Assembly (NCBI RefSeq): GCF_000737315.1
Contig: NZ_JMCB01000005.1
Coordinates: 124,001-188,000 of the forward strand
Direction of reading: 5' to 3'
Length of the DNA stretch: 64,000 nucleotides
From: Hyalangium minutum
Lineage (GTDB): Bacteria > Myxococcota > Myxococcia > Myxococcales > Myxococcaceae
Positions within the stretch are counted from its first letter, which is position 1. Each line of letters begins with the position of its first letter. A program made the translations under genes and the position numbers. This document shows positions 1 through 64,000 of this stretch, in pieces. Below the pieces are notes generated by a model, which made no database searches, had not been told where the DNA came from, and saw nothing but the letters and a program-made list of their open reading frames with translations.

Positions 1-54
1 CAATGGCCCGCCGCCTCCGGCGTAGAGTCCTCCGCTAGCGTGTGAGGAGGAACG

Positions 55-729
55 ATGGACCGTGTTCGCTCGAAGCCACCGTCGAAGCGGTGGGTGAAGT
101 ACCTGGCCGACCTGGCCTTCTTGGCCATCATCCTGGTGGGCCGTGGCAGCTTCGCGGACCACTACCATGTGCCCTCGGGCTCCATGGAGCCCACGCTCCA
201 GGTGGGCGATCGCCTCGCGGTGGACAAGAGCGCCTATGGGCTGCGCATTCCTCTCACCCACGTCTGGCTGACCGAGAAGTCCCCTCAGCGTGGGGATGTG
301 GTCGTCTTCGACTCTCCGGCGGATGGCAACGTGCTGGTCAAACGCCTGGTGGGGCTCCCGGGCGACCGCATCGCCTTCGATGGTGTGAACCTCCTCCTCA
401 ACGGCCAACGTGTGCCTCAGGGCTTCACGCAGGAGGACGCGCGCATCGAATATCTGCCGGGCGCGCCCCACCCGCTCCACCCCGAGCCCTACCAGGGGCC
501 TCCCATGAGAGAGGTGGAGGTGCCCCCGCGGCACTACCTGATGCTCGGCGATCATCGGGGCAACTCGGCGGACAGCCGCATCTTCGGACTCGTTCCCCGA
601 GAGAACCTGCTCGGCCGGGCAGCGGCTGTCTACTACAGCCCGCGCGAGGGGCTCTCTGGCAGCGAGCGCTGGTGGATTCCCCTGCGCGCGGCGGAGGGCT
701 CGGAGAGCGACCCGCGTCTCACGCGGTAG
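55..729 (+). CDS. lepB: Signal peptidase I
   Basis: N-terminal TM, catalytic Ser box VPSGSMEPTL, Lys box LVKRLVGLPGD, box E GDHRGNSADSR; RBS gaggagg upstream. Confidence 0.95.
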   Translation: MDRVRSKPPSKRWVKYLADLAFLAIILVGRGSFADHYHVPSGSMEPTLQVGDRLAVDKSAYGLRIPLTHVWLTEKSPQRGDVVVFDSPADGNVLVKRLVGLPGDRIAFDGVNLLLNGQRVPQGFTQEDARIEYLPGAPHPLHPEPYQGPPMREVEVPPRHYLMLGDHRGNSADSRIFGLVPRENLLGRAAAVYYSPREGLSGSERWWIPLRAAEGSESDPRLTR

Positions 730-813
730 GAGCGCAGGGGGATGCTGTATCAGCCAGCCACCCGACTGGTGTATGCAGCCGCATCCCCCCGTCGTATGCC
801 TGAGGAGTCTCCG

Positions 814-1839
814 ATGCGTCGTCTCGGTCCCTGCCTTCTTGTCGCGAGCCTGCTGGCCGGTTGCGGTCCTGCCCAATCCGAACCGTCTTTCACCCCGTCA
901 CTCGATCGCGAGGCCGCGTCGCTCACCACCACGGACGTGGATGTGGCCCCAGAGTGCCAGGGCATCCTCACCTTCGTGAACACGGCATCCTTCGAGACAC
1001 TGGACGCGTACCTTCCCAGCGACGCTGCCAGCAACCTCGTCGCCCGCCGCTCGACGGCGCCCTTCGCGACGCTGGCGGAGGTCTCCGCCGTCAACCTGAT
1101 GGGCCCGGTTCGCCTGACCCAGATCGAGTCGGGTGCCCGTGCTCTCGGCTACATCGACAGCACCTGTGCCGGCATCCTGGACGAGCTCGCTCTCTCTTCC
1201 GATGACGCCGCGGCGGTGGTGTCCCTGGTGAACACCGTGAGCGCCAGTACCCTGTACGCTGTCCTGCCTCACGCGTGGAATGGCGCCACGAACCTCATCA
1301 ACCTGCGTCCGTTCACCTCGGCCCAGGCCATCTCCAACGTCAGCGGCATCGGCGCGGTGAGCCTGCGGAACCTCCGCAACGCCGCCACGATGGGGTACTC
1401 CCTGGAGGTGCTCGTCTCTGCGGTGAACGCCCTGCCCGAGGACGAGTGGACCGTGAAGCTGGATCAGTCCTTCGAGGTGGCAAATGTCATCGCGGGGGAG
1501 CATGGGAATGGGCGCAACAACGGGGGGACCTGCTTCGGCATCGACCCCAGCACCTTCCCGAGCACTTGGACGAACCGCCCGACGCTGGCCACGGCCACCG
1601 AAGTTCGCGACTACGTCGCGAGCGCCGCCTCTTTCGCCAACTACGTCCACAACTACCCGATCTCGAGTGAGGTCGTCACGGAGGGCCTGGCGAATCTCGA
1701 AACGCGCATCGCTGGCCGCACGTTCAAAGGCTGCCATCTCAGCTACAGCAAGGGCCCGTGGGGCGGCATCCAGGTTCACTTCTTCGTCGACACGGAGACG
1801 GGCTTCCGGATCCTGACGGAGCAGCACTGGGTCGAGTGA
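814..1839 (+). CDS. Lipoprotein with two tandem helix-hairpin-helix-like repeats
   Basis: RBS gaggag at 802-807, ATG 814; lipobox LLAGC; two ~70-aa repeats (ILTFVNTASFETLD...PFATLAEVSAVNLMG / VVSLVNTVSASTLY...PFTSAQAISNVSGIG). Confidence 0.7.
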   Translation: MRRLGPCLLVASLLAGCGPAQSEPSFTPSLDREAASLTTTDVDVAPECQGILTFVNTASFETLDAYLPSDAASNLVARRSTAPFATLAEVSAVNLMGPVRLTQIESGARALGYIDSTCAGILDELALSSDDAAAVVSLVNTVSASTLYAVLPHAWNGATNLINLRPFTSAQAISNVSGIGAVSLRNLRNAATMGYSLEVLVSAVNALPEDEWTVKLDQSFEVANVIAGEHGNGRNNGGTCFGIDPSTFPSTWTNRPTLATATEVRDYVASAASFANYVHNYPISSEVVTEGLANLETRIAGRTFKGCHLSYSKGPWGGIQVHFFVDTETGFRILTEQHWVE

Positions 1840-1849
1840 GGGGCTTGCT

Positions 1850-3286
1850 TCATTCCCACTCGTAGTCCAAGTCGAGGACCTTGCCCGCAGCGTCCAGACT
1901 GAACGTCCATTTCACCGAGATGTCCTGGCCATACACCACGCGGAGGATGCGCTTGCGCGGCTCGCTGTCCCTGCGGTCCTCGAGCAGGACCACTCGGCGG
2001 ACGGGCGGATAGAGGGCGCTGCCCGGCGTTCCGAAGCCGCGCAGCACCGGCACGAGCTCCTCCTGTGCGCGGGGCGCGAAGGCGGCCGCATCGAGCGTGC
2101 CGTTCATCACGCCCTCCACGACCCCGCGCAGCGTGGCGGTCAGGGCCGGCTCCGTGTCCGCGAGGCCCGGCGCGTCCAGCCCTGGAAGCGGCGGCAGGTG
2201 GAGGCTCGCGATGTTGCGTGCCAGCACCGGGAGGAGTCCCTGCTTGTTCGTCAGGATGATCACCGTGAGCTTCTGGTCCGGGATGCGAAGCACGTCTCCG
2301 AGCGAGCCACCCCCGCTGTGCCCGAAGGTCAGCAGCCCGCGCAGCTGGCTCACGGCAAACGCCACGCCGAAGCCGCCCGCGTGCCCGTCCTTCAGCTTGA
2401 GGGCGGTGGCGCTGGCCTGCTGCATCGCGGGGGTGAGCAGGGTGCCCTGGTCCATGGCCACGGCCCACTGGGCGAGGTCCTTCGCGCAGGAGAAGACCCC
2501 GCCCGCGGCGTAGGTGTGGACAGGGTAGAGGAACCAGGCTCGTTGGGGCACGCCGTCCACGAAGCGATAGAGGCTGGCGCGGCGCGGGATGACATCGGCG
2601 AGGCGTACCGGGCCCTCCTGCCTCGCGTGCTCGTAGCGCGTGCAGGAGAAACCGAGGGGCTGGAAGATGCGGCTGCGCAGCAGCTCCTCGAAGCGCTCCC
2701 CGGTGACCTTTTCCATGAGGTGGGTGAGCACGACGAAGTCCGTGAGCGCGTATTCGCTGCGCTCGCCGGGGGCGTAGGCCAGGGAGGTCTTCTTGGCGGC
2801 CTCGTACCGCTCGGCGGCGGTGGCGGCACTGCTGTCTTCATCGGGGAGATCCTTCAACCCCGACGCGTGTGCGGTGAGGTGCCGGACGGTCATCCCCTTC
2901 CAGGTCTCGGGCGCGTCCGGCAGGTATTTCGAGAGGGGCTCATCGAGGTCGAGCTTGCCCTCCTGCACGAGGCGCATCACCAGTGTGCCGGTGAAGACCT
3001 TGGTGGCAGAGGCGATCTGAAACGAGGTCTCGGGTCCCACCTTCGTCTCGGACTCCAGGTCCGCGAGACCGTACGAGCCGAGCCGCTCGACCTTTCCATC
3101 ACGAACGATGGCCAGGGCAATGCCGGGGACCTGGTTCTTCTCCATGACGGCCTGGAGGTAGGCGTCCACGGCATCGGTGGCCGAGCCGCCGAGTGTCTCC
3201 GGGGAGGACAGCGGTGGGTGCGTCGCACAGCTCGCCGTGAGGAGGAGGAACGCCAAGGCCAGCAGGTCTTTCGTCACATCCCTCAT
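1850..3286 (-). CDS. Serine hydrolase (beta-lactamase class C / PBP-like) lipoprotein
   Basis: Lipobox LTASC; SxxK motif IASATK; LTAHASGL; FGHSGG; extra C-terminal domain. Confidence 0.9.
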   Translation of the reverse strand: MRDVTKDLLALAFLLLTASCATHPPLSSPETLGGSATDAVDAYLQAVMEKNQVPGIALAIVRDGKVERLGSYGLADLESETKVGPETSFQIASATKVFTGTLVMRLVQEGKLDLDEPLSKYLPDAPETWKGMTVRHLTAHASGLKDLPDEDSSAATAAERYEAAKKTSLAYAPGERSEYALTDFVVLTHLMEKVTGERFEELLRSRIFQPLGFSCTRYEHARQEGPVRLADVIPRRASLYRFVDGVPQRAWFLYPVHTYAAGGVFSCAKDLAQWAVAMDQGTLLTPAMQQASATALKLKDGHAGGFGVAFAVSQLRGLLTFGHSGGGSLGDVLRIPDQKLTVIILTNKQGLLPVLARNIASLHLPPLPGLDAPGLADTEPALTATLRGVVEGVMNGTLDAAAFAPRAQEELVPVLRGFGTPGSALYPPVRRVVLLEDRRDSEPRKRILRVVYGQDISVKWTFSLDAAGKVLDLDYEWE

Positions 3287-3374
3287 TGAACTGCTTCTAT
3301 CCCCGAGCTGTCCCGAGCAATTTTCACTCAGGTTGCTCCCGAGGGAGCCGGGTGCTTAGGTCCGGGCCGCCGCC

Positions 3375-4034
3375 ATGACTCCGCCCGGCCCCTTGCTCGC
3401 TTCCATTTATGGACTGTACCTGCTCGCGGTCATCACGCCCGGGCCGAACACGTTCATCGTCACGCGCTTGGCGCTGTCCACCACGCGTCGGCACGCGGCC
3501 TGGGCCGTGTTGGGCATTGCCTTGGGGAATGCCGCGTGGCTGTGCGTCATCTTGGGCGGCGTCGCCGTCCTCTTGCAGCAGCACCCGGAAGGCATGCGCG
3601 CCATGCGCTACGTGGGCGGGCTGTACCTGCTCTACCTGGGCGTGCGAGGGCTGTGTGCCGCACGGACGGCCTCACGGGCTTCCGAGGCGGCTCCCGCTGC
3701 GGCTCCGGGGACGGCGCTCGTGGAGAGGGCCATGTCGGGGGAGGAAGACCGGCCGTTTCGCAGTGGGCTGTTCGCCAGCCTGTCCAATCCGAACACGATG
3801 CCGTTCTACCTGAGCATTCTCGCACCCACGGTGGCCCCGGACATCCCCCTGTGGGTGCGCGTGGCGGCAGCCGTGGGCATCGTGATGATCGCCATGGCGT
3901 GGTACGGGACTCTGGCCTGGGGCCTGTCCACTGGCCACGTCCGGCAGGCGTACTCCCGGCGGGAGCCGGTCATCCGCCGGGTGCTTGCGCTGGTGCTGAT
4001 GGCCTACGGGCTCCGGCTGCTGATCTCGGGGTAG
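3375..4034 (+). CDS. LysE/RhtB family translocator
   Basis: ITPGPN motif, NP motif (SLSNPN), hydrophobic TM pattern, 219 aa. Confidence 0.9.
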   Translation: MTPPGPLLASIYGLYLLAVITPGPNTFIVTRLALSTTRRHAAWAVLGIALGNAAWLCVILGGVAVLLQQHPEGMRAMRYVGGLYLLYLGVRGLCAARTASRASEAAPAAAPGTALVERAMSGEEDRPFRSGLFASLSNPNTMPFYLSILAPTVAPDIPLWVRVAAAVGIVMIAMAWYGTLAWGLSTGHVRQAYSRREPVIRRVLALVLMAYGLRLLISG

Positions 4035-4167
4035 AGGCGCGGTAGGGAACCACCGATTCCCGGTGATTCAGGCTCGTCGTGCGGAACTCCCAGCTTGATC
4101 AGCGTCTCGAGCGTCCTCGCCATGTCCTCCGCCGCGCCCGCCAACCGGGAGTGTATCCCGAGAGAGC

Positions 4168-5424
4168 TCAGCGGCAGTCCGCCAGCACCGTGCGCGCCCG
4201 CTCCTCCAGCGCTGGTACCTGCTCCTCCCCCGAGGCGAGCAGCGCCTTCACGGCCTTGCAGCCCTGTGCCTGGGCGTTCGCGGCTTTGACGGCGTCCCAG
4301 TAGAGCTCCAGCGCCCCGGCGGTGCGGCGAGAGGCCAGGTTGGTCTCGGCCAGCGCTAGCGCCTTCTGAGGAGCCGCGCCGAGTCCCAGATAGAAACGCG
4401 CGGCATGATCCGCGAAGGCCAGCGGATGGCGGGCAGTCCAGTGCTCGAAGCCGGCCGTCGCTCGGGCCAGGAACTGCTGAGCCTCGGACTCCTTGCCGGT
4501 CTGGCGCAGCAAGCCCGCGAGCTGCGCGGCGGACTCGGGATCATCTGAGCGCTCCACGACGGGCCGCAACAGGGCAATGGCCTTGTCGGTGCGGCCCGCG
4601 GCGGTTTCCACCTCGGCGAGGTGGGTGGCCGCGGCGGCGTAGACCGGGAGGCGCGCATGGGCCGCCGCCCAGGACTGGCCAGCGCGCTCCAGGTTGCCCG
4701 CGCTCTCCCAGAGCAGACCCTCCTGGAACTCCAGCCACGCCACGGGGAAGGGGGACACGTCCCGGTACGTGGCACGCGCCTGCGCGTAGAGCTTGGCGGC
4801 CTCCTCGAAGTGGCCCTCTTCGGTCATGGCGCCAGCGAGCCCCGCCAGCGTCTCCAGGCTCGGCCGGGCTTCGGCGGCGGCCCGGTGGAACTTCTGCGCT
4901 TCACTCGCGTGCCCGGTGGCCTGGAGAATGGCCGCCCGAGGCTCATCGATGGCGAGGCCCTTCACGCCCCGGTGCTCGGCCTCCGCCAGATCCGCCAGCG
5001 CCTCGTCGAAATGGTGCAGCCGGCCCCGCACGTTGGCGCGCTTGAGGTAGCTCTGGGCATCCTCGGGCGCCGCCTGGACCAGCCGGTCCGCCAGTTCCAG
5101 GGACTGATCATAGTCCGCGAGCACCCCAAGGAACTGGGCTCGCACCATTCGCAGCTCCATCATCGCCCTCAGCCGGTCGGGGGCCGTGGGCTGCTCGGCC
5201 AGCCTCCTCTCGGCCTGGGCCAGCTGCGTCTCGAAGTTGTGGAGAGCGAGGGCGCCATCCGTCGTGCGCGGCTCTGGAGGCAGGGCTGCGGTGTCCCCGC
5301 CCGCTCCGCCCACCGCGGCAGGCGGTGAAGCGGAGGGACGGGGCGTGGAGGCATTGCGGTCGCATCCCGATGCCACCATTCCAGTACCGATCAATAGGAG
5401 GACTCGCCAGTGCATGGTGGTCAT
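4168..5424 (-). CDS. Tetratricopeptide-repeat lipoprotein
   Basis: Lipobox VASGC; repeated TPR-like helices (A..LA....G...EA...Y..A); third gene of the DUF4331 operon. Confidence 0.8.
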   Translation of the reverse strand: MTTMHWRVLLLIGTGMVASGCDRNASTPRPSASPPAAVGGAGGDTAALPPEPRTTDGALALHNFETQLAQAERRLAEQPTAPDRLRAMMELRMVRAQFLGVLADYDQSLELADRLVQAAPEDAQSYLKRANVRGRLHHFDEALADLAEAEHRGVKGLAIDEPRAAILQATGHASEAQKFHRAAAEARPSLETLAGLAGAMTEEGHFEEAAKLYAQARATYRDVSPFPVAWLEFQEGLLWESAGNLERAGQSWAAAHARLPVYAAAATHLAEVETAAGRTDKAIALLRPVVERSDDPESAAQLAGLLRQTGKESEAQQFLARATAGFEHWTARHPLAFADHAARFYLGLGAAPQKALALAETNLASRRTAGALELYWDAVKAANAQAQGCKAVKALLASGEEQVPALEERARTVLADCR

Positions 5425-5442
5425 TGGGAAGGCCCTTTCGTC

Positions 5443-6063
5443 TTAGCGAGGTGCGGCGAGGAACGGGAACGCGGTGTGGGAGTGGATGTTGCCATCCCCG
5501 TCGGCGTTGATGCCGTCTGTCACGCCGGTGAGCACCCCGGCGGCGAGCACCGAGAAGCTCGTGTCGATCACGTCGTAGTTGGGAGCGCGGCCGCCGCAGT
5601 CGTTATTGGGGACGACGTTGACGGCATTGGCCTCGACGGCCAGGTACTGGCCACACGTGGTAGAGGCGGTGTTGACGTAGAGCTGGTCTTCCGCCAGCAC
5701 TCCGGCCAGGGTGTTGTAGCGCCCGGCGGCGTCCGTCGGGCCCGCCAGCAGCTGGTTGCCGCATTGGGCGTCCAACCCGTCGAGGATGGACAGGCTGGAG
5801 GCGATGTTGGCGGAGTAGCCGGACCAACTGGCCTGCAGCGAGACGTTGTAGCTGTCCTTGGCGGCGTTCGTGGTGTTGGCGTCCGCTTCGAACGTGCCGA
5901 TGAGGGCGGCGTTGATGGCCGGCCGCCCCATCCGATCGATCAGCGTCCCCAGCGTTGGCACCGGAGGCGGCTGGTTGTCCGGAGGCTCCTCGTCATCATC
6001 CTTGCACGCCGCAAGAGGCATCAGCAGGCTCGCGTAGAGAGCCATCTTCAGGATTCGCTTCAT
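5443..6063 (-). CDS. DUF4331-family lipoprotein (resembles the C-terminal half of DUF4331)
   Basis: Lipobox LAAC; IDRMGRPAIN motif, GGR..DVID and C-terminal FPFLAAP typical of the DUF4331 C-terminal part. Confidence 0.7.
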   Translation of the reverse strand: MKRILKMALYASLLMPLAACKDDDEEPPDNQPPPVPTLGTLIDRMGRPAINAALIGTFEADANTTNAAKDSYNVSLQASWSGYSANIASSLSILDGLDAQCGNQLLAGPTDAAGRYNTLAGVLAEDQLYVNTASTTCGQYLAVEANAVNVVPNNDCGGRAPNYDVIDTSFSVLAAGVLTGVTDGINADGDGNIHSHTAFPFLAAPR

Positions 6064-6075
6064 GGTGGCTCTCCG

Positions 6076-6777
6076 TTAGCGGCGGTGAGTGCTGGCCCAG
6101 ACGCCCAGGATGGGACCGCCGGGAGTGACGAGGCTCTTGTCGACCTGGACCACGATGGCCAGGGTGTTCGTGCCGGCGAAGGTGTCCGTCGGCGCGGCGC
6201 CGTTCGCGCCCGTTCTGAGCTGGGTGACGAGCGTGTTGGACGTGGCCGAGTCCAGCTTCGGGCAGCCCGCCGTGTCGAAGGTGAGTGACGAGGCCGCGCT
6301 CTTCACCGCGCCGACCGTGGCCGCGAAGCCGGGGATGTTGAAGAAGAACGGATCATTCCGCAGGCCCGCGAATACCTTCAGCTTGCCGCTCGTGCTGGAG
6401 AGGCCCTGGGCCGCGTCCGCCTTGCCGGTGACGTACTCGCTGTCGCCCGCCCAGCAGCTGATCGTCTGCTGTGCGTCGAAGCCGCAGATGATGCGGACCT
6501 CGGTGGAGGCCGTCGCGGTGAAGGTCTGCTTGGAGTTGAGGTGGAAGACGTAGAGGACGGCGTCCGAGGGCAGGGTGCCTGTGGGAGCCGCCGGGTTGAA
6601 GGTCATCACCAGGTTGACCTTCTGCCCGCCCGAGTCCGTCCAGGCATACAAGTCATTGATGTCCGCGTCCTTGTTCGAGGTGGCGGACGGGCCATCCCGG
6701 TGGTCCGCGGCTTGCGCGGTGGGGAGCAGCGCGAACAGCGCTAGCAACCCGGTGAGTTGCAGGGAGAGTCGTTTCAT
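6076..6777 (-). CDS. DUF4331-family secreted protein (resembles the N-terminal half of DUF4331)
   Basis: Sec signal ending AQA-ADH; ADHRDGP...DINDLYAW and FAGLRNDPFFF motifs; ATG at 6777. Confidence 0.8.
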   Translation of the reverse strand: MKRLSLQLTGLLALFALLPTAQAADHRDGPSATSNKDADINDLYAWTDSGGQKVNLVMTFNPAAPTGTLPSDAVLYVFHLNSKQTFTATASTEVRIICGFDAQQTISCWAGDSEYVTGKADAAQGLSSTSGKLKVFAGLRNDPFFFNIPGFAATVGAVKSAASSLTFDTAGCPKLDSATSNTLVTQLRTGANGAAPTDTFAGTNTLAIVVQVDKSLVTPGGPILGVWASTHRR

Positions 6778-6819
6778 CGAGGGTCCTTTCGACTTCGGGT
6801 ACAGAACGGCGGGGCGAGG

Positions 6820-6846
6820 TACGGAACAGACCCCGGATCTGGATCT
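6820..6846 (-). promoter_or_regulatory. Possible ECF-sigma promoter (AGATCC-N16-CCGTA) for the DUF4331 operon
   Basis: Minus strand reads agatcc-agatccggggtctgtt-ccgta, about 40 nt before the ATG; ECF-like spacing and CGTA -10. Confidence 0.3.
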
Positions 6847-7064
6847 CCGAAATCGACGCGGCGCCCTCAGCGAAGTGCATCCGGGCAAGCAGGGGGGCCG
6901 CAGAAGGCCCTGTGATTTCAGCCGCTTGGCAGGCACCCAAAAAAGAATATTCGCCGTGTCGATCTCGCGGTTCCTGGTTCGACGCATCCATAGGAGCCGG
7001 AGTTCAGTGGGCCGAAGCCCTCGGGACGCCTGCTCCCCACCCGCAGTTCCAGAGAGGGCAAACC

Positions 7065-7487
7065 ATGCGCTTCATGATGCTGATGATTCCCAAGGGGTAC
7101 GAGAAGGCCGCGCCGGGCACGATGCCAGACGCCACGGCCGTTGCCGCGATGATGAAGTACAACGAGTCCCTGCAGAAGGCCGGCGTGCTGCTCGCGCTCG
7201 ATGGCCTGCACCCGCCCTCCATGGGCGCGCGCATCTCGTTCTCGGGGGGCAAGCCCAAGGTGACCGATGGGCCCTTCGCCGAGACCAAGGAAGTGCTCGG
7301 CGGCTACTGGATGATCCAGGTGAAGTCCAAGGAAGAGGCCATCGAGTGGGCGTCGCGCTGCCCTGCTTCGGACAACGAGGTGATCGAGCTTCGCCAGGTG
7401 CAGGAGTTCGCGGACTTCCCCACGGATGTTCAGCAGGAACTGGGGAAGTTTTCCGATCACTCCATCCTGAAGATGAACGCGTCGTAG
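7065..7487 (+). CDS. YciI/DGPF-domain protein
   Basis: MRFMMLM start, VTDGPFAETKEVLGGYWMI motif. Confidence 0.92.
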   Translation: MRFMMLMIPKGYEKAAPGTMPDATAVAAMMKYNESLQKAGVLLALDGLHPPSMGARISFSGGKPKVTDGPFAETKEVLGGYWMIQVKSKEEAIEWASRCPASDNEVIELRQVQEFADFPTDVQQELGKFSDHSILKMNAS

Positions 7488-8884
7488 TTGCGGGGCAGGG
7501 AGGGTTCAACCTTCCCGGTGCCGAAATCCACCGGCATGGAGAACGAACCGGCCAGCGTGACGTCACCGTGCCGGGTGACAGACAGAGCGGACATGGGCGC
7601 GCCGTCCGAGCTGAAGGTGCGTACCCTCTGCTGGTGACCCTGCCCCCACGTGAACCGGCTGACAACCGAGTAGAGGCTGCTCGTGGAAGGCAGCGGTCCC
7701 GTGCCCACGTCATCGCTCGGAAACGCGTAGCCGAGCACCGTCATGCCGTCCTCCTGGGCCGAGTCCACCTGCATGACGCTTCCACCGAGCGTCTGTCCCC
7801 ACCGGTCCCCTCCATTCCGCGTCATCGCGAGCACCAGACCGCTGCTGCCTACAGGGCGTGCGGTGAAGGTGTGCCCGCCGAACTTGAAACGGCCGCGGAA
7901 CTCCCCCGTCACGACGACGCGGTTGCCATGCACCGCGACATCATGGAACTTCGTCATGTCCGTCATTCCCTCCAGCGTGCGGGACCAGACATGCCCGCCG
8001 GATGGGGTGTAGCGGGCGACCACGGCCGTCTCGCCGCCAAAGGGGGACCCCGGGTGCAGCGGGCCGCCGCCGAAGTCGGACTCCGCCGTGAAGTAGCCTG
8101 CGACATGGATGAAGTTGTGCTCGTCGGTGGTCACGGCCCAGAAGACACTGGTGTCCGGCGTGTCGAAGACGCGATCCACCACATATGCGCCGTCCCGTGT
8201 GTACTTCACGAAGAAGGCGCCCTCGACCGAGGCCGAGCGCGGGCCACCGCCGAAATCCGCTGTCCCTGACATGGAGCCCGCCAGGAGGATGTTGTCGTCG
8301 CCGTCCACGGTCAGCCCGGAGGCGAAGCCAAAGTACCCCTGCAGGTGGCGCGCCCAGCGAACAGTCCCGTCATGGGAAAATTGCGCGAGGAAAAAGCCGG
8401 GCCCCACCGAGACTCCTCCGAAATCCGCCCCGAGCTCGGCATATCCGTACACGGTGATGTTGCGCTGGCGGTCGACCGTGACATTGCCGAACTCCGTCTC
8501 GGGGAACTCGGAGCCCGCCGGCGCACCGTAGCCGTGGGCCCAGAGCAGCTGGCCATTTCGCGCATATTTCACGATGAAGGCGCGAGGGCGCGACGTGTCC
8601 TCCTCCGGCGGCAGCGGGCCGCTTCCGAAGTCCGGCGATCCCTGGTAGTTGCCGACCAGGATGCTGGCGTCATCCCTGTCCGTCGCGAGCCTTCCCGCGA
8701 AGACGTTTCCCTCCAGGGTCGCGGCGCTGCGGCGCAGCCAGCGCGTGTGCCAGCCGCGGTTCACCTGCTGCTCCACGTGGGCCAGCGGAGCGTCCAACTC
8801 GGACACCTCCGAGACACTCGGGCCACACGCTCCCCACAGCGTGGCCCACGAAAGCAGCAACTTCCAGGCGCGCCTGCTCGACAT
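7457..8884 (-). CDS. Putative beta-propeller lipoprotein (SBBP-like repeats)
   Basis: Signal LWGAC; repeated W...G......V.VD...NI.V.G blades; 31-bp convergent overlap with the YciI gene. Confidence 0.7.
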   Translation of the reverse strand: MSSRRAWKLLLSWATLWGACGPSVSEVSELDAPLAHVEQQVNRGWHTRWLRRSAATLEGNVFAGRLATDRDDASILVGNYQGSPDFGSGPLPPEEDTSRPRAFIVKYARNGQLLWAHGYGAPAGSEFPETEFGNVTVDRQRNITVYGYAELGADFGGVSVGPGFFLAQFSHDGTVRWARHLQGYFGFASGLTVDGDDNILLAGSMSGTADFGGGPRSASVEGAFFVKYTRDGAYVVDRVFDTPDTSVFWAVTTDEHNFIHVAGYFTAESDFGGGPLHPGSPFGGETAVVARYTPSGGHVWSRTLEGMTDMTKFHDVAVHGNRVVVTGEFRGRFKFGGHTFTARPVGSSGLVLAMTRNGGDRWGQTLGGSVMQVDSAQEDGMTVLGYAFPSDDVGTGPLPSTSSLYSVVSRFTWGQGHQQRVRTFSSDGAPMSALSVTRHGDVTLAGSFSMPVDFGTGKVEPSLPRNYDAFIFRME

Positions 8885-9088
8885 GGTCTTCCCCCCTCGT
8901 GGAGACTCCTGCCAGCGCCAAGCCTGGCGGGGCGGAGCAGGGTCGCCATCAACGGCCGTCCTGTCTCTCGTTCGTCAGTTCATGGGGCTATCCAGCTCTC
9001 GACGCAGTTCCGCGCCCACACTCTGGGGGCAGGGCTGTGAGTCCGCGCGTAGGATGGTGGGCCCTACGAAGCTCAGAGGTTCATCTCG

Positions 9089-10564
9089 ATGCTCAAGCCC
9101 GTTACGCTCTTGCTTCTTCTCGCCTCCCCGGCACTGGCCCGGCAGGTGAATGTCTCCTCGGTGTCCCAGCTCCAGTCGGCCCTCGCGGGTGCGCAAGCCG
9201 GGGATGAAATCATCCTCGCGGACGGCACCTATGCGGTGAACGCCAACCTGAGCTGCACGGCGAGTGGGACAGCTCAGGCCCCCATCGTCGTACGCGCGCA
9301 GAACCGGCTGGGCGCGAGCGTCCGCTTCAATGCGACGGAGGGCTTCAAGGTCTCCGGCGCCTATTGGACCTTCGACGGGCTCGACGTCCAGGGCGTCTGC
9401 GCAAGCGACAGTAACTGTGAGCACGCCTTCCACGTCACGGGCCGCGCCGAGAACTTCGTCTTGCGCAACAGCCGGGTGCGCGACTTCAACGCACAGCTCA
9501 AGGTGAATGCCTCCCAGAACGGAGCCACGTGGGACATTCCCCACCGGGGACTCATCGAGCACAACGAGCTGGCCGACACCCGCTCTCGGGCGACTTCCAA
9601 TCCGGTGACGAAGCTCAACATCGATACAGGCGACAACTGGATCGTCCGCGACAACCTCATCCACGACTTCCACAAGAACGGCGGGGACTTCGTCTCCTAT
9701 GGCGCGTTCATGAAGAGCGGTGGCAACAACGGCGTGTTCGAGCGCAACCTCGTGCTGTGCACCCGGGATGTGACCACTGGCGGTACACGCATCGGGCTGT
9801 CCTTCGGAGGCGGCGGGACGGGCGGTGCCTTCTGCGCGCCGGCCTTCAATGCCAGTGTGCCGTGCGACCCCGAGCACACCGGTGGCACGATGCGCAACAA
9901 CGTCATCGCCAACTGCTCGGATGTCGGCATCTACCTGAACAAGGCCCGCTCCACGCAGGTGCTCTTCAATACCCTCATCTCCACTTCGGGCGTGGACTTC
10001 CGCTTTGCTTCGAGCACGGGCTCCGCGCACGGCAACGTGATGGCGGGGACTGTGCGTGGACGGGAGGGTGGCACGTTCGAGGCCGGCACCAACCTGCTCA
10101 ACGTGACTTCGGCCACCTTCTCCGGCTGGTACCAGGAGCCGCTGAAGGGAAACCTCACGGTTCGAGGGGACGTGTCCACCTTGATCGGCGCTGCGGCGGC
10201 CCGCGCGCAGGTGGTGGATGACTTCTGCGGCCGGCCCCGTCCGGCTCAGGGTGCGTACACGTTGGGAGCCCTGGAGCACTCGCTCGGGGACTGCTCGGGC
10301 GGGTCTACCGATGGGGGCAGCACCGCTCCTGACGCGGGTAGCGGCAACGGGGGCTTGGACGGAGGCTCGGACGGAGGCATCCCTTCGCCTGGCGACGCGG
10401 GAGTGGGCAACGACGGGGGAGCGGGCGCGGAGAGCCCCCCCGATGAGGAGGCAGCCGGTGGATGCGGCTGCTCCTCGAACTCGGGGGTGAACGCCACGCT
10501 CCTGCTCATGGCGCTGGGGCTTCTGGCGCTCTCCAGCCACCGGCGCTCACTCGGCCGGAAGTAG
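9089..10564 (+). CDS. Right-handed beta-helix (chondroitinase B / PL6-like) protein with MYXO-CTERM anchor
   Basis: Signal peptide; SSVSQLQSALAGAQAGDEIILADGTY N-terminus; parallel beta-helix repeats; G/D-rich linker; GGCGC + TM + basic tail (MYXO-CTERM). Confidence 0.8.
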   Translation: MLKPVTLLLLLASPALARQVNVSSVSQLQSALAGAQAGDEIILADGTYAVNANLSCTASGTAQAPIVVRAQNRLGASVRFNATEGFKVSGAYWTFDGLDVQGVCASDSNCEHAFHVTGRAENFVLRNSRVRDFNAQLKVNASQNGATWDIPHRGLIEHNELADTRSRATSNPVTKLNIDTGDNWIVRDNLIHDFHKNGGDFVSYGAFMKSGGNNGVFERNLVLCTRDVTTGGTRIGLSFGGGGTGGAFCAPAFNASVPCDPEHTGGTMRNNVIANCSDVGIYLNKARSTQVLFNTLISTSGVDFRFASSTGSAHGNVMAGTVRGREGGTFEAGTNLLNVTSATFSGWYQEPLKGNLTVRGDVSTLIGAAAARAQVVDDFCGRPRPAQGAYTLGALEHSLGDCSGGSTDGGSTAPDAGSGNGGLDGGSDGGIPSPGDAGVGNDGGAGAESPPDEEAAGGCGCSSNSGVNATLLLMALGLLALSSHRRSLGRK

Positions 10565-10581
10565 CTCCAGGAGGGAGGAAG

Positions 10582-12567
10582 CTACTGGCAGATCGCGCGC
10601 TCGCTCAGCGGGTTGATGTGGCCCTCGGCGTTGCCCGTCAGCGACAGGGCATAGATGCCACCGTCCCAGCTTCCATTGCTGAAGTCGATGCGCGCGGTGG
10701 GCGCCAGCACCGTGCCCCAGAAGCCGAAGCCGTGGGCCTGGATGCTCGTGGCGTCCACGAAGTTGTAGAGCACGCCGTTCTGATTGATGCCGCCGCTGAA
10801 CGAGGTGCCAAAGCCCGTGAAGGTGGCCGAGGCGCCCCGGATGTTGAGCACCGCCAGCGAGCCGGCGGGAGCATCGATGGACAGCAGCGCGGCGCCGGTG
10901 AAGGCACTGGCGTCCACATCGAAGAAGTTCATGTCCGGGGACGTGCCGTGCAGCAGGATGCCACCCCAGTTTGCGCGAGTCGTGGTGCCATTGGCCGGGT
11001 GACTGGCCAGTTGAGAGGACAGGTGACGCAACTCGGCGAAGCGGGCCGCGAAGTCGATGGGCGCGCCCAGAGCCGCGGCGCCGCGGGGGAAGACCACGGA
11101 GGGATTCGGGGTGTAGCTGCCCCCGTACCAGGCGTCGCCCCAGACACCGCCACGCGAGAGGTTCAGGCTGCCGCCCGCCACCAGCGTGTTTGCGGTGGCA
11201 CCGTCCGCCAGCCCCGAGCCCACCGCGAAGTCGGTCAGGGTGATGTTGCCGCCCGCCGCCACCTTGCCCTGCACGTCATGGCCCTGGCTGTAGTCCTCGA
11301 GCAGGAACAGGTTGTAGTCGCTCAGGTGGATGTTCGTGCCGTCGTCCACGGTGACGGTGAAGTTGCAGAACGCGGGAATGCCCCCGTTGTCCCTCGCGGA
11401 GCAGGTGACGGAGGTGGAGCCGCTCGGGAAGGAGCTCCCGGACTCGGACGAGCAGGTGATGGTGCCCGTGCCGCCGCAGTTGTCGCTGAAAGTGGGGGCG
11501 AAGGAGACCGAGCCGCCCTGCGTGCACGCGAGCTGGAGATCCGCCGGACACTGGAGCGTGGGCGGCGTGACATCCACCACGGTGACGGTGCCCGTGCACT
11601 GCGAGGAGTACCGGCCGTCGCTGACGATGAGGGTGACAGAGGTAGTGCCCAGCGGATAGGGGCCCGCCGGAGACTGCGTCAACTGGAGCGTGGAGCCGCT
11701 GAAGTCCGGGTCGTAACTGCCGCTGTCGATGGAGGCGGACGCGGTGCAGGCCGGGCCGGCGAGCTCAACGACATCGCGGCACGAGGCCTGGGGCGGCGTG
11801 TTCATGAAGCAGTGAGCGTTGCTCGGGCACCCATAGTAGACGCCCAGCAGTCCCTGTCCCGAGACGCTCTGGACGATGGACGTGTAGGGACTCCCAGGGT
11901 TCAGGACCGAGACCGAGTTGCCATTGCATGAATAGAGGGAGGGCACTCCCGAGACGAGGGAGTGCGCCGACATGCCACTGAAGTTGGCACACAGCCCGTT
12001 GTACGCAGGGGCGAGGCTCAGGCCGTAGACATTCAGGAACGGGTTCCAGAGGGCGGCCTCAGCGGAGGGGCCAACGCCCGTACCCGCGGCGATGTAGACG
12101 CCGCCGCCTTGCCCCACGTACTGGGTGAGCACGCTGAGGTCGACGGGATTTTCCGCGAGGAAGACGGCGTCGTACTGGAGCAGGTTGCTCAGGGTGAAGG
12201 GCACGCTGGTGGAAGTCGTCCAGGTGTGGCCCGCCTGGGTCATCACCGCAGCGAGGCTGCTCTCGCGAAGCCCGAAGTTGTTGGAATAGACGAGGAAGCG
12301 GCCGGGAGTTCCGCGGGTGAAGAAATGGGCCAGGTTCCGTGCGAAGGCCGCGGTGTTCGGGTTCGAATTGAACCCCGTGTTCGACAGGGTCCACTCGTCA
12401 TGACTGACGACGATCGTTCCCACACTGGAGTTGGACAGGGAATCCTCGCGCTGGCTCGGGACGGAGCTGGGGGCTTCGGGCTCTGGGGCCGGACCACACG
12501 CCCAGACGAGCGCACTCAGACACAGCCCTACCCATTGTGCACAAACCCCTCTCACGCTTCGCGTCAT
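10582..12567 (-). CDS. Multidomain lipoprotein: alpha/beta domain + HYR-like domains + choice-of-anchor A domain
   Basis: RBS ggagga, ATG 12567, lipobox VWAC; VDVTPPTLQCP...FPSGSTSVTCSARD (HYR); YNLFLLEDY...DVQGKVAAGGN...VLYNF...GTVLAP (choice-of-anchor A). Confidence 0.75.
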   Translation of the reverse strand: MTRSVRGVCAQWVGLCLSALVWACGPAPEPEAPSSVPSQREDSLSNSSVGTIVVSHDEWTLSNTGFNSNPNTAAFARNLAHFFTRGTPGRFLVYSNNFGLRESSLAAVMTQAGHTWTTSTSVPFTLSNLLQYDAVFLAENPVDLSVLTQYVGQGGGVYIAAGTGVGPSAEAALWNPFLNVYGLSLAPAYNGLCANFSGMSAHSLVSGVPSLYSCNGNSVSVLNPGSPYTSIVQSVSGQGLLGVYYGCPSNAHCFMNTPPQASCRDVVELAGPACTASASIDSGSYDPDFSGSTLQLTQSPAGPYPLGTTSVTLIVSDGRYSSQCTGTVTVVDVTPPTLQCPADLQLACTQGGSVSFAPTFSDNCGGTGTITCSSESGSSFPSGSTSVTCSARDNGGIPAFCNFTVTVDDGTNIHLSDYNLFLLEDYSQGHDVQGKVAAGGNITLTDFAVGSGLADGATANTLVAGGSLNLSRGGVWGDAWYGGSYTPNPSVVFPRGAAALGAPIDFAARFAELRHLSSQLASHPANGTTTRANWGGILLHGTSPDMNFFDVDASAFTGAALLSIDAPAGSLAVLNIRGASATFTGFGTSFSGGINQNGVLYNFVDATSIQAHGFGFWGTVLAPTARIDFSNGSWDGGIYALSLTGNAEGHINPLSERAICQ

Positions 12568-12933
12568 GGTGATGTCTCCTCCAAAGGTGGTGGTGATGGC
12601 CGTCAGCAAGCTTCGAGCCAGACCAGGCCGAGTCCGCTTCTTACCTGGGATGGCTGTCACGCCGTGCCTGGAAGCGTGGGGAGAGGCCGCCGCCGACGCG
12701 TCGCCGACGTGTCGGGACATACCGACGCTGGGTGCTGACGCCATGCGGTGACGCATCAACGCCCAGCGATCATGGCAGTGCCTCTTCTGAGTAGGAGCGG
12801 ACTCGGCTCAAAGCAGAGGGCTGCGCTACATGGAAGCGGCGGCAGCGACGACGCGGCGCTCGCCTCGCTGCCTGGCCGAAGCAGAGCGGAGAGGCCTCTC
12901 CGACTGACAGGGTCGACTCCCTTCCGGCCGTGA

Positions 12934-12949
12934 TGGCAAGGGCTCTGCG
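12934..12949 (+). promoter_or_regulatory. Possible sigma54 -24/-12 element upstream of aqpZ
   Basis: TGGCAAGGGCTCTGCG has correct GG-N10-GC spacing but an imperfect -12. Confidence 0.25.
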
Positions 12950-13056
12950 CAAGCCTTTGCCGCCGCTCCTGAAGTGACCAGCCTCACTTTGGGCAGTGTG
13001 AATCCCTGCGACGGAAGCGGCCCGGGCCTGGGCGCTCCGTCCGATGGAGGTGGGTC

Positions 13057-13878
13057 ATGGCAAGCGACCGCGCGCGGACTGTGTCTTCGGCGGGAAACTC
13101 CGAGGCGCTCCGGAAGTACTTGGCGGAGTTCATCGGAACCTTCGTTCTGGTCGTGGGAGGCGTGGGAGCAGCCGTTATCGCGGGAGACCGCATCGGCTTT
13201 CTCGGCATCGCTTTCGCATTCGGGCTGTCGCTGCTCGCCATGGTCTACACCGTGGGCCCCATCTCAGGCTGTCACATCAACCCCGCAGTCACGCTGGGGC
13301 TGCTGCTCGCCGGGAAGATGGAGCGGCGGCATGCCCCCGGCTACATCCTGGCGCAATGCGCGGGAGCTTTGCTGGCCTCGGGGGTCGTGCTCCTGTGGGC
13401 CCAGGGAGCCCCGGAGGGCTACTCGGCCGCGGCCCAGGGGCTGGGAGCCAACGGGTTTGGCGCCCACTCGCCGGGACAGTACGGGGCGGGCGCGGCCTTC
13501 CTGGCCGAGATCATCCTCACTTTCTTGCTGGTGCTCACGGTCCTGGGCGCAACGGACTCCCGGGCGCCCGTGGGCTTCGCAGGGTTGGCGATTGGTCTCG
13601 TCCTCACGCTGATCCACCTGGTGGGCATTCCCCTCACGAACACGTCGGTGAACCCGGCGCGCAGCCTGGGTCCCGCGGTGTTCGTGGGGGGCTGGGCGCT
13701 GGAGCAGCTCTGGCTCTTCATCGTGGCTCCGCTCCTGGGAGGAGGCCTGGCGGCGGCGGTATATCGCACGGTGCGGAGCCCGGTAGAGACGCTCACCGCA
13801 GCCCAAGCCGAGCGTTCCCTGGAGAGCGAGCGCGCCGAGCGCCTGGCTCACCGCCGTCCGACGGAGACCCTGCCGTGA
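13057..13878 (+). CDS. aqpZ: Aquaporin Z (MIP family)
   Basis: Two NPA motifs (SGCHINPAVT, TSVNPARS), YLAEFIGTF, ANGFG loop. Confidence 0.93.
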   Translation: MASDRARTVSSAGNSEALRKYLAEFIGTFVLVVGGVGAAVIAGDRIGFLGIAFAFGLSLLAMVYTVGPISGCHINPAVTLGLLLAGKMERRHAPGYILAQCAGALLASGVVLLWAQGAPEGYSAAAQGLGANGFGAHSPGQYGAGAAFLAEIILTFLLVLTVLGATDSRAPVGFAGLAIGLVLTLIHLVGIPLTNTSVNPARSLGPAVFVGGWALEQLWLFIVAPLLGGGLAAAVYRTVRSPVETLTAAQAERSLESERAERLAHRRPTETLP

Positions 13879-13887
13879 GCCCCCGCT

Positions 13888-13913
13888 GCTCTCTCTCGGG
13901 GGGAAGAGAGAGC
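13888..13913. terminator. Hairpin between convergent aqpZ and ybdD (probable terminator)
   Basis: gctctctct-8 nt loop-agagagagc, perfect 9-bp stem. Confidence 0.6.
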
Positions 13914-13962
13914 CATCGTGGCGGCGCACGCAAAGTCCGCCGCCCCGTACGACGCTCGAAGC

Positions 13963-14166
13963 TCAGCAGCAGCGCCCGCCGCCCCTTCGATAGCGGGCCT
14001 GCATCCGCTCGTTGAAGAACTCCGCGTAGCTCATCACTGGCCGCTCCGGGTGGCGCAGGCGCATGTGCCGGACATAGGTGTCGTAGTCGGGCACGCCGAT
14101 GAGCAGCCGCGCTGTCTGCACGGCCCGGCGCCAGAGGTGTCCCAGCTCGTCTCGCAGCCGCTTCAT
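13963..14166 (-). CDS. ybdD: YbdD/YjiX (DUF466) small protein
   Basis: LIGVPDYDTYVRHM...HP..PVMSYAEFF...GRCC; immediately downstream of cstA. Confidence 0.9.
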   Translation of the reverse strand: MKRLRDELGHLWRRAVQTARLLIGVPDYDTYVRHMRLRHPERPVMSYAEFFNERMQARYRRGGGRCC

Positions 14167-14167
14167 C

Positions 14168-16249
<2,082 letters not shown>

Positions 16250-16353
16250 CGCGCGAAGGTTTCCCACGGGGTGGGAGCCCGTCAATCACAAGTTCCTCCC
16301 CAGGGAGCAGACCGTTGTCTGGGAGGCGACAGCCCTTCGACGCGAGTTATCGG

Positions 16354-16554
16354 TCACAGCAGCGGGGACTGGATGACGTAGTAAAGGGATTCAAAGTACC
16401 GGTTCAGCGCATTGAGCATCATCACCAGATAGGGCCAGCCCAACGTGCCAAAGCCCAGCAGGGCTGCTGAGAAAGCGACGTACTCCACGGTGGATTGACC
16501 GCGGCTCCCGGCGAGGGGCCGGGAGGGCTCAGGGCGAAGCGTCCTGCTCTTCAT
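16354..16554 (-). CDS. Small Flp/TadE-like prepilin
   Basis: Class III signal RG|QSTVEY (E+5) followed by a hydrophobic helix; 66 aa. Confidence 0.7.
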   Translation of the reverse strand: MKSRTLRPEPSRPLAGSRGQSTVEYVAFSAALLGFGTLGWPYLVMMLNALNRYFESLYYVIQSPLL

Positions 16555-16837
16555 GGTCGGTCCTTTGAGGGAACAGGCAGTCGTTCCGGCATTCCTGCTC
16601 GACCTGCCAGCAGGCTTTGCGGCACAAGGAGAGCCCGCTTCCCGCGTGCTCCTCGCAGATGTCGGCGCACTTCTCTCGAGCGCTCGTGCAATCTTCTTTG
16701 CAGACGGCTTCCGGTTCGCGGCGGACGGGCTTCCCATGCGCCATGCCGCTCGAGAGGAGCCACAGGCCCCCCAGCGCCATGCCGCGCAGCACCGTCCAGG
16801 CCGCGCGCCGCGGCTTTCGGGCAGAGTGATGCATCAT
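16529..16837 (-). CDS. Small secreted Cys-rich protein (twin CX3C-X6-CX3C)
   Basis: ATGA overlap with the upstream stop; signal-like N-terminus; 8 regularly spaced Cys. Confidence 0.6.
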   Translation of the reverse strand: MMHHSARKPRRAAWTVLRGMALGGLWLLSSGMAHGKPVRREPEAVCKEDCTSAREKCADICEEHAGSGLSLCRKACWQVEQECRNDCLFPQRTDHEEQDASP

Positions 16838-17682
16838 TGCACCTGCTCCTGTGCGTCCAGCGTCAGCAGCACCAGGGCTCCTGGGCTCGAGGGCTTCACC
16901 AGGGCGGAAATCCGGTGAGCCCCTCGGCTTGCCATGAGGTGAGTGCCTTCGGTGGACTGCTCCACCTCCTGCACGGTCCAGCCCTGGTTCCCAAAAGTCG
17001 CTCGGTAGAAGGAGGCCAGCTCCGCCGCTCGCAGGTGAGGAACGTCCGCTTGGACGGAGTACCGCACCCGCCCCTCCTCGTGGAAGGTGAGCACCACGGG
17101 GGGAGAGGCTCCTTCGGGCATGGGCAGCTCCTGGGGCAGGGGCGTCTGGCCTTCCAGGAAGGAGTCCACCTGGCCACTCGACACGAAGACCAGCGTCTCG
17201 CCTCCTTGCGCGAGCACCGACACGAGGTGCGTCTCCTGGGTGGCGGGGTTCACATGCCCCACGTAGCCCGCGTTCGGGTTGTACCAGTGCTGCATGGCAG
17301 GCAGCCCTGCGTCGAGGATCGCCTGGTGGTAGAAGCCAAGCACCTGATCCGGTGTGTCTGACGTCGCGAACCACGCCACGGCGATGGGGGAGCCGGGGGC
17401 CAGATAGTCGGCTGCCATCGCGCGGGGCACGGCCCGAGGGTAAGGAGGTAGCTCCGAGGTCGCGCGCCGGATCACCTGCCGTTCGGACTCCGAGAAGGTG
17501 CCGGGGCCTCGAGGGGAACGCGGCAAGTCCGACTCTGGTGCGTCGTTCTCCACCTCTGCGTCGAACCGCTCCTCACCCGAGGCGCCACTCATCTCCCAGC
17601 CCGTTCCGATGAGCGCGCCGATGACCGCCACACAGAACAGCAGCAGGCTGCCTCGCAGCCAGGGGGACACGGTGTTGGACAT
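16834..17682 (-). CDS. Hypothetical membrane-anchored protein in the Tad cassette
   Basis: TGATG overlap with the upstream gene, RBS ggaggg, one N-terminal TM, two repeated alpha/beta units (...FY...GW/GL...). Confidence 0.65.
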   Translation of the reverse strand: MSNTVSPWLRGSLLLFCVAVIGALIGTGWEMSGASGEERFDAEVENDAPESDLPRSPRGPGTFSESERQVIRRATSELPPYPRAVPRAMAADYLAPGSPIAVAWFATSDTPDQVLGFYHQAILDAGLPAMQHWYNPNAGYVGHVNPATQETHLVSVLAQGGETLVFVSSGQVDSFLEGQTPLPQELPMPEGASPPVVLTFHEEGRVRYSVQADVPHLRAAELASFYRATFGNQGWTVQEVEQSTEGTHLMASRGAHRISALVKPSSPGALVLLTLDAQEQVQ

Positions 17683-18752
17683 CAGCATCCCTCCACGGTC
17701 TTGCAACCCATGTAGTACGCCCCCCGATTCTTGCCTGTCTTCTCGTAGGCGTCCCGCGAGCCGTCCTTCCAGGGCGTGGCGAAGTAGGGCGAGGCTCGGT
17801 TCTCCTCCTGGATGCGCTGGGTGGGAACCGCCATCCGCGTCTTCTGCAGAGAGACCCGAGCCGTCTTGCGCTCCTGGGGAGGCAGGTGGGACGCCAGCAA
17901 CTGCTGGTCGTTGGCTACTTGGGAGAAGAGCTTGTCTTCATCCAGGAAGCGTTGGGCTTCAGGCAGCACGGTATAGACGAGGCTCACACGCTCCTGCAGC
18001 GCACCTTCGTTGTCGTCGGGGCGCACCGCGAGAGTGTCTCCGGGATTGGAGGCCTTCAGATCCCCATTGAGAGCCCAGGAGTCCGTCACCAGGGCAAAGT
18101 GCTGCTTCTCCAGGTAGTACGCCGTCGTGCCCGTGCCTGCCTTTGCGTTGCCGTGGTAGTCCGAGCCGTCCGCCTTCCAGTTCTTCTTCGCCAGGTCCAC
18201 GTGAGAGAACTGCTGCAGGAAGCTCTGGGGCATCAGGTAGTTCTCCACGACTTCCTTGCCATGGCACTCATACAGCCCTCCGGCCTGACCAAAGGCATCT
18301 TGGTATTTGCGGAAGGCCGGAGTTTGGAGCAAGCCCACTTCCGTCCGGACAGGATCACACGTCACCTGCTCGGCCTCGGGATTGAGCCAGCAGACGTGGC
18401 CGCTCAACGCTCGGCCCGCGTGGTGGTCCTGGGCGTCGCAGTCCTGCCCGTGATTGTAGCTGTCACCACTGGACTCGTGATCGCAGAACATCAGGCGGGC
18501 CTGGTGTTGGACCACTGCCTGGATGCGCTTCGACGCGTCGCTGCCGCCGGAGCCCTTTCTCCCGCTGGGCTCCTCATAGTTCTGCCCTATGAGATCCCAG
18601 GGCGTTGAGAGCACCGCTTCCTGGAGATCTCCCGCGTACCGCAGGAGATCGTCCAGAAAGAGGGCGTACAGAAACGCCGGGACGATGATGATCATGCTGA
18701 TGGCGGCCTCTACCGAAGCCGCGCCGCGTTGCCTCTGCTGGAAGTGCCACAT
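17682..18752 (-). CDS. TadE-like minor pilin
   Basis: RG|AASVEAAI prepilin motif + TM, large Cys-containing C-terminal domain. Confidence 0.75.
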   Translation of the reverse strand: MWHFQQRQRGAASVEAAISMIIIVPAFLYALFLDDLLRYAGDLQEAVLSTPWDLIGQNYEEPSGRKGSGGSDASKRIQAVVQHQARLMFCDHESSGDSYNHGQDCDAQDHHAGRALSGHVCWLNPEAEQVTCDPVRTEVGLLQTPAFRKYQDAFGQAGGLYECHGKEVVENYLMPQSFLQQFSHVDLAKKNWKADGSDYHGNAKAGTGTTAYYLEKQHFALVTDSWALNGDLKASNPGDTLAVRPDDNEGALQERVSLVYTVLPEAQRFLDEDKLFSQVANDQQLLASHLPPQERKTARVSLQKTRMAVPTQRIQEENRASPYFATPWKDGSRDAYEKTGKNRGAYYMGCKTVEGC

Positions 18753-18775
18753 CGGAGCGTGTCAGGGGCCGCCCG

Positions 18776-20314
18776 TTACATGGGCAGCCGAGGAGTCTCG
18801 GCAAGTTGTGCCGCATCCGGGTTGCCCGCCTCGTCGAGGACCTTGGAAGCCTCCGAGGCGGTGAAGGGGTGAAGCTTGGCGCGCCAGAAGGGATTGAACA
18901 GGTTGGGGGGCTCCTGCCAATCCCCCAGCCGGTGGTAGTAGACGAGCGCCTTGGACAGGCCGGCGCCTTCTCCCGCAGCGAGCTCGAGGGTCCCTTCGCC
19001 CGTCGTGCCGAAGCGAAGCTTCACACTCCCGGCCTCGTTCAGCTCCCACGGAGCCTGACGCACGTCTCCAGCGCGAAGCTGCTGCGTCACGTAGCTGTAC
19101 ACAGGCGGCTGTCCGAAGTCCCTCTCCGGGGACGGGTCCGCGCGGAACTTCATGAAGCAGTGCCCCTTGTTCGCGCAGCTCATCAGCTCCGAGGTGTAGT
19201 TCCCCTGGAACTGGTCGTGTGTTCCCGAGTGGCTCTTGCGCGGCACGTGCTCACCCCCCGACACATCCGAGGAGATCCTCGCTTCGTACGAGGAGCGCCC
19301 GATGCCGTGCTTCCACTGGCTGAAGAGGATGCCGTGCTCGTCCGCGGAGATCACCTGTCCGGTGTTCTGCAGAGAGGGGCCTTCATGAAGGGCTGCCTTG
19401 CCGCGGTTCTGCACCGTCTTTGCGGTGCCCAGATGGGACTGAGGCTGGGAGAAGCCCTCTCCCTGAATGTCACGCGTGAGCAACCGGAGAAACTCCGGGT
19501 GGAGGTACCTGGGCAGCGAGGGCTTGCCGCGATTGGCGATCCAGTTCGTGCGCGTCGCGTTGCTCAGGATGGTCATCTCTTTGGCCCGGTCCGCCAGGGC
19601 CGTGTCCCCTGGCCGGCCGGAGACCCGGCAGGGCATGCCATCGATGGCGCAGGCAAACTCGGCGGAGTTGAGCTTTCCCACGCCAGGGGACAAGGCCGAG
19701 GCCTTGGGCGCGTTGATCTGCTGGAGCTTGGCCAGCCCATGCGCGGTGCCGCCGGACAACACCTGCGAAGTCTCCGCAAAGACCGATCGCTGCGAGGCAT
19801 GGAGGCTGTCCATCAGCCGGTCCAAGGACTTCACGGTCTTGTTGAACTTGTTCTCCAGCCGCTGGATCCGGGATCTCTGCTGGGACGAGGCCTGGCGGAA
19901 CTTCCGGGCGATCCGGACAGCCTGCACGATGTGAGGGCAGTGCTTGCACTTGTTGCCAGACAGCGCCGCCTCCATGGCGGCAATCTGGTAGAAGTTGCTC
20001 TCCCCCGCGCTGTACATCTCCGCGGTGACGCTGGCGGCGGTCATGGAGGCATGCATGCTGTTCATCGCAACATAAGAAGAGGCGATGGCGCGGTTGCTGA
20101 CGGCGAAGTAGTTGAGCGAGCGCGCCTCCAGGGTGGCCATGGAGTAGGCCAGGGCGTCACTGTGCTGCTGAAGGCGCGTCTTGCCGCGCAAGGCGTGGCT
20201 GAGGTTGAAGCTCAGTGCCACCATGAGCGCCAGCAGCAGCAGGGAGAGCGCCGCGAGCACCATGGCTTGCCCGGCCTCGCCGCGCCTTCTCAGAGGTGGT
20301 TGGTGGTCAGGCAT
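18776..20314 (-). CDS. TadG-like pilus tip protein
   Basis: AG|QAMVLAAL + TM + RLQQHSDALAYSMA (TadG N-terminal signature); C-terminal VYYHRLGDWQEPPNLFNPFWRAKL. Confidence 0.8.
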   Translation of the reverse strand: MPDHQPPLRRRGEAGQAMVLAALSLLLLALMVALSFNLSHALRGKTRLQQHSDALAYSMATLEARSLNYFAVSNRAIASSYVAMNSMHASMTAASVTAEMYSAGESNFYQIAAMEAALSGNKCKHCPHIVQAVRIARKFRQASSQQRSRIQRLENKFNKTVKSLDRLMDSLHASQRSVFAETSQVLSGGTAHGLAKLQQINAPKASALSPGVGKLNSAEFACAIDGMPCRVSGRPGDTALADRAKEMTILSNATRTNWIANRGKPSLPRYLHPEFLRLLTRDIQGEGFSQPQSHLGTAKTVQNRGKAALHEGPSLQNTGQVISADEHGILFSQWKHGIGRSSYEARISSDVSGGEHVPRKSHSGTHDQFQGNYTSELMSCANKGHCFMKFRADPSPERDFGQPPVYSYVTQQLRAGDVRQAPWELNEAGSVKLRFGTTGEGTLELAAGEGAGLSKALVYYHRLGDWQEPPNLFNPFWRAKLHPFTASEASKVLDEAGNPDAAQLAETPRLPM

Positions 20315-21066
20315 GTGTTCGACTGGGGAAGCGCAGAGGCGTAGAGGTTGGACTGCATCCGCATGGTGTAGGCGGCCCGGATGGGGAGGATGTAGACGCC
20401 CCGGTTGGCGGCGTCCGCGTACTCCTGGCCGAAGAGGTTCTGTCCGGGGGGCTGCTGCTTGCCCATCCGCATCAGCATGGGCAGCTCGCGCTGCAACGCG
20501 ATGGAGTGGATGACCCAGTTGGCGAAGGGGATGGGGAGCCGGTAGTTGAGCGTCACCTGGATGCGCAGCTTGGTGCGGTGGCTCTGAAGCCACTCGTCGT
20601 AGGGGGAGGAGGCCACGCGCGGATCATCGAAGTCCAGCTCGCGCGTTCCTCCAGGAAGCTCCTGGAGCGTGGGCCCGCAGATGGTGACTGCCACGTAGGG
20701 CAGCTTCGCGTCGGGCATCTGGTTGGTTGAGACACCCTCCGAGTTCCACTTCTTCTGGAAGTTCTTGGCACCGGTGACGGGCTGGATGGACTCGCCGCCG
20801 CCTTGGTCCTGGCTGATCAACGGCAGCAGCACCGCGAGCCCCGCCTGCTCCATGGCGTCCTTGTGCGCGTGGTGCAGCGAGCCCACGCGCACGGCCCGGT
20901 AAGCGGCGTACTTCGCCATCAGCCGCGCCTGATGCATCATGCCGAGCTGAAGGATGCCCAGGATCAGGAAGACGAACAGCGGCAGGATGATGGCGGTCTC
21001 GATGGCCGCCTGTCCCGACTGAGCGTGGCGTGGGGATGGCCGCGGGCCTGGCTCTCCTCGGCTCAA
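20290..21066 (-). CDS. TadE/TadF family minor pilin
   Basis: SG|QAAIETAIILPLFVFLILGILQ...AAYRAVR TadE signature; TTGA overlap with the upstream gene. Confidence 0.85.
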   Translation of the reverse strand: MSRGEPGPRPSPRHAQSGQAAIETAIILPLFVFLILGILQLGMMHQARLMAKYAAYRAVRVGSLHHAHKDAMEQAGLAVLLPLISQDQGGGESIQPVTGAKNFQKKWNSEGVSTNQMPDAKLPYVAVTICGPTLQELPGGTRELDFDDPRVASSPYDEWLQSHRTKLRIQVTLNYRLPIPFANWVIHSIALQRELPMLMRMGKQQPPGQNLFGQEYADAANRGVYILPIRAAYTMRMQSNLYASALPQSNTCLTTNHL

Positions 21067-21752
21067 GGAGCCGCCCCTGGCTCACGGCCGGCGCTCAGGG
21101 GAGGGAGGCTGACGAGCGCCTGGCGATCCTGCGGGGTGAGGCCCGGCCCATCCGTGACGTTGGAGATGGCGTACTGCACCTCCTCTCGCCCCGGCACCGG
21201 TAGGAACTTGTCGGCGACCAGATTGATGATCTCACGCAGCCCGGGATCCTGGGTGACAGGGCCCAGGCGATAGGTGTCCCACGAGGCCGTAGGAGCCCGG
21301 GTCTCGTTGATGCAGTAGAGGTGCAGTGCCACGGCGAGCGTCTGCTGGGCGGGGACCTGCAGCGGGACGGCCTGGGCCAGCATTCCGTTCTGAGAAGAGA
21401 GATCGTCGGAGATCAGGATGAGACCCGCGGGCAGCTCCACGGTCCGGAGCTGCGCGGAGGTGTTGCGCAGCCTCAAGCAGACGCTCACCAGCGAGCCGCT
21501 GCCCTTCTCTTCTTGGGATTCCTGCTCCTCGGGGATGCAGTCGAGGGCATAGCCTTCAATAGGGGAGAGAAGCTCCACGCCGGAAGGCAGCACATACGGC
21601 GTGCCGACTGGGGTGGCCAGCGATGAACCGATGCCAGGCCGTGTGACGTCACCCGGATTGACTCCAGGGCCACCCTCTCCCTCGGTCCCTCCACCGCAGG
21701 CCACCAGAGCCACCAGTCCCAAAAGCCAGCCCATCCGCCTGAAGTCTCGCAA
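21063..21752 (-). CDS. Hypothetical lipoprotein leading the Tad cassette
   Basis: Lipobox LVAC; translationally coupled to TadE; start uncertain (21752 TTG after ggagga, or 21797). Confidence 0.65.
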   Translation of the reverse strand: MRDFRRMGWLLGLVALVACGGGTEGEGGPGVNPGDVTRPGIGSSLATPVGTPYVLPSGVELLSPIEGYALDCIPEEQESQEEKGSGSLVSVCLRLRNTSAQLRTVELPAGLILISDDLSSQNGMLAQAVPLQVPAQQTLAVALHLYCINETRAPTASWDTYRLGPVTQDPGLREIINLVADKFLPVPGREEVQYAISNVTDGPGLTPQDRQALVSLPPLSAGREPGAAP

Positions 21753-21922
21753 CGTTCCTCCACGCAGGTCTTCCGGTGGCACACTCCGTGTGGCCACGCA
21801 TCACCGAACGTGACGCCGCTAAGTAACCCGTGGCGGAAGCGCCTCACAACAGACAGCCAAGAGGCGTGTGGAGGTCCGGCTCCACGGCAGGCGAGCAGGA
21901 TGAAGGAGCCGGATGCGAGGAA

Positions 21923-23815
21923 TTATTTACGATGAGCGCGCCGGAGCTCATCGTTGGCCAACGTGGCACGGACCCGGGGCGCAGCCGCGTGGTCAGGAGC
22001 GAGCTCCAAGAACTTGCGGTAGTGCTCCGAGGCTCTGGCTTGTTGGCCCAGGGCCAAGGCTGCGTCGCCTGCCAGCAATTGGCAATGAGCGTCGTCAGGA
22101 GCTTGCTGGAGGCATTGCTGCGCGCGCGGCAGAGCCTCGTCGAACTGCCGGACCTTGAAGAGCTGCGTCCCCTCCACAAAGGCCCGCCTGGCCTCGAGGC
22201 GTCGAAGCTTCTGCCGGATCTCCAAGGCGCGCGGGTGGGTGGGCGCCAAGCGCAAGAAGCGGGTGTAGCGATCTGCGGCCTTCCGTGACAGCGAATCCGA
22301 CCGTTGTCGGGTGTAAGCCTCACCCGCGATCAGGAAGCACTCGGCCCACTGAGGATCCTGCTGGATGCACTTCTCTCCCTGGAAGGCAGCCAGCTTCACG
22401 TTGTTGCGGAGGAGGGCCTTCTCGGCGCTGGCATATGCGGCCGGGGGCTCGCTGGGGACGGGACGAGGACTCTCGGCAGCGGGGGCGCCCGGAGGGGAAG
22501 CCGAAGGTGCGGCCACGACCATGGAAGCTACCGCGACGGGAATCACGGCGGACGCTCCTCCAGAGGCAGGAGCGCGTGGCTCCTTGCGTGTCAGGCCACT
22601 TTCCCCAGCCACCCGTGGCATTGGCTGAGGCGTGGGGCTCCGTGGAGTGGCCATTGCCAGGGCCAGCGCGGCCCCTGCGACCGCCGAGCCGACTCCTACC
22701 CCCAACAACCTCATTCTGGAGGAGAGGGGACGTACCGGCTCGACCTGTGTGTCCGTGGGGGGCTCTACTGAAGGGGCGCGCTGAGGCGAAGCTGGGAGCT
22801 GGGGAGAGGTTCCTGTCCGCCACCGATCGAGCTGCTCTTGGAAGGAGGGGGGCACCAGCGGCTGCCGGCCCTCCGCCCGCAGGTCTTCCGAGAACAATGC
22901 GTGAATGAAGGAGGAGAGAGACCTCGTGGAGAGGCGGGGATCCATGCTGGCCAAGGCTTCGGTGAGGGCTTCGTCCAGGGCCATGCAGGAGGGGTAACGA
23001 TCTTCGCGCCGGAGGGTCAGCGCCCTCATCACGATGGCATCCAACTCCAGGGGGAGTTCTGGGTTGATCACGCAGGGACGAGGGAACTCGCCACGAACGA
23101 TCCGGGACAGCGCCGAGTAGGCAGGGCCCTCCACGGGAAGCCTCCCGCATAGCAGCTTGTATAGGACGACCCCCGTGGCCCACACATCCGTGCGTGCGTC
23201 CACCAGTTCCCCGCGGGCCTGCTCGGGAGAGAAATAGAGAAACTTGCCCTTCACCGTCCCTGGAGTCGTGGCGAAGTCCCGGGGCTCGCTCGACTGGGCA
23301 ATCCCAAAATCGACGATCTTGACCTGTCCCTCGTAGCTGATGAGCACGTTGTCTGGAGCGATGTCCCGGTGGACGATCTCCAGCGGCTGGCCCTGCTGAT
23401 CCAGGCGGGTATGGGCATAGTGCAAGCCCCGGCACATCTCGCTGCCGATGAGGAGCGCCAGCGGCGCTGGAATGGAGGACAGGCCGGAGCGCAGCGCTCG
23501 CTGAAGCACACGATTCAGGGGCTGGCCATCCACATACTCCATGGCCAAGAAGTACTCGCCGTCGATGCAGCCGAAGTCGTACACCTGAGCGATGTTGCTG
23601 TGCGAGAGCGACGAGGAGATCCGCGCCTCGCGGATGAACATCGTGGTGAAGTCAGGGTTGGAGGCGTGCTCGGGCAGCACCTTCTTGATGAGCACCTCGC
23701 GCGTGACTCCTGCCGCCCCTTGCAGCTGAGAGCGGTAGGTGACTGCCATGCCGCCACGGCCCAGGCATGACACCAGCTTGTAGCGACCGAAAGACTCTCC
23801 AGATTCCACGTCCAT
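21923..23815 (-). CDS. Ser/Thr protein kinase with TM and C-terminal TPRs
   Basis: GRGGMA, HRDIAPDN, DFGIA, YFSPEQ; TM VGVGSAVAGAALALA; two TPR-like blocks (C..LAG.A...Y..FL.LAP). Confidence 0.92.
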   Translation of the reverse strand: MDVESGESFGRYKLVSCLGRGGMAVTYRSQLQGAAGVTREVLIKKVLPEHASNPDFTTMFIREARISSSLSHSNIAQVYDFGCIDGEYFLAMEYVDGQPLNRVLQRALRSGLSSIPAPLALLIGSEMCRGLHYAHTRLDQQGQPLEIVHRDIAPDNVLISYEGQVKIVDFGIAQSSEPRDFATTPGTVKGKFLYFSPEQARGELVDARTDVWATGVVLYKLLCGRLPVEGPAYSALSRIVRGEFPRPCVINPELPLELDAIVMRALTLRREDRYPSCMALDEALTEALASMDPRLSTRSLSSFIHALFSEDLRAEGRQPLVPPSFQEQLDRWRTGTSPQLPASPQRAPSVEPPTDTQVEPVRPLSSRMRLLGVGVGSAVAGAALALAMATPRSPTPQPMPRVAGESGLTRKEPRAPASGGASAVIPVAVASMVVAAPSASPPGAPAAESPRPVPSEPPAAYASAEKALLRNNVKLAAFQGEKCIQQDPQWAECFLIAGEAYTRQRSDSLSRKAADRYTRFLRLAPTHPRALEIRQKLRRLEARRAFVEGTQLFKVRQFDEALPRAQQCLQQAPDDAHCQLLAGDAALALGQQARASEHYRKFLELAPDHAAAPRVRATLANDELRRAHRK

Positions 23816-24058
23816 GCTTCAGTCATCGTACTCTTGACAGCATGTGCGTCACCGAATGGCCCTCCGGCGCTTGGCGGAGCAGCAGGAGGGCAGAGCGGCC
23901 CCTGACTGCGGATTGGCAGGAATAAAAGGAGGGACGCCGTTTTGCCCTGCCTTACCGGCTGCTTGCCCAGCCACCACTCCAGCGGCAGAGGCCAGTCCCA
24001 CCGGAAGCATTGATGGGAATGACCTCCTCCTCGCGGACGGCTTCTCTGCGGCTGAGCG

Positions 24059-24670
24059 TCATTTCAGCGAAGACAGGATCACGTCGAACTGCGTGCTCGC
24101 GAGCTCGGTGTCGGTCTTCATGTGCTGCAGCATGAGCCCGCGGGTCCTGCCCTTCTCCTTCCACGCGAAGAGCTCGATCTTGAGCTGCTCCCCCGCCAGC
24201 ACGACGTCGAACGCTTTGCCCTGGCGCTCCGCACCGGACACCGTGCGCTTCGGCGCGGGGAGCGCCTTGAGCTGTCCTCCGCGTTCCGTGAACCCCTCGC
24301 CCACCCCACTCGCCAGCGCCTCCAGGACATCCTTGGCCTCCACGGAGGCTGGATACAGCTGGATGATCGCGAGCGGAGACGCGGGGCTTTCGAGCGTGAT
24401 CGTCGTCACGCCCGCCTCGGTGGCCTCGGAGAGCTTCATCTCGCTCGGGTACTGAAAGGCGAGACCCGCCTTGTTGTACGAGATCGCCTTCTTTCTCGAG
24501 ACGATCAATTCCACCGTCTCGCCCTTCGGGGTGGTCACCTTGAGCGGCTGCTCCAGCGACATGGGGTAGGTCTTTCCGCCCACCTTCACCTCGAAGCCCG
24601 CCTCTTCCGCAAGGACGGCGGAGCTACACAGAAGTGCCACTCCGACCACGACCGCTCGACATGCGCGCAT
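24059..24670 (-). CDS. Hypothetical secreted protein
   Basis: Signal peptide ending AVLA-EE; typical codon usage; resembles a PsbP/DcrB-like beta-rich fold (weak). Confidence 0.65.
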   Translation of the reverse strand: MRACRAVVVGVALLCSSAVLAEEAGFEVKVGGKTYPMSLEQPLKVTTPKGETVELIVSRKKAISYNKAGLAFQYPSEMKLSEATEAGVTTITLESPASPLAIIQLYPASVEAKDVLEALASGVGEGFTERGGQLKALPAPKRTVSGAERQGKAFDVVLAGEQLKIELFAWKEKGRTRGLMLQHMKTDTELASTQFDVILSSLK

Positions 24671-24898
24671 GTGTACTCCCCAAGAAGTGAGCGGCGACGC
24701 TATCACCATGACTGTGGGCGTGTGTGGGGTGTCGGGCCTTCGGTCCGGACGGAGCCGTGGGGCTCGCCGGTTCGTTCGACGCCAGCGTCTCGTCACTACG
24801 CGGATGCGTGGTGCGAACACGCAGCGGCGCGCAGGGAGGACGTTCTTCCATGCCGCATGCTCGCCTGTTTCCCTCGGGAACGGCTCGGCACGCCGTAC

Positions 24899-24914
24899 TG
24901 GCATGCGGGTTGCT
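24899..24914 (+). promoter_or_regulatory. sigma54 -24/-12 promoter
   Basis: TGGCATGCGGGTTGCT, a near-perfect TGGCA(C/T)G-N4-TTGC(T/A) match, 82 nt upstream of ATG 24997. Confidence 0.7.
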
Positions 24915-24996
24915 AACCCCTCTGGCAGCAACCCACTGCTCCATTCCTGTGAATGGAGCCCACAAACGAAGTTCACCCCAGAGGAGAGACCTTCCC

Positions 24997-25263
24997 ATGT
25001 CGATGCATCGCGCAGCACTGCGGTTCCTGGCTGTGATTCTGGCGACGTCGGCCGTTGCTTGCGGTGGCGAGGCTGGTGACGTTGAGACGGACGCGACGAA
25101 CGCTTTGACTGTCCACGAGCGCGCGGCCTACACGGTGGAGCAGTATCGGAAGACCACGCAGGTTGAGGCCGCAATGAAGTGCTCCGAGGTTCCGGATCGA
25201 TGCTGCACGGACACGGGCTTCTGCTGCACGTGGGGCCACCCCGACGGGCCGATCTGTCACTGA
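24997..25263 (+). CDS. Small Cys-rich lipoprotein
   Basis: RBS gaggag; lipobox AVAC; C-terminal C-X6-CC-X5-CC-X9-C. Confidence 0.7.
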   Translation: MSMHRAALRFLAVILATSAVACGGEAGDVETDATNALTVHERAAYTVEQYRKTTQVEAAMKCSEVPDRCCTDTGFCCTWGHPDGPICH

Positions 25264-25468
25264 GGCTGTTTCCACCCACCGTCGTACAGCCAGGAGCTGG
25301 GGGAGCTCTGGCAGGCAGGGCTCTCCCGGCTCCATCGGAGCACTGCGGCTGGAAATGCGTGCGAGGTGCACGTATTTTGCTGCGGGCGCGCGACTGCGAG
25401 CACTTCGGCGGGTGTCGGCGTCGGCTCGCCGACGAGTTCACCTCGCCGCTCGAGCACGGAGGACAGCC

Positions 25469-25840
25469 GTGACGATCACGCTGAACCACACCATCGTCCC
25501 CGCGAGGGACAAGAGCGCGTCGGCCACGTTCCTGGCCGAGCTCTTGGGGGTCGAGGTGTCACCCCCCGCCGGGCCCTTCGTGCCGGTGAAGATCAACGAG
25601 GACCTCACCTTCGACTTCGACGATCGCCGCGAGCCCTTACCGGGTCACTACGCATTCCTGGTCGATGACACGACGTTCGACCGGATCCTGAATCATGCCC
25701 AGACCCGGGGGCTCGCCTTCGGCTCGGGGCCCGGAGGTGGCTGGGACGGCCGCATGAACCACCTCAACGGCGGGAGAGGCGTCTACATCCAGGACCCAAA
25801 CGGGCACAGCTACGAGTTCTTCACCGTCGTGCCTTCCTGA
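25469..25840 (+). CDS. VOC/glyoxalase family protein
   Basis: TLNHTIVPARDK.ASA.FLAELLG, HYAFLV, GRGVYIQDPNGH.YE. Confidence 0.9.
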   Translation: MTITLNHTIVPARDKSASATFLAELLGVEVSPPAGPFVPVKINEDLTFDFDDRREPLPGHYAFLVDDTTFDRILNHAQTRGLAFGSGPGGGWDGRMNHLNGGRGVYIQDPNGHSYEFFTVVPS

Positions 25841-25874
25841 GGCCATCATCCAGCCCCTGTGGCTCGTACAGGGC

Positions 25875-26621
25875 TCAGCTTCCGCGCAAGAAGGCCCGGG
25901 TCATGGCAGCGTACTGGGCGGAGTCTTGTTGCATGCGCTGGAGCAGGTCCTGAGCCTTTGCTGCCTCAGGGCCTCCCATCAGGACGAGAGAGCGCAGCGC
26001 CTTCACATAACCCAAGCGGTCTCTGCGTTGCTCCGCCAGAGGCTCCCGTCGCAGTCCCAGGATGCGAAGGGTCGTCTCACCGCGAGCGTTGCCGCCTACG
26101 GCATAGGGAACCTCCTCCCGGAACGAGATGGAGGCTTCGGGATCATCCGCCGCAGGATCCAGCAACAGAGGGTCTTCCTCTGTCACGTCATTCTTGTGGC
26201 TCCGAGCTCGTTTCGCGGGAGTTCCCAGTGGGAAGAGGTTTCGTTTGAACTGCTGATTGCAGAGCGTGCAGGACACGAACAGGTTGGCCCACTCATAGGC
26301 GAGCCAGTAGTACCCGGGGCGATGAAGGGGCTCTCCTTCCTCCTGGCGCCACCCAGCCTTGGGGCGGAAGTGTTCGACGTCCCCGAAGTCGATGTGGGTG
26401 AAGCGCGATTCGCAGAAGGCGCATTTGCCGTGCTGGGCCTGGATGAGCGCCTGCTTGACGGTCTCGTGGCCGTAGAGGTCCGAGTCGGATTCGAACGACC
26501 TCGTTCCCCTCTCGTAGCTCCGAGCAGCGCGCGAGTAGGCCGTGCTGAAGGCTCGCCGGGCCTGGACCCCTTGGGTGCGAAGAATCTGAGGTGGCTCGGC
26601 AGGTTTCCGGACGCGAATCAC
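25875..26621 (-). CDS. HNH endonuclease (PtuB / TIGR02646-like)
   Basis: QHGKCAFCES..DVEHFRPK..YYWLAYEWANLFVSCTLCNQQFK; GTGA overlap with the ATPase stop. Confidence 0.88.
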   Translation of the reverse strand: MIRVRKPAEPPQILRTQGVQARRAFSTAYSRAARSYERGTRSFESDSDLYGHETVKQALIQAQHGKCAFCESRFTHIDFGDVEHFRPKAGWRQEEGEPLHRPGYYWLAYEWANLFVSCTLCNQQFKRNLFPLGTPAKRARSHKNDVTEEDPLLLDPAADDPEASISFREEVPYAVGGNARGETTLRILGLRREPLAEQRRDRLGYVKALRSLVLMGGPEAAKAQDLLQRMQQDSAQYAAMTRAFLRGS

Positions 26622-27982
26622 TTGGGCCCGTTCCTGAGACGCGCGGCGGCACGTTGGATGAGCTCAAGTGCCTCGCGCTCGGTGTGAGTCTCGCCCGTGG
26701 GCAGCGGACCGATGGCCGCCTCCAGCTCGAGCAGCCGGGCCTCATCCTCTCGGGTCAGGCGGGGCTTGGAGAGGAGGGCTGTTCGCTCCTTGAGGAACTC
26801 CTCGATTTGGGGCGGACGCGCCGTCTCGAGCCCGAACAGATCGCTCGTAAGGATCTGGTCCACCCGCCAGCCGCGAATGGACTCCACATCGTTATCGATG
26901 ACGACGTGATCTCCCTTGCGCCGCAGGACAACGATGTTCGCGTTCGTGGCACTCTGGACGACGAGCGGGCTGTGCGCGGTGACGATGAACTGCGTCTGGG
27001 GAAAGCGATCCGTGAGGTACCCAATAAGCTGGCGCTGCCACTTCGGGTGCAGGTGGAGATCGATCTCGTCAACGAGCACCACCGCGGGCTCAGCCAGGGG
27101 ATTGGGGCTGTTGGGGTAGCGCTCGAACATGCGGCTGGCGAGGTCCACCATCCAGGCGATGAGGGTCCGATACCCCAAGCTCAAGTCCCGCATGGCGACC
27201 CAGCCGTAGGGTGTTAGCACCTCCACCCGTGCGGCAGGGACTTTCGCCGTGGGAACTGCGAAGCGGACGTCACTCACCTCCGGGAGCAAGTCGATCAACA
27301 GTTGCCTGATCCGGTCCCGCTTCGTTGTAGCTGCTTGCTGGTCGGGAGAAGGCTTGCTGGCGGCATAGTCCGCTTGCAGGAGCCATTCTTCCGCGTTTCT
27401 CAGGGGCACATCTTCGAGGAAGAGGCTGTCACTCGGTTGTGTCTCTTTGAGCGCAGACAGAGATCCCGCCCCCATCCGGCGGGTGGCTCCGTACCCGTAA
27501 CACACCAGATTGAGGAACGGCTCAGAGATAGTTTGTGACGTGGAGCCGAGAACCTCTGGGGTCAAGGAATACTCAAGTCGCTGCTGATGCTTGGGAGAGC
27601 CTTCTTCAGGCACCCAATTTCCGGCGGAGAGCTCGGCGGAAAAGTGTGCGGCTTTGGCTTGATGGCGTACGGGAACCCAAGGCAAGCGACCGTAATGGAC
27701 AAATCCCTTGGTGGCGTAGTGAGGGCCCGACGAAGCTGGTTCAAAGGTCGTCAAGCTCTGCAAGAGCGTCGTCTTGCCCATGCCGTTGTTGCCGAGGATC
27801 ACCGTCCAGCGTGCTGGTTCTCCTCGCTCATTTGAGAGCTTCAGGGTCTGGCTGGGCCCGAAGCACCGGACGTCCTTGAGTGTCAATGAAAGGAAGTACA
27901 CGGGCAGGGCGGCAGGTTTCGGAGCCTTTGTGCCACGCCCCTGTTTGCCCTGGCGTGATTTTCCCTGACCTCTGGCGGCCAT
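26618..27982 (-). CDS. ABC/SMC-type ATPase (PtuA-like, Septu-type)
   Basis: Walker A GNNGMGKT, signature LSLGY, Walker B VVLVDEIDLHLHP, H-loop TAHSP. Confidence 0.88.
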   Translation of the reverse strand: MAARGQGKSRQGKQGRGTKAPKPAALPVYFLSLTLKDVRCFGPSQTLKLSNERGEPARWTVILGNNGMGKTTLLQSLTTFEPASSGPHYATKGFVHYGRLPWVPVRHQAKAAHFSAELSAGNWVPEEGSPKHQQRLEYSLTPEVLGSTSQTISEPFLNLVCYGYGATRRMGAGSLSALKETQPSDSLFLEDVPLRNAEEWLLQADYAASKPSPDQQAATTKRDRIRQLLIDLLPEVSDVRFAVPTAKVPAARVEVLTPYGWVAMRDLSLGYRTLIAWMVDLASRMFERYPNSPNPLAEPAVVLVDEIDLHLHPKWQRQLIGYLTDRFPQTQFIVTAHSPLVVQSATNANIVVLRRKGDHVVIDNDVESIRGWRVDQILTSDLFGLETARPPQIEEFLKERTALLSKPRLTREDEARLLELEAAIGPLPTGETHTEREALELIQRAAARLRNGPK

Positions 27983-28319
27983 GTCGCTCCCCTGCGGCGT
28001 TTCCCATCCCGATGCTGAACTTGGGCGGTGTATCACGGATCCCTCCCTCCGGCCTGACCCGCCAGGCCTGCGCGCTGCTCACTCATGGGGTTCTGCCTCG
28101 CTGAAGTGAGTGGGACTTCGGTGGGGCGATAAGCAGCATCCAGGCCACCGCCAGAACTCCGTGACTTCGCGTGGTTACGTGGGAGTGTCAGGCCCTCGAT
28201 CGTCTCATCCGGCGGACGGTGGAGTCCGCAGCTGTGGACGGCGGGAGCGCCGCGTGTGGCTCCGCGAATTGCCAGCACTGGATTGGCAAGAGGCCTCCGC
28301 CTGGACGATCGTTGCCGTC

Positions 28320-30560
28320 ATGACTCCGAAGCCGCCCGGGTTCCTCGTCCGCCACATCCAGCAGAAGCGGTGCGTGGTCTTCGTCGGCGCGGGCCTCTCG
28401 GCGGGAGCGGGGCTGCCGACCTGGAAGGAGCTGCTTCTCCGGGGCATCCAGGAACTGGTGGGGTCTCTCCCCAAAGGCGAAGTCCACCAGCAAGAACTCT
28501 CTGACCTCGTCAAGTGGGGCAAGCTGCTGGAGGTGGCCGACTTCTGCAAGGAGAAGCTTGGCAGTGCCTACCACCAGTTCCTCAGCGAGCAGGTGCGCGG
28601 AGATCAGGTTCAGAAGCTTCCCCCCACCCATGATGTGCTGATGCGCCTGCCCTTCAGTGCGTGGGTGACGACCAACTACGACAAGCTCCTGGAGCGGGCC
28701 TACTCGCAGGTGAAGGGCGGCGGCTCCCCGAAGACGCTCACCCACAAGGACACGGAGGCGCTCGGGCGGCTGCTCTTCGACGGCGGCCCGTTCATCCTCA
28801 AGGCCCACGGGGACATCGACCGGCCCGAGACGGTGGTGCTCACCTCTCGCGACTACAGCGAGATCATCCACGCCAACCCCGCCTTCAACGAGATCTTCAG
28901 CGGACTGCTGCTCACCAAGGCGCTGCTATTCGTGGGCTACTCGCTGTCGGATCCGGACTTCCGGCTGCTGATGGACCGCCAGCTCACGCACTTCAAGGGC
29001 TTCGTCCCCGAGCGCTACGCCCTGATGACCGGGGTGGGGGAGGTGGAGCAGGACGTGCTCTGGCGCACGGCGCGCATCCGGGTCATCTCCTACGACAACG
29101 CCAGCGGGAAGCACGCGGAGGTGCTCGACTTCCTGAAGGCGCTGGAGGCCGAGGTGCTCCCGAAGCCGGCCCTGGAGCCGTTCATGGTCCCTTCGGAGTC
29201 CGCGCCGCCGCAGAGCGGCTCCTCACCCGTCCTGGAGTCCATGCCGTCCCGGCAGAGCAGCCCCGCCCCCACTCCGGCGGCGCAGTCCTGGCACGTCACT
29301 TCTCATAACGTCGCGGCGGGCTCGGGGCCGGGCAGTTCAGTGCTGGGATCCCGGGTCGCGGAGCTGTTCCTGCAGGGTGACGAAGAACCCGAAGTCAGCT
29401 CATCGGCCCCTCCCCCTCGCGGTCCTGTTCCCCAGCCCGCAGCCCACGTGCCTGCGGCAGCCCCCGCTCCCGTGGTGGTTCCTCTCACTCCCCACCGGCT
29501 CCACATCGAGCCCGTGGAGGGAAGGATCCAGCTCCGGCTGATCCGAGGAGACACAGCGCCGGTGGTGCAGGGGACCGTGCCCACCCGCCGGGGCGACGAG
29601 GCGTGGCTCTCTCTCAAGGAGGATGAGGGCGATGAAGCCACCGCTGCTCACTCCCTCGCGCTCACCCAGGGCCTGCTCCAGCGAGACATGCCGCGAGAGG
29701 TGCTCGCGGCGCTGGAGGCACAGGACGCCTCCGCCCAGGCGCCGCTCGTGCTGCACATCGATCCGGTGCTGGACCGGTTTCCCTGGGAACTGCTTCCGGC
29801 GGGATCAGAGCCCGTCAGCCTGATGCGGAGGGTGAGCCGCGCGCCCATGGGCATCCCGGCCCAGGTCCGTGGCACTCCCGCAGTCCGGTCCTCGCCGCGC
29901 ATCCTGCTCATCGAGGGGATGAGCCGTGATGGGAGCCTCCGGAGGCGCGAGCTCGAGCGCCTTCACGCGCTCTATGCGGCCGGCCCTTTCTCCTGCACGG
30001 TTCTCCAGGGCAGCGAGGCGACGTTCCGCCATGCCATGGAAGCGCTGAGAGCCGAGCAGACGGACGAACTGCCGGACCTCGTCCACTACACCGGGGAGCT
30101 CATCCTTCCCGGCTCTGGACCCTGCTTGCTGCTGCGGGATGGGCCCCTGCCGGTGGGGGCCCTGCGCTCCGTGCTCAGCCAGGGCCGACTGCCCTTCCTG
30201 GTGATGAATACCCCCTCCTCGGCGTACGAATACCTTCCGTTCCTGAAGCAAGGGCGGCGGGCGCTGCGGCTGCCCTTGCCCGGGCCAGACGCCTTCGATC
30301 AGCGCGAAGGCTTCATGGAGCTGGCCGTTCAGCAAGGCGTGGGAGCCTTCGTGGGGGCCTTCTCCTGGCCCGACGTGAGCGTGGGCGCGGACTTCATGGT
30401 CCAACTGCACCGGGCGCTCTTGATGGGGCAGCCCATCGGCGACGCCGTCCTTCAGGCCCGCAGAGAGGTCCACGCCAAGCTCCCGGATGATCCCACTCCG
30501 CTCCTGTACGTGCTCAGTGGCGACGGCGCTCTCCAGCTCGTCCGCTCTCAGCGCAAGTGA
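28320..30560 (+). CDS. SIR2-like (SIR2_2) NADase domain fused to a degenerate CHAT/caspase-fold domain
   Basis: FVGAGLS, TTNYD, KAHGD, LLFVGYSLSDPDF; Pro/Ser-rich linker; LDRFPWELL, DLVHYTGE, LVMNTP, G..IGDAVLQAR, YVLSGD (CHAT-like). Confidence 0.82.
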   Translation: MTPKPPGFLVRHIQQKRCVVFVGAGLSAGAGLPTWKELLLRGIQELVGSLPKGEVHQQELSDLVKWGKLLEVADFCKEKLGSAYHQFLSEQVRGDQVQKLPPTHDVLMRLPFSAWVTTNYDKLLERAYSQVKGGGSPKTLTHKDTEALGRLLFDGGPFILKAHGDIDRPETVVLTSRDYSEIIHANPAFNEIFSGLLLTKALLFVGYSLSDPDFRLLMDRQLTHFKGFVPERYALMTGVGEVEQDVLWRTARIRVISYDNASGKHAEVLDFLKALEAEVLPKPALEPFMVPSESAPPQSGSSPVLESMPSRQSSPAPTPAAQSWHVTSHNVAAGSGPGSSVLGSRVAELFLQGDEEPEVSSSAPPPRGPVPQPAAHVPAAAPAPVVVPLTPHRLHIEPVEGRIQLRLIRGDTAPVVQGTVPTRRGDEAWLSLKEDEGDEATAAHSLALTQGLLQRDMPREVLAALEAQDASAQAPLVLHIDPVLDRFPWELLPAGSEPVSLMRRVSRAPMGIPAQVRGTPAVRSSPRILLIEGMSRDGSLRRRELERLHALYAAGPFSCTVLQGSEATFRHAMEALRAEQTDELPDLVHYTGELILPGSGPCLLLRDGPLPVGALRSVLSQGRLPFLVMNTPSSAYEYLPFLKQGRRALRLPLPGPDAFDQREGFMELAVQQGVGAFVGAFSWPDVSVGADFMVQLHRALLMGQPIGDAVLQARREVHAKLPDDPTPLLYVLSGDGALQLVRSQRK

Positions 30561-30672
30561 AGGCCGGTTGACGCGGTGCAAAATCCAACCCCACGGGCCG
30601 CCGTGAAAATCGCCCTCTCAGGACCTGAGAACCCCACGAGAAGCCCGAGGCTCGTGTAATCTCCGCCCACCG

Positions 30673-32382
30673 ATGTGGCAGATCATCATCAACGGGCCGG
30701 GCTACTTCGACACCCCTTACGATCTCCCCGAAGGAGCGACCAGCCTCGGCCGAGCCGATGAGAACGACATCGTTCTCGGCGGAGACCTTGTGTCGCGCAA
30801 GCACGCCTGCCTGCTCGTGCAGGGCGACACGCTGCGCATCGAGGACCTCGGCAGTCGCAACGGCAGCCGCATCAATGGCCTCCCCCTCCAGGGCGGCAAA
30901 GACTTAACCCCCGGCGACATCGTCACCCTGGGAGAGAACACCCTCTCCGTTCGCCAGCCCCACACCGTGGAGAGCGCCGCCACGGAGATGGTGGACCTGG
31001 GCGCTGGAGGCGTCCGCCGCTTCGGCCACGGGGAAGACGTCTCCCCAGCGGTGATTCTCGCCAAGAATGTGAAGGATCTGGACGTTCTGCGCGCGCTCGA
31101 CAACTTCGAGCCTGTTCCCTACGAGAATGAATCGGGAGGCAGTACGCCCATTGGTGCCGGTGGCAGCAGCCCTCGCGTCTCCTACGAGAAGCTCGTGCTG
31201 CTGTTCCGCACCGCCGAGTCCCTGGCCACCGCCGAGTCCCTGCCCGCCTTCCTCGAGTCCGCCATGGACCGAGTGCTGGAGCGCACCGAGGCCACCACCG
31301 CCGTGGTGCTGCTGCGCCACTCCAGCGGGGTCCTGGTGCCCGCCTCCGTGCGCCACCGGGGCAAGCTGGCCAAGGGCGAGGTGCCCGTCTCGGACGCCAT
31401 CGTCGAGGAGGCCATGCGCCAGGGCCGCGCGCTCGCCGTGGGAGACGTGCGAGACGACCGGCGCTTCGCGGGCCGCGAGAGCGTCATCCTCTACGGCGTG
31501 GACCGGGTGCTCTGCATCCCCATTGGCCGCGAGCCTCCCTTCGCCGGCGTGCTCTACGTCAACACCCCCGCCGAGTCGGAGACCACGCTGGAGCTCATGC
31601 TGGACGCCTGCACCGCCGTGGCCCACCTGGTGGCCAGCGGCGTGCAGCGCTTCTCCGCCCAGAGCCCCAAGGAGACGGGTGGCCCCGGCAGTGCCCTGCG
31701 CCGCACCCTGGAGCGCTTCCACCCGCCCGAGGTGGCCGAGCGCCGCGCCGCCGAGGCTCAGCGCACGGGAGGCCGCCCCCCCGCCCTGGAGGAGCGGCCC
31801 CTCACCATCCTCCACGCGGAGATGGCAGGCTTTGGCGCGCTGTGCACCCGGCTGGGCCCCGTGCGCGCCTCGGCCGTCCTCAATGACTTCCACGCGAAGA
31901 TGAGCGGCCTCATCTTCAGCTTCGAGGGCTCGGTGGAGGCCTTCGTGGGCGAGTCCGTGCGCGCCCTGTTCGGCTTCCCCTCGGCCAAGCAGGATGACTC
32001 CGTGAGGGCGGTGCGCGCCGGGCTGGCGCTGCGCGCCGACTGGCTGCGGGCCATGTCCCGCCGGCCCGCGGACGAGCGCTGCGAGCTGCGCATCGCGATC
32101 CATACCACCAAAGGTCTGGTGGGGATGATCGGCCCGGACTCGCGGCTGGACCTCGGCGCCGTGGGCGAGGGTGTCCCCGTGGCGGGCTGGCTCGCCTCCA
32201 CGGCTGCTCCCGGACAGGTCCTCATTACCGGAAAGACCCTGGCTTCCATCGGAGCGCGCTTCGACGTGCTGCCTCTGGGAGAGCGTCTGGTGCGGCCTCC
32301 CAAGGACAAGGTGGCGGCCTTCGAGGTGCTCGAGGAGGACGTGCCGGCGCTCACCAATCCGGGCGTCCACGGGCCCAAGTAA
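30673..32382 (+). CDS. FHA + GAF + class III nucleotidyl cyclase-like protein (degenerate cyclase)
   Basis: LGRADEND..VSRKHA..DLGSRNG (FHA); LCIPI..GVLYV (GAF); cyclase fold with substituted catalytic motifs. Confidence 0.85.
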   Translation: MWQIIINGPGYFDTPYDLPEGATSLGRADENDIVLGGDLVSRKHACLLVQGDTLRIEDLGSRNGSRINGLPLQGGKDLTPGDIVTLGENTLSVRQPHTVESAATEMVDLGAGGVRRFGHGEDVSPAVILAKNVKDLDVLRALDNFEPVPYENESGGSTPIGAGGSSPRVSYEKLVLLFRTAESLATAESLPAFLESAMDRVLERTEATTAVVLLRHSSGVLVPASVRHRGKLAKGEVPVSDAIVEEAMRQGRALAVGDVRDDRRFAGRESVILYGVDRVLCIPIGREPPFAGVLYVNTPAESETTLELMLDACTAVAHLVASGVQRFSAQSPKETGGPGSALRRTLERFHPPEVAERRAAEAQRTGGRPPALEERPLTILHAEMAGFGALCTRLGPVRASAVLNDFHAKMSGLIFSFEGSVEAFVGESVRALFGFPSAKQDDSVRAVRAGLALRADWLRAMSRRPADERCELRIAIHTTKGLVGMIGPDSRLDLGAVGEGVPVAGWLASTAAPGQVLITGKTLASIGARFDVLPLGERLVRPPKDKVAAFEVLEEDVPALTNPGVHGPK

Positions 32383-32483
32383 ACCCCTGCGTCTGGCCGT
32401 CCACAGGCCTTTCGGCCGGTTGACCGGTTGAAGAAGTCCCCCCGAACCGGCTTGAATGGAGAGATCGTGGGTCCTCGCACCGC

Positions 32484-35400
32484 ATGAACACCTCCTCCTC
32501 AGCCCGCCTGAGGCCGTTCCGGCCACAGGCGTTTGGCCGGTATACGCTCCTGTCCCATCTGGCCACCGGCGGCATGGGGGAGATCTACCTGGCGCGGCTG
32601 GAGGGAGCGCAGGGCTTCGAGAAGCTGTGCGTCATCAAGAAGATCCTGCCGCAGCTGGCCGAGGACAAGGAGTTCGTCGACCGCTTCGTGGGTGAGGCCC
32701 GCACGCTGGTGAAGCTCAGCCACGGCTCCATCGCCCAAGTGTTGGACATGGGCCTGCACGAGGGCGAGGCGTATATGGCCCTCGAGTACGTGGACGGCAA
32801 GGACCTGCGCAAGGTGGCTGGCCGCGTGCGGGACAGGCACACGCCGCTGCCGCTCACCTTCATTCTCTTCGTCATGGGGCGGGTGCTGGACGCGCTGGCG
32901 TACGCGCACCGCAAGCGGGACGACGACGAGAAGGACATCAACCTCGTCCACCGGGACATCTCGCCACAGAACATCCTCATCTCCTACGAGGGGGAGGTGA
33001 AGGTGGTCGACTTCGGGCTGGCCAAGAGCCGGCTGTCGGCGGCGAAGACCAACCCGAGCATCATCCTGGGCAAGTTCCTCTATATGTCGCCGGAGCAGGC
33101 CCGGCACCAGCCGGTGGACCGCCGCAGTGACTTGTATGCGGTGGGACTTTGTCTCTACGAGCTGATCTCCGGGAAGAACCCGTTCGACGCGGTGCACTCG
33201 GGCGACCTCATGTCCGTGGTGGCGCACCCGCGCATCGCTCCGCTGGGCGAGGTGGAGCCGCTCACGCCGTCCGCCGTGGCCAACCTGGTGATGAAGGCGC
33301 TGGCGGTGGAGCCGGCGCAGCGCTTCCAGACGGCCGAGGAGTTCCGCGCCAAGCTGATGGGCGTGCTGATGGACATCGACCGGAACGCCGGTCCAGAGAC
33401 CGTCAGCCGCTTCATGCGAGAGCTGTTCGCCCAGGAGTTCGCGGGCGAGCGCAAGCTGCTGGCCCAGCTGAAGGAAGTGCCGCGCGGGGGCGAGCCGCTC
33501 GTGCCGCGCATGGGCACCGAGCTGGACACGGATCCGGCCGCCCGGTTCCCTCCGCCCAGCCTGCCGCCGAAGACCATCAAGCTGGATCCGCCGCCCGAGC
33601 CGCTCTCCTTCCAGCCCACGCCGCGCTCCCGCCCGGGCGCCCAGGCGCATGTGCACGAGGAGGAGACCCGGCCCGGTGTGGTGGTCAACAGCGAGACCAC
33701 CCGTCCCGCCGTCTCCTTCGAGGCGCTCGACGCGGCCGCCCGGGCCCGCGTCCGGTCGCCGCTGTCCTCCCTGCCGCCCGCGCCCGACACCGTCACGGTG
33801 GAGCTGGGCTCGGAGGACTTTGGCCCCTTCCCAGGGGAGCCGGTCTCCGTGGCCTCTCCCGCGCCCGCGCGCTTGAGCGCTCCCACGGTGGAGATGCCGG
33901 TGCCCTACATGCCTGCGGCGGCCATTCCGCCCAGCGCACCGTCTTCGCCGCAGATGTCCGGCACCGCGCGGACCCTGGAGGCGCCTCGGGCCGTCCCGCC
34001 TCCGCCTCTGCCTGCTCCCAGCGCGTCTGGGAACCGGCCTCCCGATCCGCCGCTGCGCGCGGCCATGCCAGGTGCCCTCCCGCCGGGATCCGTCCCCACC
34101 AAGCCGGGAGAGATGCCTTCACCGCGCACGCCGCCCGCGCCGCCATCATCCTCCGCCGCCGCGAGGCTGCAGGAGACGCAGCGGGTGACGCTGCCTCCGC
34201 CGCCCTCGAGCGCGGTCACCCCCGAGCCGCGAAGGCAGGAGGCGAGCCGCGCCGAGAGCTCGCCGGCGTCCGCAACGGCCTCCCCGGCGGTGATGCTTCC
34301 CTTCACCACGCCGTCCACGCCGATGCCCGCGGTGTCAGCGGAGAGCCCGCCGCCCGTGCCGGAGGTGTCGCTGCCCGCCGAGCCCCAGGCCGAGATCGTC
34401 ACGGCCCCGCGGGAGCTGCCCCGGTCCATGTCCGCCCGCGCGGCGCAGGCGGACCCTGGGAGTGGAGGGACGGACGCCAGCCGCCGTGGCCTGGACGACA
34501 CGCACCCCAGCTACCAGATGGCTTCCTCGCCGCCTCCAGCGGATACGCAGCCGCGCGTGGTGCTGGATGAGCTGGCGCTCCAGAACGGCCCGGAAGAGGG
34601 CATCGTCCCGGGCATTCCGGAGGAGCCCCTCTCCAATCCCGGGCGCGACCGCTCCGAGGACTCCATCTCGGTTCCGGGCCGCCCGAGGACCGGACGGCGC
34701 CCGCGCAGCACAGGTGGGACGCCGGCGAGCTTGCCGGCCATGCGCGGAGGCACGGCGTCCGTGCGCGCCGCTCAGCGCCCCGTGGAGCCGGTGAGCGCCC
34801 CTCCAGAGCGAGCGGAGACGGATGACTCCGCTCCGGTGGCCATCGCCGTCGACGACCCCACCCCAGCAGAGGCCCGCGACCCGCGCGACGATACGCGGCG
34901 GACGCCCCTGCCCACCCGGCCGCCCACCGAGAGCCGCCGCGCGCAGCGTGAGGAGGCACGGCGGCCCGCGGCGCCGCCTGCTCCGGCCCAGAAGCGCTCC
35001 TGGGGGTGGATGGTCCTGAGCCTCGTGCTGCTGCTGGGCGCGGCCGCGGCGGTGTACGCGACGCTCCCGATGATCCAGGCGCTGGTGAAGTCGAAGCTGG
35101 AGGACGCGAAGCCTGCCGAGCCGGGGACGACGCGCATCCAGCCGACGCCGGTTCCGAGCGGGCCGCCGGGCCAGACTCCGGCCGCTGCGCCCCCGACACC
35201 CGAGCCCGCGGCGGCCACGCCTCCCGCGAGCCCCGCACCCACAGAAGCGGCAGCCCCGCCTCCCGCGGGGGCCGTTGCCGCCGTCACGCCAGAGGTTCCC
35301 GTGCCGGAGAGCGCGAGCCCGGATGAAGGCGAGGACGATGATTTGCTGCCCCTGCCTGCCACGCCGTCGCCTCCGCCCAAGAAGAGCCAGAGCTCGCGTT

Positions 35401-35657
35401 CCAGCAAGAAGGCCTCTGCGGCCTTGCGCAAGGAAGTGCAGGAGCTCAAGAACGACTGGACGGCGACGAAGGCCGCCTACGCGAAGCTCACCCAGGAAGT
35501 GTCGTGTGAGGCCACCACGCTGGGCCTCCTCTGCAGCAGGTACGACAACCTGCGGCGGGACTATGCAGCCTTGGGCGAGAACTCCTACGACAAGGAAATC
35601 CACAGCCGGGTGAAGAGGATGCGCACCGAGCTCAACAAGGCGCTGAGCGCCCAGTAG
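32484..35657 (+). CDS. Ser/Thr protein kinase with long Pro-rich linker, TM and extracytoplasmic helical domain
   Basis: ATGGMGEIY, VIKK, HRDISPQN, DFGLA, YMSPEQ; TM WGWMVLSLVLLLGAAAAVY. Confidence 0.92.
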   Translation: MNTSSSARLRPFRPQAFGRYTLLSHLATGGMGEIYLARLEGAQGFEKLCVIKKILPQLAEDKEFVDRFVGEARTLVKLSHGSIAQVLDMGLHEGEAYMALEYVDGKDLRKVAGRVRDRHTPLPLTFILFVMGRVLDALAYAHRKRDDDEKDINLVHRDISPQNILISYEGEVKVVDFGLAKSRLSAAKTNPSIILGKFLYMSPEQARHQPVDRRSDLYAVGLCLYELISGKNPFDAVHSGDLMSVVAHPRIAPLGEVEPLTPSAVANLVMKALAVEPAQRFQTAEEFRAKLMGVLMDIDRNAGPETVSRFMRELFAQEFAGERKLLAQLKEVPRGGEPLVPRMGTELDTDPAARFPPPSLPPKTIKLDPPPEPLSFQPTPRSRPGAQAHVHEEETRPGVVVNSETTRPAVSFEALDAAARARVRSPLSSLPPAPDTVTVELGSEDFGPFPGEPVSVASPAPARLSAPTVEMPVPYMPAAAIPPSAPSSPQMSGTARTLEAPRAVPPPPLPAPSASGNRPPDPPLRAAMPGALPPGSVPTKPGEMPSPRTPPAPPSSSAAARLQETQRVTLPPPPSSAVTPEPRRQEASRAESSPASATASPAVMLPFTTPSTPMPAVSAESPPPVPEVSLPAEPQAEIVTAPRELPRSMSARAAQADPGSGGTDASRRGLDDTHPSYQMASSPPPADTQPRVVLDELALQNGPEEGIVPGIPEEPLSNPGRDRSEDSISVPGRPRTGRRPRSTGGTPASLPAMRGGTASVRAAQRPVEPVSAPPERAETDDSAPVAIAVDDPTPAEARDPRDDTRRTPLPTRPPTESRRAQREEARRPAAPPAPAQKRSWGWMVLSLVLLLGAAAAVYATLPMIQALVKSKLEDAKPAEPGTTRIQPTPVPSGPPGQTPAAAPPTPEPAAATPPASPAPTEAAAPPPAGAVAAVTPEVPVPESASPDEGEDDDLLPLPATPSPPPKKSQSSRSSKKASAALRKEVQELKNDWTATKAAYAKLTQEVSCEATTLGLLCSRYDNLRRDYAALGENSYDKEIHSRVKRMRTELNKALSAQ

Positions 35658-35659
35658 CC

Positions 35660-36436
35660 GTGACGCTGCTCCTCGAGACCCAGGGCCTCGTCGCCGGCTA
35701 TGGCCCATCGCCTGTGCTGCAGGGCGTGGACTGCTCGGTGCGTGCAGGGGAGCTGTGGGCGGTGCTGGGGCCGAACGGCACGGGCAAGAGCACGTTGCTG
35801 CGCGCGGTGCTGGGCGCGCTGCCGTGGATGCGGGGCACGGTGCGGCTGCTGGGGCAGGAGCGCTCGGCATGGGAGCCGCGCGAGCTGGCCCGGCGTGTGG
35901 CCTGGGTGCCGCAGCTCTTCGAGCCCGCCGAGGGCTTCAGTGGGTTGGAGCTGGTGCTGATGGGGCGCAGCCCGCACCTCGGGCTGTGGGGCCTCACCTC
36001 CGAGCGGGACGCGGCGCTGGCACGCACGGTGCTCGAGGAGCTGGGCGTGGCGCACCTGGCGGACCGGCCGGGCGAGGCCATGTCCGGCGGCGAGCGCCGC
36101 ATGCTGCTGCTGGCGCGGGGGTTGGTGCAGGAGCCCTCGCTGCTGCTGCTGGACGAGCCCACGGCCTTTCTGGACGTGGCGCACCAGGTGAGCTCGCTGG
36201 CACGGGTGCGGGCGCGGGTGGAGGCGGGGCTGGGAGCGGTGGCGGTGCTGCACGACGTGAACATGGCGGCGGCCTTCGCCACCCATGTGCTGCTGATGCG
36301 AGATGGCCGCGTGTTGGCACAGGGGCCGGTGGACACGGTGCTGGAGCGCGAGCGGCTCGAGGCGCTCTACGGCCTGCCCATGGAGATGGCGCTGGCTCCC
36401 TCGGGAGCCCGGCTCTTCGCGCCACGGGCGGGCTGA
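35660..36436 (+). CDS. ABC transporter ATP-binding protein (iron-siderophore/cobalamin type)
   Basis: GPNGTGKST, VAWVPQ, MSGGE, LLLLDEPT, AVLHD. Confidence 0.92.
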   Translation: MTLLLETQGLVAGYGPSPVLQGVDCSVRAGELWAVLGPNGTGKSTLLRAVLGALPWMRGTVRLLGQERSAWEPRELARRVAWVPQLFEPAEGFSGLELVLMGRSPHLGLWGLTSERDAALARTVLEELGVAHLADRPGEAMSGGERRMLLLARGLVQEPSLLLLDEPTAFLDVAHQVSSLARVRARVEAGLGAVAVLHDVNMAAAFATHVLLMRDGRVLAQGPVDTVLERERLEALYGLPMEMALAPSGARLFAPRAG

Positions 36437-36497
36437 TGCCGCAATGCGGCGTGGGCGCGTGGTTGACACCGCTCGCGCCGGGCGGGAAGACGGAGGC

Positions 36498-38189
36498 ATG
36501 AGCCTCCCCCTCATCGCGGGCTTGTTCCTGGTGCTGTTGGCGCTGGGCTACCACTTCTACGGTGGCTTCATCGCAAGGCAGTACAACCTGGACGACGGAG
36601 CGGTGACGCCCGCGCACGCGAAGCAGGACGGGGTGGACTTCATCCCGACGAAGCCGTTCTACCTGCTGGGCCAGCACTTCAGCGCCATCGCGGCGGCGGG
36701 GCCCATCGCCGGGCCCATCCTGGCGGCGCAGCAGTTCGGCTGGCTGCCCGCGCTGATGTGGATCTCGTTTGGCGTGGTGTTCATCGGCGCGGTGCATGAC
36801 CTGTCCACGCTGATTGCTTCGGTGCGGCACGGGGGGGTGTCCATCGCCGAGGTGGTGCGCGAGCACCTGGGGCCCCGGGCGGGCGTGGCGATGCTGCTCT
36901 TCATCTGGGTGGCGCTCATCTACGTCATCGTGGCCTTCACGGACGCGACGGCGTCCACGTTCGTGAGCGGGGACGCGGACCTGGCGGGGCTCACGTTCCG
37001 GTTCAACCCGGGCGGGGCGGTGGCGGCCGCGTCCATCATGTACCTGGTGCTGGCGGTGGTGATGGGGGTGGTGGACCGGTTCCTCAAGCCGCCGCTGTGG
37101 CTGCAGACGGTCCTCTTCGTTCCGGCGACGCTGGGCGCGGTGTGGCTGGGCACGCAGGTGTCCACGGTGCTGGTGATGGACGCGAAGGCGTGGTCCGTCC
37201 TCATCCTGGCCTACTGCTTCGTGGCGTCGCTCACGCCGGTGTGGATTCTCCTGCAGCCGCGCGGGTACCTGGGGGGCTTCGTCCTCTACGCGGCGCTGGC
37301 CATTGGCGTCGTGGGCATCTTCTATGGAGGGCTCAAGGGCGAACTCTCCATCCAGCAGCCGGCGTTCAACGGGTTCCAGGTGGGCGGGGCGGGTGGGGCG
37401 CTGTTCCCGTTCCTCTTCGTGACGATTGCATGCGGGGCCTGCTCGGGCTTCCACGGGCTGGTGTGCTCGGGGACGACGTCGAAGCAGATTGATAAGGAGT
37501 CGCACGTGCACCCGGTGGGCTACGGGGCCATGCTGCTCGAGGGCTTCGTGGCGGTGATTGCGCTGGCCACGGTGATGATCGCCACCAAGGCGGACCTGAC
37601 GGGCAAGGCGCCTGGCGCGGTGTACGGCATGGGGCTGGGGCGGCTGCTGGTGACGATCATCGGCCCGGAGCACCTGCTGTTCGCCACCACCTTTGGAGCC
37701 ATGGCGTTCTCCACCTTCGTGTTCGACACGCTGGATGTGTCCACGCGGCTGGGGCGCTACATCCTCCAGGAGCTGACGGGGGCGAAGGGCCGGACAGCGG
37801 CCGGGTTGGCCACGGCCATCACCTGCGGGGTGCCGATGCTCTTCGTGCTGCTGGCGGGCACGGGGGCGTGGCGCTCCTTCTGGACGCTGTTCGGCACCTC
37901 GAACCAGCTGCTGGCCTCGCTGTCGCTGCTGGGCATCTGCGTGTGGCTGAAGAAGAGCGGCAAGCGCTACGCGTACGCGCTGCTGCCCATGCTCTTCGTG
38001 GGGGCCGTGACGCTGACCAGCCTCGTGTTGCAGATTCGGGATGCCTTCTTCGTGCCGGAGGCCACGGCGGCGGTGCGGCTGAATGGGGTGGTGGCGCTGG
38101 TGCTGTTGGCGCTCGCTCTCTCGCTCTTCGTGGCGGGCGGGCGGGTTCTGCTCAACCGGGATGGGGCCAGACCCGCTCCGGCGGTGTAG
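36498..38189 (+). CDS. cstA: Second CstA-family transporter (short type)
   Basis: TPAHAKQDGVDFIPT, GQHFSAIAAAGPIAGP, PVWILLQPRGY, TIACGACSGFH, LFGTSNQLLA. Confidence 0.9.
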   Translation: MSLPLIAGLFLVLLALGYHFYGGFIARQYNLDDGAVTPAHAKQDGVDFIPTKPFYLLGQHFSAIAAAGPIAGPILAAQQFGWLPALMWISFGVVFIGAVHDLSTLIASVRHGGVSIAEVVREHLGPRAGVAMLLFIWVALIYVIVAFTDATASTFVSGDADLAGLTFRFNPGGAVAAASIMYLVLAVVMGVVDRFLKPPLWLQTVLFVPATLGAVWLGTQVSTVLVMDAKAWSVLILAYCFVASLTPVWILLQPRGYLGGFVLYAALAIGVVGIFYGGLKGELSIQQPAFNGFQVGGAGGALFPFLFVTIACGACSGFHGLVCSGTTSKQIDKESHVHPVGYGAMLLEGFVAVIALATVMIATKADLTGKAPGAVYGMGLGRLLVTIIGPEHLLFATTFGAMAFSTFVFDTLDVSTRLGRYILQELTGAKGRTAAGLATAITCGVPMLFVLLAGTGAWRSFWTLFGTSNQLLASLSLLGICVWLKKSGKRYAYALLPMLFVGAVTLTSLVLQIRDAFFVPEATAAVRLNGVVALVLLALALSLFVAGGRVLLNRDGARPAPAV

Positions 38190-38202
38190 CCTTCGGGGCT
38201 GA

Positions 38203-40410
38203 ATGTCCCGCTACGCCTTTACGCTCTTTCTCAGCGCCTTCCTGCTCTTTGGGGTTCAGCCGCTGGTAGGCAAGTTCGCGCTGCCGTGGTTCGGTGGAAC
38301 TCCGGCGGTGTGGACGGCCTGCATGCTCTTCTTTCAGGCGGCACTGCTGGCGGGCTATGCGTACTCGCATGCGGTGGCTACGCGGCTGCGGCCCCGTTCC
38401 CAGGTGAAGGTGCACCTGGGGCTGCTGGGCCTCACGGCGCTGGTGCTCCTGGGGCGAGCGCTGTGGGCGGGTTCTCCGGTGGCGCCTGGGGCGGAGTGGC
38501 GGCCCACGGGAGTGGAGGGGCTCACCGGGCGGCTGCTGGCCATGCTGGCGGTGTCGATCGGCCTGCCATTCTTCGTGCTGTCCACCACGGCGCCCCTGCT
38601 GCAGAGCTGGTTCTCGCGGACGCGGCCGGGCGTCTCGCCGTACCGGCTCTATGCGCTGTCCAACGTGGGCTCGTTCCTGGCGTTGTTGAGCTACCCCTTC
38701 CTCGTGGAGCCCTATGTGCCGCGCGATGTGCAGGGCTGGGGCTGGGCAGCGGGGTTCGCGGTGTTCCTCGCGGGGGCCATCGTCTGTGCCCGGGAGGTGT
38801 GGACGCGGGCCGAGGCGGCCAGTCCGGTGGGAGCCACTTCCGAGCTCGTGCCCTCGCCCGAGGAGACGGAGCGGCCGGGGCTGGGACGCCAGTTGGCGTG
38901 GCTGGCGCTGAGTGCGTGCGCATCCGTGCTGCTGCTGGCGACGACGAACCAGCTCTCGCAGGATGTGGCGGCCGGCCCGTTCCTCTGGGTGATGCCGCTG
39001 GCGCTCTACCTGCTCACCTTTATCCTCACCTTCGAGCGCGAGGCGCTGTACCCGCGCGCGGCCTGCATTGTCCTGCTCATCATCAGTGTGGGGGGGGTTA
39101 TCCGCTCCATCTTCGAAGGCCCTCACTTTCCGCTGGCACTTCAGCTGTTTGCGCACGGTGGCGCGCTGCTGGCGGGATGCATGGTGTGCCACGGGGAGCT
39201 GTACCGGCTGCGGCCAGCGCCCCGTCACTTGAGCGCCTTCTACCTTTGGGTGTCGGTGGGCGGCGTGGCGGGGGGCGTCATCGTCAGCCTGCTGGCGCCG
39301 CGCTTCTTCGACACCTATGCGGAGTACCCACTGGCGCTGGCGGCCAGCGCGCTGGTGGCACTGGTGGTGTTGCTCCCGCGTCCGCCGGAGCTGCGGCGGC
39401 TGGAGCGAGTGGGGCGGAACCTGGCGGTGCTGGTGCTGGCGGCGGTAGTGGGAGGGCTGGTGGTGGCGGTAGCGGACAGCCGGCGCGAGGTGCGGCTGAC
39501 GGCGCGCAACTTCTTCGGGGTGGTGCAGGTGCTGGAGAGCGGGATGGGGGATGCGCGCCTGCACCATTATTCGCTCAAGCACGGCGTCATTACCCATGGG
39601 GTGCAATTCGTCGCACCGGAGCGCCGGAGGCTGGCCACCGCGTACTTCACGCCGGACAGCGGCCTGGGGCTGGCCATCGCCGAGCTCCGCCGCGTGCGCC
39701 AGGCCGAGGGCAAGCCGCCCGGGCTGCGCATCGGGGTGCTGGGGCTGGGAGTGGGCACCAGTGCCGCGCTCACGGAAGCGGGGGACACGGTTCGTTTCTA
39801 CGAGATCAACCCGAAGGTCATCGCCTTGGCGTGGGGGGAGGGTGGCTACTTCAGCTATCTCAAGGACACGCCTGCGAAGGTGGAGGTGGTGGAGGGCGAC
39901 GCGCGCATCTCGCTGGAGCAGGAGCTGGCGCGGGGAGAGGCGCAGTCCTTCGATTTGCTGGCGCTGGACGTGTTCAGCTCGGACTCGATTCCGATGCACC
40001 TGCTCACCGAGGAGGCGGTGGCGCTGTACCGTCAGCACCTGCTCCCTCAGGGAGTGCTGGCGCTGCACATCAGTAACGTGCATCTGGACCTGGTGCCGAT
40101 CGCGCTGGCGCACGCTCGGAAGTTCGGGATGCACGCCACGCTCATCGTCAACGAGACGAAGAGGGATGATGCGCTGCGGAGCCTGTGGATGATCCTCAGC
40201 CCAAGCCCGGAGTTTTCCTGGGGTTCCACTTTCACTCAGTCGAGCGGCACGGTTCACCGGCTGGAGCTGGCGGAGCCGACGCGGATCACCTGGACGGACG
40301 AGCTCAGCAGCGTACTCCCAGTGCTACGGCGCCCGCACAAGCTGGTGGAGACGCGGCTGATCGACAGCCCTCCGTCTGCTGCCTCCATGGGCCAGCCCGC
40401 CTCTCCCTGA
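38203..40410 (+). CDS. Membrane protein fused to a spermidine synthase-like SAM-binding domain
   Basis: Many TMs (FLLFGVQPLVGK, LYALSNVGS); HGVITHG..Q; IGVLGLGVGT, FYEINP, GDAR, LDVFSSDSIPMHLLTEEA. Confidence 0.88.
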   Translation: MSRYAFTLFLSAFLLFGVQPLVGKFALPWFGGTPAVWTACMLFFQAALLAGYAYSHAVATRLRPRSQVKVHLGLLGLTALVLLGRALWAGSPVAPGAEWRPTGVEGLTGRLLAMLAVSIGLPFFVLSTTAPLLQSWFSRTRPGVSPYRLYALSNVGSFLALLSYPFLVEPYVPRDVQGWGWAAGFAVFLAGAIVCAREVWTRAEAASPVGATSELVPSPEETERPGLGRQLAWLALSACASVLLLATTNQLSQDVAAGPFLWVMPLALYLLTFILTFEREALYPRAACIVLLIISVGGVIRSIFEGPHFPLALQLFAHGGALLAGCMVCHGELYRLRPAPRHLSAFYLWVSVGGVAGGVIVSLLAPRFFDTYAEYPLALAASALVALVVLLPRPPELRRLERVGRNLAVLVLAAVVGGLVVAVADSRREVRLTARNFFGVVQVLESGMGDARLHHYSLKHGVITHGVQFVAPERRRLATAYFTPDSGLGLAIAELRRVRQAEGKPPGLRIGVLGLGVGTSAALTEAGDTVRFYEINPKVIALAWGEGGYFSYLKDTPAKVEVVEGDARISLEQELARGEAQSFDLLALDVFSSDSIPMHLLTEEAVALYRQHLLPQGVLALHISNVHLDLVPIALAHARKFGMHATLIVNETKRDDALRSLWMILSPSPEFSWGSTFTQSSGTVHRLELAEPTRITWTDELSSVLPVLRRPHKLVETRLIDSPPSAASMGQPASP

Positions 40411-40491
40411 CACTTCAGTTTTCGACGGATGCGCCGGCCAGAGTGATCCAGGCAGGACTGAGCCCCGCCTCTGTGGGAAGCTGCCTGCACG

Positions 40492-42531
40492 ATGGTGGTC
40501 TCCCCCAAGCTTCGCGCGCGGCTCCGGGATGTGGTGCAGCAACTGCTGGTGGCGGTGCAACAGCTCCGGCTGCCAGGGCCCTCGGTGCTCCCCGTGGCCG
40601 GCGCGGTCGTCGGTGTCTACAGCGGCCTCGCCGCCGGCCTCTTCGCCAACCTCATCGGTCTCGTGCGCGGGGGGAGCTACGGCGTCCCGCTGCTCGTGGA
40701 TGCGTTCCGCACGGGCTCGGAGACCCAAGCCCGCCTCGCCGAGTCCCTCACCAACGCTCGCTGGCACTTCGAGTTCATCATCGTCGGCATCCCGCTGTCC
40801 CTCGGGGCCCTTGGCCTCGCGCGCCTCATCAAGCCCGGTGAAGGACGTGAGGAGGTGAAGCGTCGCCTCGAAGTCCTCGCCCTGCTCGTCATGGGCGCCC
40901 TGTCGCTCTATTACCCCCTCGTGGCCCTGTCCGCCGTGAACGAGGTGCTCGGCCACATTCACCGGGACGTGGAGCACATCTCTCCCTTCCTCGTGGTGCT
41001 CGTGCCCATGCTCGGCGGCATGGTGGTGGGCCGCCTGCTCCAGGCCCGGCCCGAGACCCACGGCCACGGCGTCCCCGAAGTCGTCAAAGCCGTGGAGAGC
41101 GAAGGCCGGCTCCCCGCGCGCAATGGCCTGCTCAAGCTCATCGCCTCGGCCGTCACCATCGGCACGGGCGGCTCGGCGGGGCGCGAAGGCCCCATCGTCT
41201 ACGGCGGCGCCGCGTTCGGCTCCGAAGTGGGCCGCACCCTCGGCTTCACCCGCCGCGAGCTCGCCATCCTCATGGCCAGTGGCGCGGGCGCGGGCATCGC
41301 CGCCTCCTTCAATGCCCCCGTGGCCGGCGCCATCTTCGCCATGGAGATCCTCCTGCGCGAGTTCCAGCTCCGCGTCTTCTCTCCCATCATCCTCGCCAGC
41401 GTCACCGCCACCATGGTGAGCCGCGGCATCATGGGCAGTGCGCCCATGCTCGAGCGCGTCGCGTACATGATGGTCAGTGGCTGGGAGGTCGTCTTCTACG
41501 CCCTGCTCGGGCTGGTGTGCGGAGGCCTCGCCTACGCCTTCATCCAGTGCCTGCACGGCGTGGAGGAGTTCTTCCAGGGCAAGCGCCCCGGCAAGGTGTC
41601 CGCCTGGCTCGGCCTGCAGCCCCTCCCGGTGCGAGCGGGAATCGGCGGCGCGCTGGTGGGGCTCATCGCGCTGGCCCACCCCGTGGTGTGGGGCACCGGC
41701 CACGAGTACGCCAACGACGCGCTCGTGCGTGGGCTGTCGCTGTCGCTGCTGGCCTCCGGGTGCGTGCTCAAGCTGGTGGGCACCTCGCTGACGCTGGGCT
41801 CGGGAGGCTCCGGCGGCACGTTCTTCCCCGTCACGGTCATTGGCGCCATGGCAGGGGGCGCCTTCGGAGAAATCCTCCACGCGGTGCTGCCGAACGCCAC
41901 CGCTCCCAGTGGCGCCTACGCCATGGTGGGCATGGGCGGCGCCGTGGCGGCCATGACGCGCGGGCCGCTCACCGGGATGATGATGGTGTACGAGCTGAGC
42001 GGTAACTACGCCATCATCCTGCCGCTCATGGTGACGTGCACGCTGGCCTCGGCGCTCTGCCACGTCCTCGTGGAGCGCAAGGCCGCGCGCGCCGGAGAGG
42101 AGCGGCTCGCCCTGCGGCGCACGCCGGTGCGAGAGCTCGCCATCTGGGAAGAGGCCGTGTCGTCGGAGCTCTCCGTGGAGGACCTGCGCGAGCGGTTGAT
42201 CTCGTCGAAGGCCGCGGCGCTTCCGGTTCGAGGCACGGACGGACGATTGCGAGGCGTCGTCGTCGCCGGTGCCCTGGGCGAGCGCTGGCGGCAGGCCGGA
42301 GAGGCCGCCACGGTGGAGTCCCTGCTGGACGGTGCCCCCGTGCTCCCTCAGGAGGCCCCCGTGTCCGAGGCCCTGGCCACCATGGATGCGCAGGGCGTGG
42401 AGGTGCTCGCGGTGGACGGCGGAGAGCAGGTGGGGGTCGTCACGCGCCTCGGGCTGGAGCGCTTCCTCCAGGCAGGCCACGGCAAAGCGCCCCCGCACGA
42501 GCTGCCGTTCGGCGTCACCGAGATGCGCTGA
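40492..42531 (+). CDS. ClC family chloride channel/antiporter with CBS domains
   Basis: GHGVPE, GGSAGREGP, FNAPVAG, GSGGTFFP, PLTG...E; C-terminal CBS pair. Confidence 0.92.
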   Translation: MVVSPKLRARLRDVVQQLLVAVQQLRLPGPSVLPVAGAVVGVYSGLAAGLFANLIGLVRGGSYGVPLLVDAFRTGSETQARLAESLTNARWHFEFIIVGIPLSLGALGLARLIKPGEGREEVKRRLEVLALLVMGALSLYYPLVALSAVNEVLGHIHRDVEHISPFLVVLVPMLGGMVVGRLLQARPETHGHGVPEVVKAVESEGRLPARNGLLKLIASAVTIGTGGSAGREGPIVYGGAAFGSEVGRTLGFTRRELAILMASGAGAGIAASFNAPVAGAIFAMEILLREFQLRVFSPIILASVTATMVSRGIMGSAPMLERVAYMMVSGWEVVFYALLGLVCGGLAYAFIQCLHGVEEFFQGKRPGKVSAWLGLQPLPVRAGIGGALVGLIALAHPVVWGTGHEYANDALVRGLSLSLLASGCVLKLVGTSLTLGSGGSGGTFFPVTVIGAMAGGAFGEILHAVLPNATAPSGAYAMVGMGGAVAAMTRGPLTGMMMVYELSGNYAIILPLMVTCTLASALCHVLVERKAARAGEERLALRRTPVRELAIWEEAVSSELSVEDLRERLISSKAAALPVRGTDGRLRGVVVAGALGERWRQAGEAATVESLLDGAPVLPQEAPVSEALATMDAQGVEVLAVDGGEQVGVVTRLGLERFLQAGHGKAPPHELPFGVTEMR

Positions 42532-42537
42532 GCGGAG

Positions 42538-43305
42538 TCAGGCACCTGGCGTCATCGGCACGAACTCGCCGGCGGGGCTCACATCGAGCACCACCAGCAG
42601 CGCGAGGACACCGCAGGGCACGGCCATGGCGGCCGGGCCGAAGCGGAAGAACAGCAGCGGCCCCGCGGTGCACCCGAAGAGAAAGGCCGTTGCGAGCCCC
42701 AGGTGCAGCCGGGTGCGAGCGAACTGCTCGGCGGTGGGCAGCCGGCGGAGCATCCACACCAGCCCTCCGAGCCCATGGCCGCGCGCCCCATCCCGCACCC
42801 ACGTCATCATCTTCACCAACTGGATGCCGATGTCGGTGATGACGCCCGTCATGTGCGTGGTGCGCACCACCGCGCCGGACACGCGGGTGACGAGCGCGTT
42901 CTGAAGGCCCATGGCGTAGGCCATGCCCCAGAACACGGTGGGCTCTCGGGAGTCCGGGTGCCTCGAGGACCAGAAGCCCACGGAGGCCAGCGTGAGCGCC
43001 TCCACCAGGAGCGCCGTAGCATGCCGCCCTCGCCGCCGGTGACGCGCCAAGTCAATGAGCACCGTGGCGCTCATGGCCCCCAGCAGGAAGGCCAGCACGA
43101 GCTGGCCCGCGCCGATCGCCGTGCTCCACCGCCCGGTAGCGAGGTACTCGCCCACATTGGCCAGGTTGCCCGTCATGTGGGACGTGTGCGTGCCCACGGC
43201 GAAGAAGCTGATCGCATTCACCGAGCCCGCCACCCCCGCAAGTAGCAGAGCCAGCAGGGAGTAGGCGCGACGGCTCGCGGGCGAAGTTTCAGCGGAGAAG
43301 GGCAT
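42538..43305 (-). CDS. YoaK / DUF1275 family membrane protein
   Basis: AGSVNA..F..THTSHMTGN, AMGLQNA, VRTTHMTGVITD. Confidence 0.9.
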   Translation of the reverse strand: MPFSAETSPASRRAYSLLALLLAGVAGSVNAISFFAVGTHTSHMTGNLANVGEYLATGRWSTAIGAGQLVLAFLLGAMSATVLIDLARHRRRGRHATALLVEALTLASVGFWSSRHPDSREPTVFWGMAYAMGLQNALVTRVSGAVVRTTHMTGVITDIGIQLVKMMTWVRDGARGHGLGGLVWMLRRLPTAEQFARTRLHLGLATAFLFGCTAGPLLFFRFGPAAMAVPCGVLALLVVLDVSPAGEFVPMTPGA

Positions 43306-43509
43306 GGGAGGCAGTGTCTGGAAGCAGGCAGATGCTAACACCGCGATCTTCGGGGGTTCAGGGAGGTGTCCTCTCGGGTACCTGGCGGGTGGGCAGATAG
43401 GCGAGGTGTGGCTTCGCCGCCTTCTGGCAGGGAACCAGGGGCTTGGGGCTCCTTGTTGCTGGTCAAAATACTGAGCCTGGAGTGGAGTAGGCAGGCAGGA
43501 GGCAGGTGG

Positions 43510-44358
43510 ATGCGGAGGTTGGCGCAAGCATGGGTGTGGCTGGTGGTGGCGGCCGCCATGGGGCTTGCGCTGTATGGGCGTGCGTCTTCGCGTGCCGTGC
43601 CCCAGGTGGCGGTGAATGAGTCGCCCAGAGCCGAGTCCGCGAGCGACACACCAGGCGAGCTGACGTGGGGCTCGCCTGAAGAGCTGCGAACGCTGCCCGT
43701 GACCGAGGCCGCCAGCGAGGGGGACGGGCTGCTGGAGCTGCGTGTGATGGCGGGAGGCCGCCCGGTTCCTCGAGCCCAGGTGCGGCTGTACCGGCGCGAG
43801 GGCCTCAGCCGGGAGACAGGCAAGATGGACTGGCGGATCGCGGCCTCGGGCGCCACGGGGAATGACGGGAAGCTGTTGATGCCGGCGCGCGCGGGCTCCT
43901 ATCTCCTGGTGGCGCGGGCGAACGGCTTCGCGCCGGCCCGGCTCAACCTGATGCACCCGCTGGGAGGACCCCGGACGCCGGCGATCCTCCGCATGGAGGA
44001 GGCCAGCACCTTCTGGGGCACAACGGTGCTGCAGGGCTCGGGGAGGGCGCTGCCGGGCGCGGAGCTGACGTTCACGCCGGACGTGCGCCCCTGGGAGCAG
44101 GGCATGCACGCGGCCGCACCGGCCGAGGAGCGGGTGACGGTGACGAGCGACGCCTCAGGCCGCTTCCGCGTGGAGGGACTCGCGCCCGGGCTCTACCTGG
44201 TGGAGGGCCTGGCACCAGGGAGCACCACGCCGGTGGAGTGGACCCTCTGGCTGCCCTCGTCGGAGCCGCGGGTGCTGGCGCTGACCACGCCGGGCACGGC
44301 GGTGCGCAAGAGAATCGTCAAGCGGGCTCCCTCGTCGGAGCTCCGCTGCGGCGACTGA
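43510..44358 (+). CDS. Carboxypeptidase-regulatory-like (Ig-like) domain protein
   Basis: Signal/TM; two repeats G.PVP.A.V...TG.DG....GSY.L.A and G..LPGA...SDASGRF....LAPG.Y. Confidence 0.75.
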   Translation: MRRLAQAWVWLVVAAAMGLALYGRASSRAVPQVAVNESPRAESASDTPGELTWGSPEELRTLPVTEAASEGDGLLELRVMAGGRPVPRAQVRLYRREGLSRETGKMDWRIAASGATGNDGKLLMPARAGSYLLVARANGFAPARLNLMHPLGGPRTPAILRMEEASTFWGTTVLQGSGRALPGAELTFTPDVRPWEQGMHAAAPAEERVTVTSDASGRFRVEGLAPGLYLVEGLAPGSTTPVEWTLWLPSSEPRVLALTTPGTAVRKRIVKRAPSSELRCGD

Positions 44359-44371
44359 AGCGGGTGGCTGC

Positions 44372-44716
44372 TTACCCCGGCGGCCACCCCATGGGCCGGC
44401 CCGCGATCAGGTGCAGGTGGATGTGGAACACCGTCTGGCCGGCGTCGTCGTTGCAGTTCATGACGAGCCGGTAGCCCTTCTCCGAGTGGCCGCGCGCCTT
44501 CGCCACCTGAGCCGCCGCCGTGTACAGGTGCCCCACCGCCTCACGGTCCTCCTGGGCGATGTCGTTCACCGTGGGGATGTGCTTGAGCGGAATGAAGACC
44601 ACGTGCGTAGGCGCCTGGGGATTGATGTCCTCGAACGCCATGCACACGTCGTCCCGGTGGACGACCCGGGCGGGGATCAGACCATCGCGAATCTTGCAGA
44701 AGAGGCAGTTGGACAT
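44372..44716 (-). CDS. hinT: Histidine triad nucleotide-binding protein
   Basis: CLFCKI, AFEDINPQAPTH, GQTVFHIHLH. Confidence 0.93.
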   Translation of the reverse strand: MSNCLFCKIRDGLIPARVVHRDDVCMAFEDINPQAPTHVVFIPLKHIPTVNDIAQEDREAVGHLYTAAAQVAKARGHSEKGYRLVMNCNDDAGQTVFHIHLHLIAGRPMGWPPG

Positions 44717-44776
44717 GGCCTCGGCTTAGCAATCCCGGGCCCGGCTGGGAACGGTCTCGCGGGCCGAAGCGTTGGC

Positions 44777-46258
44777 CTACGGCAGCCGCCAGCTGTAGCC
44801 CGGGTCCGGCACACAGCCTGGGTTCGGCAGGCGCATCAGCCGGTAGTCCTGGTCCTGGGCCACCACCTCGCCCCCCACGCTCCACTGCGGCAGGGTGATG
44901 ACGTAGTTGAACAGGCCCGAGCCCCGGTCCGGGCCTATCTGCCAGTACAGCGGCACGAGGCGGTGGAAGTAGCTGTAGCCGCCCGTCCAAGCCATGTGCA
45001 CGGGGCTCTCCATCTTGAGCCCGCAGACGTCCTCGCGCTGGCCCGCCACGATCAGCAGCCGGTTGATGGGCCCCGAGTCGTCATACGCGCTGACCTGCGG
45101 GCGCTCGTTCACGTACTGGCCAATCTCCCCAAAGGTGAGTCGCCGCGAGAGCCCTGCCGAGACTGCCGCCACCGCCACCACCCCCAATGCTCCACCCACG
45201 CGCAGGGGCATCCTCCGGAGCCGTGACAGAACGACCTCCAGCCCCACGGCTGCGAGCGCGGCGAGCAGGGGCAGCAGCGGCACGAGGAAGCGCAGCTCCT
45301 TGTGTGGCTGGGAGGCGTGCAGCAGGAAGAAAGCGAGGATGAGCGCCGCGAGCCCTCGGGCGCGCCACAGCGCGAGCAGGCCGAGCACCCCCACCAGCGC
45401 GGAGATGCCGGGCATCGAGTTGCGCAGCGTCCGGGTGTAGTAGCTGAAGGGCGCCACGCCCCAGTGCTTGCCGCCCTCGTTGATGAGGTTGAACTCCAGG
45501 TACACGCGGGCCGAGTGGAACCAACTGCCCCACGTGAGCTTGTCCAGCAGCCCGAAGAGCCCCGCCCACACAGCGAGCACCCCGAGCGCGAGCCCCGCCG
45601 CCCGCCACTGCCTCCGAGCCGCGAGCAGGGCCACGAGCCCCGCGCAGAACACGGCGCTCTGCAGCCGCAGCAGCACGGCCAGCCCCAGCAGTGAGGCTCC
45701 CACCACCAGCGCCCGCCGCGATGCTCCCGGCGCCAGCGCCAACGCCAGCCCCAGCACCACCGGCAGGGCCGCGGCATTCTCGCTCATGGCCCGAGGCGCG
45801 AAGTACACGGGCACCGAGGCCCATGCCATCAACGAGGCCCCCGCGGTGGCGGCGAGCGGCCCGACCCCCTGAGAGCGGGCGAGCCGGTAGCTCCCCCAGG
45901 CGGTGGCGGTGCCCATCAGCGCGAAGGCCCCCTTCACCACGCCCAGGTAGCCGCTGGGCGAGTCCAGCCCCAGCCCCCTCGCCAGCCACATGAGCCCGGC
46001 CACCAGCCCAGGGAGCGCCCAGGTGCGCGCCCCCTCGATGAACTCCCAGGGCAGCATCCCGTAGCCGAAGACGAGCCGGTGAGCGGGCTCCAGGCTCTGG
46101 TAAATCTCATCCGGCCAGTACAGCCCGTCGTCCGTCAGGGCCAGCCACACCCGGAGTGTCGCACCCACAGCGAGCACCAAACCCAGGAGAACTCCCGCCA
46201 GACGGCGCTCGGAGGCAGGGGGCTCAGGGGTGGGCAGGGTGGGAGACACGTCGACCAA
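44777..46258 (-). CDS. GT-C mannosyltransferase, Alg9/PIG-B-like (GT22)
   Basis: PDEIYQSLEPAHRLVFGYG..PWEF, HKELRFL, multiple TMs; start uncertain (TTG). Confidence 0.8.
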   Translation of the reverse strand: MVDVSPTLPTPEPPASERRLAGVLLGLVLAVGATLRVWLALTDDGLYWPDEIYQSLEPAHRLVFGYGMLPWEFIEGARTWALPGLVAGLMWLARGLGLDSPSGYLGVVKGAFALMGTATAWGSYRLARSQGVGPLAATAGASLMAWASVPVYFAPRAMSENAAALPVVLGLALALAPGASRRALVVGASLLGLAVLLRLQSAVFCAGLVALLAARRQWRAAGLALGVLAVWAGLFGLLDKLTWGSWFHSARVYLEFNLINEGGKHWGVAPFSYYTRTLRNSMPGISALVGVLGLLALWRARGLAALILAFFLLHASQPHKELRFLVPLLPLLAALAAVGLEVVLSRLRRMPLRVGGALGVVAVAAVSAGLSRRLTFGEIGQYVNERPQVSAYDDSGPINRLLIVAGQREDVCGLKMESPVHMAWTGGYSYFHRLVPLYWQIGPDRGSGLFNYVITLPQWSVGGEVVAQDQDYRLMRLPNPGCVPDPGYSWRLP

Positions 46259-46299
46259 TCATCGCAAACCGGCCGCCGAGTGATATCCACTTCCTGACG

Positions 46300-47274
46300 A
46301 TGAGCACAACTCGCTCCATTCGCATCTCTGCCCTCCTCGAGGACCGGGACTACGACCTCCAGCTCACCCTGGTCGCTGGTGAGAAGGGGCTGACCCGGAC
46401 CCTCAACTCCCCGCGCATCCAGAAGCCCGGGCTGGCGCTGACCGGCTTCACCGAGCACTTGCACCCGCACCGGGTCCAGGTGTTCGGCAACACGGAGATC
46501 TCCTACCTGCGCACGCTCTCCGAGGAGAAGCAGCGCGAGGTGCTCACCCGCCTCTTCAAGGAGGACCTGGCCTGCGTGGTGGTCACCAAGAGCCTGGAAC
46601 TGCCACCGGTGCTCATCGAGACCTGCGAGGAGTCCAGCCTGGCGCTGATGAAGACGCCGCTGCTCTCCAGCACCTTCATCCAGCAGGTGCAGGCCTTCCT
46701 GGAGGAGGCGCTCACGGAGACCAGCAGCATCCACGGGGTGCTGATGGACGTGTTCGGCGTGGGCATCCTGCTGCTGGGCAAGAGCGGCATCGGTAAGAGC
46801 GAGATCGCCCTGGACCTGGTGATGCGCGGGCAGCGGCTGGTGGCCGACGACATCGTCGACGTGGCGCGCCGCAAGCCGGGCGCCGTCTACGGGGCGGGCA
46901 ACCCGGTCATCAAGCACCACATGGAAATCCGGGGCTTGGGCATCATCAACATCAAGGACTTGTTCGGCGTGTCGGCCGTGCGCGAGCAGAAGAAGATCGA
47001 GCTCGTGATGGAGCTGCAGGAGTGGGACCCCGACCAGGAATACGACCGGCTGGGGGTGGAAGATCGCTTCCTGGACATCATCGGGGTGCAAGTCCCCCTG
47101 TCGGTGGTGCCGGTTCGTCCAGGCCGTAACATGGCGACCATTGTCGAAGTGGCCGCGCGCAACCACTTGCTCAAACTTCAGGGCCACCATTCGGCGCGCG
47201 AGTTCGCGGAGAAGCTCAACCGTGCTATTGCCGAGGGAGCGATGCGTCGTACGTTGGGAGAAGAGGTCGAGTGA
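46300..47274 (+). CDS. hprK: HPr kinase/phosphorylase
   Basis: [47 protein letters not shown]. Confidence 0.96.
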
Positions 47275-48134
47275 GCGCGCCCGCCAAGCACATCGTCATC
47301 ATCACCGGCATGTCCGGCTCCGGTAAGTCCACGGCCATCCGTGCGCTGGAGGATGCTGGCTTCTTTTGCATCGACAACCTGCCCGTGTTGTTGCTGCCCA
47401 AACTGACGGAGCTGGCCGGCAGTGGGCAGATCGAGCGCATGGCGCTCGTCGTGGACGTGCGCGAGGGCATCTTCCTCAAGGAGGCCCCCCGCGTGCTGGA
47501 CGAGGTCCGCCGCGCCGGGCACCAGGTGGAAGTCTTGTTCCTGGACTCCAGCGACGACAGCCTCATCCGCCGCTTCAGCGAGACGCGCCGCCGCCACCCA
47601 CTGGCCCCCACGGGCACGGTGGCCGACGGCATCAAGGCCGAGCGCGAGGAGCTGCGCGACTTGCGCGAGCTGGCCGACCAGGTCATCGACTCGTCCGCGC
47701 TGAACGTGCACGACTTGAAGCGGATGGTGCAGGCGCGCTTCAGCCCGGAGCCGGCGGCGGGGCCCTCGCTGTCGGTGATGTCGTTCGGCTACCGGCACGG
47801 GGTGCCGCCGCAAGCGGACCTGGTGCTGGACGTGCGCTTCCTGCCCAACCCGTACTTCGTGCCCGAGCTGAAGGGGCTCACGGGGAAGAACCCCAAGGTG
47901 TCCGCGTACGTGCTGGACCGCGAGGAGACGCAGCAGTTCCTCTCCAAGGTGGTGGACCTGTGCCGCTTCCTGTTCCCTCGCTACCAGAAGGAGGGCAAGG
48001 CGTACCTCACGGTGGCGCTGGGCTGCACCGGCGGCAAGCACCGCTCGGTGGCCATCGCGGCCGAGCTGACGCGGCAGCTCCAGCCGGAGATTCCACGCAT
48101 CCAGCTCTGGGACCGCGACATCGAGAAGGAGTAG
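47271..48134 (+). CDS. rapZ: RNase adapter RapZ (YvcJ) P-loop protein
   Basis: [51 protein letters not shown]. Confidence 0.96.
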
Positions 48135-48137
48135 CGC

Positions 48138-48788
48138 TCAGCGCCGCCCCACCTCCCACCAGCCGAAGTACATGGTCCGCTGCTCCATGAGGTGCACCCA
48201 GCCGGGCGCGTGGGTGTAGCGGTAGGGCAGCAGCCCCGCGGTGGTGAGCGCCGAGGCCGTCTCCTCGAACGAGGGGAACGTTACCCACACCGCCGGCCCC
48301 GCCGTCTTCACCTGGCGCCGGTGGATCTCGTGCCCGTCCAGCCCCTGGCGGCGCTCCAGCACGGTGAAGAGCATCCGTCCCTCGGGCTTCAGCGCGCTCC
48401 CGAAGTGGTGCAGCACCTGCCGCAGGTCATCGCAGAAGTCCAGGCAGCCCACCGCCAGCACCACGTCGAAGTGCCCCAGCTCCGAGGGGATGGGCTGGTG
48501 GTAGCTGTGCTCCTGCCACGTGCCCGAGGGGCGCCCCTTGCGCGCCAACTCGATCATCTCCGGCGCCAGGTCCAGCCCCACCACCTCCACGGACGCGTCC
48601 AACCCCCGGGTCAGCAGGCCCGTGCCGCAGCCCACGTCCAACACCCGGCAGCCCGGCTTCACCGCCTCCGCCAGGAAGCGCTCCACCCGGTCCTCGTAGC
48701 GGTGCAGCGACGGGAAGAGCACCTCGTACGCGAGAGCAATCTCTCCATATACCTGCCGGACGTGGTTCTCGTTGCTCTCAGAGGCCAT
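48138..48788 (-). CDS. Class I SAM-dependent methyltransferase
   Basis: VLDVGCGTG, GLDLAPEMI. Confidence 0.85.
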   Translation of the reverse strand: MASESNENHVRQVYGEIALAYEVLFPSLHRYEDRVERFLAEAVKPGCRVLDVGCGTGLLTRGLDASVEVVGLDLAPEMIELARKGRPSGTWQEHSYHQPIPSELGHFDVVLAVGCLDFCDDLRQVLHHFGSALKPEGRMLFTVLERRQGLDGHEIHRRQVKTAGPAVWVTFPSFEETASALTTAGLLPYRYTHAPGWVHLMEQRTMYFGWWEVGRR

Positions 48789-49028
48789 GGCGGCCCGCAC
48801 CTTAGTGCGGATGAATTCCCTGGGAAGAGGGGGAGAACTCGCACTTCCTGATTCCCTTGATTGCCTCCGTCCACACTACGCACTAAGTTGGCCCCGCCGG
48901 GGTCTGTTCCTCTGGATTCGTGGGGATAGCGGGTCTCGGCATGGGGTAGGAGGCACTCCTACAGGACCGAAAGGTGCCTACCTGGTGCATTGGCTGAGCG
49001 GTATGAAGGACGTTGGGACCATGGAGGG

Positions 49029-50618
49029 ATGATGAGGGCCAGTATCGGCCGGAGGCTGTATGTGTCCTTCGGTCTGCTCGTCGTGGCGTTTGCCGTGCTG
49101 GGAGGGGCGAACATCGTCTCGTCCTACGGCTTTGCCCGCAGTGTGGAGAGCTCGCTGGAGCGTTCGCTCACCCTCGCGCCGGAGCTGTTCGAGCTGCGGA
49201 TGATCCACCAGCGGACCACGGTCCTGTTCTTGTCGGGGGCCCAGAAGGACTCGGCTCCGCCCTCGGAGGAGCTGTCCTCGCAGGAGGAGCGCTTCGCCCA
49301 CAGCCTCGGGGCGCTGCGGGAGAAGGGGTACCCCGGGGCCCGGCTCAATGACGTGCAAGGGCGCTTCACCGGGCTCCTGCTCTTGGGCCGCAAGCTGCTG
49401 GCCGTCTCGGGAGAGGCAGACCCTCAGGGCGCCTTTCTCCTCTTCCAGCAGCAGACCCATGAGCTGGAGCAGCAGTTGGACGCGATGGCGAAGGACGAGG
49501 TGAGCACGGTGCGCACCTCCTTGAAGGTGCTCCGGCGGAACTTCGAGAAGGGCGCGTGGACATTCGCCGGAGGGGTTGTGGGCTGCATCCTCGTGGCGCT
49601 GCTGCTGGCCTTCGGGCTGCGGCGCTCGCTGGTGCACCCGCTGCGGGCGCTCACGGGGGTGGCGCGGGAGATCAGCGAGAACGGGGACCTGACGCTCCAC
49701 GTGCCTGTGCGCTCGGGGGATGAGGTGGGGCAGCTGGCGCACGCCTTCCGGGAGATGGTGGAGCGCCTGCGCACCATTCACAACGAGCTGCGCGCCTCGG
49801 GGGGCACGCTGGCCACCTCGGCGGCGAACGTGCGCCGCTCGGCCGTGCAGCAGCAGGAGACGGTGAGCAGCCAGGCGGCGGCGCTGCACCAGACGCGCGT
49901 CACCGCCGAGGCGCTGCGGGAGACCTCATCGGTGGCGGCCCAGCGCGCGCACTCCGTGCTGGACCTGGCCGTGCGGGCGGACACGCTGGGGCGCGCGGGG
50001 GAGACGTCCATTGCCCAGAGCGTCTCCGGGCTGGCGAACCTGGGGGCGCAGGTGCAGGAGATTGCCCAGCGCATCCGCAACCTGGGGGAGAGCACCCAGC
50101 AGATCGGCGCCATCACCAAGACGGTGAAGGCGCTGGCGGACCGCTCCAACATGTTGGCGCTCAATGCCGCCATCGAGGCGGTGCGCAGCGGCGAGCACGG
50201 CAAGGGCTTCGCCGTGGTGGCGCAGGAGATCCGCTCGCTGGCGGATCAATCCATCGAGGCCACGGTCCGGGTGCGCGAGATTCTGGACGCGGTGGGCCGC
50301 GCGGTGGCGGAGACGGTCAGCATCACCCAGCGCAACGCCGAGCAGATGCAGGGAGGGCTGGAGCAGGTGAGCGCCACGGGCGAGAGCCTGCGGGAGCTGT
50401 CCGGCCTCATTCGCGCGAACGCCAGCGCGGTGAAGGAGATCGTCGCCGCGGTCAGCCAGCAGGACCTGGGCATCGCGCAGATCTTCCTGGCGGTGAGCGA
50501 GCTCTCCAAGATGATGGCGGACACGGAGAAGGAGCTGGACGCCACGAAGACGGCGGCGGTGATGCTCGATGACGTGTCCCAGAAGCTCACGGACGTGGTG
50601 ACGCGCTACCGGGCTTGA
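49029..50618 (+). CDS. Methyl-accepting chemotaxis protein (TM-sensor-TM-HAMP-MCP)
   Basis: Two TMs, HAMP ([11 protein letters not shown]), [11 protein letters not shown]...[15 protein letters not shown]. Confidence 0.93.
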
Positions 50619-50675
50619 AGCAGCGCTTGACGGCCCAGGCACCCGGGGTGAGCATGGGCCGGTCGGGGCCGGCGG

Positions 50676-53360
50676 TTGCTCACCGCGCACAGAGCATTCT
50701 TCCAGACCATGTTCGTCGACCGCTGTCGTTGCGGGACCCTCTCTGGGACGGGCGCGGCCCGGCTTTTCCTTGTGGCCGGAGTGTTGCTCGCGGTGAGCGC
50801 GGGCGCCTACGAGGGGACGGGGGTCTCCCGGGAGAACCCGGATGCGGGGGTTCCGCAGCCTGCGCCCCAGCTTACGAAGGCGCCGGAGCTCCTCGAGTTC
50901 GTGGAGGCCACCTATCCGCCCGAGGCGCTCGCTCGAGGCGAGGGCGCGGAGGTGGCCTTCTTCATCGACATCGATGAGAACGGCCAGGTGACGCAGGCCG
51001 AGGTGACGCGCTCGGCGGGGCCGGAGTTCGACGCGGCGGCGCGCGAGGCGGTGCTGCGGCTGCGGTTCTCTCCGGCCGAGGTGGATGGGAAGCCCGCGCC
51101 GGTCCGCATCGAGTATGTCTACCACTTCGTGCCCAAGCCGCCGCCGCCGCCCGAGCCCACCGCGCCCGTGGAGCAGCCGGTGAACTTCAAGGGCCGGATT
51201 GTCGAGCGAGGAACGCGGGATCCAATTCCGAACGCCACGGTGTACCTGCCCGAGCAGGGCCTCACGGCGGAGACGGACGTGGAGGGGCGCTTCGAGCTGC
51301 GCGGGGTGACGCCTGGGAAGCTGAAGGTGGAGATCTCCGAGCCGAAGCACCGGAAGTTCCTCACCACCGAGGAGGTGAGGGAGGGCGAGGTGACGGAGCT
51401 GACCGCGTACCTCTGGAAGAAGCTGGAGAGCGGCTTCGAGACGGTGGTGACGGGGGCCCGGGAGAAGAAGGAGGTCGCCCGGCGCACGCTCCAGAAGCAG
51501 GAGCTCCAGAGCGTCCCTGGCACCTTCGGGGATCCGCTCCGCGTGCTGCAGAACATGCCCGGCATGGCGCGGGCGCCCTACATCTCGGGCGCGCTGCTCG
51601 TGCGAGGCGCCCAGCCGCAGGACACGCAGGTGATGATCGACGGGGTGCCCATTCCGCTGCTCTACCACTTCGCGGGGGGGCCTTCGGTGATCAACGCCTC
51701 GTTCATCGACCGGATCGACTTCTTCCCGGGAGCGTACGGGGCGAAGTACGGCCGGGCGCTCGCGGGCATCGTGGACGTGGGGACGCGGCCTCCGGAGCCC
51801 AAGCGCCTGCATGGCCTCGTCGACATCGACCTGCTGGACTCGGGCTTCTACCTGGAGGCGCCGCTGAGCTCGGAGAAGAACTACGGGTCGGTCGCGGTGG
51901 CGGCCCGGCGCAGCTACATCGACGTGCTGCTGCCGCCCATCCTGGAGGCCTTCCGCGAGCCCGGCCAGGCCTCGACCGTGGCCTCGCCGTACTACTGGGA
52001 CTACCAGGCACGCTACGACTTGAAGCTCGGGAAGGATCGGTTCGAGGTGGTCGCGTTCGGCTCGAGTGACCGGCTGGAGGTCTCCCAGAGCGGCTCGGAG
52101 GAGACCCAGCCCTTCTCGTTGGACACGTCCCAGGCCTTCCACCGGTTCCGGCTGGGCTGGAGCCGCCCGACCGAGTCCGGGTGGAAGCTGTCCCTGTCGC
52201 CCACCGTGGGCGTCACCCCGTTCAACTTCCGGATTGGGGATCAGTTCAAGGGGAGCATCACCTCGCGGGACGTGAACCTGAGAGGGGCCGCCGAGAAGGA
52301 GCTCGCCAAGGGGCTCTCCTTCGAGACGGGAGTGGACCTCAACGCCTCCTTCTATGACGTGCGCTTCGAGTTCCCTCAGGTGGCCAAGCCGGGCGAGGAG
52401 CCTCCTCCGCCCGTGGTCATCCAGGAGGACGTGAACGTGTCCACGTACGCGGCCTACGCCGAGGCGGTCTGGTCGCCCGTGGAGGCACTGAAGATCGTCC
52501 CGGGGCTCCGCTTCGAGGCCTACCACCTGCCCGGCGGGTGGCGCCCCTCGCTCGAGCCCCGGATTGCCACGCGCTACGCGGTGAACGACCGGCTCACGGC
52601 GAAGGCGGCGTTCGGCATCTTCCGGCAGGCGCCCCAGCCCAGCGAGATGGCGCCTCGGTTCGGCAACCCGGACCTGGGGCTGCTGCGGAGCCGGCAGACG
52701 GCGGGCGGCATCGAGTGGAAGTTCACTCAGGCGCTGCTGCTGGACCTGCAGGGCTTCTACAACTGGCGGGATCGGCTCGTGGTGTTCACTCAGGACTTCG
52801 TGGAGCGGGACGGCAAGCAGGAGCCCGAGCTCTATGACCACGATGGGAAGGGGCGGGCCTACGGCGTCGAGGTGCTGCTCAAGCACGAGCTCACCGAGCG
52901 CTTCTATGGATGGGTGGCCTACACGCTGTCCCGGTCCGTGCAGCTCGACGAGGACACGGGCACGTACGTGCCAGTCGAGTTCGATCAGTCGCACATCCTC
53001 ACGCTGGTGGGCTCTTACAAGCTGGACAGCGGCTGGGAGGTGGGGATGCGGTTCCGCCTCACGACGGGGCGGCCGGAGACGCCCATCACGGGCGGCACCT
53101 TCAACGCGGACACGGGCCGGTACTTCCCCGACGAGGGCAGGCCCGGCTCGGCGCGAGGCGCCACCTTCCACCAGCTGGATCTCCGCGCCGAGAAGCAATG
53201 GACGTTCGAGCGCTGGCGGCTGTCGGCGTACCTGGACGTGCAGAACATCTACAACGCCTCGAACCCGGAGGGGACGCTCTGGGACTACCGGTACCGCGAG
53301 AGCGCGCCGCTCCGAGGCCTTCCGCTGCTTCCCACCTTTGGCGTCAAGGGAGAGTTCTGA
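50676..53360 (+). CDS. TonB-dependent receptor with N-terminal TonB C-terminal-like domain
   Basis: ATYPPEALARG...IDENGQV...FDAAAREAV..LRFSPA (TonB_C); carboxypeptidase-like domain; plug (GDPLRVLQNMPG, LLVRG); barrel ending in F. Confidence 0.88.
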   Translation: MLTAHRAFFQTMFVDRCRCGTLSGTGAARLFLVAGVLLAVSAGAYEGTGVSRENPDAGVPQPAPQLTKAPELLEFVEATYPPEALARGEGAEVAFFIDIDENGQVTQAEVTRSAGPEFDAAAREAVLRLRFSPAEVDGKPAPVRIEYVYHFVPKPPPPPEPTAPVEQPVNFKGRIVERGTRDPIPNATVYLPEQGLTAETDVEGRFELRGVTPGKLKVEISEPKHRKFLTTEEVREGEVTELTAYLWKKLESGFETVVTGAREKKEVARRTLQKQELQSVPGTFGDPLRVLQNMPGMARAPYISGALLVRGAQPQDTQVMIDGVPIPLLYHFAGGPSVINASFIDRIDFFPGAYGAKYGRALAGIVDVGTRPPEPKRLHGLVDIDLLDSGFYLEAPLSSEKNYGSVAVAARRSYIDVLLPPILEAFREPGQASTVASPYYWDYQARYDLKLGKDRFEVVAFGSSDRLEVSQSGSEETQPFSLDTSQAFHRFRLGWSRPTESGWKLSLSPTVGVTPFNFRIGDQFKGSITSRDVNLRGAAEKELAKGLSFETGVDLNASFYDVRFEFPQVAKPGEEPPPPVVIQEDVNVSTYAAYAEAVWSPVEALKIVPGLRFEAYHLPGGWRPSLEPRIATRYAVNDRLTAKAAFGIFRQAPQPSEMAPRFGNPDLGLLRSRQTAGGIEWKFTQALLLDLQGFYNWRDRLVVFTQDFVERDGKQEPELYDHDGKGRAYGVEVLLKHELTERFYGWVAYTLSRSVQLDEDTGTYVPVEFDQSHILTLVGSYKLDSGWEVGMRFRLTTGRPETPITGGTFNADTGRYFPDEGRPGSARGATFHQLDLRAEKQWTFERWRLSAYLDVQNIYNASNPEGTLWDYRYRESAPLRGLPLLPTFGVKGEF

Positions 53361-54316
53361 TGCCTGCCCACCGGATGATGACCCTGTCCGTGCTCGTGTC
53401 GCTGACGGCCTGCTCCTATGACTTCGAGCGGTCGAGCGAGATCCGTGACCGCCGGATCCTCGCCGTGCAGATTGAGCCCCCCGAGGTGGCGGGTGGCGCT
53501 CCATTGCCGGAGGCCGTGCTGGCCCAGGCGCTGGTGGTGGATCCCGCGAATCCGCTGGCCGCTGTAGAGGTGAGCTGGCGCTCCTGCCTACGCCTGCCGA
53601 GGGCCGCTGCCGACGTGGGCGAGGCGGAGAACACCCGCTGCCCCGAGGACGAGAACACGGTCCTCCTCGGGAGCAGCTCGGCCGCCCTGGAGGCTGTCTC
53701 CCTGGGCGCTCCATTGCCTCCAGAGCTGGTGGGCCTGCTGGCCGCCGCGAGCGACGTGCCAGCGCCGCAGCTCCAGGTCCAGGTCGAGGTGAGCTCGGAG
53801 CCACAGCCGCTGGTGGCCGTGAAGCAGCTCACGGTGACCTCACGCCTGCCGGAGGGGCAGGAGCCCAACCGCAACCCCGTGCTTCAGAGGGTGACGCTGG
53901 ATGGCACGGACTGGCTCCCGGACACGCCGAGGACGCTCAAGTACGGCGACTGCCCGGACGAGGAGAAGAAGGAGGCCGAGGCCGACGATGGGAGCAGGGT
54001 GCTTGTCTGCGAGCACGACGTGGAGCCGTTCTTCGACGAGGAGACGCAGTCCCAGTTCTACGAGGAGCGTGGGTTCAGCGGGGAGCCGGAGCTGCAGCGA
54101 GAGATCCTCCGGTTCGCGTGGTTCACGGACGCGGGCTCCTTCCGGCGGAACAACACCCGGCAGTTCGACCCGAGAGACCCTTCCCCTGACAACGTAGGTC
54201 CGCAGAATAATTGGCGGGAACCTGCCACCAAGACCGAGCGAGCCACCCTCTGGCTGATCGTCCGCGACGGCCGGGGTGGCACCTCCTGGCTGCGCCGCGA
54301 GGTGATCTTCGAGTAG
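53360..54316 (+). CDS. Hypothetical lipoprotein coupled to the TonB-dependent receptor
   Basis: TGATG overlap; lipobox LTAC; RILAVQIEPPE and IVRDGRGGTSW motifs. Confidence 0.75.
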   Translation: MPAHRMMTLSVLVSLTACSYDFERSSEIRDRRILAVQIEPPEVAGGAPLPEAVLAQALVVDPANPLAAVEVSWRSCLRLPRAAADVGEAENTRCPEDENTVLLGSSSAALEAVSLGAPLPPELVGLLAAASDVPAPQLQVQVEVSSEPQPLVAVKQLTVTSRLPEGQEPNRNPVLQRVTLDGTDWLPDTPRTLKYGDCPDEEKKEAEADDGSRVLVCEHDVEPFFDEETQSQFYEERGFSGEPELQREILRFAWFTDAGSFRRNNTRQFDPRDPSPDNVGPQNNWREPATKTERATLWLIVRDGRGGTSWLRREVIFE

Positions 54317-54330
54317 CCGGTCTCCCCACC

Positions 54331-54359
54331 TTGAAATCGTGTTTTGTGGACACTAAGTT
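54331..54359 (+). promoter_or_regulatory. sigma70-type promoter TTGAAA-N17-TAAGTT
   Basis: AT-rich patch in a GC-rich context, exact 17-nt spacer, upstream of RBS aaggagg. Confidence 0.55.
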
Positions 54360-54378
54360 AGTGTCAAAGAGACACGAA
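54336..54378. promoter_or_regulatory. Two tandem 21-bp NrtR-type operators
   Basis: ATCGTGTTTTGTGGACACTAA (54336-54356) and TTAGTGTCAAAGAGACACGAA (54358-54378), both with a central GT-N7-AC palindrome. Confidence 0.75.
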
Positions 54379-54393
54379 AGGAGGGTGGGAGCC

Positions 54394-55395
54394 ATGCCCA
54401 TCCGGTACATCAAGGCGGCGCCGACGACGTACGTCATCCAGTTCCAAGACGGGAAGGTGAGGCGGGAGGGGCCGGGGTTGTCGTTCCTGTACTGGGCGCC
54501 GACGACGACGCTGGTGGCGGTGCCGCTGGCCAGCGCGGACGTGCCCTTCGTGTTCAACGAGGTGACGAAGGACTTCCAGGCGGTGACGCTGCAGGGGCAG
54601 CTCACGTACCGTGTGGCGGATCCGAAGCGGCTGGCCTCGCTGCTGGACTACTCCATCACTCCGGGGGGCAAGTACCTCTCGAACGACCCGGAGAAGCTGG
54701 AGGAGCGGTTGGTGCAGGTGGCGCAGGTGCGTGCGCGCACGGTGGTTCAGGGCATGGACCTGCGCGAGGTGCTGGTGCGCTCGGAGGTGGTGGAGGCGCA
54801 GGTGCTGGCGGCGCTGGGGGCCACGGAGGCCATCCGCATGCTGGGCGTGGAGGTGATGGGCTTCTCGCTGCTGTCGGTGCGGCCCACGCCGGAGATGTCC
54901 CGGGCGCTCGAGGCCGAGGCCCGCGAGGGCCTGCAGCGCCGTGCGGACGAGGCCATCTACTCGCGCCGCAACGCCGCGGTGGAGCAGGAGCGCCGCATCA
55001 AGGAGAGCGAGCTGTCCACGGAGCTGGCGGTGGAGGAGAAGCGTCGGCAGATCCGCGAGGCGCAGATGGCGGCGGACATCGCGGTGGAGGAGCAGCGCGC
55101 CGCGCTCATGGCGCGCTGGACGGAGAACGAGCGCCATGCCGCTGACGCGCGCGCCTACGCTCTGGAGAAGGTGTTGGCGCCCGTGCGCGGGGTGGACTGG
55201 AAGACGCTCATGGCGGCCAACGGAGGAGGGAACGACCCGAAGCTGAACATCGCCCTGGCGTTCCGGGAGATGGCGGAGAACGCGGGGAAGATCGGCGAGC
55301 TGAACATGTCGCCGGAGCTGCTGAGCGGGCTGCTGGGGCCCACGCAGAAGGAGCCCGCCTCCGAGCCGCAGCAGCGCACGCGGGGCAACCGGTGA
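54394..55395 (+). CDS. nrtX: SPFH/Band 7 domain protein (NrtR-regulated OrfX type)
   Basis: REGPGLSF, TKDFQAVTLQGQLTYRV, coiled-coil EQERRIKE; adjacent to an NAD-kinase-like gene. Confidence 0.8.
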   Translation: MPIRYIKAAPTTYVIQFQDGKVRREGPGLSFLYWAPTTTLVAVPLASADVPFVFNEVTKDFQAVTLQGQLTYRVADPKRLASLLDYSITPGGKYLSNDPEKLEERLVQVAQVRARTVVQGMDLREVLVRSEVVEAQVLAALGATEAIRMLGVEVMGFSLLSVRPTPEMSRALEAEAREGLQRRADEAIYSRRNAAVEQERRIKESELSTELAVEEKRRQIREAQMAADIAVEEQRAALMARWTENERHAADARAYALEKVLAPVRGVDWKTLMAANGGGNDPKLNIALAFREMAENAGKIGELNMSPELLSGLLGPTQKEPASEPQQRTRGNR

Positions 55396-55402
55396 GGGCG
55401 CC

Positions 55403-56323
55403 ATGTTCGAGAAGATCATCCTCGTCACGAGGAAGACGCGGCTGGAGGAGCTCGTCGAGCGGCTGAACACCCGCGCCCAGGCGCGCTTCTACCTGGAGCA
55501 CGCCGGGCAGGACTTCGAGGACTACGCGCGCGAGGACGACGCCTACCGCCGGGCCTTGGACGGGCTGCACGGCGCGCTGTCGCTGGGGCTGCCGGTGCAG
55601 CAGGTGGATCGCTCACTGGTGCCCACCTTCCTCTTCAGCGGCAAGGAGGTGGTGGTGGCGGTGGGGCAGGACGGGCTGGTGGCCAACGTGGCCAAGTACG
55701 TGGGCGGCCAGCCGCTGGTGGGCGTGAACCCGGACCTCTCGCGCTTCGATGGAGTGCTGCTGCCCTTCGGTGTGACGGGTGCGCGCGCGGCGGTGCGCAA
55801 GACGCTGGAGGGCAAGGCGAGCGTTCGCGAGGTCACCCTGGCGGAGGTACGCCTCCAGGATGGGCAGCGGCTGCTGGCCTTCAATGACCTGTTCCTCGGG
55901 GCGCGCACGCACGTCTCCGCCCGCTACACGCTGCGCTATGGGGACACGGCCGAGCCCCAGTCCTCCAGCGGAGTGGTCGTCTCCACCGGTGCGGGCTCCA
56001 GCGGGTGGCTCTCGTCCATCTTCAACCTGGCCCGGGGGATCACGGAGAGCACGGGCGGCGTGCCCGGGAGCGCGTGGCGCATGGGCTGGGAAGACCCTCG
56101 GCTGGCCTTCGTGGTGCGCGAGCCCTTCATCAGCCGCCACTCCTCGGCCCGCCTCATCAGCGGCTTCGTCACCGCCGAGCACGAGCTGGTGCTGGAGTCC
56201 CGCATGCCCTCGGGCGGCGTCATCTTCAGTGATGGTGTCGAGGAGGACTTCCTGGCCTTCAGCGCGGGGGCCACCGCTCACATCCGCCCGGCGGCCCAAC
56301 GCGCCCGGCTCGTGGTTCCATGA
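55403..56323 (+). CDS. nrtY: NAD-kinase-like protein (NrtR-regulated OrfY type)
   Basis: VGQDGL (GGDG-like), GVNPD, LAFND, SSGVVVSTGAGSSGW (variant of DG...STPTGSTAY). Confidence 0.75.
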   Translation: MFEKIILVTRKTRLEELVERLNTRAQARFYLEHAGQDFEDYAREDDAYRRALDGLHGALSLGLPVQQVDRSLVPTFLFSGKEVVVAVGQDGLVANVAKYVGGQPLVGVNPDLSRFDGVLLPFGVTGARAAVRKTLEGKASVREVTLAEVRLQDGQRLLAFNDLFLGARTHVSARYTLRYGDTAEPQSSSGVVVSTGAGSSGWLSSIFNLARGITESTGGVPGSAWRMGWEDPRLAFVVREPFISRHSSARLISGFVTAEHELVLESRMPSGGVIFSDGVEEDFLAFSAGATAHIRPAAQRARLVVP

Positions 56324-56325
56324 GA

Positions 56326-56350
56326 GCCGTCAGGCTGCTTGCCCGACGGC
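56326..56350 (+). terminator. GC-rich hairpin after nrtY
   Basis: gccgtcaggc/gcccgacggc stem with one mismatch; no U-tract. Confidence 0.35.
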
Positions 56351-56631
56351 CAGACGCCCGTCAACCCCCTGAAAATCGGCCTCGCCTGCACCTCCGGCCC
56401 TGTCGGGGCATCTCATGAATATGGGAGGCTGGGGATGCTTCCCCGTCCGGTGGGCAAAGGCGCCCTGCCTCTCCGGGCGAGGAATTGTGGGCGTGGAGCC
56501 TGGATCAGGCTTACCTTTAGGGAGAGTAGGGTAGGCTGGAGCATGTCACGGGACGCGGAACGTTTCACCGGAGTTGCACGTCGTAGAATTCAGGCGTAGG
56601 ACGCAATTCCGGGGGGTGGTGAGGAGTGAAT

Positions 56632-57054
56632 ATGGTCGGCCTCGTCGTCGCATCTCACGGGCGTCTAGCGGAAGAGCTGGTAGCCACCGCCGAGCAGATC
56701 GTCGGCAAGCTGCCCGCAGTGGCTACGTGCAACATCGAGCCGGGGACGTCCGTCGAGGACCTCCGGATGAAGATGAAGCAGGCCGTGGCCAAGGTCGATG
56801 ACGGGGAAGGCGTCATCGTCATGGCCGACCTCTTTGGAGGCACTCCTTGTAAGGAATCCCTGATGATGTGTCAGCGGGGCAATCTCGAAGTGCTCGCTGG
56901 CGTGAACCTCCCGATGATTCTCAAGGCCAACTCCCTGCGTGGCGAGCACTTGCCGCTGGCGGAGATGGCCTCCTTGCTGGCCTCGCACGGCCAGCGCAAC
57001 ATCACCTGCGCATCCGCCCTGCTTCGCGAAGCTCAGCAGTCATCTCGAACTTGA
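56632..57054 (+). CDS. PTS mannose/fructose family EIIA
   Basis: LVVASHG, GVIVMADLFGGTP, LAGVNLPM. Confidence 0.93.
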   Translation: MVGLVVASHGRLAEELVATAEQIVGKLPAVATCNIEPGTSVEDLRMKMKQAVAKVDDGEGVIVMADLFGGTPCKESLMMCQRGNLEVLAGVNLPMILKANSLRGEHLPLAEMASLLASHGQRNITCASALLREAQQSSRT

Positions 57055-57087
57055 CGCGGAGCCGCTCGTCGGCGATTCGAGGCAGCC

Positions 57088-57573
57088 GTGATCACCCTGG
57101 TTCGGGTCGACAACCGCCTCATTCATGGACAGGTCGTGGAGGCCTGGCTGCCGCACCTCAAGGTGCAGCGCGTCGTCGTGGCCGATGACGAGGCCGCCTC
57201 CAGCCCGCTCATCCGTGCCGCCATGGCGCTGGCGATCCAAAGTGCCATTGAAGTGCAGATTCAGCCGCTGGCGCAGGTGGACTTCGTCGCGCTGACGAAG
57301 GACGGCGTGCGCACCCTGGTGCTGCTGAGGGACGTGGCGGCCGTGCCATTTGCCTACGCGCATGGGCTGACGCTGGACCACCTGAACCTGGGCAACGTGC
57401 ACTTCGGTGCGGGCCGCCGGCAGGTGTCGCCCTCCGTCTTCTTGGCGGAGGCGGAGGTCCAGGCGCTCCAGGGGCTGGCGGACAAGGGCGTCCGGGTCGA
57501 GGCCCGCGCGGTGCCCTCCGAGAAGGCCGTGGAGCTGGGAGAGCTGACCGAGCGCTGGACAAAGGGCGGGTGA
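57088..57573 (+). CDS. PTS mannose/sorbose family EIIB
   Basis: LVRVDNRLIHGQV, LNLGN. Confidence 0.93.
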   Translation: MITLVRVDNRLIHGQVVEAWLPHLKVQRVVVADDEAASSPLIRAAMALAIQSAIEVQIQPLAQVDFVALTKDGVRTLVLLRDVAAVPFAYAHGLTLDHLNLGNVHFGAGRRQVSPSVFLAEAEVQALQGLADKGVRVEARAVPSEKAVELGELTERWTKGG

Positions 57574-57577
57574 CCCT

Positions 57578-58294
57578 GTGAGCGTGGGCTGGACCCAGGT
57601 TCTGCTCGCGTTCTTGTGGGGCGGCCTCGTCGCCGTGGAGCGCAAGGCGTTCCTCCAGGCGATGCTCTCCCGGCCGCTGGCCTCCGCGACCGTGATGGGG
57701 CTGCTGCTGGGAGACCTGCGCGCGGGCCTCTTCATCGGCATGCTGCTGGAGCTGTTCTACCTGGGCACCGCGAACCTGGGCGCCGCGCTGCCGGAGAATG
57801 ACACCGTGTCGGCCACGGGCACGGCGGCGGCGGCGGCCACCATGGCGGCGGCCACGGGCGCGGGCTCGACGCAGGCGCTCTGGTCCGTGGCCATCCTGCT
57901 CTTCCTGCCGCTGGGCCGGGCGGGGCGCATCGCGGACCGCATGCTGGAGGGCTACATGGCGCGGCTGGCGCGGGTGGCCCTGGCCTCGGCCGAGGCGGGC
58001 AACCTCTCTCGCGCGGTGCGGCAGAACCTCTGGGGCATGTGGCCTCACTTCCTCGTGTACGGGCTGGTGGCGGCGCTGTGCGCGCTGCTCGGCTTCTTCC
58101 TCGGGCCACTGGTGGAGCGGCTGCCGTTGGACTTGCTGCGCGGGCTGGCGTGGGCCTTCCCGGCAATGGCCTCGGTGGCGGCGGCGCTGGCGGCGCAGGG
58201 CAGCCATGCGAAGCGGGCTCCGCTGTACGCGGGGCTGGGCGCCACGGTGGTGACGTTGCTGGTCATCCTGTTTACCCTCCAGGAGGGCCGGTGA
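57578..58294 (+). CDS. PTS mannose family EIIC
   Basis: SRPL..TVMGLLLGD...G..LELFYLG...GAALP. Confidence 0.9.
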   Translation: MSVGWTQVLLAFLWGGLVAVERKAFLQAMLSRPLASATVMGLLLGDLRAGLFIGMLLELFYLGTANLGAALPENDTVSATGTAAAAATMAAATGAGSTQALWSVAILLFLPLGRAGRIADRMLEGYMARLARVALASAEAGNLSRAVRQNLWGMWPHFLVYGLVAALCALLGFFLGPLVERLPLDLLRGLAWAFPAMASVAAALAAQGSHAKRAPLYAGLGATVVTLLVILFTLQEGR

Positions 58295-59061
58295 GCACGA
58301 CCGACCCCACCACCCTCGGCCGGACCGTGCTGCTTCGGGTGCTGCTGCGCTCACTGGCGCTGCAGGCCTCGTGGAACCCCAAGGGCATGCAGAACCTGGG
58401 GCTGGCGTACGCGCTCTTCCCGGCGCTGGAGCAGCTCTACCCGGACAAGAAGGCGCAGGAGGCCGCGGTGCAGCGGCACCTGGTCTTCTTCAACACGCAC
58501 CCATACGTGGCGGCGGCGATTGTGGGCGGGGTGCTCTACCACGAGCAGCGCATTGCCCGGGGCGAGGAGCCACCGGACAAGGTGGTGGCCTTCAAGGCGG
58601 CGCTCATGGGGCCGCTGGCGGCGCTGGGGGATGGGTTCTTCTGGCTCTCGCTGAAGCCGGCCGTGGGGGCCATATGCGCCGCCCTGGTGCCCGTGCTGCA
58701 TGCGTGGGCCGTGGTGCTCTTCCTGTTCCTCTACAACTTCGTGCACTTCACGCTGCGCGCCCGCTTCTATTGGATGGGCCTCACGCTGGGCGACAGATTG
58801 GTGGAGGCGATTGCCCGTGCCAACCTGCCCACGCGGGGGGCTCGGCTCCGCTCGGTGGCGGCGGCGTGCGCGGGGGGCCTGGCTGCGTGGCTCGCGGTGG
58901 ACCTGGGGAAGACGGCGGGCGGGGACCATGCGCCTTGGCTGGTGGCGGGCTGCCTGGTCTTGGGGGTTGCGTCCTACGTGCTCGTTCAACAGCGGGTGCC
59001 CAATTACGTCGTGCTGTACCTTGCCGCGGGGCTGGCGTGCGCGGCGGGAGCCTTTCTCTAG
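58291..59061 (+). CDS. PTS mannose family EIID
   Basis: LQASWNPKGMQNLG, HLVFFNTHPY, LMGPLAALGDGFFW; GTGA overlap. Confidence 0.92.
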   Translation: MSTTDPTTLGRTVLLRVLLRSLALQASWNPKGMQNLGLAYALFPALEQLYPDKKAQEAAVQRHLVFFNTHPYVAAAIVGGVLYHEQRIARGEEPPDKVVAFKAALMGPLAALGDGFFWLSLKPAVGAICAALVPVLHAWAVVLFLFLYNFVHFTLRARFYWMGLTLGDRLVEAIARANLPTRGARLRSVAAACAGGLAAWLAVDLGKTAGGDHAPWLVAGCLVLGVASYVLVQQRVPNYVVLYLAAGLACAAGAFL

Positions 59062-59085
59062 TGAAGCGGGAGTGTGAAGCCGCCC

Positions 59086-59364
59086 ATGGCCAACGTCGCT
59101 GAAGCCACTTTCGAGATCATCAACGAGCTGGGGCTGCACGCCCGGGCAGCTGCACAGCTCGTCAAGGTGGCCAACCGGTTCAAGTGTGAGACGCTCATCG
59201 AGCACCAAGGTCAGCGGGCCAACGCCAAGTCCATCATGGGTGTGCTCATGTTGGCGGCGGGGCAGGGCTCCATGGTGAAGCTCTCCTGCAAGGGCGAGGA
59301 CGCGGACAAGTGTCTGGCGGAGATTGGCAAGCTGATTGCCGACCGCTTTGGAGAGGGCAAGTAG
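59086..59364 (+). CDS. ptsH: Phosphocarrier protein HPr
   Basis: GLHARAA (His15), NAKSIMG (Ser46). Confidence 0.96.
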   Translation: MANVAEATFEIINELGLHARAAAQLVKVANRFKCETLIEHQGQRANAKSIMGVLMLAAGQGSMVKLSCKGEDADKCLAEIGKLIADRFGEGK

Positions 59365-59397
59365 CGCGGCAAGAGAGGATGAGGTGAACGAACGACC

Positions 59398-61164
59398 GTG
59401 AGCACACCAGGAACCCCCACGCTGAACTTGAAAGGCATCGGCGCCTCGCCGGGCGTCGCGGTGGGGCACGCGTTCATCCTGGATCGCAAGCGGGTGCGCA
59501 CCCCGAAGCTGCGGCTGGCTGAGGCCGAGGTGGAGCCCGAGCGCATGCGCATGCGCACGGCCCTGGAGCTGTCGGACCGGCAGCTGGCAGAGCTCAAGGA
59601 GCAAATCACCCGCTCCGAGGGGCATGACCACGCGCTCATCCTCGAGGCGCACCGGCTGATGCTCCTCGATCCGATGCTCGTGGATGAGGTGGACAAGCTC
59701 ATCGTCGAGGATCGCATCAACGCCGAGTGGGCGGTGCGGCGGGTGGCGCGCAAGCTCAAGCACCTGTTCGACAACATCCCGGACGAGTACTTCCGTGAGC
59801 GGCGCTCGGACGTGGACTACGTGGCGGACCGGGTGGTGCGCAACCTGATGGGGCAGGTGGTGGACGAGGAGGTGGAGATCCCCGCCGAGGCCATCGTGGT
59901 GGCGCACGACTTGTCGCCCTCGGACGCGGCGATGATGGCGCGCAGCGGGCGGGTGGCGGGCTTCGTCACGGACCTGGGCGGCCAGACGAGCCACACGGCC
60001 ATCGTGGCGCGCGCCCGGGAGACGCCCGCGGTGGTGGGCGCGGGGAAGGCGAGCGAGCAGATCTCCCCGGGAGACCTGGTGGCGCTGGACGGTGCCAGCG
60101 GCGTGATCCTGGTGAACCCGACGCCAGACCAGCTGGCGCTGTTCCGCGAGGCGCAGCGGGTGCAGCAGCAGAGCGAGCAACTGGCGCTGCGCACCAAGGA
60201 TCTGCCGGCCACGAGCGTGGACGGGTTCCGGATCCGGCTGAACGGGAACATGGAGTTCCTGGAGGAGATCCCCTCGCTGCTGGCGCACGGAGCGGAGGGG
60301 ATCGGCCTGTACCGCACGGAGTTCATGTTCCTGGACCGGAAGAACGTGCCCTCGGAGGAGGAGCACTACCGGGCGTACAAGCAGGTGCTGGAGGCGATGG
60401 GCGGGCGGCCGGTGACGATCCGCACGTTGGATCTGGGCGGGGACAAGGTCCCGAGCAAGGCGAAACACGAGAAGGAGCCGAACCCGGCGATGGGCCTGCG
60501 GGCCATCCGGTACTGCCTGGCGAACCGGGAGCTGTTCCGGACGCAGCTGCGGGCGCTGCTGCGGGCGAGCGCGCACGGGAACCTGCGGCTGATGTTCCCG
60601 CTGATCAGCGGCATGAGCGAGCTGCGCGAGGCGCGCTCGGAGCTGGAGGCGTGCCGCACGGAGCTGAGCCGGGCGGGAGTGCCCATGGGCAAGCGGTTCC
60701 CGGTGGGCATCATGGTGGAGACGCCGAGCGCGGCGCTCATTGCGGACCGGCTGGCGCAGGAGGCGGAGTTCTTCTCGGTGGGGACGAACGACCTCATCCA
60801 ATACACGCTGGCGATCGACCGCCAGAACCGGGAGGTCGCGTATCTCTACAAGCCGCTGCACCTCTCGGTGCTGCGCTCGATCCAGAACATCGTCGGGGCG
60901 GCGAAGGCGGCGGGGATTCCAGTGTCCATGTGCGGCGAGATGGGGGGAGACCCCATCTACGCGCTGGTGTTGTTGGCGCTGGGGTTCGACGAGCTGTCGA
61001 TGACGGCGGGGCAGATCCCGGTGGTGAAGAACATCCTGCGCAGCGCGAGCCGCGCGGAGGCGCAGGCCCTGCTCAACTCGGCCATGGAGCTGACGACGGC
61101 CGAGGAGATCGAGCGCTATATCCGCACGGAGATGGAGCGGCGCTTCATCTCCGCGGAGCCGTGA
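59398..61164 (+). CDS. ptsI: PTS enzyme I
   Basis: TSHTAI (phospho-His), GIGLYRTEF, RTLDLGGDK, NPAMGLRAIR, SVGTNDLIQY, MCGE. Confidence 0.97.
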   Translation: MSTPGTPTLNLKGIGASPGVAVGHAFILDRKRVRTPKLRLAEAEVEPERMRMRTALELSDRQLAELKEQITRSEGHDHALILEAHRLMLLDPMLVDEVDKLIVEDRINAEWAVRRVARKLKHLFDNIPDEYFRERRSDVDYVADRVVRNLMGQVVDEEVEIPAEAIVVAHDLSPSDAAMMARSGRVAGFVTDLGGQTSHTAIVARARETPAVVGAGKASEQISPGDLVALDGASGVILVNPTPDQLALFREAQRVQQQSEQLALRTKDLPATSVDGFRIRLNGNMEFLEEIPSLLAHGAEGIGLYRTEFMFLDRKNVPSEEEHYRAYKQVLEAMGGRPVTIRTLDLGGDKVPSKAKHEKEPNPAMGLRAIRYCLANRELFRTQLRALLRASAHGNLRLMFPLISGMSELREARSELEACRTELSRAGVPMGKRFPVGIMVETPSAALIADRLAQEAEFFSVGTNDLIQYTLAIDRQNREVAYLYKPLHLSVLRSIQNIVGAAKAAGIPVSMCGEMGGDPIYALVLLALGFDELSMTAGQIPVVKNILRSASRAEAQALLNSAMELTTAEEIERYIRTEMERRFISAEP

Positions 61165-61212
61165 ACCACGCGCCCACCCTGTTCATCCAGGATGGGCGCT
61201 GGGTGGGGGCTC

Positions 61213-61551
61213 TCAGCTCCCACACTTCAGGTTGCGGATATACGCGCAGGTATAGTGATAGGTGGTCCAGCTATTGGAGTCGCAGGAGTACACGTAGCAA
61301 TAGTCCGTGTAGTTGGGATTGGCGCAGTAGTAGTGGAACTGGGGCGAGATCGTGATGCAGGAGCTCGGCCATTCATCCACAACAGGATTGGTTCCACAGT
61401 AGTCAGTCGCACTGCTCGGGACCGAGCAGATGCCCTGCTTAACGGTGTTCACGTCCTGCTCATTCAGCGACTCCTGCTCCACGCCGCCACACCCTGTGAG
61501 CGCCAGCGCTGACAGCGCGACTCCCGCAACGACAGTCTTGATGAAATTCAA
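61213..61551 (-). CDS. Small Cys/Tyr-rich lipoprotein
   Basis: RBS aaggag 6 nt before TTG 61551; lipobox LTGC; 8 Cys in the mature C-terminal part; visibly lower GC. Confidence 0.7.
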   Translation of the reverse strand: MNFIKTVVAGVALSALALTGCGGVEQESLNEQDVNTVKQGICSVPSSATDYCGTNPVVDEWPSSCITISPQFHYYCANPNYTDYCYVYSCDSNSWTTYHYTCAYIRNLKCGS

Positions 61552-61633
61552 TTGCAACTCCTTACAACGAGGGGAACGCTCCTAAAGAGCGGTGCAACCG
61601 TAAGGAAGTGCACGTTGCAAGGCAATAGCCGTC

Positions 61634-61649
61634 AGCAGCGGCCATGCCA
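61634..61649 (-). promoter_or_regulatory. sigma54 -24/-12 promoter (probable)
   Basis: Minus strand TGGCATGGCCGCTGCT, GG-N10-GC spacing. Confidence 0.5.
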
Positions 61650-61725
61650 GCTCAAGAATGTCTTTGCTCTTGCAACAGATTGCCAGGAACGGCCTGACGG
61701 GAAATCACCTCACCCGTGAGCCATC

Positions 61726-62160
61726 TCAAGGCGCGCCGCAGGCCAGCCACTGGCCCAGCTTCTCGCGCTCCTCCTGCGTGGGCTGATGAGGGATCGAAGC
61801 GGGCGGCATCTCCTTGTTCGTCGCGTTGGGGCCTGCGGCGGCGTGTGTGTCGATCATCGCGCGCTGACGCCGCACCTCGTCCAACGTGTCGAAGTCCACT
61901 CCCACGGTAGCACCCGCGCGCGCGGTGCCCGTGACGGACTTGCTGTGGCAGCTCAGGCAGTACGTCTGCATGAACGCCGTGCCGAAGTTCTGGGCACTGG
62001 GACCGTTCGAAGATGGGCACGTGGCGCCCGTGGCGGCGCCTCCGGGGTGATGCCCGTCCTCGTCTTCTCCGCCACCACACCCTCCGTTGTCTGCGTGCCC
62101 GAGGCACAGGTAGGCAGCGAGGGCGAGCGGACCAAGGCGATACAGGGAGCGGAAGGTCAT
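61726..62160 (-). CDS. Small exported monoheme cytochrome c-like protein
   Basis: Signal-like N-terminus, single CLSCH heme motif, distal Met in EMPP, LGQWLACGAP C-terminus. Confidence 0.75.
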   Translation of the reverse strand: MTFRSLYRLGPLALAAYLCLGHADNGGCGGGEDEDGHHPGGAATGATCPSSNGPSAQNFGTAFMQTYCLSCHSKSVTGTARAGATVGVDFDTLDEVRRQRAMIDTHAAAGPNATNKEMPPASIPHQPTQEEREKLGQWLACGAP

Positions 62161-62351
62161 GGCAGGACTCGAAGGAAGGACAGCCACCGGGAGACGGGGC
62201 GCCAGGGCCACAATCCAGCAGGACGTTCCCTGCGGAGGTGTGGCGAAATGCCGCATGCTCGGGATTGGGGTTCTTCTTTACGAAGCAAGCGGCTCCCCTG
62301 TCGGAAATCCCCGGAGAGTTCGTACTCCGAGGCAGGTCATCGCCCCGGGAG

Positions 62352-62375
62352 GCTGGAGGTCCGCTGGCCTCCAGC
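62352..62375 (-). terminator. Hairpin downstream of mbnH
   Basis: gctggagg/cctccagc perfect 8-bp stem. Confidence 0.4.
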
Positions 62376-62392
62376 GCTGTCGCTGCGTCCGC

Positions 62393-63514
62393 TCAGGGAG
62401 CGGCGTTGAACGGATCCGACAGACTCGGATCTGTGAGGAACGTGGGGTCGGTGAGAGACTCCAGGAACGCCAGGACGTCCTCCTTCTCCTGCGGCGTGAG
62501 GGTGAAGCCCCGCACGAACTCGCTCTGATAGGGGCTCGGGCCGGTGCCCTGGGCACCGGCCCGCCCTCCTGCCGCGTAGTGGTCCAGCACCTCGCTCAGT
62601 GTCGCGATAGAGCCATCGTGCATGTACGGCGCCGTGACGGCGATGTTGCGGAGCGTGGGAGAGCGGTAGCGCCCGGTGTCCTCCGACTTGCCAGTGAACT
62701 CGAGCAGCCCGGTGTCCGTGGCGGGATAACCTCCGTGTCCATCCACGTTGTAGAGGTTGGTGTTGTGGAAGGTGATCTCAGGGAACACCGTCTCCTTGCT
62801 CTTCACCGAGTCGCTGAACGCGAACCCCTGGTGGCAGTGGAAGCACTCCAGGCGCTCCGAGAAGAACAGCGTCATGCCCCGCTTGGCTGACAGGGACATT
62901 GCGTCCAGCTCGTTGCCGTACGTGTACCGGTCATAAGGAGAGCTCCCCGAGATCAGCGTGCGCTCGAAGGCCGCAATTGCCCGGACGATCGAGCTCAAGG
63001 AAATCGGCTGCTTCTCCTTCGGAAACGCAGCGGCGAAGAGCTTCGGGTACCGCGCGTCCTCCGAGAGCCGCTGCAGCAGCATCTCCTCCTGGCCCGCCAG
63101 CCCCAGCTCGATAGGGTGCTCGCCGAAGATGGGCACCAGGGCCTGGGCCTCGAGGTCCGGCAAGACGGGGTTGGCCCAGGTGAGGCTGGCGGCATAAGCC
63201 ACGTTGGCCAGGGACATGGAGTTGCGCCGGTGGGACTCGCCCGTGGAGCCGAGCGCCGTCGTCCGCCCATCCGAGAACGCGCGCTCCTGGAGGTGGCAGC
63301 TTCCGCACGCCTGGGTGCCATTGGCGGAGAGCCGCGTGTCATAGAAGAGGTGCCGCCCCAGCTCCACCTTGGCAGTGCTCATGGGGTTGTCAGCGGGCAC
63401 CGCCGGCTCGGGAAACCCGAGTGGCAGATTCCACTGGAAAGGCTCCTCCGCGTCTCCACAGGCCGTGCTCAACAGCAGCACCAAGCCCAGGCACCACCTC
63501 CGAGCGTCGCGCAT
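62393..63514 (-). CDS. mbnH: MbnH-family di-heme enzyme (MauG/bCcP superfamily)
   Basis: Lipobox STAC; DNPMSTAKVELGRHLFYD..LS; CGSCH and CFHCH; YRSPTLRNIAVTAPYMHDGS; directly after mbnP. Confidence 0.85.
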   Translation of the reverse strand: MRDARRWCLGLVLLLSTACGDAEEPFQWNLPLGFPEPAVPADNPMSTAKVELGRHLFYDTRLSANGTQACGSCHLQERAFSDGRTTALGSTGESHRRNSMSLANVAYAASLTWANPVLPDLEAQALVPIFGEHPIELGLAGQEEMLLQRLSEDARYPKLFAAAFPKEKQPISLSSIVRAIAAFERTLISGSSPYDRYTYGNELDAMSLSAKRGMTLFFSERLECFHCHQGFAFSDSVKSKETVFPEITFHNTNLYNVDGHGGYPATDTGLLEFTGKSEDTGRYRSPTLRNIAVTAPYMHDGSIATLSEVLDHYAAGGRAGAQGTGPSPYQSEFVRGFTLTPQEKEDVLAFLESLTDPTFLTDPSLSDPFNAAP

Positions 63515-63519
63515 GGCCG

Positions 63520-64000
63520 CTACTCCTTTCGGAAGAAGGTCTGAGCGCTCGGAGTCCCCTGAGCGCTGCCAAAGCCGAGCCCCAGCCGTTGGAAGATCGG
63601 AGCACAGTCCTCGTCCGTGCCCTCGGACATGCAGCCCGGCGCCGTCTGGGCCTGGTTCGTGTCCATGTTGGAGCCCGCGAACAGCGCGGCGACGTCCAGC
63701 ACCACACCGCTCGCTCCGGTGGGATCAAAGTTGGAGAGCTCCACGTCGAAGCGGTTGGGCCGCTGGCACGAGGTGACCTGGTTGGGGCCGGACGTCTGGC
63801 ACTCGGTGCTGCCCAGGTGGAGGTTGTGCCCGGTGGGCAGCCCCGAGGTGCGCCCGTCCAGGCGGATGAACTTGTAGCCCCCGGCCCAGCCCCAGAAGAG
63901 TGTGCTGACGTTGAAGGGCGCGCTGGCAATGGACGCGTCCTGGTGGTTCTTCTCGAAGGGCATGCCCACGGTGAAGCGCAGACCCACGTAGTTGCCTCTC
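63520..64000 (-). CDS. mbnP: MbnP-family copper-binding protein (partial; 5' end beyond the window)
   Basis: GLRFTVGMP..NH..., FWGWAGGYKF (WxW motif), HLGSTEC. Confidence 0.85.
   Translation of the reverse strand, partial: RGNYVGLRFTVGMPFEKNHQDASIASAPFNVSTLFWGWAGGYKFIRLDGRTSGLPTGHNLHLGSTECQTSGPNQVTSCQRPNRFDVELSNFDPTGASGVVLDVAALFAGSNMDTNQAQTAPGCMSEGTDEDCAPIFQRLGLGFGSAQGTPSAQTFFRKE

Follow-up and report, generated by a model that had tools for sequence, protein, structure and literature searches.

Domain composition and sequence conservation suggest that one gene of Hyalangium minutum encodes a single-chain NAD+-consuming effector regulated by a non-proteolytic CHAT-fold module for sensing or oligomerisation. 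This reading is given about an even chance, with abortive-infection or conflict immunity as the most likely role. The protein consists of a SIR2_2 domain, a disordered linker of about 100 residues rich in Pro, Ser and Ala, and a CHAT fold (Table 1), and it belongs to a rare, uncharacterised family, here called SIR2-CHAT. The immune role is plausible but unproven. In the window, which is the whole stretch of 64,000 nucleotides that was analysed, the open reading frame around the gene extends over 28110-30560 (+). Translation probably starts with the ATG at 28320, since the homologue consensus MxPKPPxxLVRYL opens at this codon. GC3 of the gene is 0.84, a typical coding value for the H. minutum genome, and a promoter and terminator scan of 27900-30800 gave nothing informative.

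Table 1. Features of the SIR2-CHAT gene and its neighbours (window coordinates)
Feature	Position	Strand	Basis or remark
Septu PtuB	25875-26621	-	PADLOC E=5e-102
Septu PtuA	26618-28036	-	PADLOC E=1e-164
SIR2-linker-pseudoCHAT gene	28320..30560	+	746 aa + stop
SIR2_2 domain, predicted NADase (res 1-285)	28320..29174	+	Pfam, PADLOC, PDB sequence matches, Foldseek
GAGLS Rossmann/NAD-binding motif (res 23-27)	28386..28400	+	G23, G25 and S27 invariant, n=65 sequences
Catalytic Asn N119 in TTNYD (117-121)	28674..28676	+	invariant in all full-length homologues
Catalytic His H163 in KAHGD	28806..28808	+	invariant in all full-length homologues
Disordered Pro/Ser/Ala-rich tether (res 286-385)	29175..29474	+	pLDDT <50, composition
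CHAT-fold (caspase-like) domain without catalytic dyad (res 390-746)	29487..30557	+	AF2, Foldseek, hhalign
E593, catalytic His position	30096..30098	+	profile and hhalign alignments
P632, catalytic Cys position	30213..30215	+	aligned to Cys of canonical FFNACES
Low-confidence loop after the 'Cys' strand (res 640-660)	30237..30299	+	caspase intersubunit-linker position
FHA-GAF-adenylate/guanylate cyclase	30673-32382	+	Pfam
Ser/Thr kinase, ~1050 aa	32484-35657	+	Pfam
ABC ATPase	35660-36436	+	Pfam

The SIR2_2 domain, of the ThsA/DSR2/KomC defence type, has an intact active site. It matches Pfam SIR2_2 (PF13289) with 99.2 bits against a cut-off of 24.5 (E=2.8e-28), and the core motifs that an initial annotation had read from the letters are all present: GAGLS, TTNYD, HG (163-164) and GYSLSDPDF (206-214). 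N119, H163 and GAGLS align to their counterparts in ThsA. The PADLOC check proposed in that annotation gave ThsA as the best model (E=3.6e-34), with the ThsA models covering residues 10-240 only, but no PADLOC or NCBIfam family matches the whole protein. By sequence, the PDB matches of the domain are SeThsA (7uxt, 2.6e-24), ThsA, KomC and DSR2, and by structure Foldseek matches KomC, ThsA and DSR2 with E values of 1e-13 to 1e-11. These are only anti-phage NADases, with no classical sirtuin among the matches of either kind. The domain is modelled with a pLDDT of about 90 in the full-length model and has a dN/dS of 0.06-0.10. NAD+ hydrolase activity of the protein is predicted from the sequence. 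SIR2 NADases recur as effectors in bacterial immunity, and each new sensor domain has revealed a new mode of infection detection.

The C-terminal domain has a complete CHAT fold, as the initial annotation had proposed, and has lost both residues of the catalytic dyad. Its Pfam CHAT (PF12770) match of 22.6 bits (E=8.4e-5) does not reach the threshold of 24 and is therefore insufficient alone for the assignment; distant members of the family exceed the threshold, for example with 55-80 bits. The AlphaFold2 model of residues 401-746 has a pLDDT of 87 and a pTM of 0.90. Foldseek matches it to Csx29/TPR-CHAT (E=3e-10, TMq 0.63), separase, SAVED-CHAT, DdvA, gingipain and caspases, the first three being the best structural matches. 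The motifs VHYTGE (residues 588-593, nucleotides 30081-30098) and VMNTPS (residues 628-633, nucleotides 30201-30218) lie exactly where they had been placed. When the family profile is compared with PDB sequences, HFAGHa aligns with HFIGHG of SAVED-CHAT and YYAGHGY of MALT1. With hhalign, a canonical CHAT protein is matched with a probability of 99.3%, and HFAGHAWFD pairs with HYAGHAFFD and LFLNSHxT with VFFNACES. These two alignments therefore place E593 at the site of the catalytic His and P632 at the site of the catalytic Cys, in agreement with the dyad loss that had been claimed. The CHAT-fold domain of the Hyalangium protein is accordingly predicted to be incapable of acting as a cysteine protease.

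The loss of the dyad does not seem to have been followed by decay of the domain. An intact ORF is kept in 42 orthologues, and the CHAT domain has a dN/dS of 0.18-0.29, so that it is maintained under purifying selection; both findings argue against a functionless, decaying relic. It evolves two to three times faster than the SIR2 domain and also faster than the neighbouring gene (dN/dS 0.13). A hydrolase using alternative residues could draw on C559, which is kept in 40 of 42 close and 45 of 79 distant homologues, and on the strongly conserved His/His pocket of the distant clade described below. However, C559 lies in the model on an internal beta-strand (residues 558-562) away from the dyad loops, and in the clade of the window's protein the His position is free to vary and the Cys position is Pro. 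A relic or an alternative hydrolase is thus very improbable.

The CHAT fold of the protein is related to that of proteases that work within larger machines. It shares the fold, the N-terminal subdomain and a PWE motif with Csx29/TPR-CHAT (Craspase), SAVED-CHAT, separase and DdvA, which likewise act inside immune or regulatory machines. In contrast to the SIR2-CHAT family, which lacks the Cys, and the Hyalangium protein, which lacks both residues, these proteases retain the His-Cys dyad, for example H862/C907 in DdvA (PMC11506125). Another parallel lies outside the bacteria, and there it is an analogy only, with homology limited to the fold. Eukaryotic pseudo-caspases such as cFLIP likewise have a caspase fold whose catalytic residues are lost and which selection has kept, presumably because it binds or dimerises. 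SIR2-CHAT differs from them in that its dead domain is fused to a predicted NADase, with no partner protease identified.

The distribution of residues at the dyad positions shows that the whole family lacks the catalytic Cys and that the myxobacterial lineage has degenerated further. About 300 proteins combine SIR2_2 and CHAT, and they are found in Myxococcota, Acidobacteriota, Gemmatimonadota, Proteobacteria and other groups. The initial annotation had recognised no named system in this architecture, and the literature search found no description of it; the architecture is nevertheless not a one-off. SIR2-CHAT is not mentioned in a systematic preprint on TIR systems. Some sources already label such proteins 'SIR2-like domain/CHAT domain'. 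The initial annotation had proposed a test for conserved dyad loss; the loss is conserved for the Cys, which is present in none of the 120 homologues examined, but not for the His, which most distant members keep. Position 593 is His in 71 of 79 distant homologues, while in the myxobacterial clade it varies freely among E, D, G, K, Q, F and S. Position 632 is His in 70 of the 79 and Pro in all 42 members of the myxobacterial clade. Taken together, 69 homologues have the H/H state, and x/P is confined to a monophyletic clade of 42. The residues H589, H593, W595, D597, E600, N630, H632 and T634 are strongly conserved in the putative pocket of the H/H members. The ancestral state is a conserved His/His pair (HFAGHAW...LNSH), and the myxobacterial clade of the window's protein is a monophyletic derivative in which both His residues of the dyad sites were lost. 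Sharing of the His/His CHAT module with other effector domains was considered and rejected: matches of 400-460 aa are N-terminally truncated SIR2-CHAT fragments, and therefore there is no effector swapping.

The tether between the two domains is long, disordered and variable. The Pro/Ser/Ala linker noted in the initial annotation is confirmed, with 20% Pro, 16% Ser and 12% Ala over residues ~286-385/400. Its median length, 43 aa in other homologues, reaches 103 aa in the myxobacterial clade, and P, S, A, G and T make up about 61% of it in both, showing that the composition is a family-wide trait. Its dN/dS is 0.25-0.49. In the full-length model (pTM 0.59) the linker is disordered, and therefore no fixed interdomain packing or arrangement can be claimed. 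The loop at residues 640-660 has a pLDDT below 50 in both models and is variable and gapped in the homologue alignment. The tether and this loop would offer potential cleavage sites for a protease-gated or decoy effector, modelled on cFLIP/caspase-8 heterodimers or on protease-activated effectors. The dead CHAT domain would pair with an active caspase-like or viral protease, or such a protease would cut the tether, and SIR2 would be released or activated. A Bradyrhizobium homologue lies 79 nt downstream of a gene whose alpha/beta-hydrolase product carries a canonical H/C CHAT domain (Pfam CHAT 3.9e-32), which is the nearest canonical relative of the CHAT subfamily in SIR2-CHAT. However, this pairing was found in a single lineage, SIR2-CHAT has no CHAT, caspase or other protease gene beside it in the window or at any myxobacterial locus, and the homologue alignment of the hypervariable tether contains no conserved cleavage motif. 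Protease gating is therefore improbable, and the initial suggestions of a decoy for a phage protein or of release by linker cleavage were not directly borne out.

A CHAT fold that regulates the effector without proteolysis would be consistent with activation by induced proximity. The N-terminal SIR2 domain would be the NAD+-depleting effector, joined by a flexible tether of ~100 residues to a CHAT-fold domain that was kept for regulation, as a sensor or as a means of oligomerisation. We infer that a trigger would bind or rearrange the CHAT-fold domains, which would then associate as caspase-fold domains do. This association would allow the tethered SIR2 domains to form the oligomer on which activity depends in related SIR2 NADases, and this oligomer would deplete NAD+. 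The outcome would most likely be immunity of the abortive-infection or conflict type, encoded at a variable slot of the genome where Septu also lies. Precedent for oligomer-driven activation comes from the ThsA filament structures 8bto/8btp and the KomC helical structures, which are among the best SIR2 matches. A preprint gives filament formation as a conserved activation mechanism of ThsA (10.64898/2026.03.01.708072). The ancestral His/His pocket was probably ligand-binding; the myxobacterial lineage is without it, so the trigger has probably changed there. More specifically, the family might be an undescribed kind of immune sensor that depletes NAD+ and is encoded by a single gene, its caspase-fold protease having been turned into a receptor. 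The ancestral pocket, which is accompanied in Accumulibacter by a TIR-like/Macro-like gene, would bind a small-molecule or peptide signal, and the myxobacterial lineage would have been re-tooled for another trigger; this is put forward only tentatively. Type IV Thoeris was considered as an analogue of ligand binding by a caspase fold and was rejected, since ligand binding there is assigned to a separate C-terminal domain.

Comparison with known systems shows that the SIR2 domain is familiar and that its combination with a CHAT fold is not. ThsA (Thoeris type I, SIR2-SLOG) has the closest SIR2 domain by sequence (SeThsA 7uxt) and by structure (8bto, 7uxt, 6lhx), and it shares the catalytic Asn and His and the layout of an N-terminal SIR2 domain with a C-terminal regulatory domain. 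However, the C-terminal domain of SIR2-CHAT has a CHAT fold instead of the SLOG (or Macro) domain of ThsA, and its domains sit on a disordered tether of ~100 aa instead of being packed together. In the window there is no TIR (ThsB) gene near SIR2-CHAT; PtuA/PtuB, the FHA-GAF-cyclase and the kinase are found instead. DSR1/DSR2 and KomC share the SIR2_2 NADase fold and the same active site, and DSR proteins also combine an effector and a large sensor region in a single polypeptide. The NCBIfam models of DSR1 and DSR2 score only 43.7 and 26 bits against a cut-off of 1400, over the SIR2 region alone, and the sensor region is a caspase fold where DSR2 has a helical C-terminal domain. SIR2-CHAT also differs from Avs5/SIR2-STAND, since Pfam finds no NTPase domain after SIR2 and the PADLOC Avs5 match has E=0.055.

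The adjoining Septu system marks a variable slot and appears to be separate from SIR2-CHAT. The complete system (25875..28036, -) is divergently transcribed, with PtuA next to SIR2-CHAT, and the arrangement recurs at the locus of a 78%-identical relative (L036). At the locus of a 93%-identical relative (L035), an unrelated gene pair replaces Septu and SIR2-CHAT stays. The slot is therefore swappable, which was counted in favour of an immune role. The shared arrangement might suggest that SIR2-CHAT is an accessory third component of Septu, with PtuA-PtuB as the sensor and SIR2 as the effector. This is hardly probable, as PtuAB is complete by itself, L035 dispenses with it, and Septu lies beside SIR2-CHAT in only 2 of ~28 loci examined.

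The case for immunity is mixed, and part of the evidence points to signalling. The defence-type SIR2 domain, the fast-evolving C-terminal domain, the swappable slot and presence or absence at a conserved locus were counted for it. With regard to the last, the downstream block (30673..36436) is syntenic in at least 11 myxobacterial loci with 72-93% identity, and SIR2-CHAT is located exactly at the synteny break, as close relatives carry it upstream of the FHA-GAF-cyclase gene and more distant ones lack it. Counted against it was the conserved position of SIR2-CHAT across myxobacterial genera, which resembles vertical inheritance. The SIR2 identity of 55-63% across phyla, unusually high for a defence gene, and the housekeeping or signalling neighbours of most other homologues were counted in the same way. 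The neighbours include dnaB/alr, metE-like/serine dehydratase, SDR/cytochrome c, TonB/Fec and che genes; the window lacks a Fec/TonB cluster that other myxobacterial loci have upstream. Known defence neighbours are limited to Septu in the window and L036 and to a reverse transcriptase (RT) and subtilase in L021, in a sample too small to establish enrichment. Most of the loci examined thus lie in non-defence contexts, which the initial annotation had named as evidence against its proposal. Its single-gene immune sensor-effector stays plausible, with Septu adjoining, but is weakened by these neighbours and by the lack of phage and plasmid copies: SIR2-CHAT was not found in IMG/VR, where all matches were to the SIR2 domain only (22-31% identity), or among PLSDB plasmids.

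Some of these observations would fit a non-immune enzyme, a regulatory SIR2 protein (an NAD+-dependent ADP-ribosyltransferase, deacylase or NADase) in a conserved myxobacterial signalling locus. For example, the Ser/Thr/Pro-rich tether could be phosphorylated and bound by FHA, with the downstream FHA-GAF-cyclase and Ser/Thr kinase as partners. The order SIR2-CHAT, FHA-GAF-cyclase, kinase and ABC ATPase is kept on the same strand in at least 11 loci across genera, short gaps of 113 and 102 nt lie between genes, conservation of the SIR2 domain is very strong, and most of the distant homologues have housekeeping genes around them. However, the block occurs without SIR2-CHAT at four loci (L041, L042, L045, L047), and SIR2-CHAT occurs without the block in Stigmatella (L005), at L018 and at all non-myxobacterial loci. 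SIR2-CHAT also evolves much faster than the block (43-65% against 72-93% identity), the characterised close relatives of its SIR2 subtype are all anti-phage NADases, and no classical sirtuin features were seen in the protein. A signalling enzyme is therefore considered rather unlikely, and an NAD+-consuming effector controlled by a non-proteolytic CHAT fold is preferred.

A selected caspase-fold domain without a nucleophile would be a bacterial counterpart of the eukaryotic pseudo-caspases. It would show that the CHAT fold can be used as a receptor or scaffold instead of a protease. If SIR2-CHAT is an immune sensor, a pseudo-caspase would for the first time be seen to serve as the sensor of a bacterial NADase; if the protein is instead a housekeeping signalling enzyme, it would provide the first non-immune role of a ThsA-type SIR2. 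The natural series of canonical H/C, H/H and x/P makes the question experimentally tractable.

A conserved partner gene was also sought and rejected, as none is shared across lineages. The hydrolase-CHAT gene of Bradyrhizobium is lineage-specific, and so is a weak TIR-like/Macro-like gene that lies upstream of the Accumulibacter homologues and of these only.

The SIR2-CHAT gene encodes a protein of 746 amino acids, and its N-terminal domain is well supported as an active-looking NADase of the defense type. The start was placed at the ATG where the homologues begin (consensus MxPKPPxxLVRYL). The codon-position GC of the gene matches that of real genes in this myxobacterium-like window of about 68% GC, and all of the motifs cited in the initial annotation were found at the positions it gave. 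The SIR2_2 domain is recognized by Pfam (E=2.8e-28), and its nearest PADLOC model is ThsA (3.6e-34), followed by the LmuA and Dsr models. Among PDB sequences it matches SeThsA (7uxt, 2.6e-24), further ThsA structures, KomC, and DSR2, with no classical sirtuin among these matches. Residues 1-285 have a pLDDT of about 90 in the full-length AlphaFold2 model, and the top Foldseek matches are KomC, ThsA, and DSR2 (1e-13 to 1e-11). The catalytic residues N119 and H163 are unchanged in all full-length homologues.

The C-terminal domain has a CHAT fold. Its Pfam CHAT score of 22.6 bits is slightly below the 24-bit threshold, so independent support was required. Residues 401-746 modeled separately gave a pLDDT of 87 and a pTM of 0.90. 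The best structural match of this model is Csx29/TPR-CHAT (3e-10, TMq 0.63), with further matches to separase, SAVED-CHAT, the M. xanthus anti-sigma factor DdvA, gingipain, and caspases, showing that the fold is real and complete, as first proposed. The Pro/Ser/Ala linker described at the same time is indeed present and disordered (pLDDT <50). The pTM of the full-length model is 0.59, and the two domains thus behave like beads on a flexible tether, a well-supported feature of the models. A second disordered stretch follows the "Cys" strand at the position of the caspase intersubunit linker.

It is well supported that the CHAT-fold domain cannot be a cysteine protease yet is functionally retained. 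In the profile of the family C-terminal domain, HFAGHa aligns with HFIGHG of SAVED-CHAT and YYAGHGY of MALT1, whose aligned histidine is the catalytic H415. With a Bradyrhizobium protein as the canonical CHAT reference (L001:4725-7919, Pfam CHAT 3.9e-32), hhalign gave a probability of 99.3% and paired HFAGHAWFD with HYAGHAFFD and LFLNSHxT with VFFNACES. By these alignments, the place of the catalytic His is taken by E593 and that of the catalytic Cys by P632, so both losses noted in the initial annotation hold. Purifying selection maintains the dead domain. By the Nei-Gojobori method, dN/dS against the related loci L035 (93% amino acid identity) and L036 (78%) is 0.18 and 0.29 for the CHAT-fold domain, 0.056 and 0.10 for the SIR2 domain, and 0.25 and 0.49 for the tether; the adjoining FHA-GAF-cyclase gene, compared only with L036, gives 0.13. 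The CHAT-fold domain therefore evolves at two to three times the rate of the SIR2 domain and also outpaces the neighboring gene. Amino acid identities inside the window's clade agree (SIR2 77-97%, CHAT 45-93%, tether 27-89%). Decay of the C-terminal domain is a reading of low probability.

The architecture is not unique to the window. The homologue search yielded 297 proteins, almost all of them with SIR2_2 plus CHAT and 650-790 amino acids in length. They belong to Myxococcota, Acidobacteriota, Gemmatimonadota, Bradyrhizobium, Accumulibacter, Tectomicrobia, and others, and the label "SIR2-like domain/CHAT domain" is already in use for them in some sources. None of the 120 homologues examined has a cysteine at the catalytic position. 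Positions 593 and 632 are His/His in 69 proteins, where they form part of a set of strongly conserved motifs (D586, H589, G592, H593, W595, D597, E600, N630, S631, H632, T634, F636, P637). Another 42, all close relatives of the window protein, have a fixed proline at 632 and E, D, G, K, Q, F, or S at 593 (H in one case). This group is monophyletic in a neighbor-joining tree, and its nearest outgroups include a His/His protein, P0043, whose gene (in L015) occupies the chromosomal locus syntenic with that of the window gene, indicating that the window's state arose in place from a His/His ancestor. Since proline is fixed at 632 while 593 then drifted, the two ancestral histidines probably acted as a pair. 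Alternative catalysis by the C-terminal domain is a reading of low probability. The states across this branch of the family suggest that the pair was lost repeatedly. Small sister groups of the window's clade have R/A, P/G, or H/S (P0044-P0048, P0042, P0049), which are independent degenerate states. An exhaustive HMMER search of 1.84 billion representatives found 229 relatives of the C-terminal domain. The best matches are His/His or degenerate, and canonical His/Cys CHAT proteins appear only at E>1e-10. The short His/His matches are truncated SIR2-CHAT fragments, so this CHAT subtype is seen only fused to SIR2.

In its working, SIR2-CHAT is most like the ThsA and DSR-type effectors, which combine SIR2 with a sensor. 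It does not belong to Thoeris (no SLOG domain, no TIR partner), DSR1/DSR2 (26-44 bits, where the cut-off is 1400), or Avs5 (no STAND NTPase), and unlike active CHAT proteases such as DdvA, with its dyad H862/C907 (PMC11506125), it has no dyad. Neither PADLOC nor NCBIfam has a whole-protein model and no description was found in the searchable literature, in line with the early view that this is not a named system. A flexible tether of this kind is incompatible with rigid allosteric coupling. ThsA and KomC, the closest SIR2 relatives, form helical filaments in solved structures (for ThsA, see the abstract of 10.64898/2026.03.01.708072), and together with the tether this favors activation by induced proximity. 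A trigger would cause CHAT-fold domains to associate, and their association would assemble the SIR2 domains. Protease-gated activation of SIR2 is less probable. The interest lies in the idea of a pseudo-caspase as sensor, tempered by the mixed genomic context.

An immune role appears most likely, and the immune sensor-effector first proposed is plausible. In its favor are the defense-type SIR2, the faster-evolving sensor-like domain, presence/absence polymorphism, and a swappable Septu slot. Against it are housekeeping neighbors in most lineages, apparent vertical inheritance in myxobacteria, the unusually conserved SIR2, and the lack of mobile-element copies (none among the viral contigs of IMG/VR or the plasmids of PLSDB). 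In the window and L036 a complete, divergently transcribed Septu adjoins SIR2-CHAT (PADLOC PtuA 1e-164, PtuB ~1e-102). The GC3 of the window's Septu genes is below that of surrounding genes, suggesting that they were acquired. In L035, the closest relative, the slot has a glyoxalase-like gene on one side and SIR2-CHAT on the other and is filled by an unrelated pair of overlapping genes (286 and 230 amino acids) without Pfam or PADLOC matches, a candidate uncharacterized defense cassette at a swappable hotspot. The upstream genes of other myxobacterial loci are of the TonB/Fec or che type. A role for SIR2-CHAT as a Septu accessory has a low probability.

Downstream of SIR2-CHAT are genes for an FHA-GAF-cyclase, a Ser/Thr kinase of about 1050 amino acids, and an ABC ATPase, then more genes. 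This block, conserved across myxobacterial genera, is 72-93% identical in at least 11 myxobacterial loci; SIR2-CHAT of the same loci is 43-65% identical, and synteny ends exactly at its 5' end. The main rival explanation, that SIR2-CHAT is a regulatory enzyme linked to this conserved locus, is unlikely and is weakened because block and gene are each found without the other. In a metagenome scan anchored on the FHA-GAF-cyclase gene, SIR2-CHAT is present at anchor identities of ≥85% (L037-L040) and absent upstream of the anchor in L041, L042, L045, and L047 (54-74%). In its place L041, L042, and L045 have another conserved pair of unknown proteins (~563 and ~230-250 amino acids in L041 and L045), also found in L046, with 39-75% mutual identity and no Pfam match in these four loci. 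By this pattern, SIR2-CHAT is an accessory gene bordering a conserved block. In L032 a divergent FHA-GAF-cyclase paralogue also lies upstream of SIR2-CHAT.

Outside myxobacteria no conserved partner gene was found across the SIR2-CHAT loci, and the neighbors include dnaB/alr, metE-like plus serine dehydratase, transglutaminase-like, SDR plus cytochrome c, and M28 peptidase genes. There are three exceptions. In Bradyrhizobium sp. 21, SIR2-CHAT lies 79 nt downstream of a gene for a 1065-residue protein with alpha/beta-hydrolase (lipase-like), Peptidase_M17_N-like, and canonical His/Cys CHAT domains; the canonical proteins closest to the His/His subtype are similar ones of ~1000 amino acids. In Accumulibacter (L003, likewise L024 and L026-L029) a 452-residue protein is encoded 16 nt upstream of a His/His-type SIR2-CHAT and directly preceded by a NUDIX gene. 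It has weak matches to a PADLOC TIR effector (3.5e-7), Pfam CAP12-PCTIR_TIR (1e-3), and Macro-like (2.6e-3), and the two genes may form a Thoeris-like pairing. In a gammaproteobacterial MAG (L021), the genes flanking SIR2-CHAT encode a DRT-like reverse transcriptase (PADLOC RT 4.6e-51) and a subtilase (9.8e-49). No other locus seen outside myxobacteria has clearly defense-like neighbors.

Positions of the features discussed (nt, or residues of the window protein where marked)
Feature	Locus	Position	Strand
SIR2-CHAT open reading frame	window	28110-30560	+
Start codon	window	28320	+
GAGLS	window	residues 23-27	
TTNYD	window	residues 117-121	
HG	window	residues 163-164	
GYSLSDPDF	window	residues 206-214	
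Tether	window	residues 286-385	
VHYTGE	window	30081-30098 (residues 588-593)	
VMNTPS	window	30201-30218 (residues 628-633)	
Second disordered stretch	window	residues 640-660	
Septu	window	25875-28036	-
PtuB	window	25875-26621	-
PtuA (4-nt overlap with PtuB)	window	26618-28036	-
FHA-GAF-adenylate/guanylate cyclase, 1057-aa kinase, 258-aa ABC ATPase	window	30673-36436	+
476-aa ORF	window	24059-25489	-
203-aa gene	window	24062-24670	-
Glyoxalase-like gene	window	25355-25840	+
Tad/Flp pilus-like genes and kinase	window	16834-23815	-
286-aa and 230-aa genes	L035	1783-3322	-
Replacing pair	L041	1109-3558	
Replacing pair	L042	1197-2891	
Replacing pair	L045	3470-5838	
Replacing pair	L046	1612-3603	
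1065-aa protein	L001	4725-7922	+
452-aa gene	L003	6627-7985	+
Genes flanking SIR2-CHAT	L021	7251-8327 and 10880-12520	

Elsewhere in the window, the 476-aa ORF is over-extended. Its conserved part is only the 203-aa gene (94% identity in L035, 77% in L036), and the glyoxalase-like gene overlaps the spurious part. Neither the Tad/Flp pilus-like genes (TadE, TadG-like) nor the accompanying 630-aa Ser/Thr kinase, which has TPR repeats, showed synteny with any related locus. PADLOC PD-T4-6 matches to the kinases look like generic kinase-domain matches.
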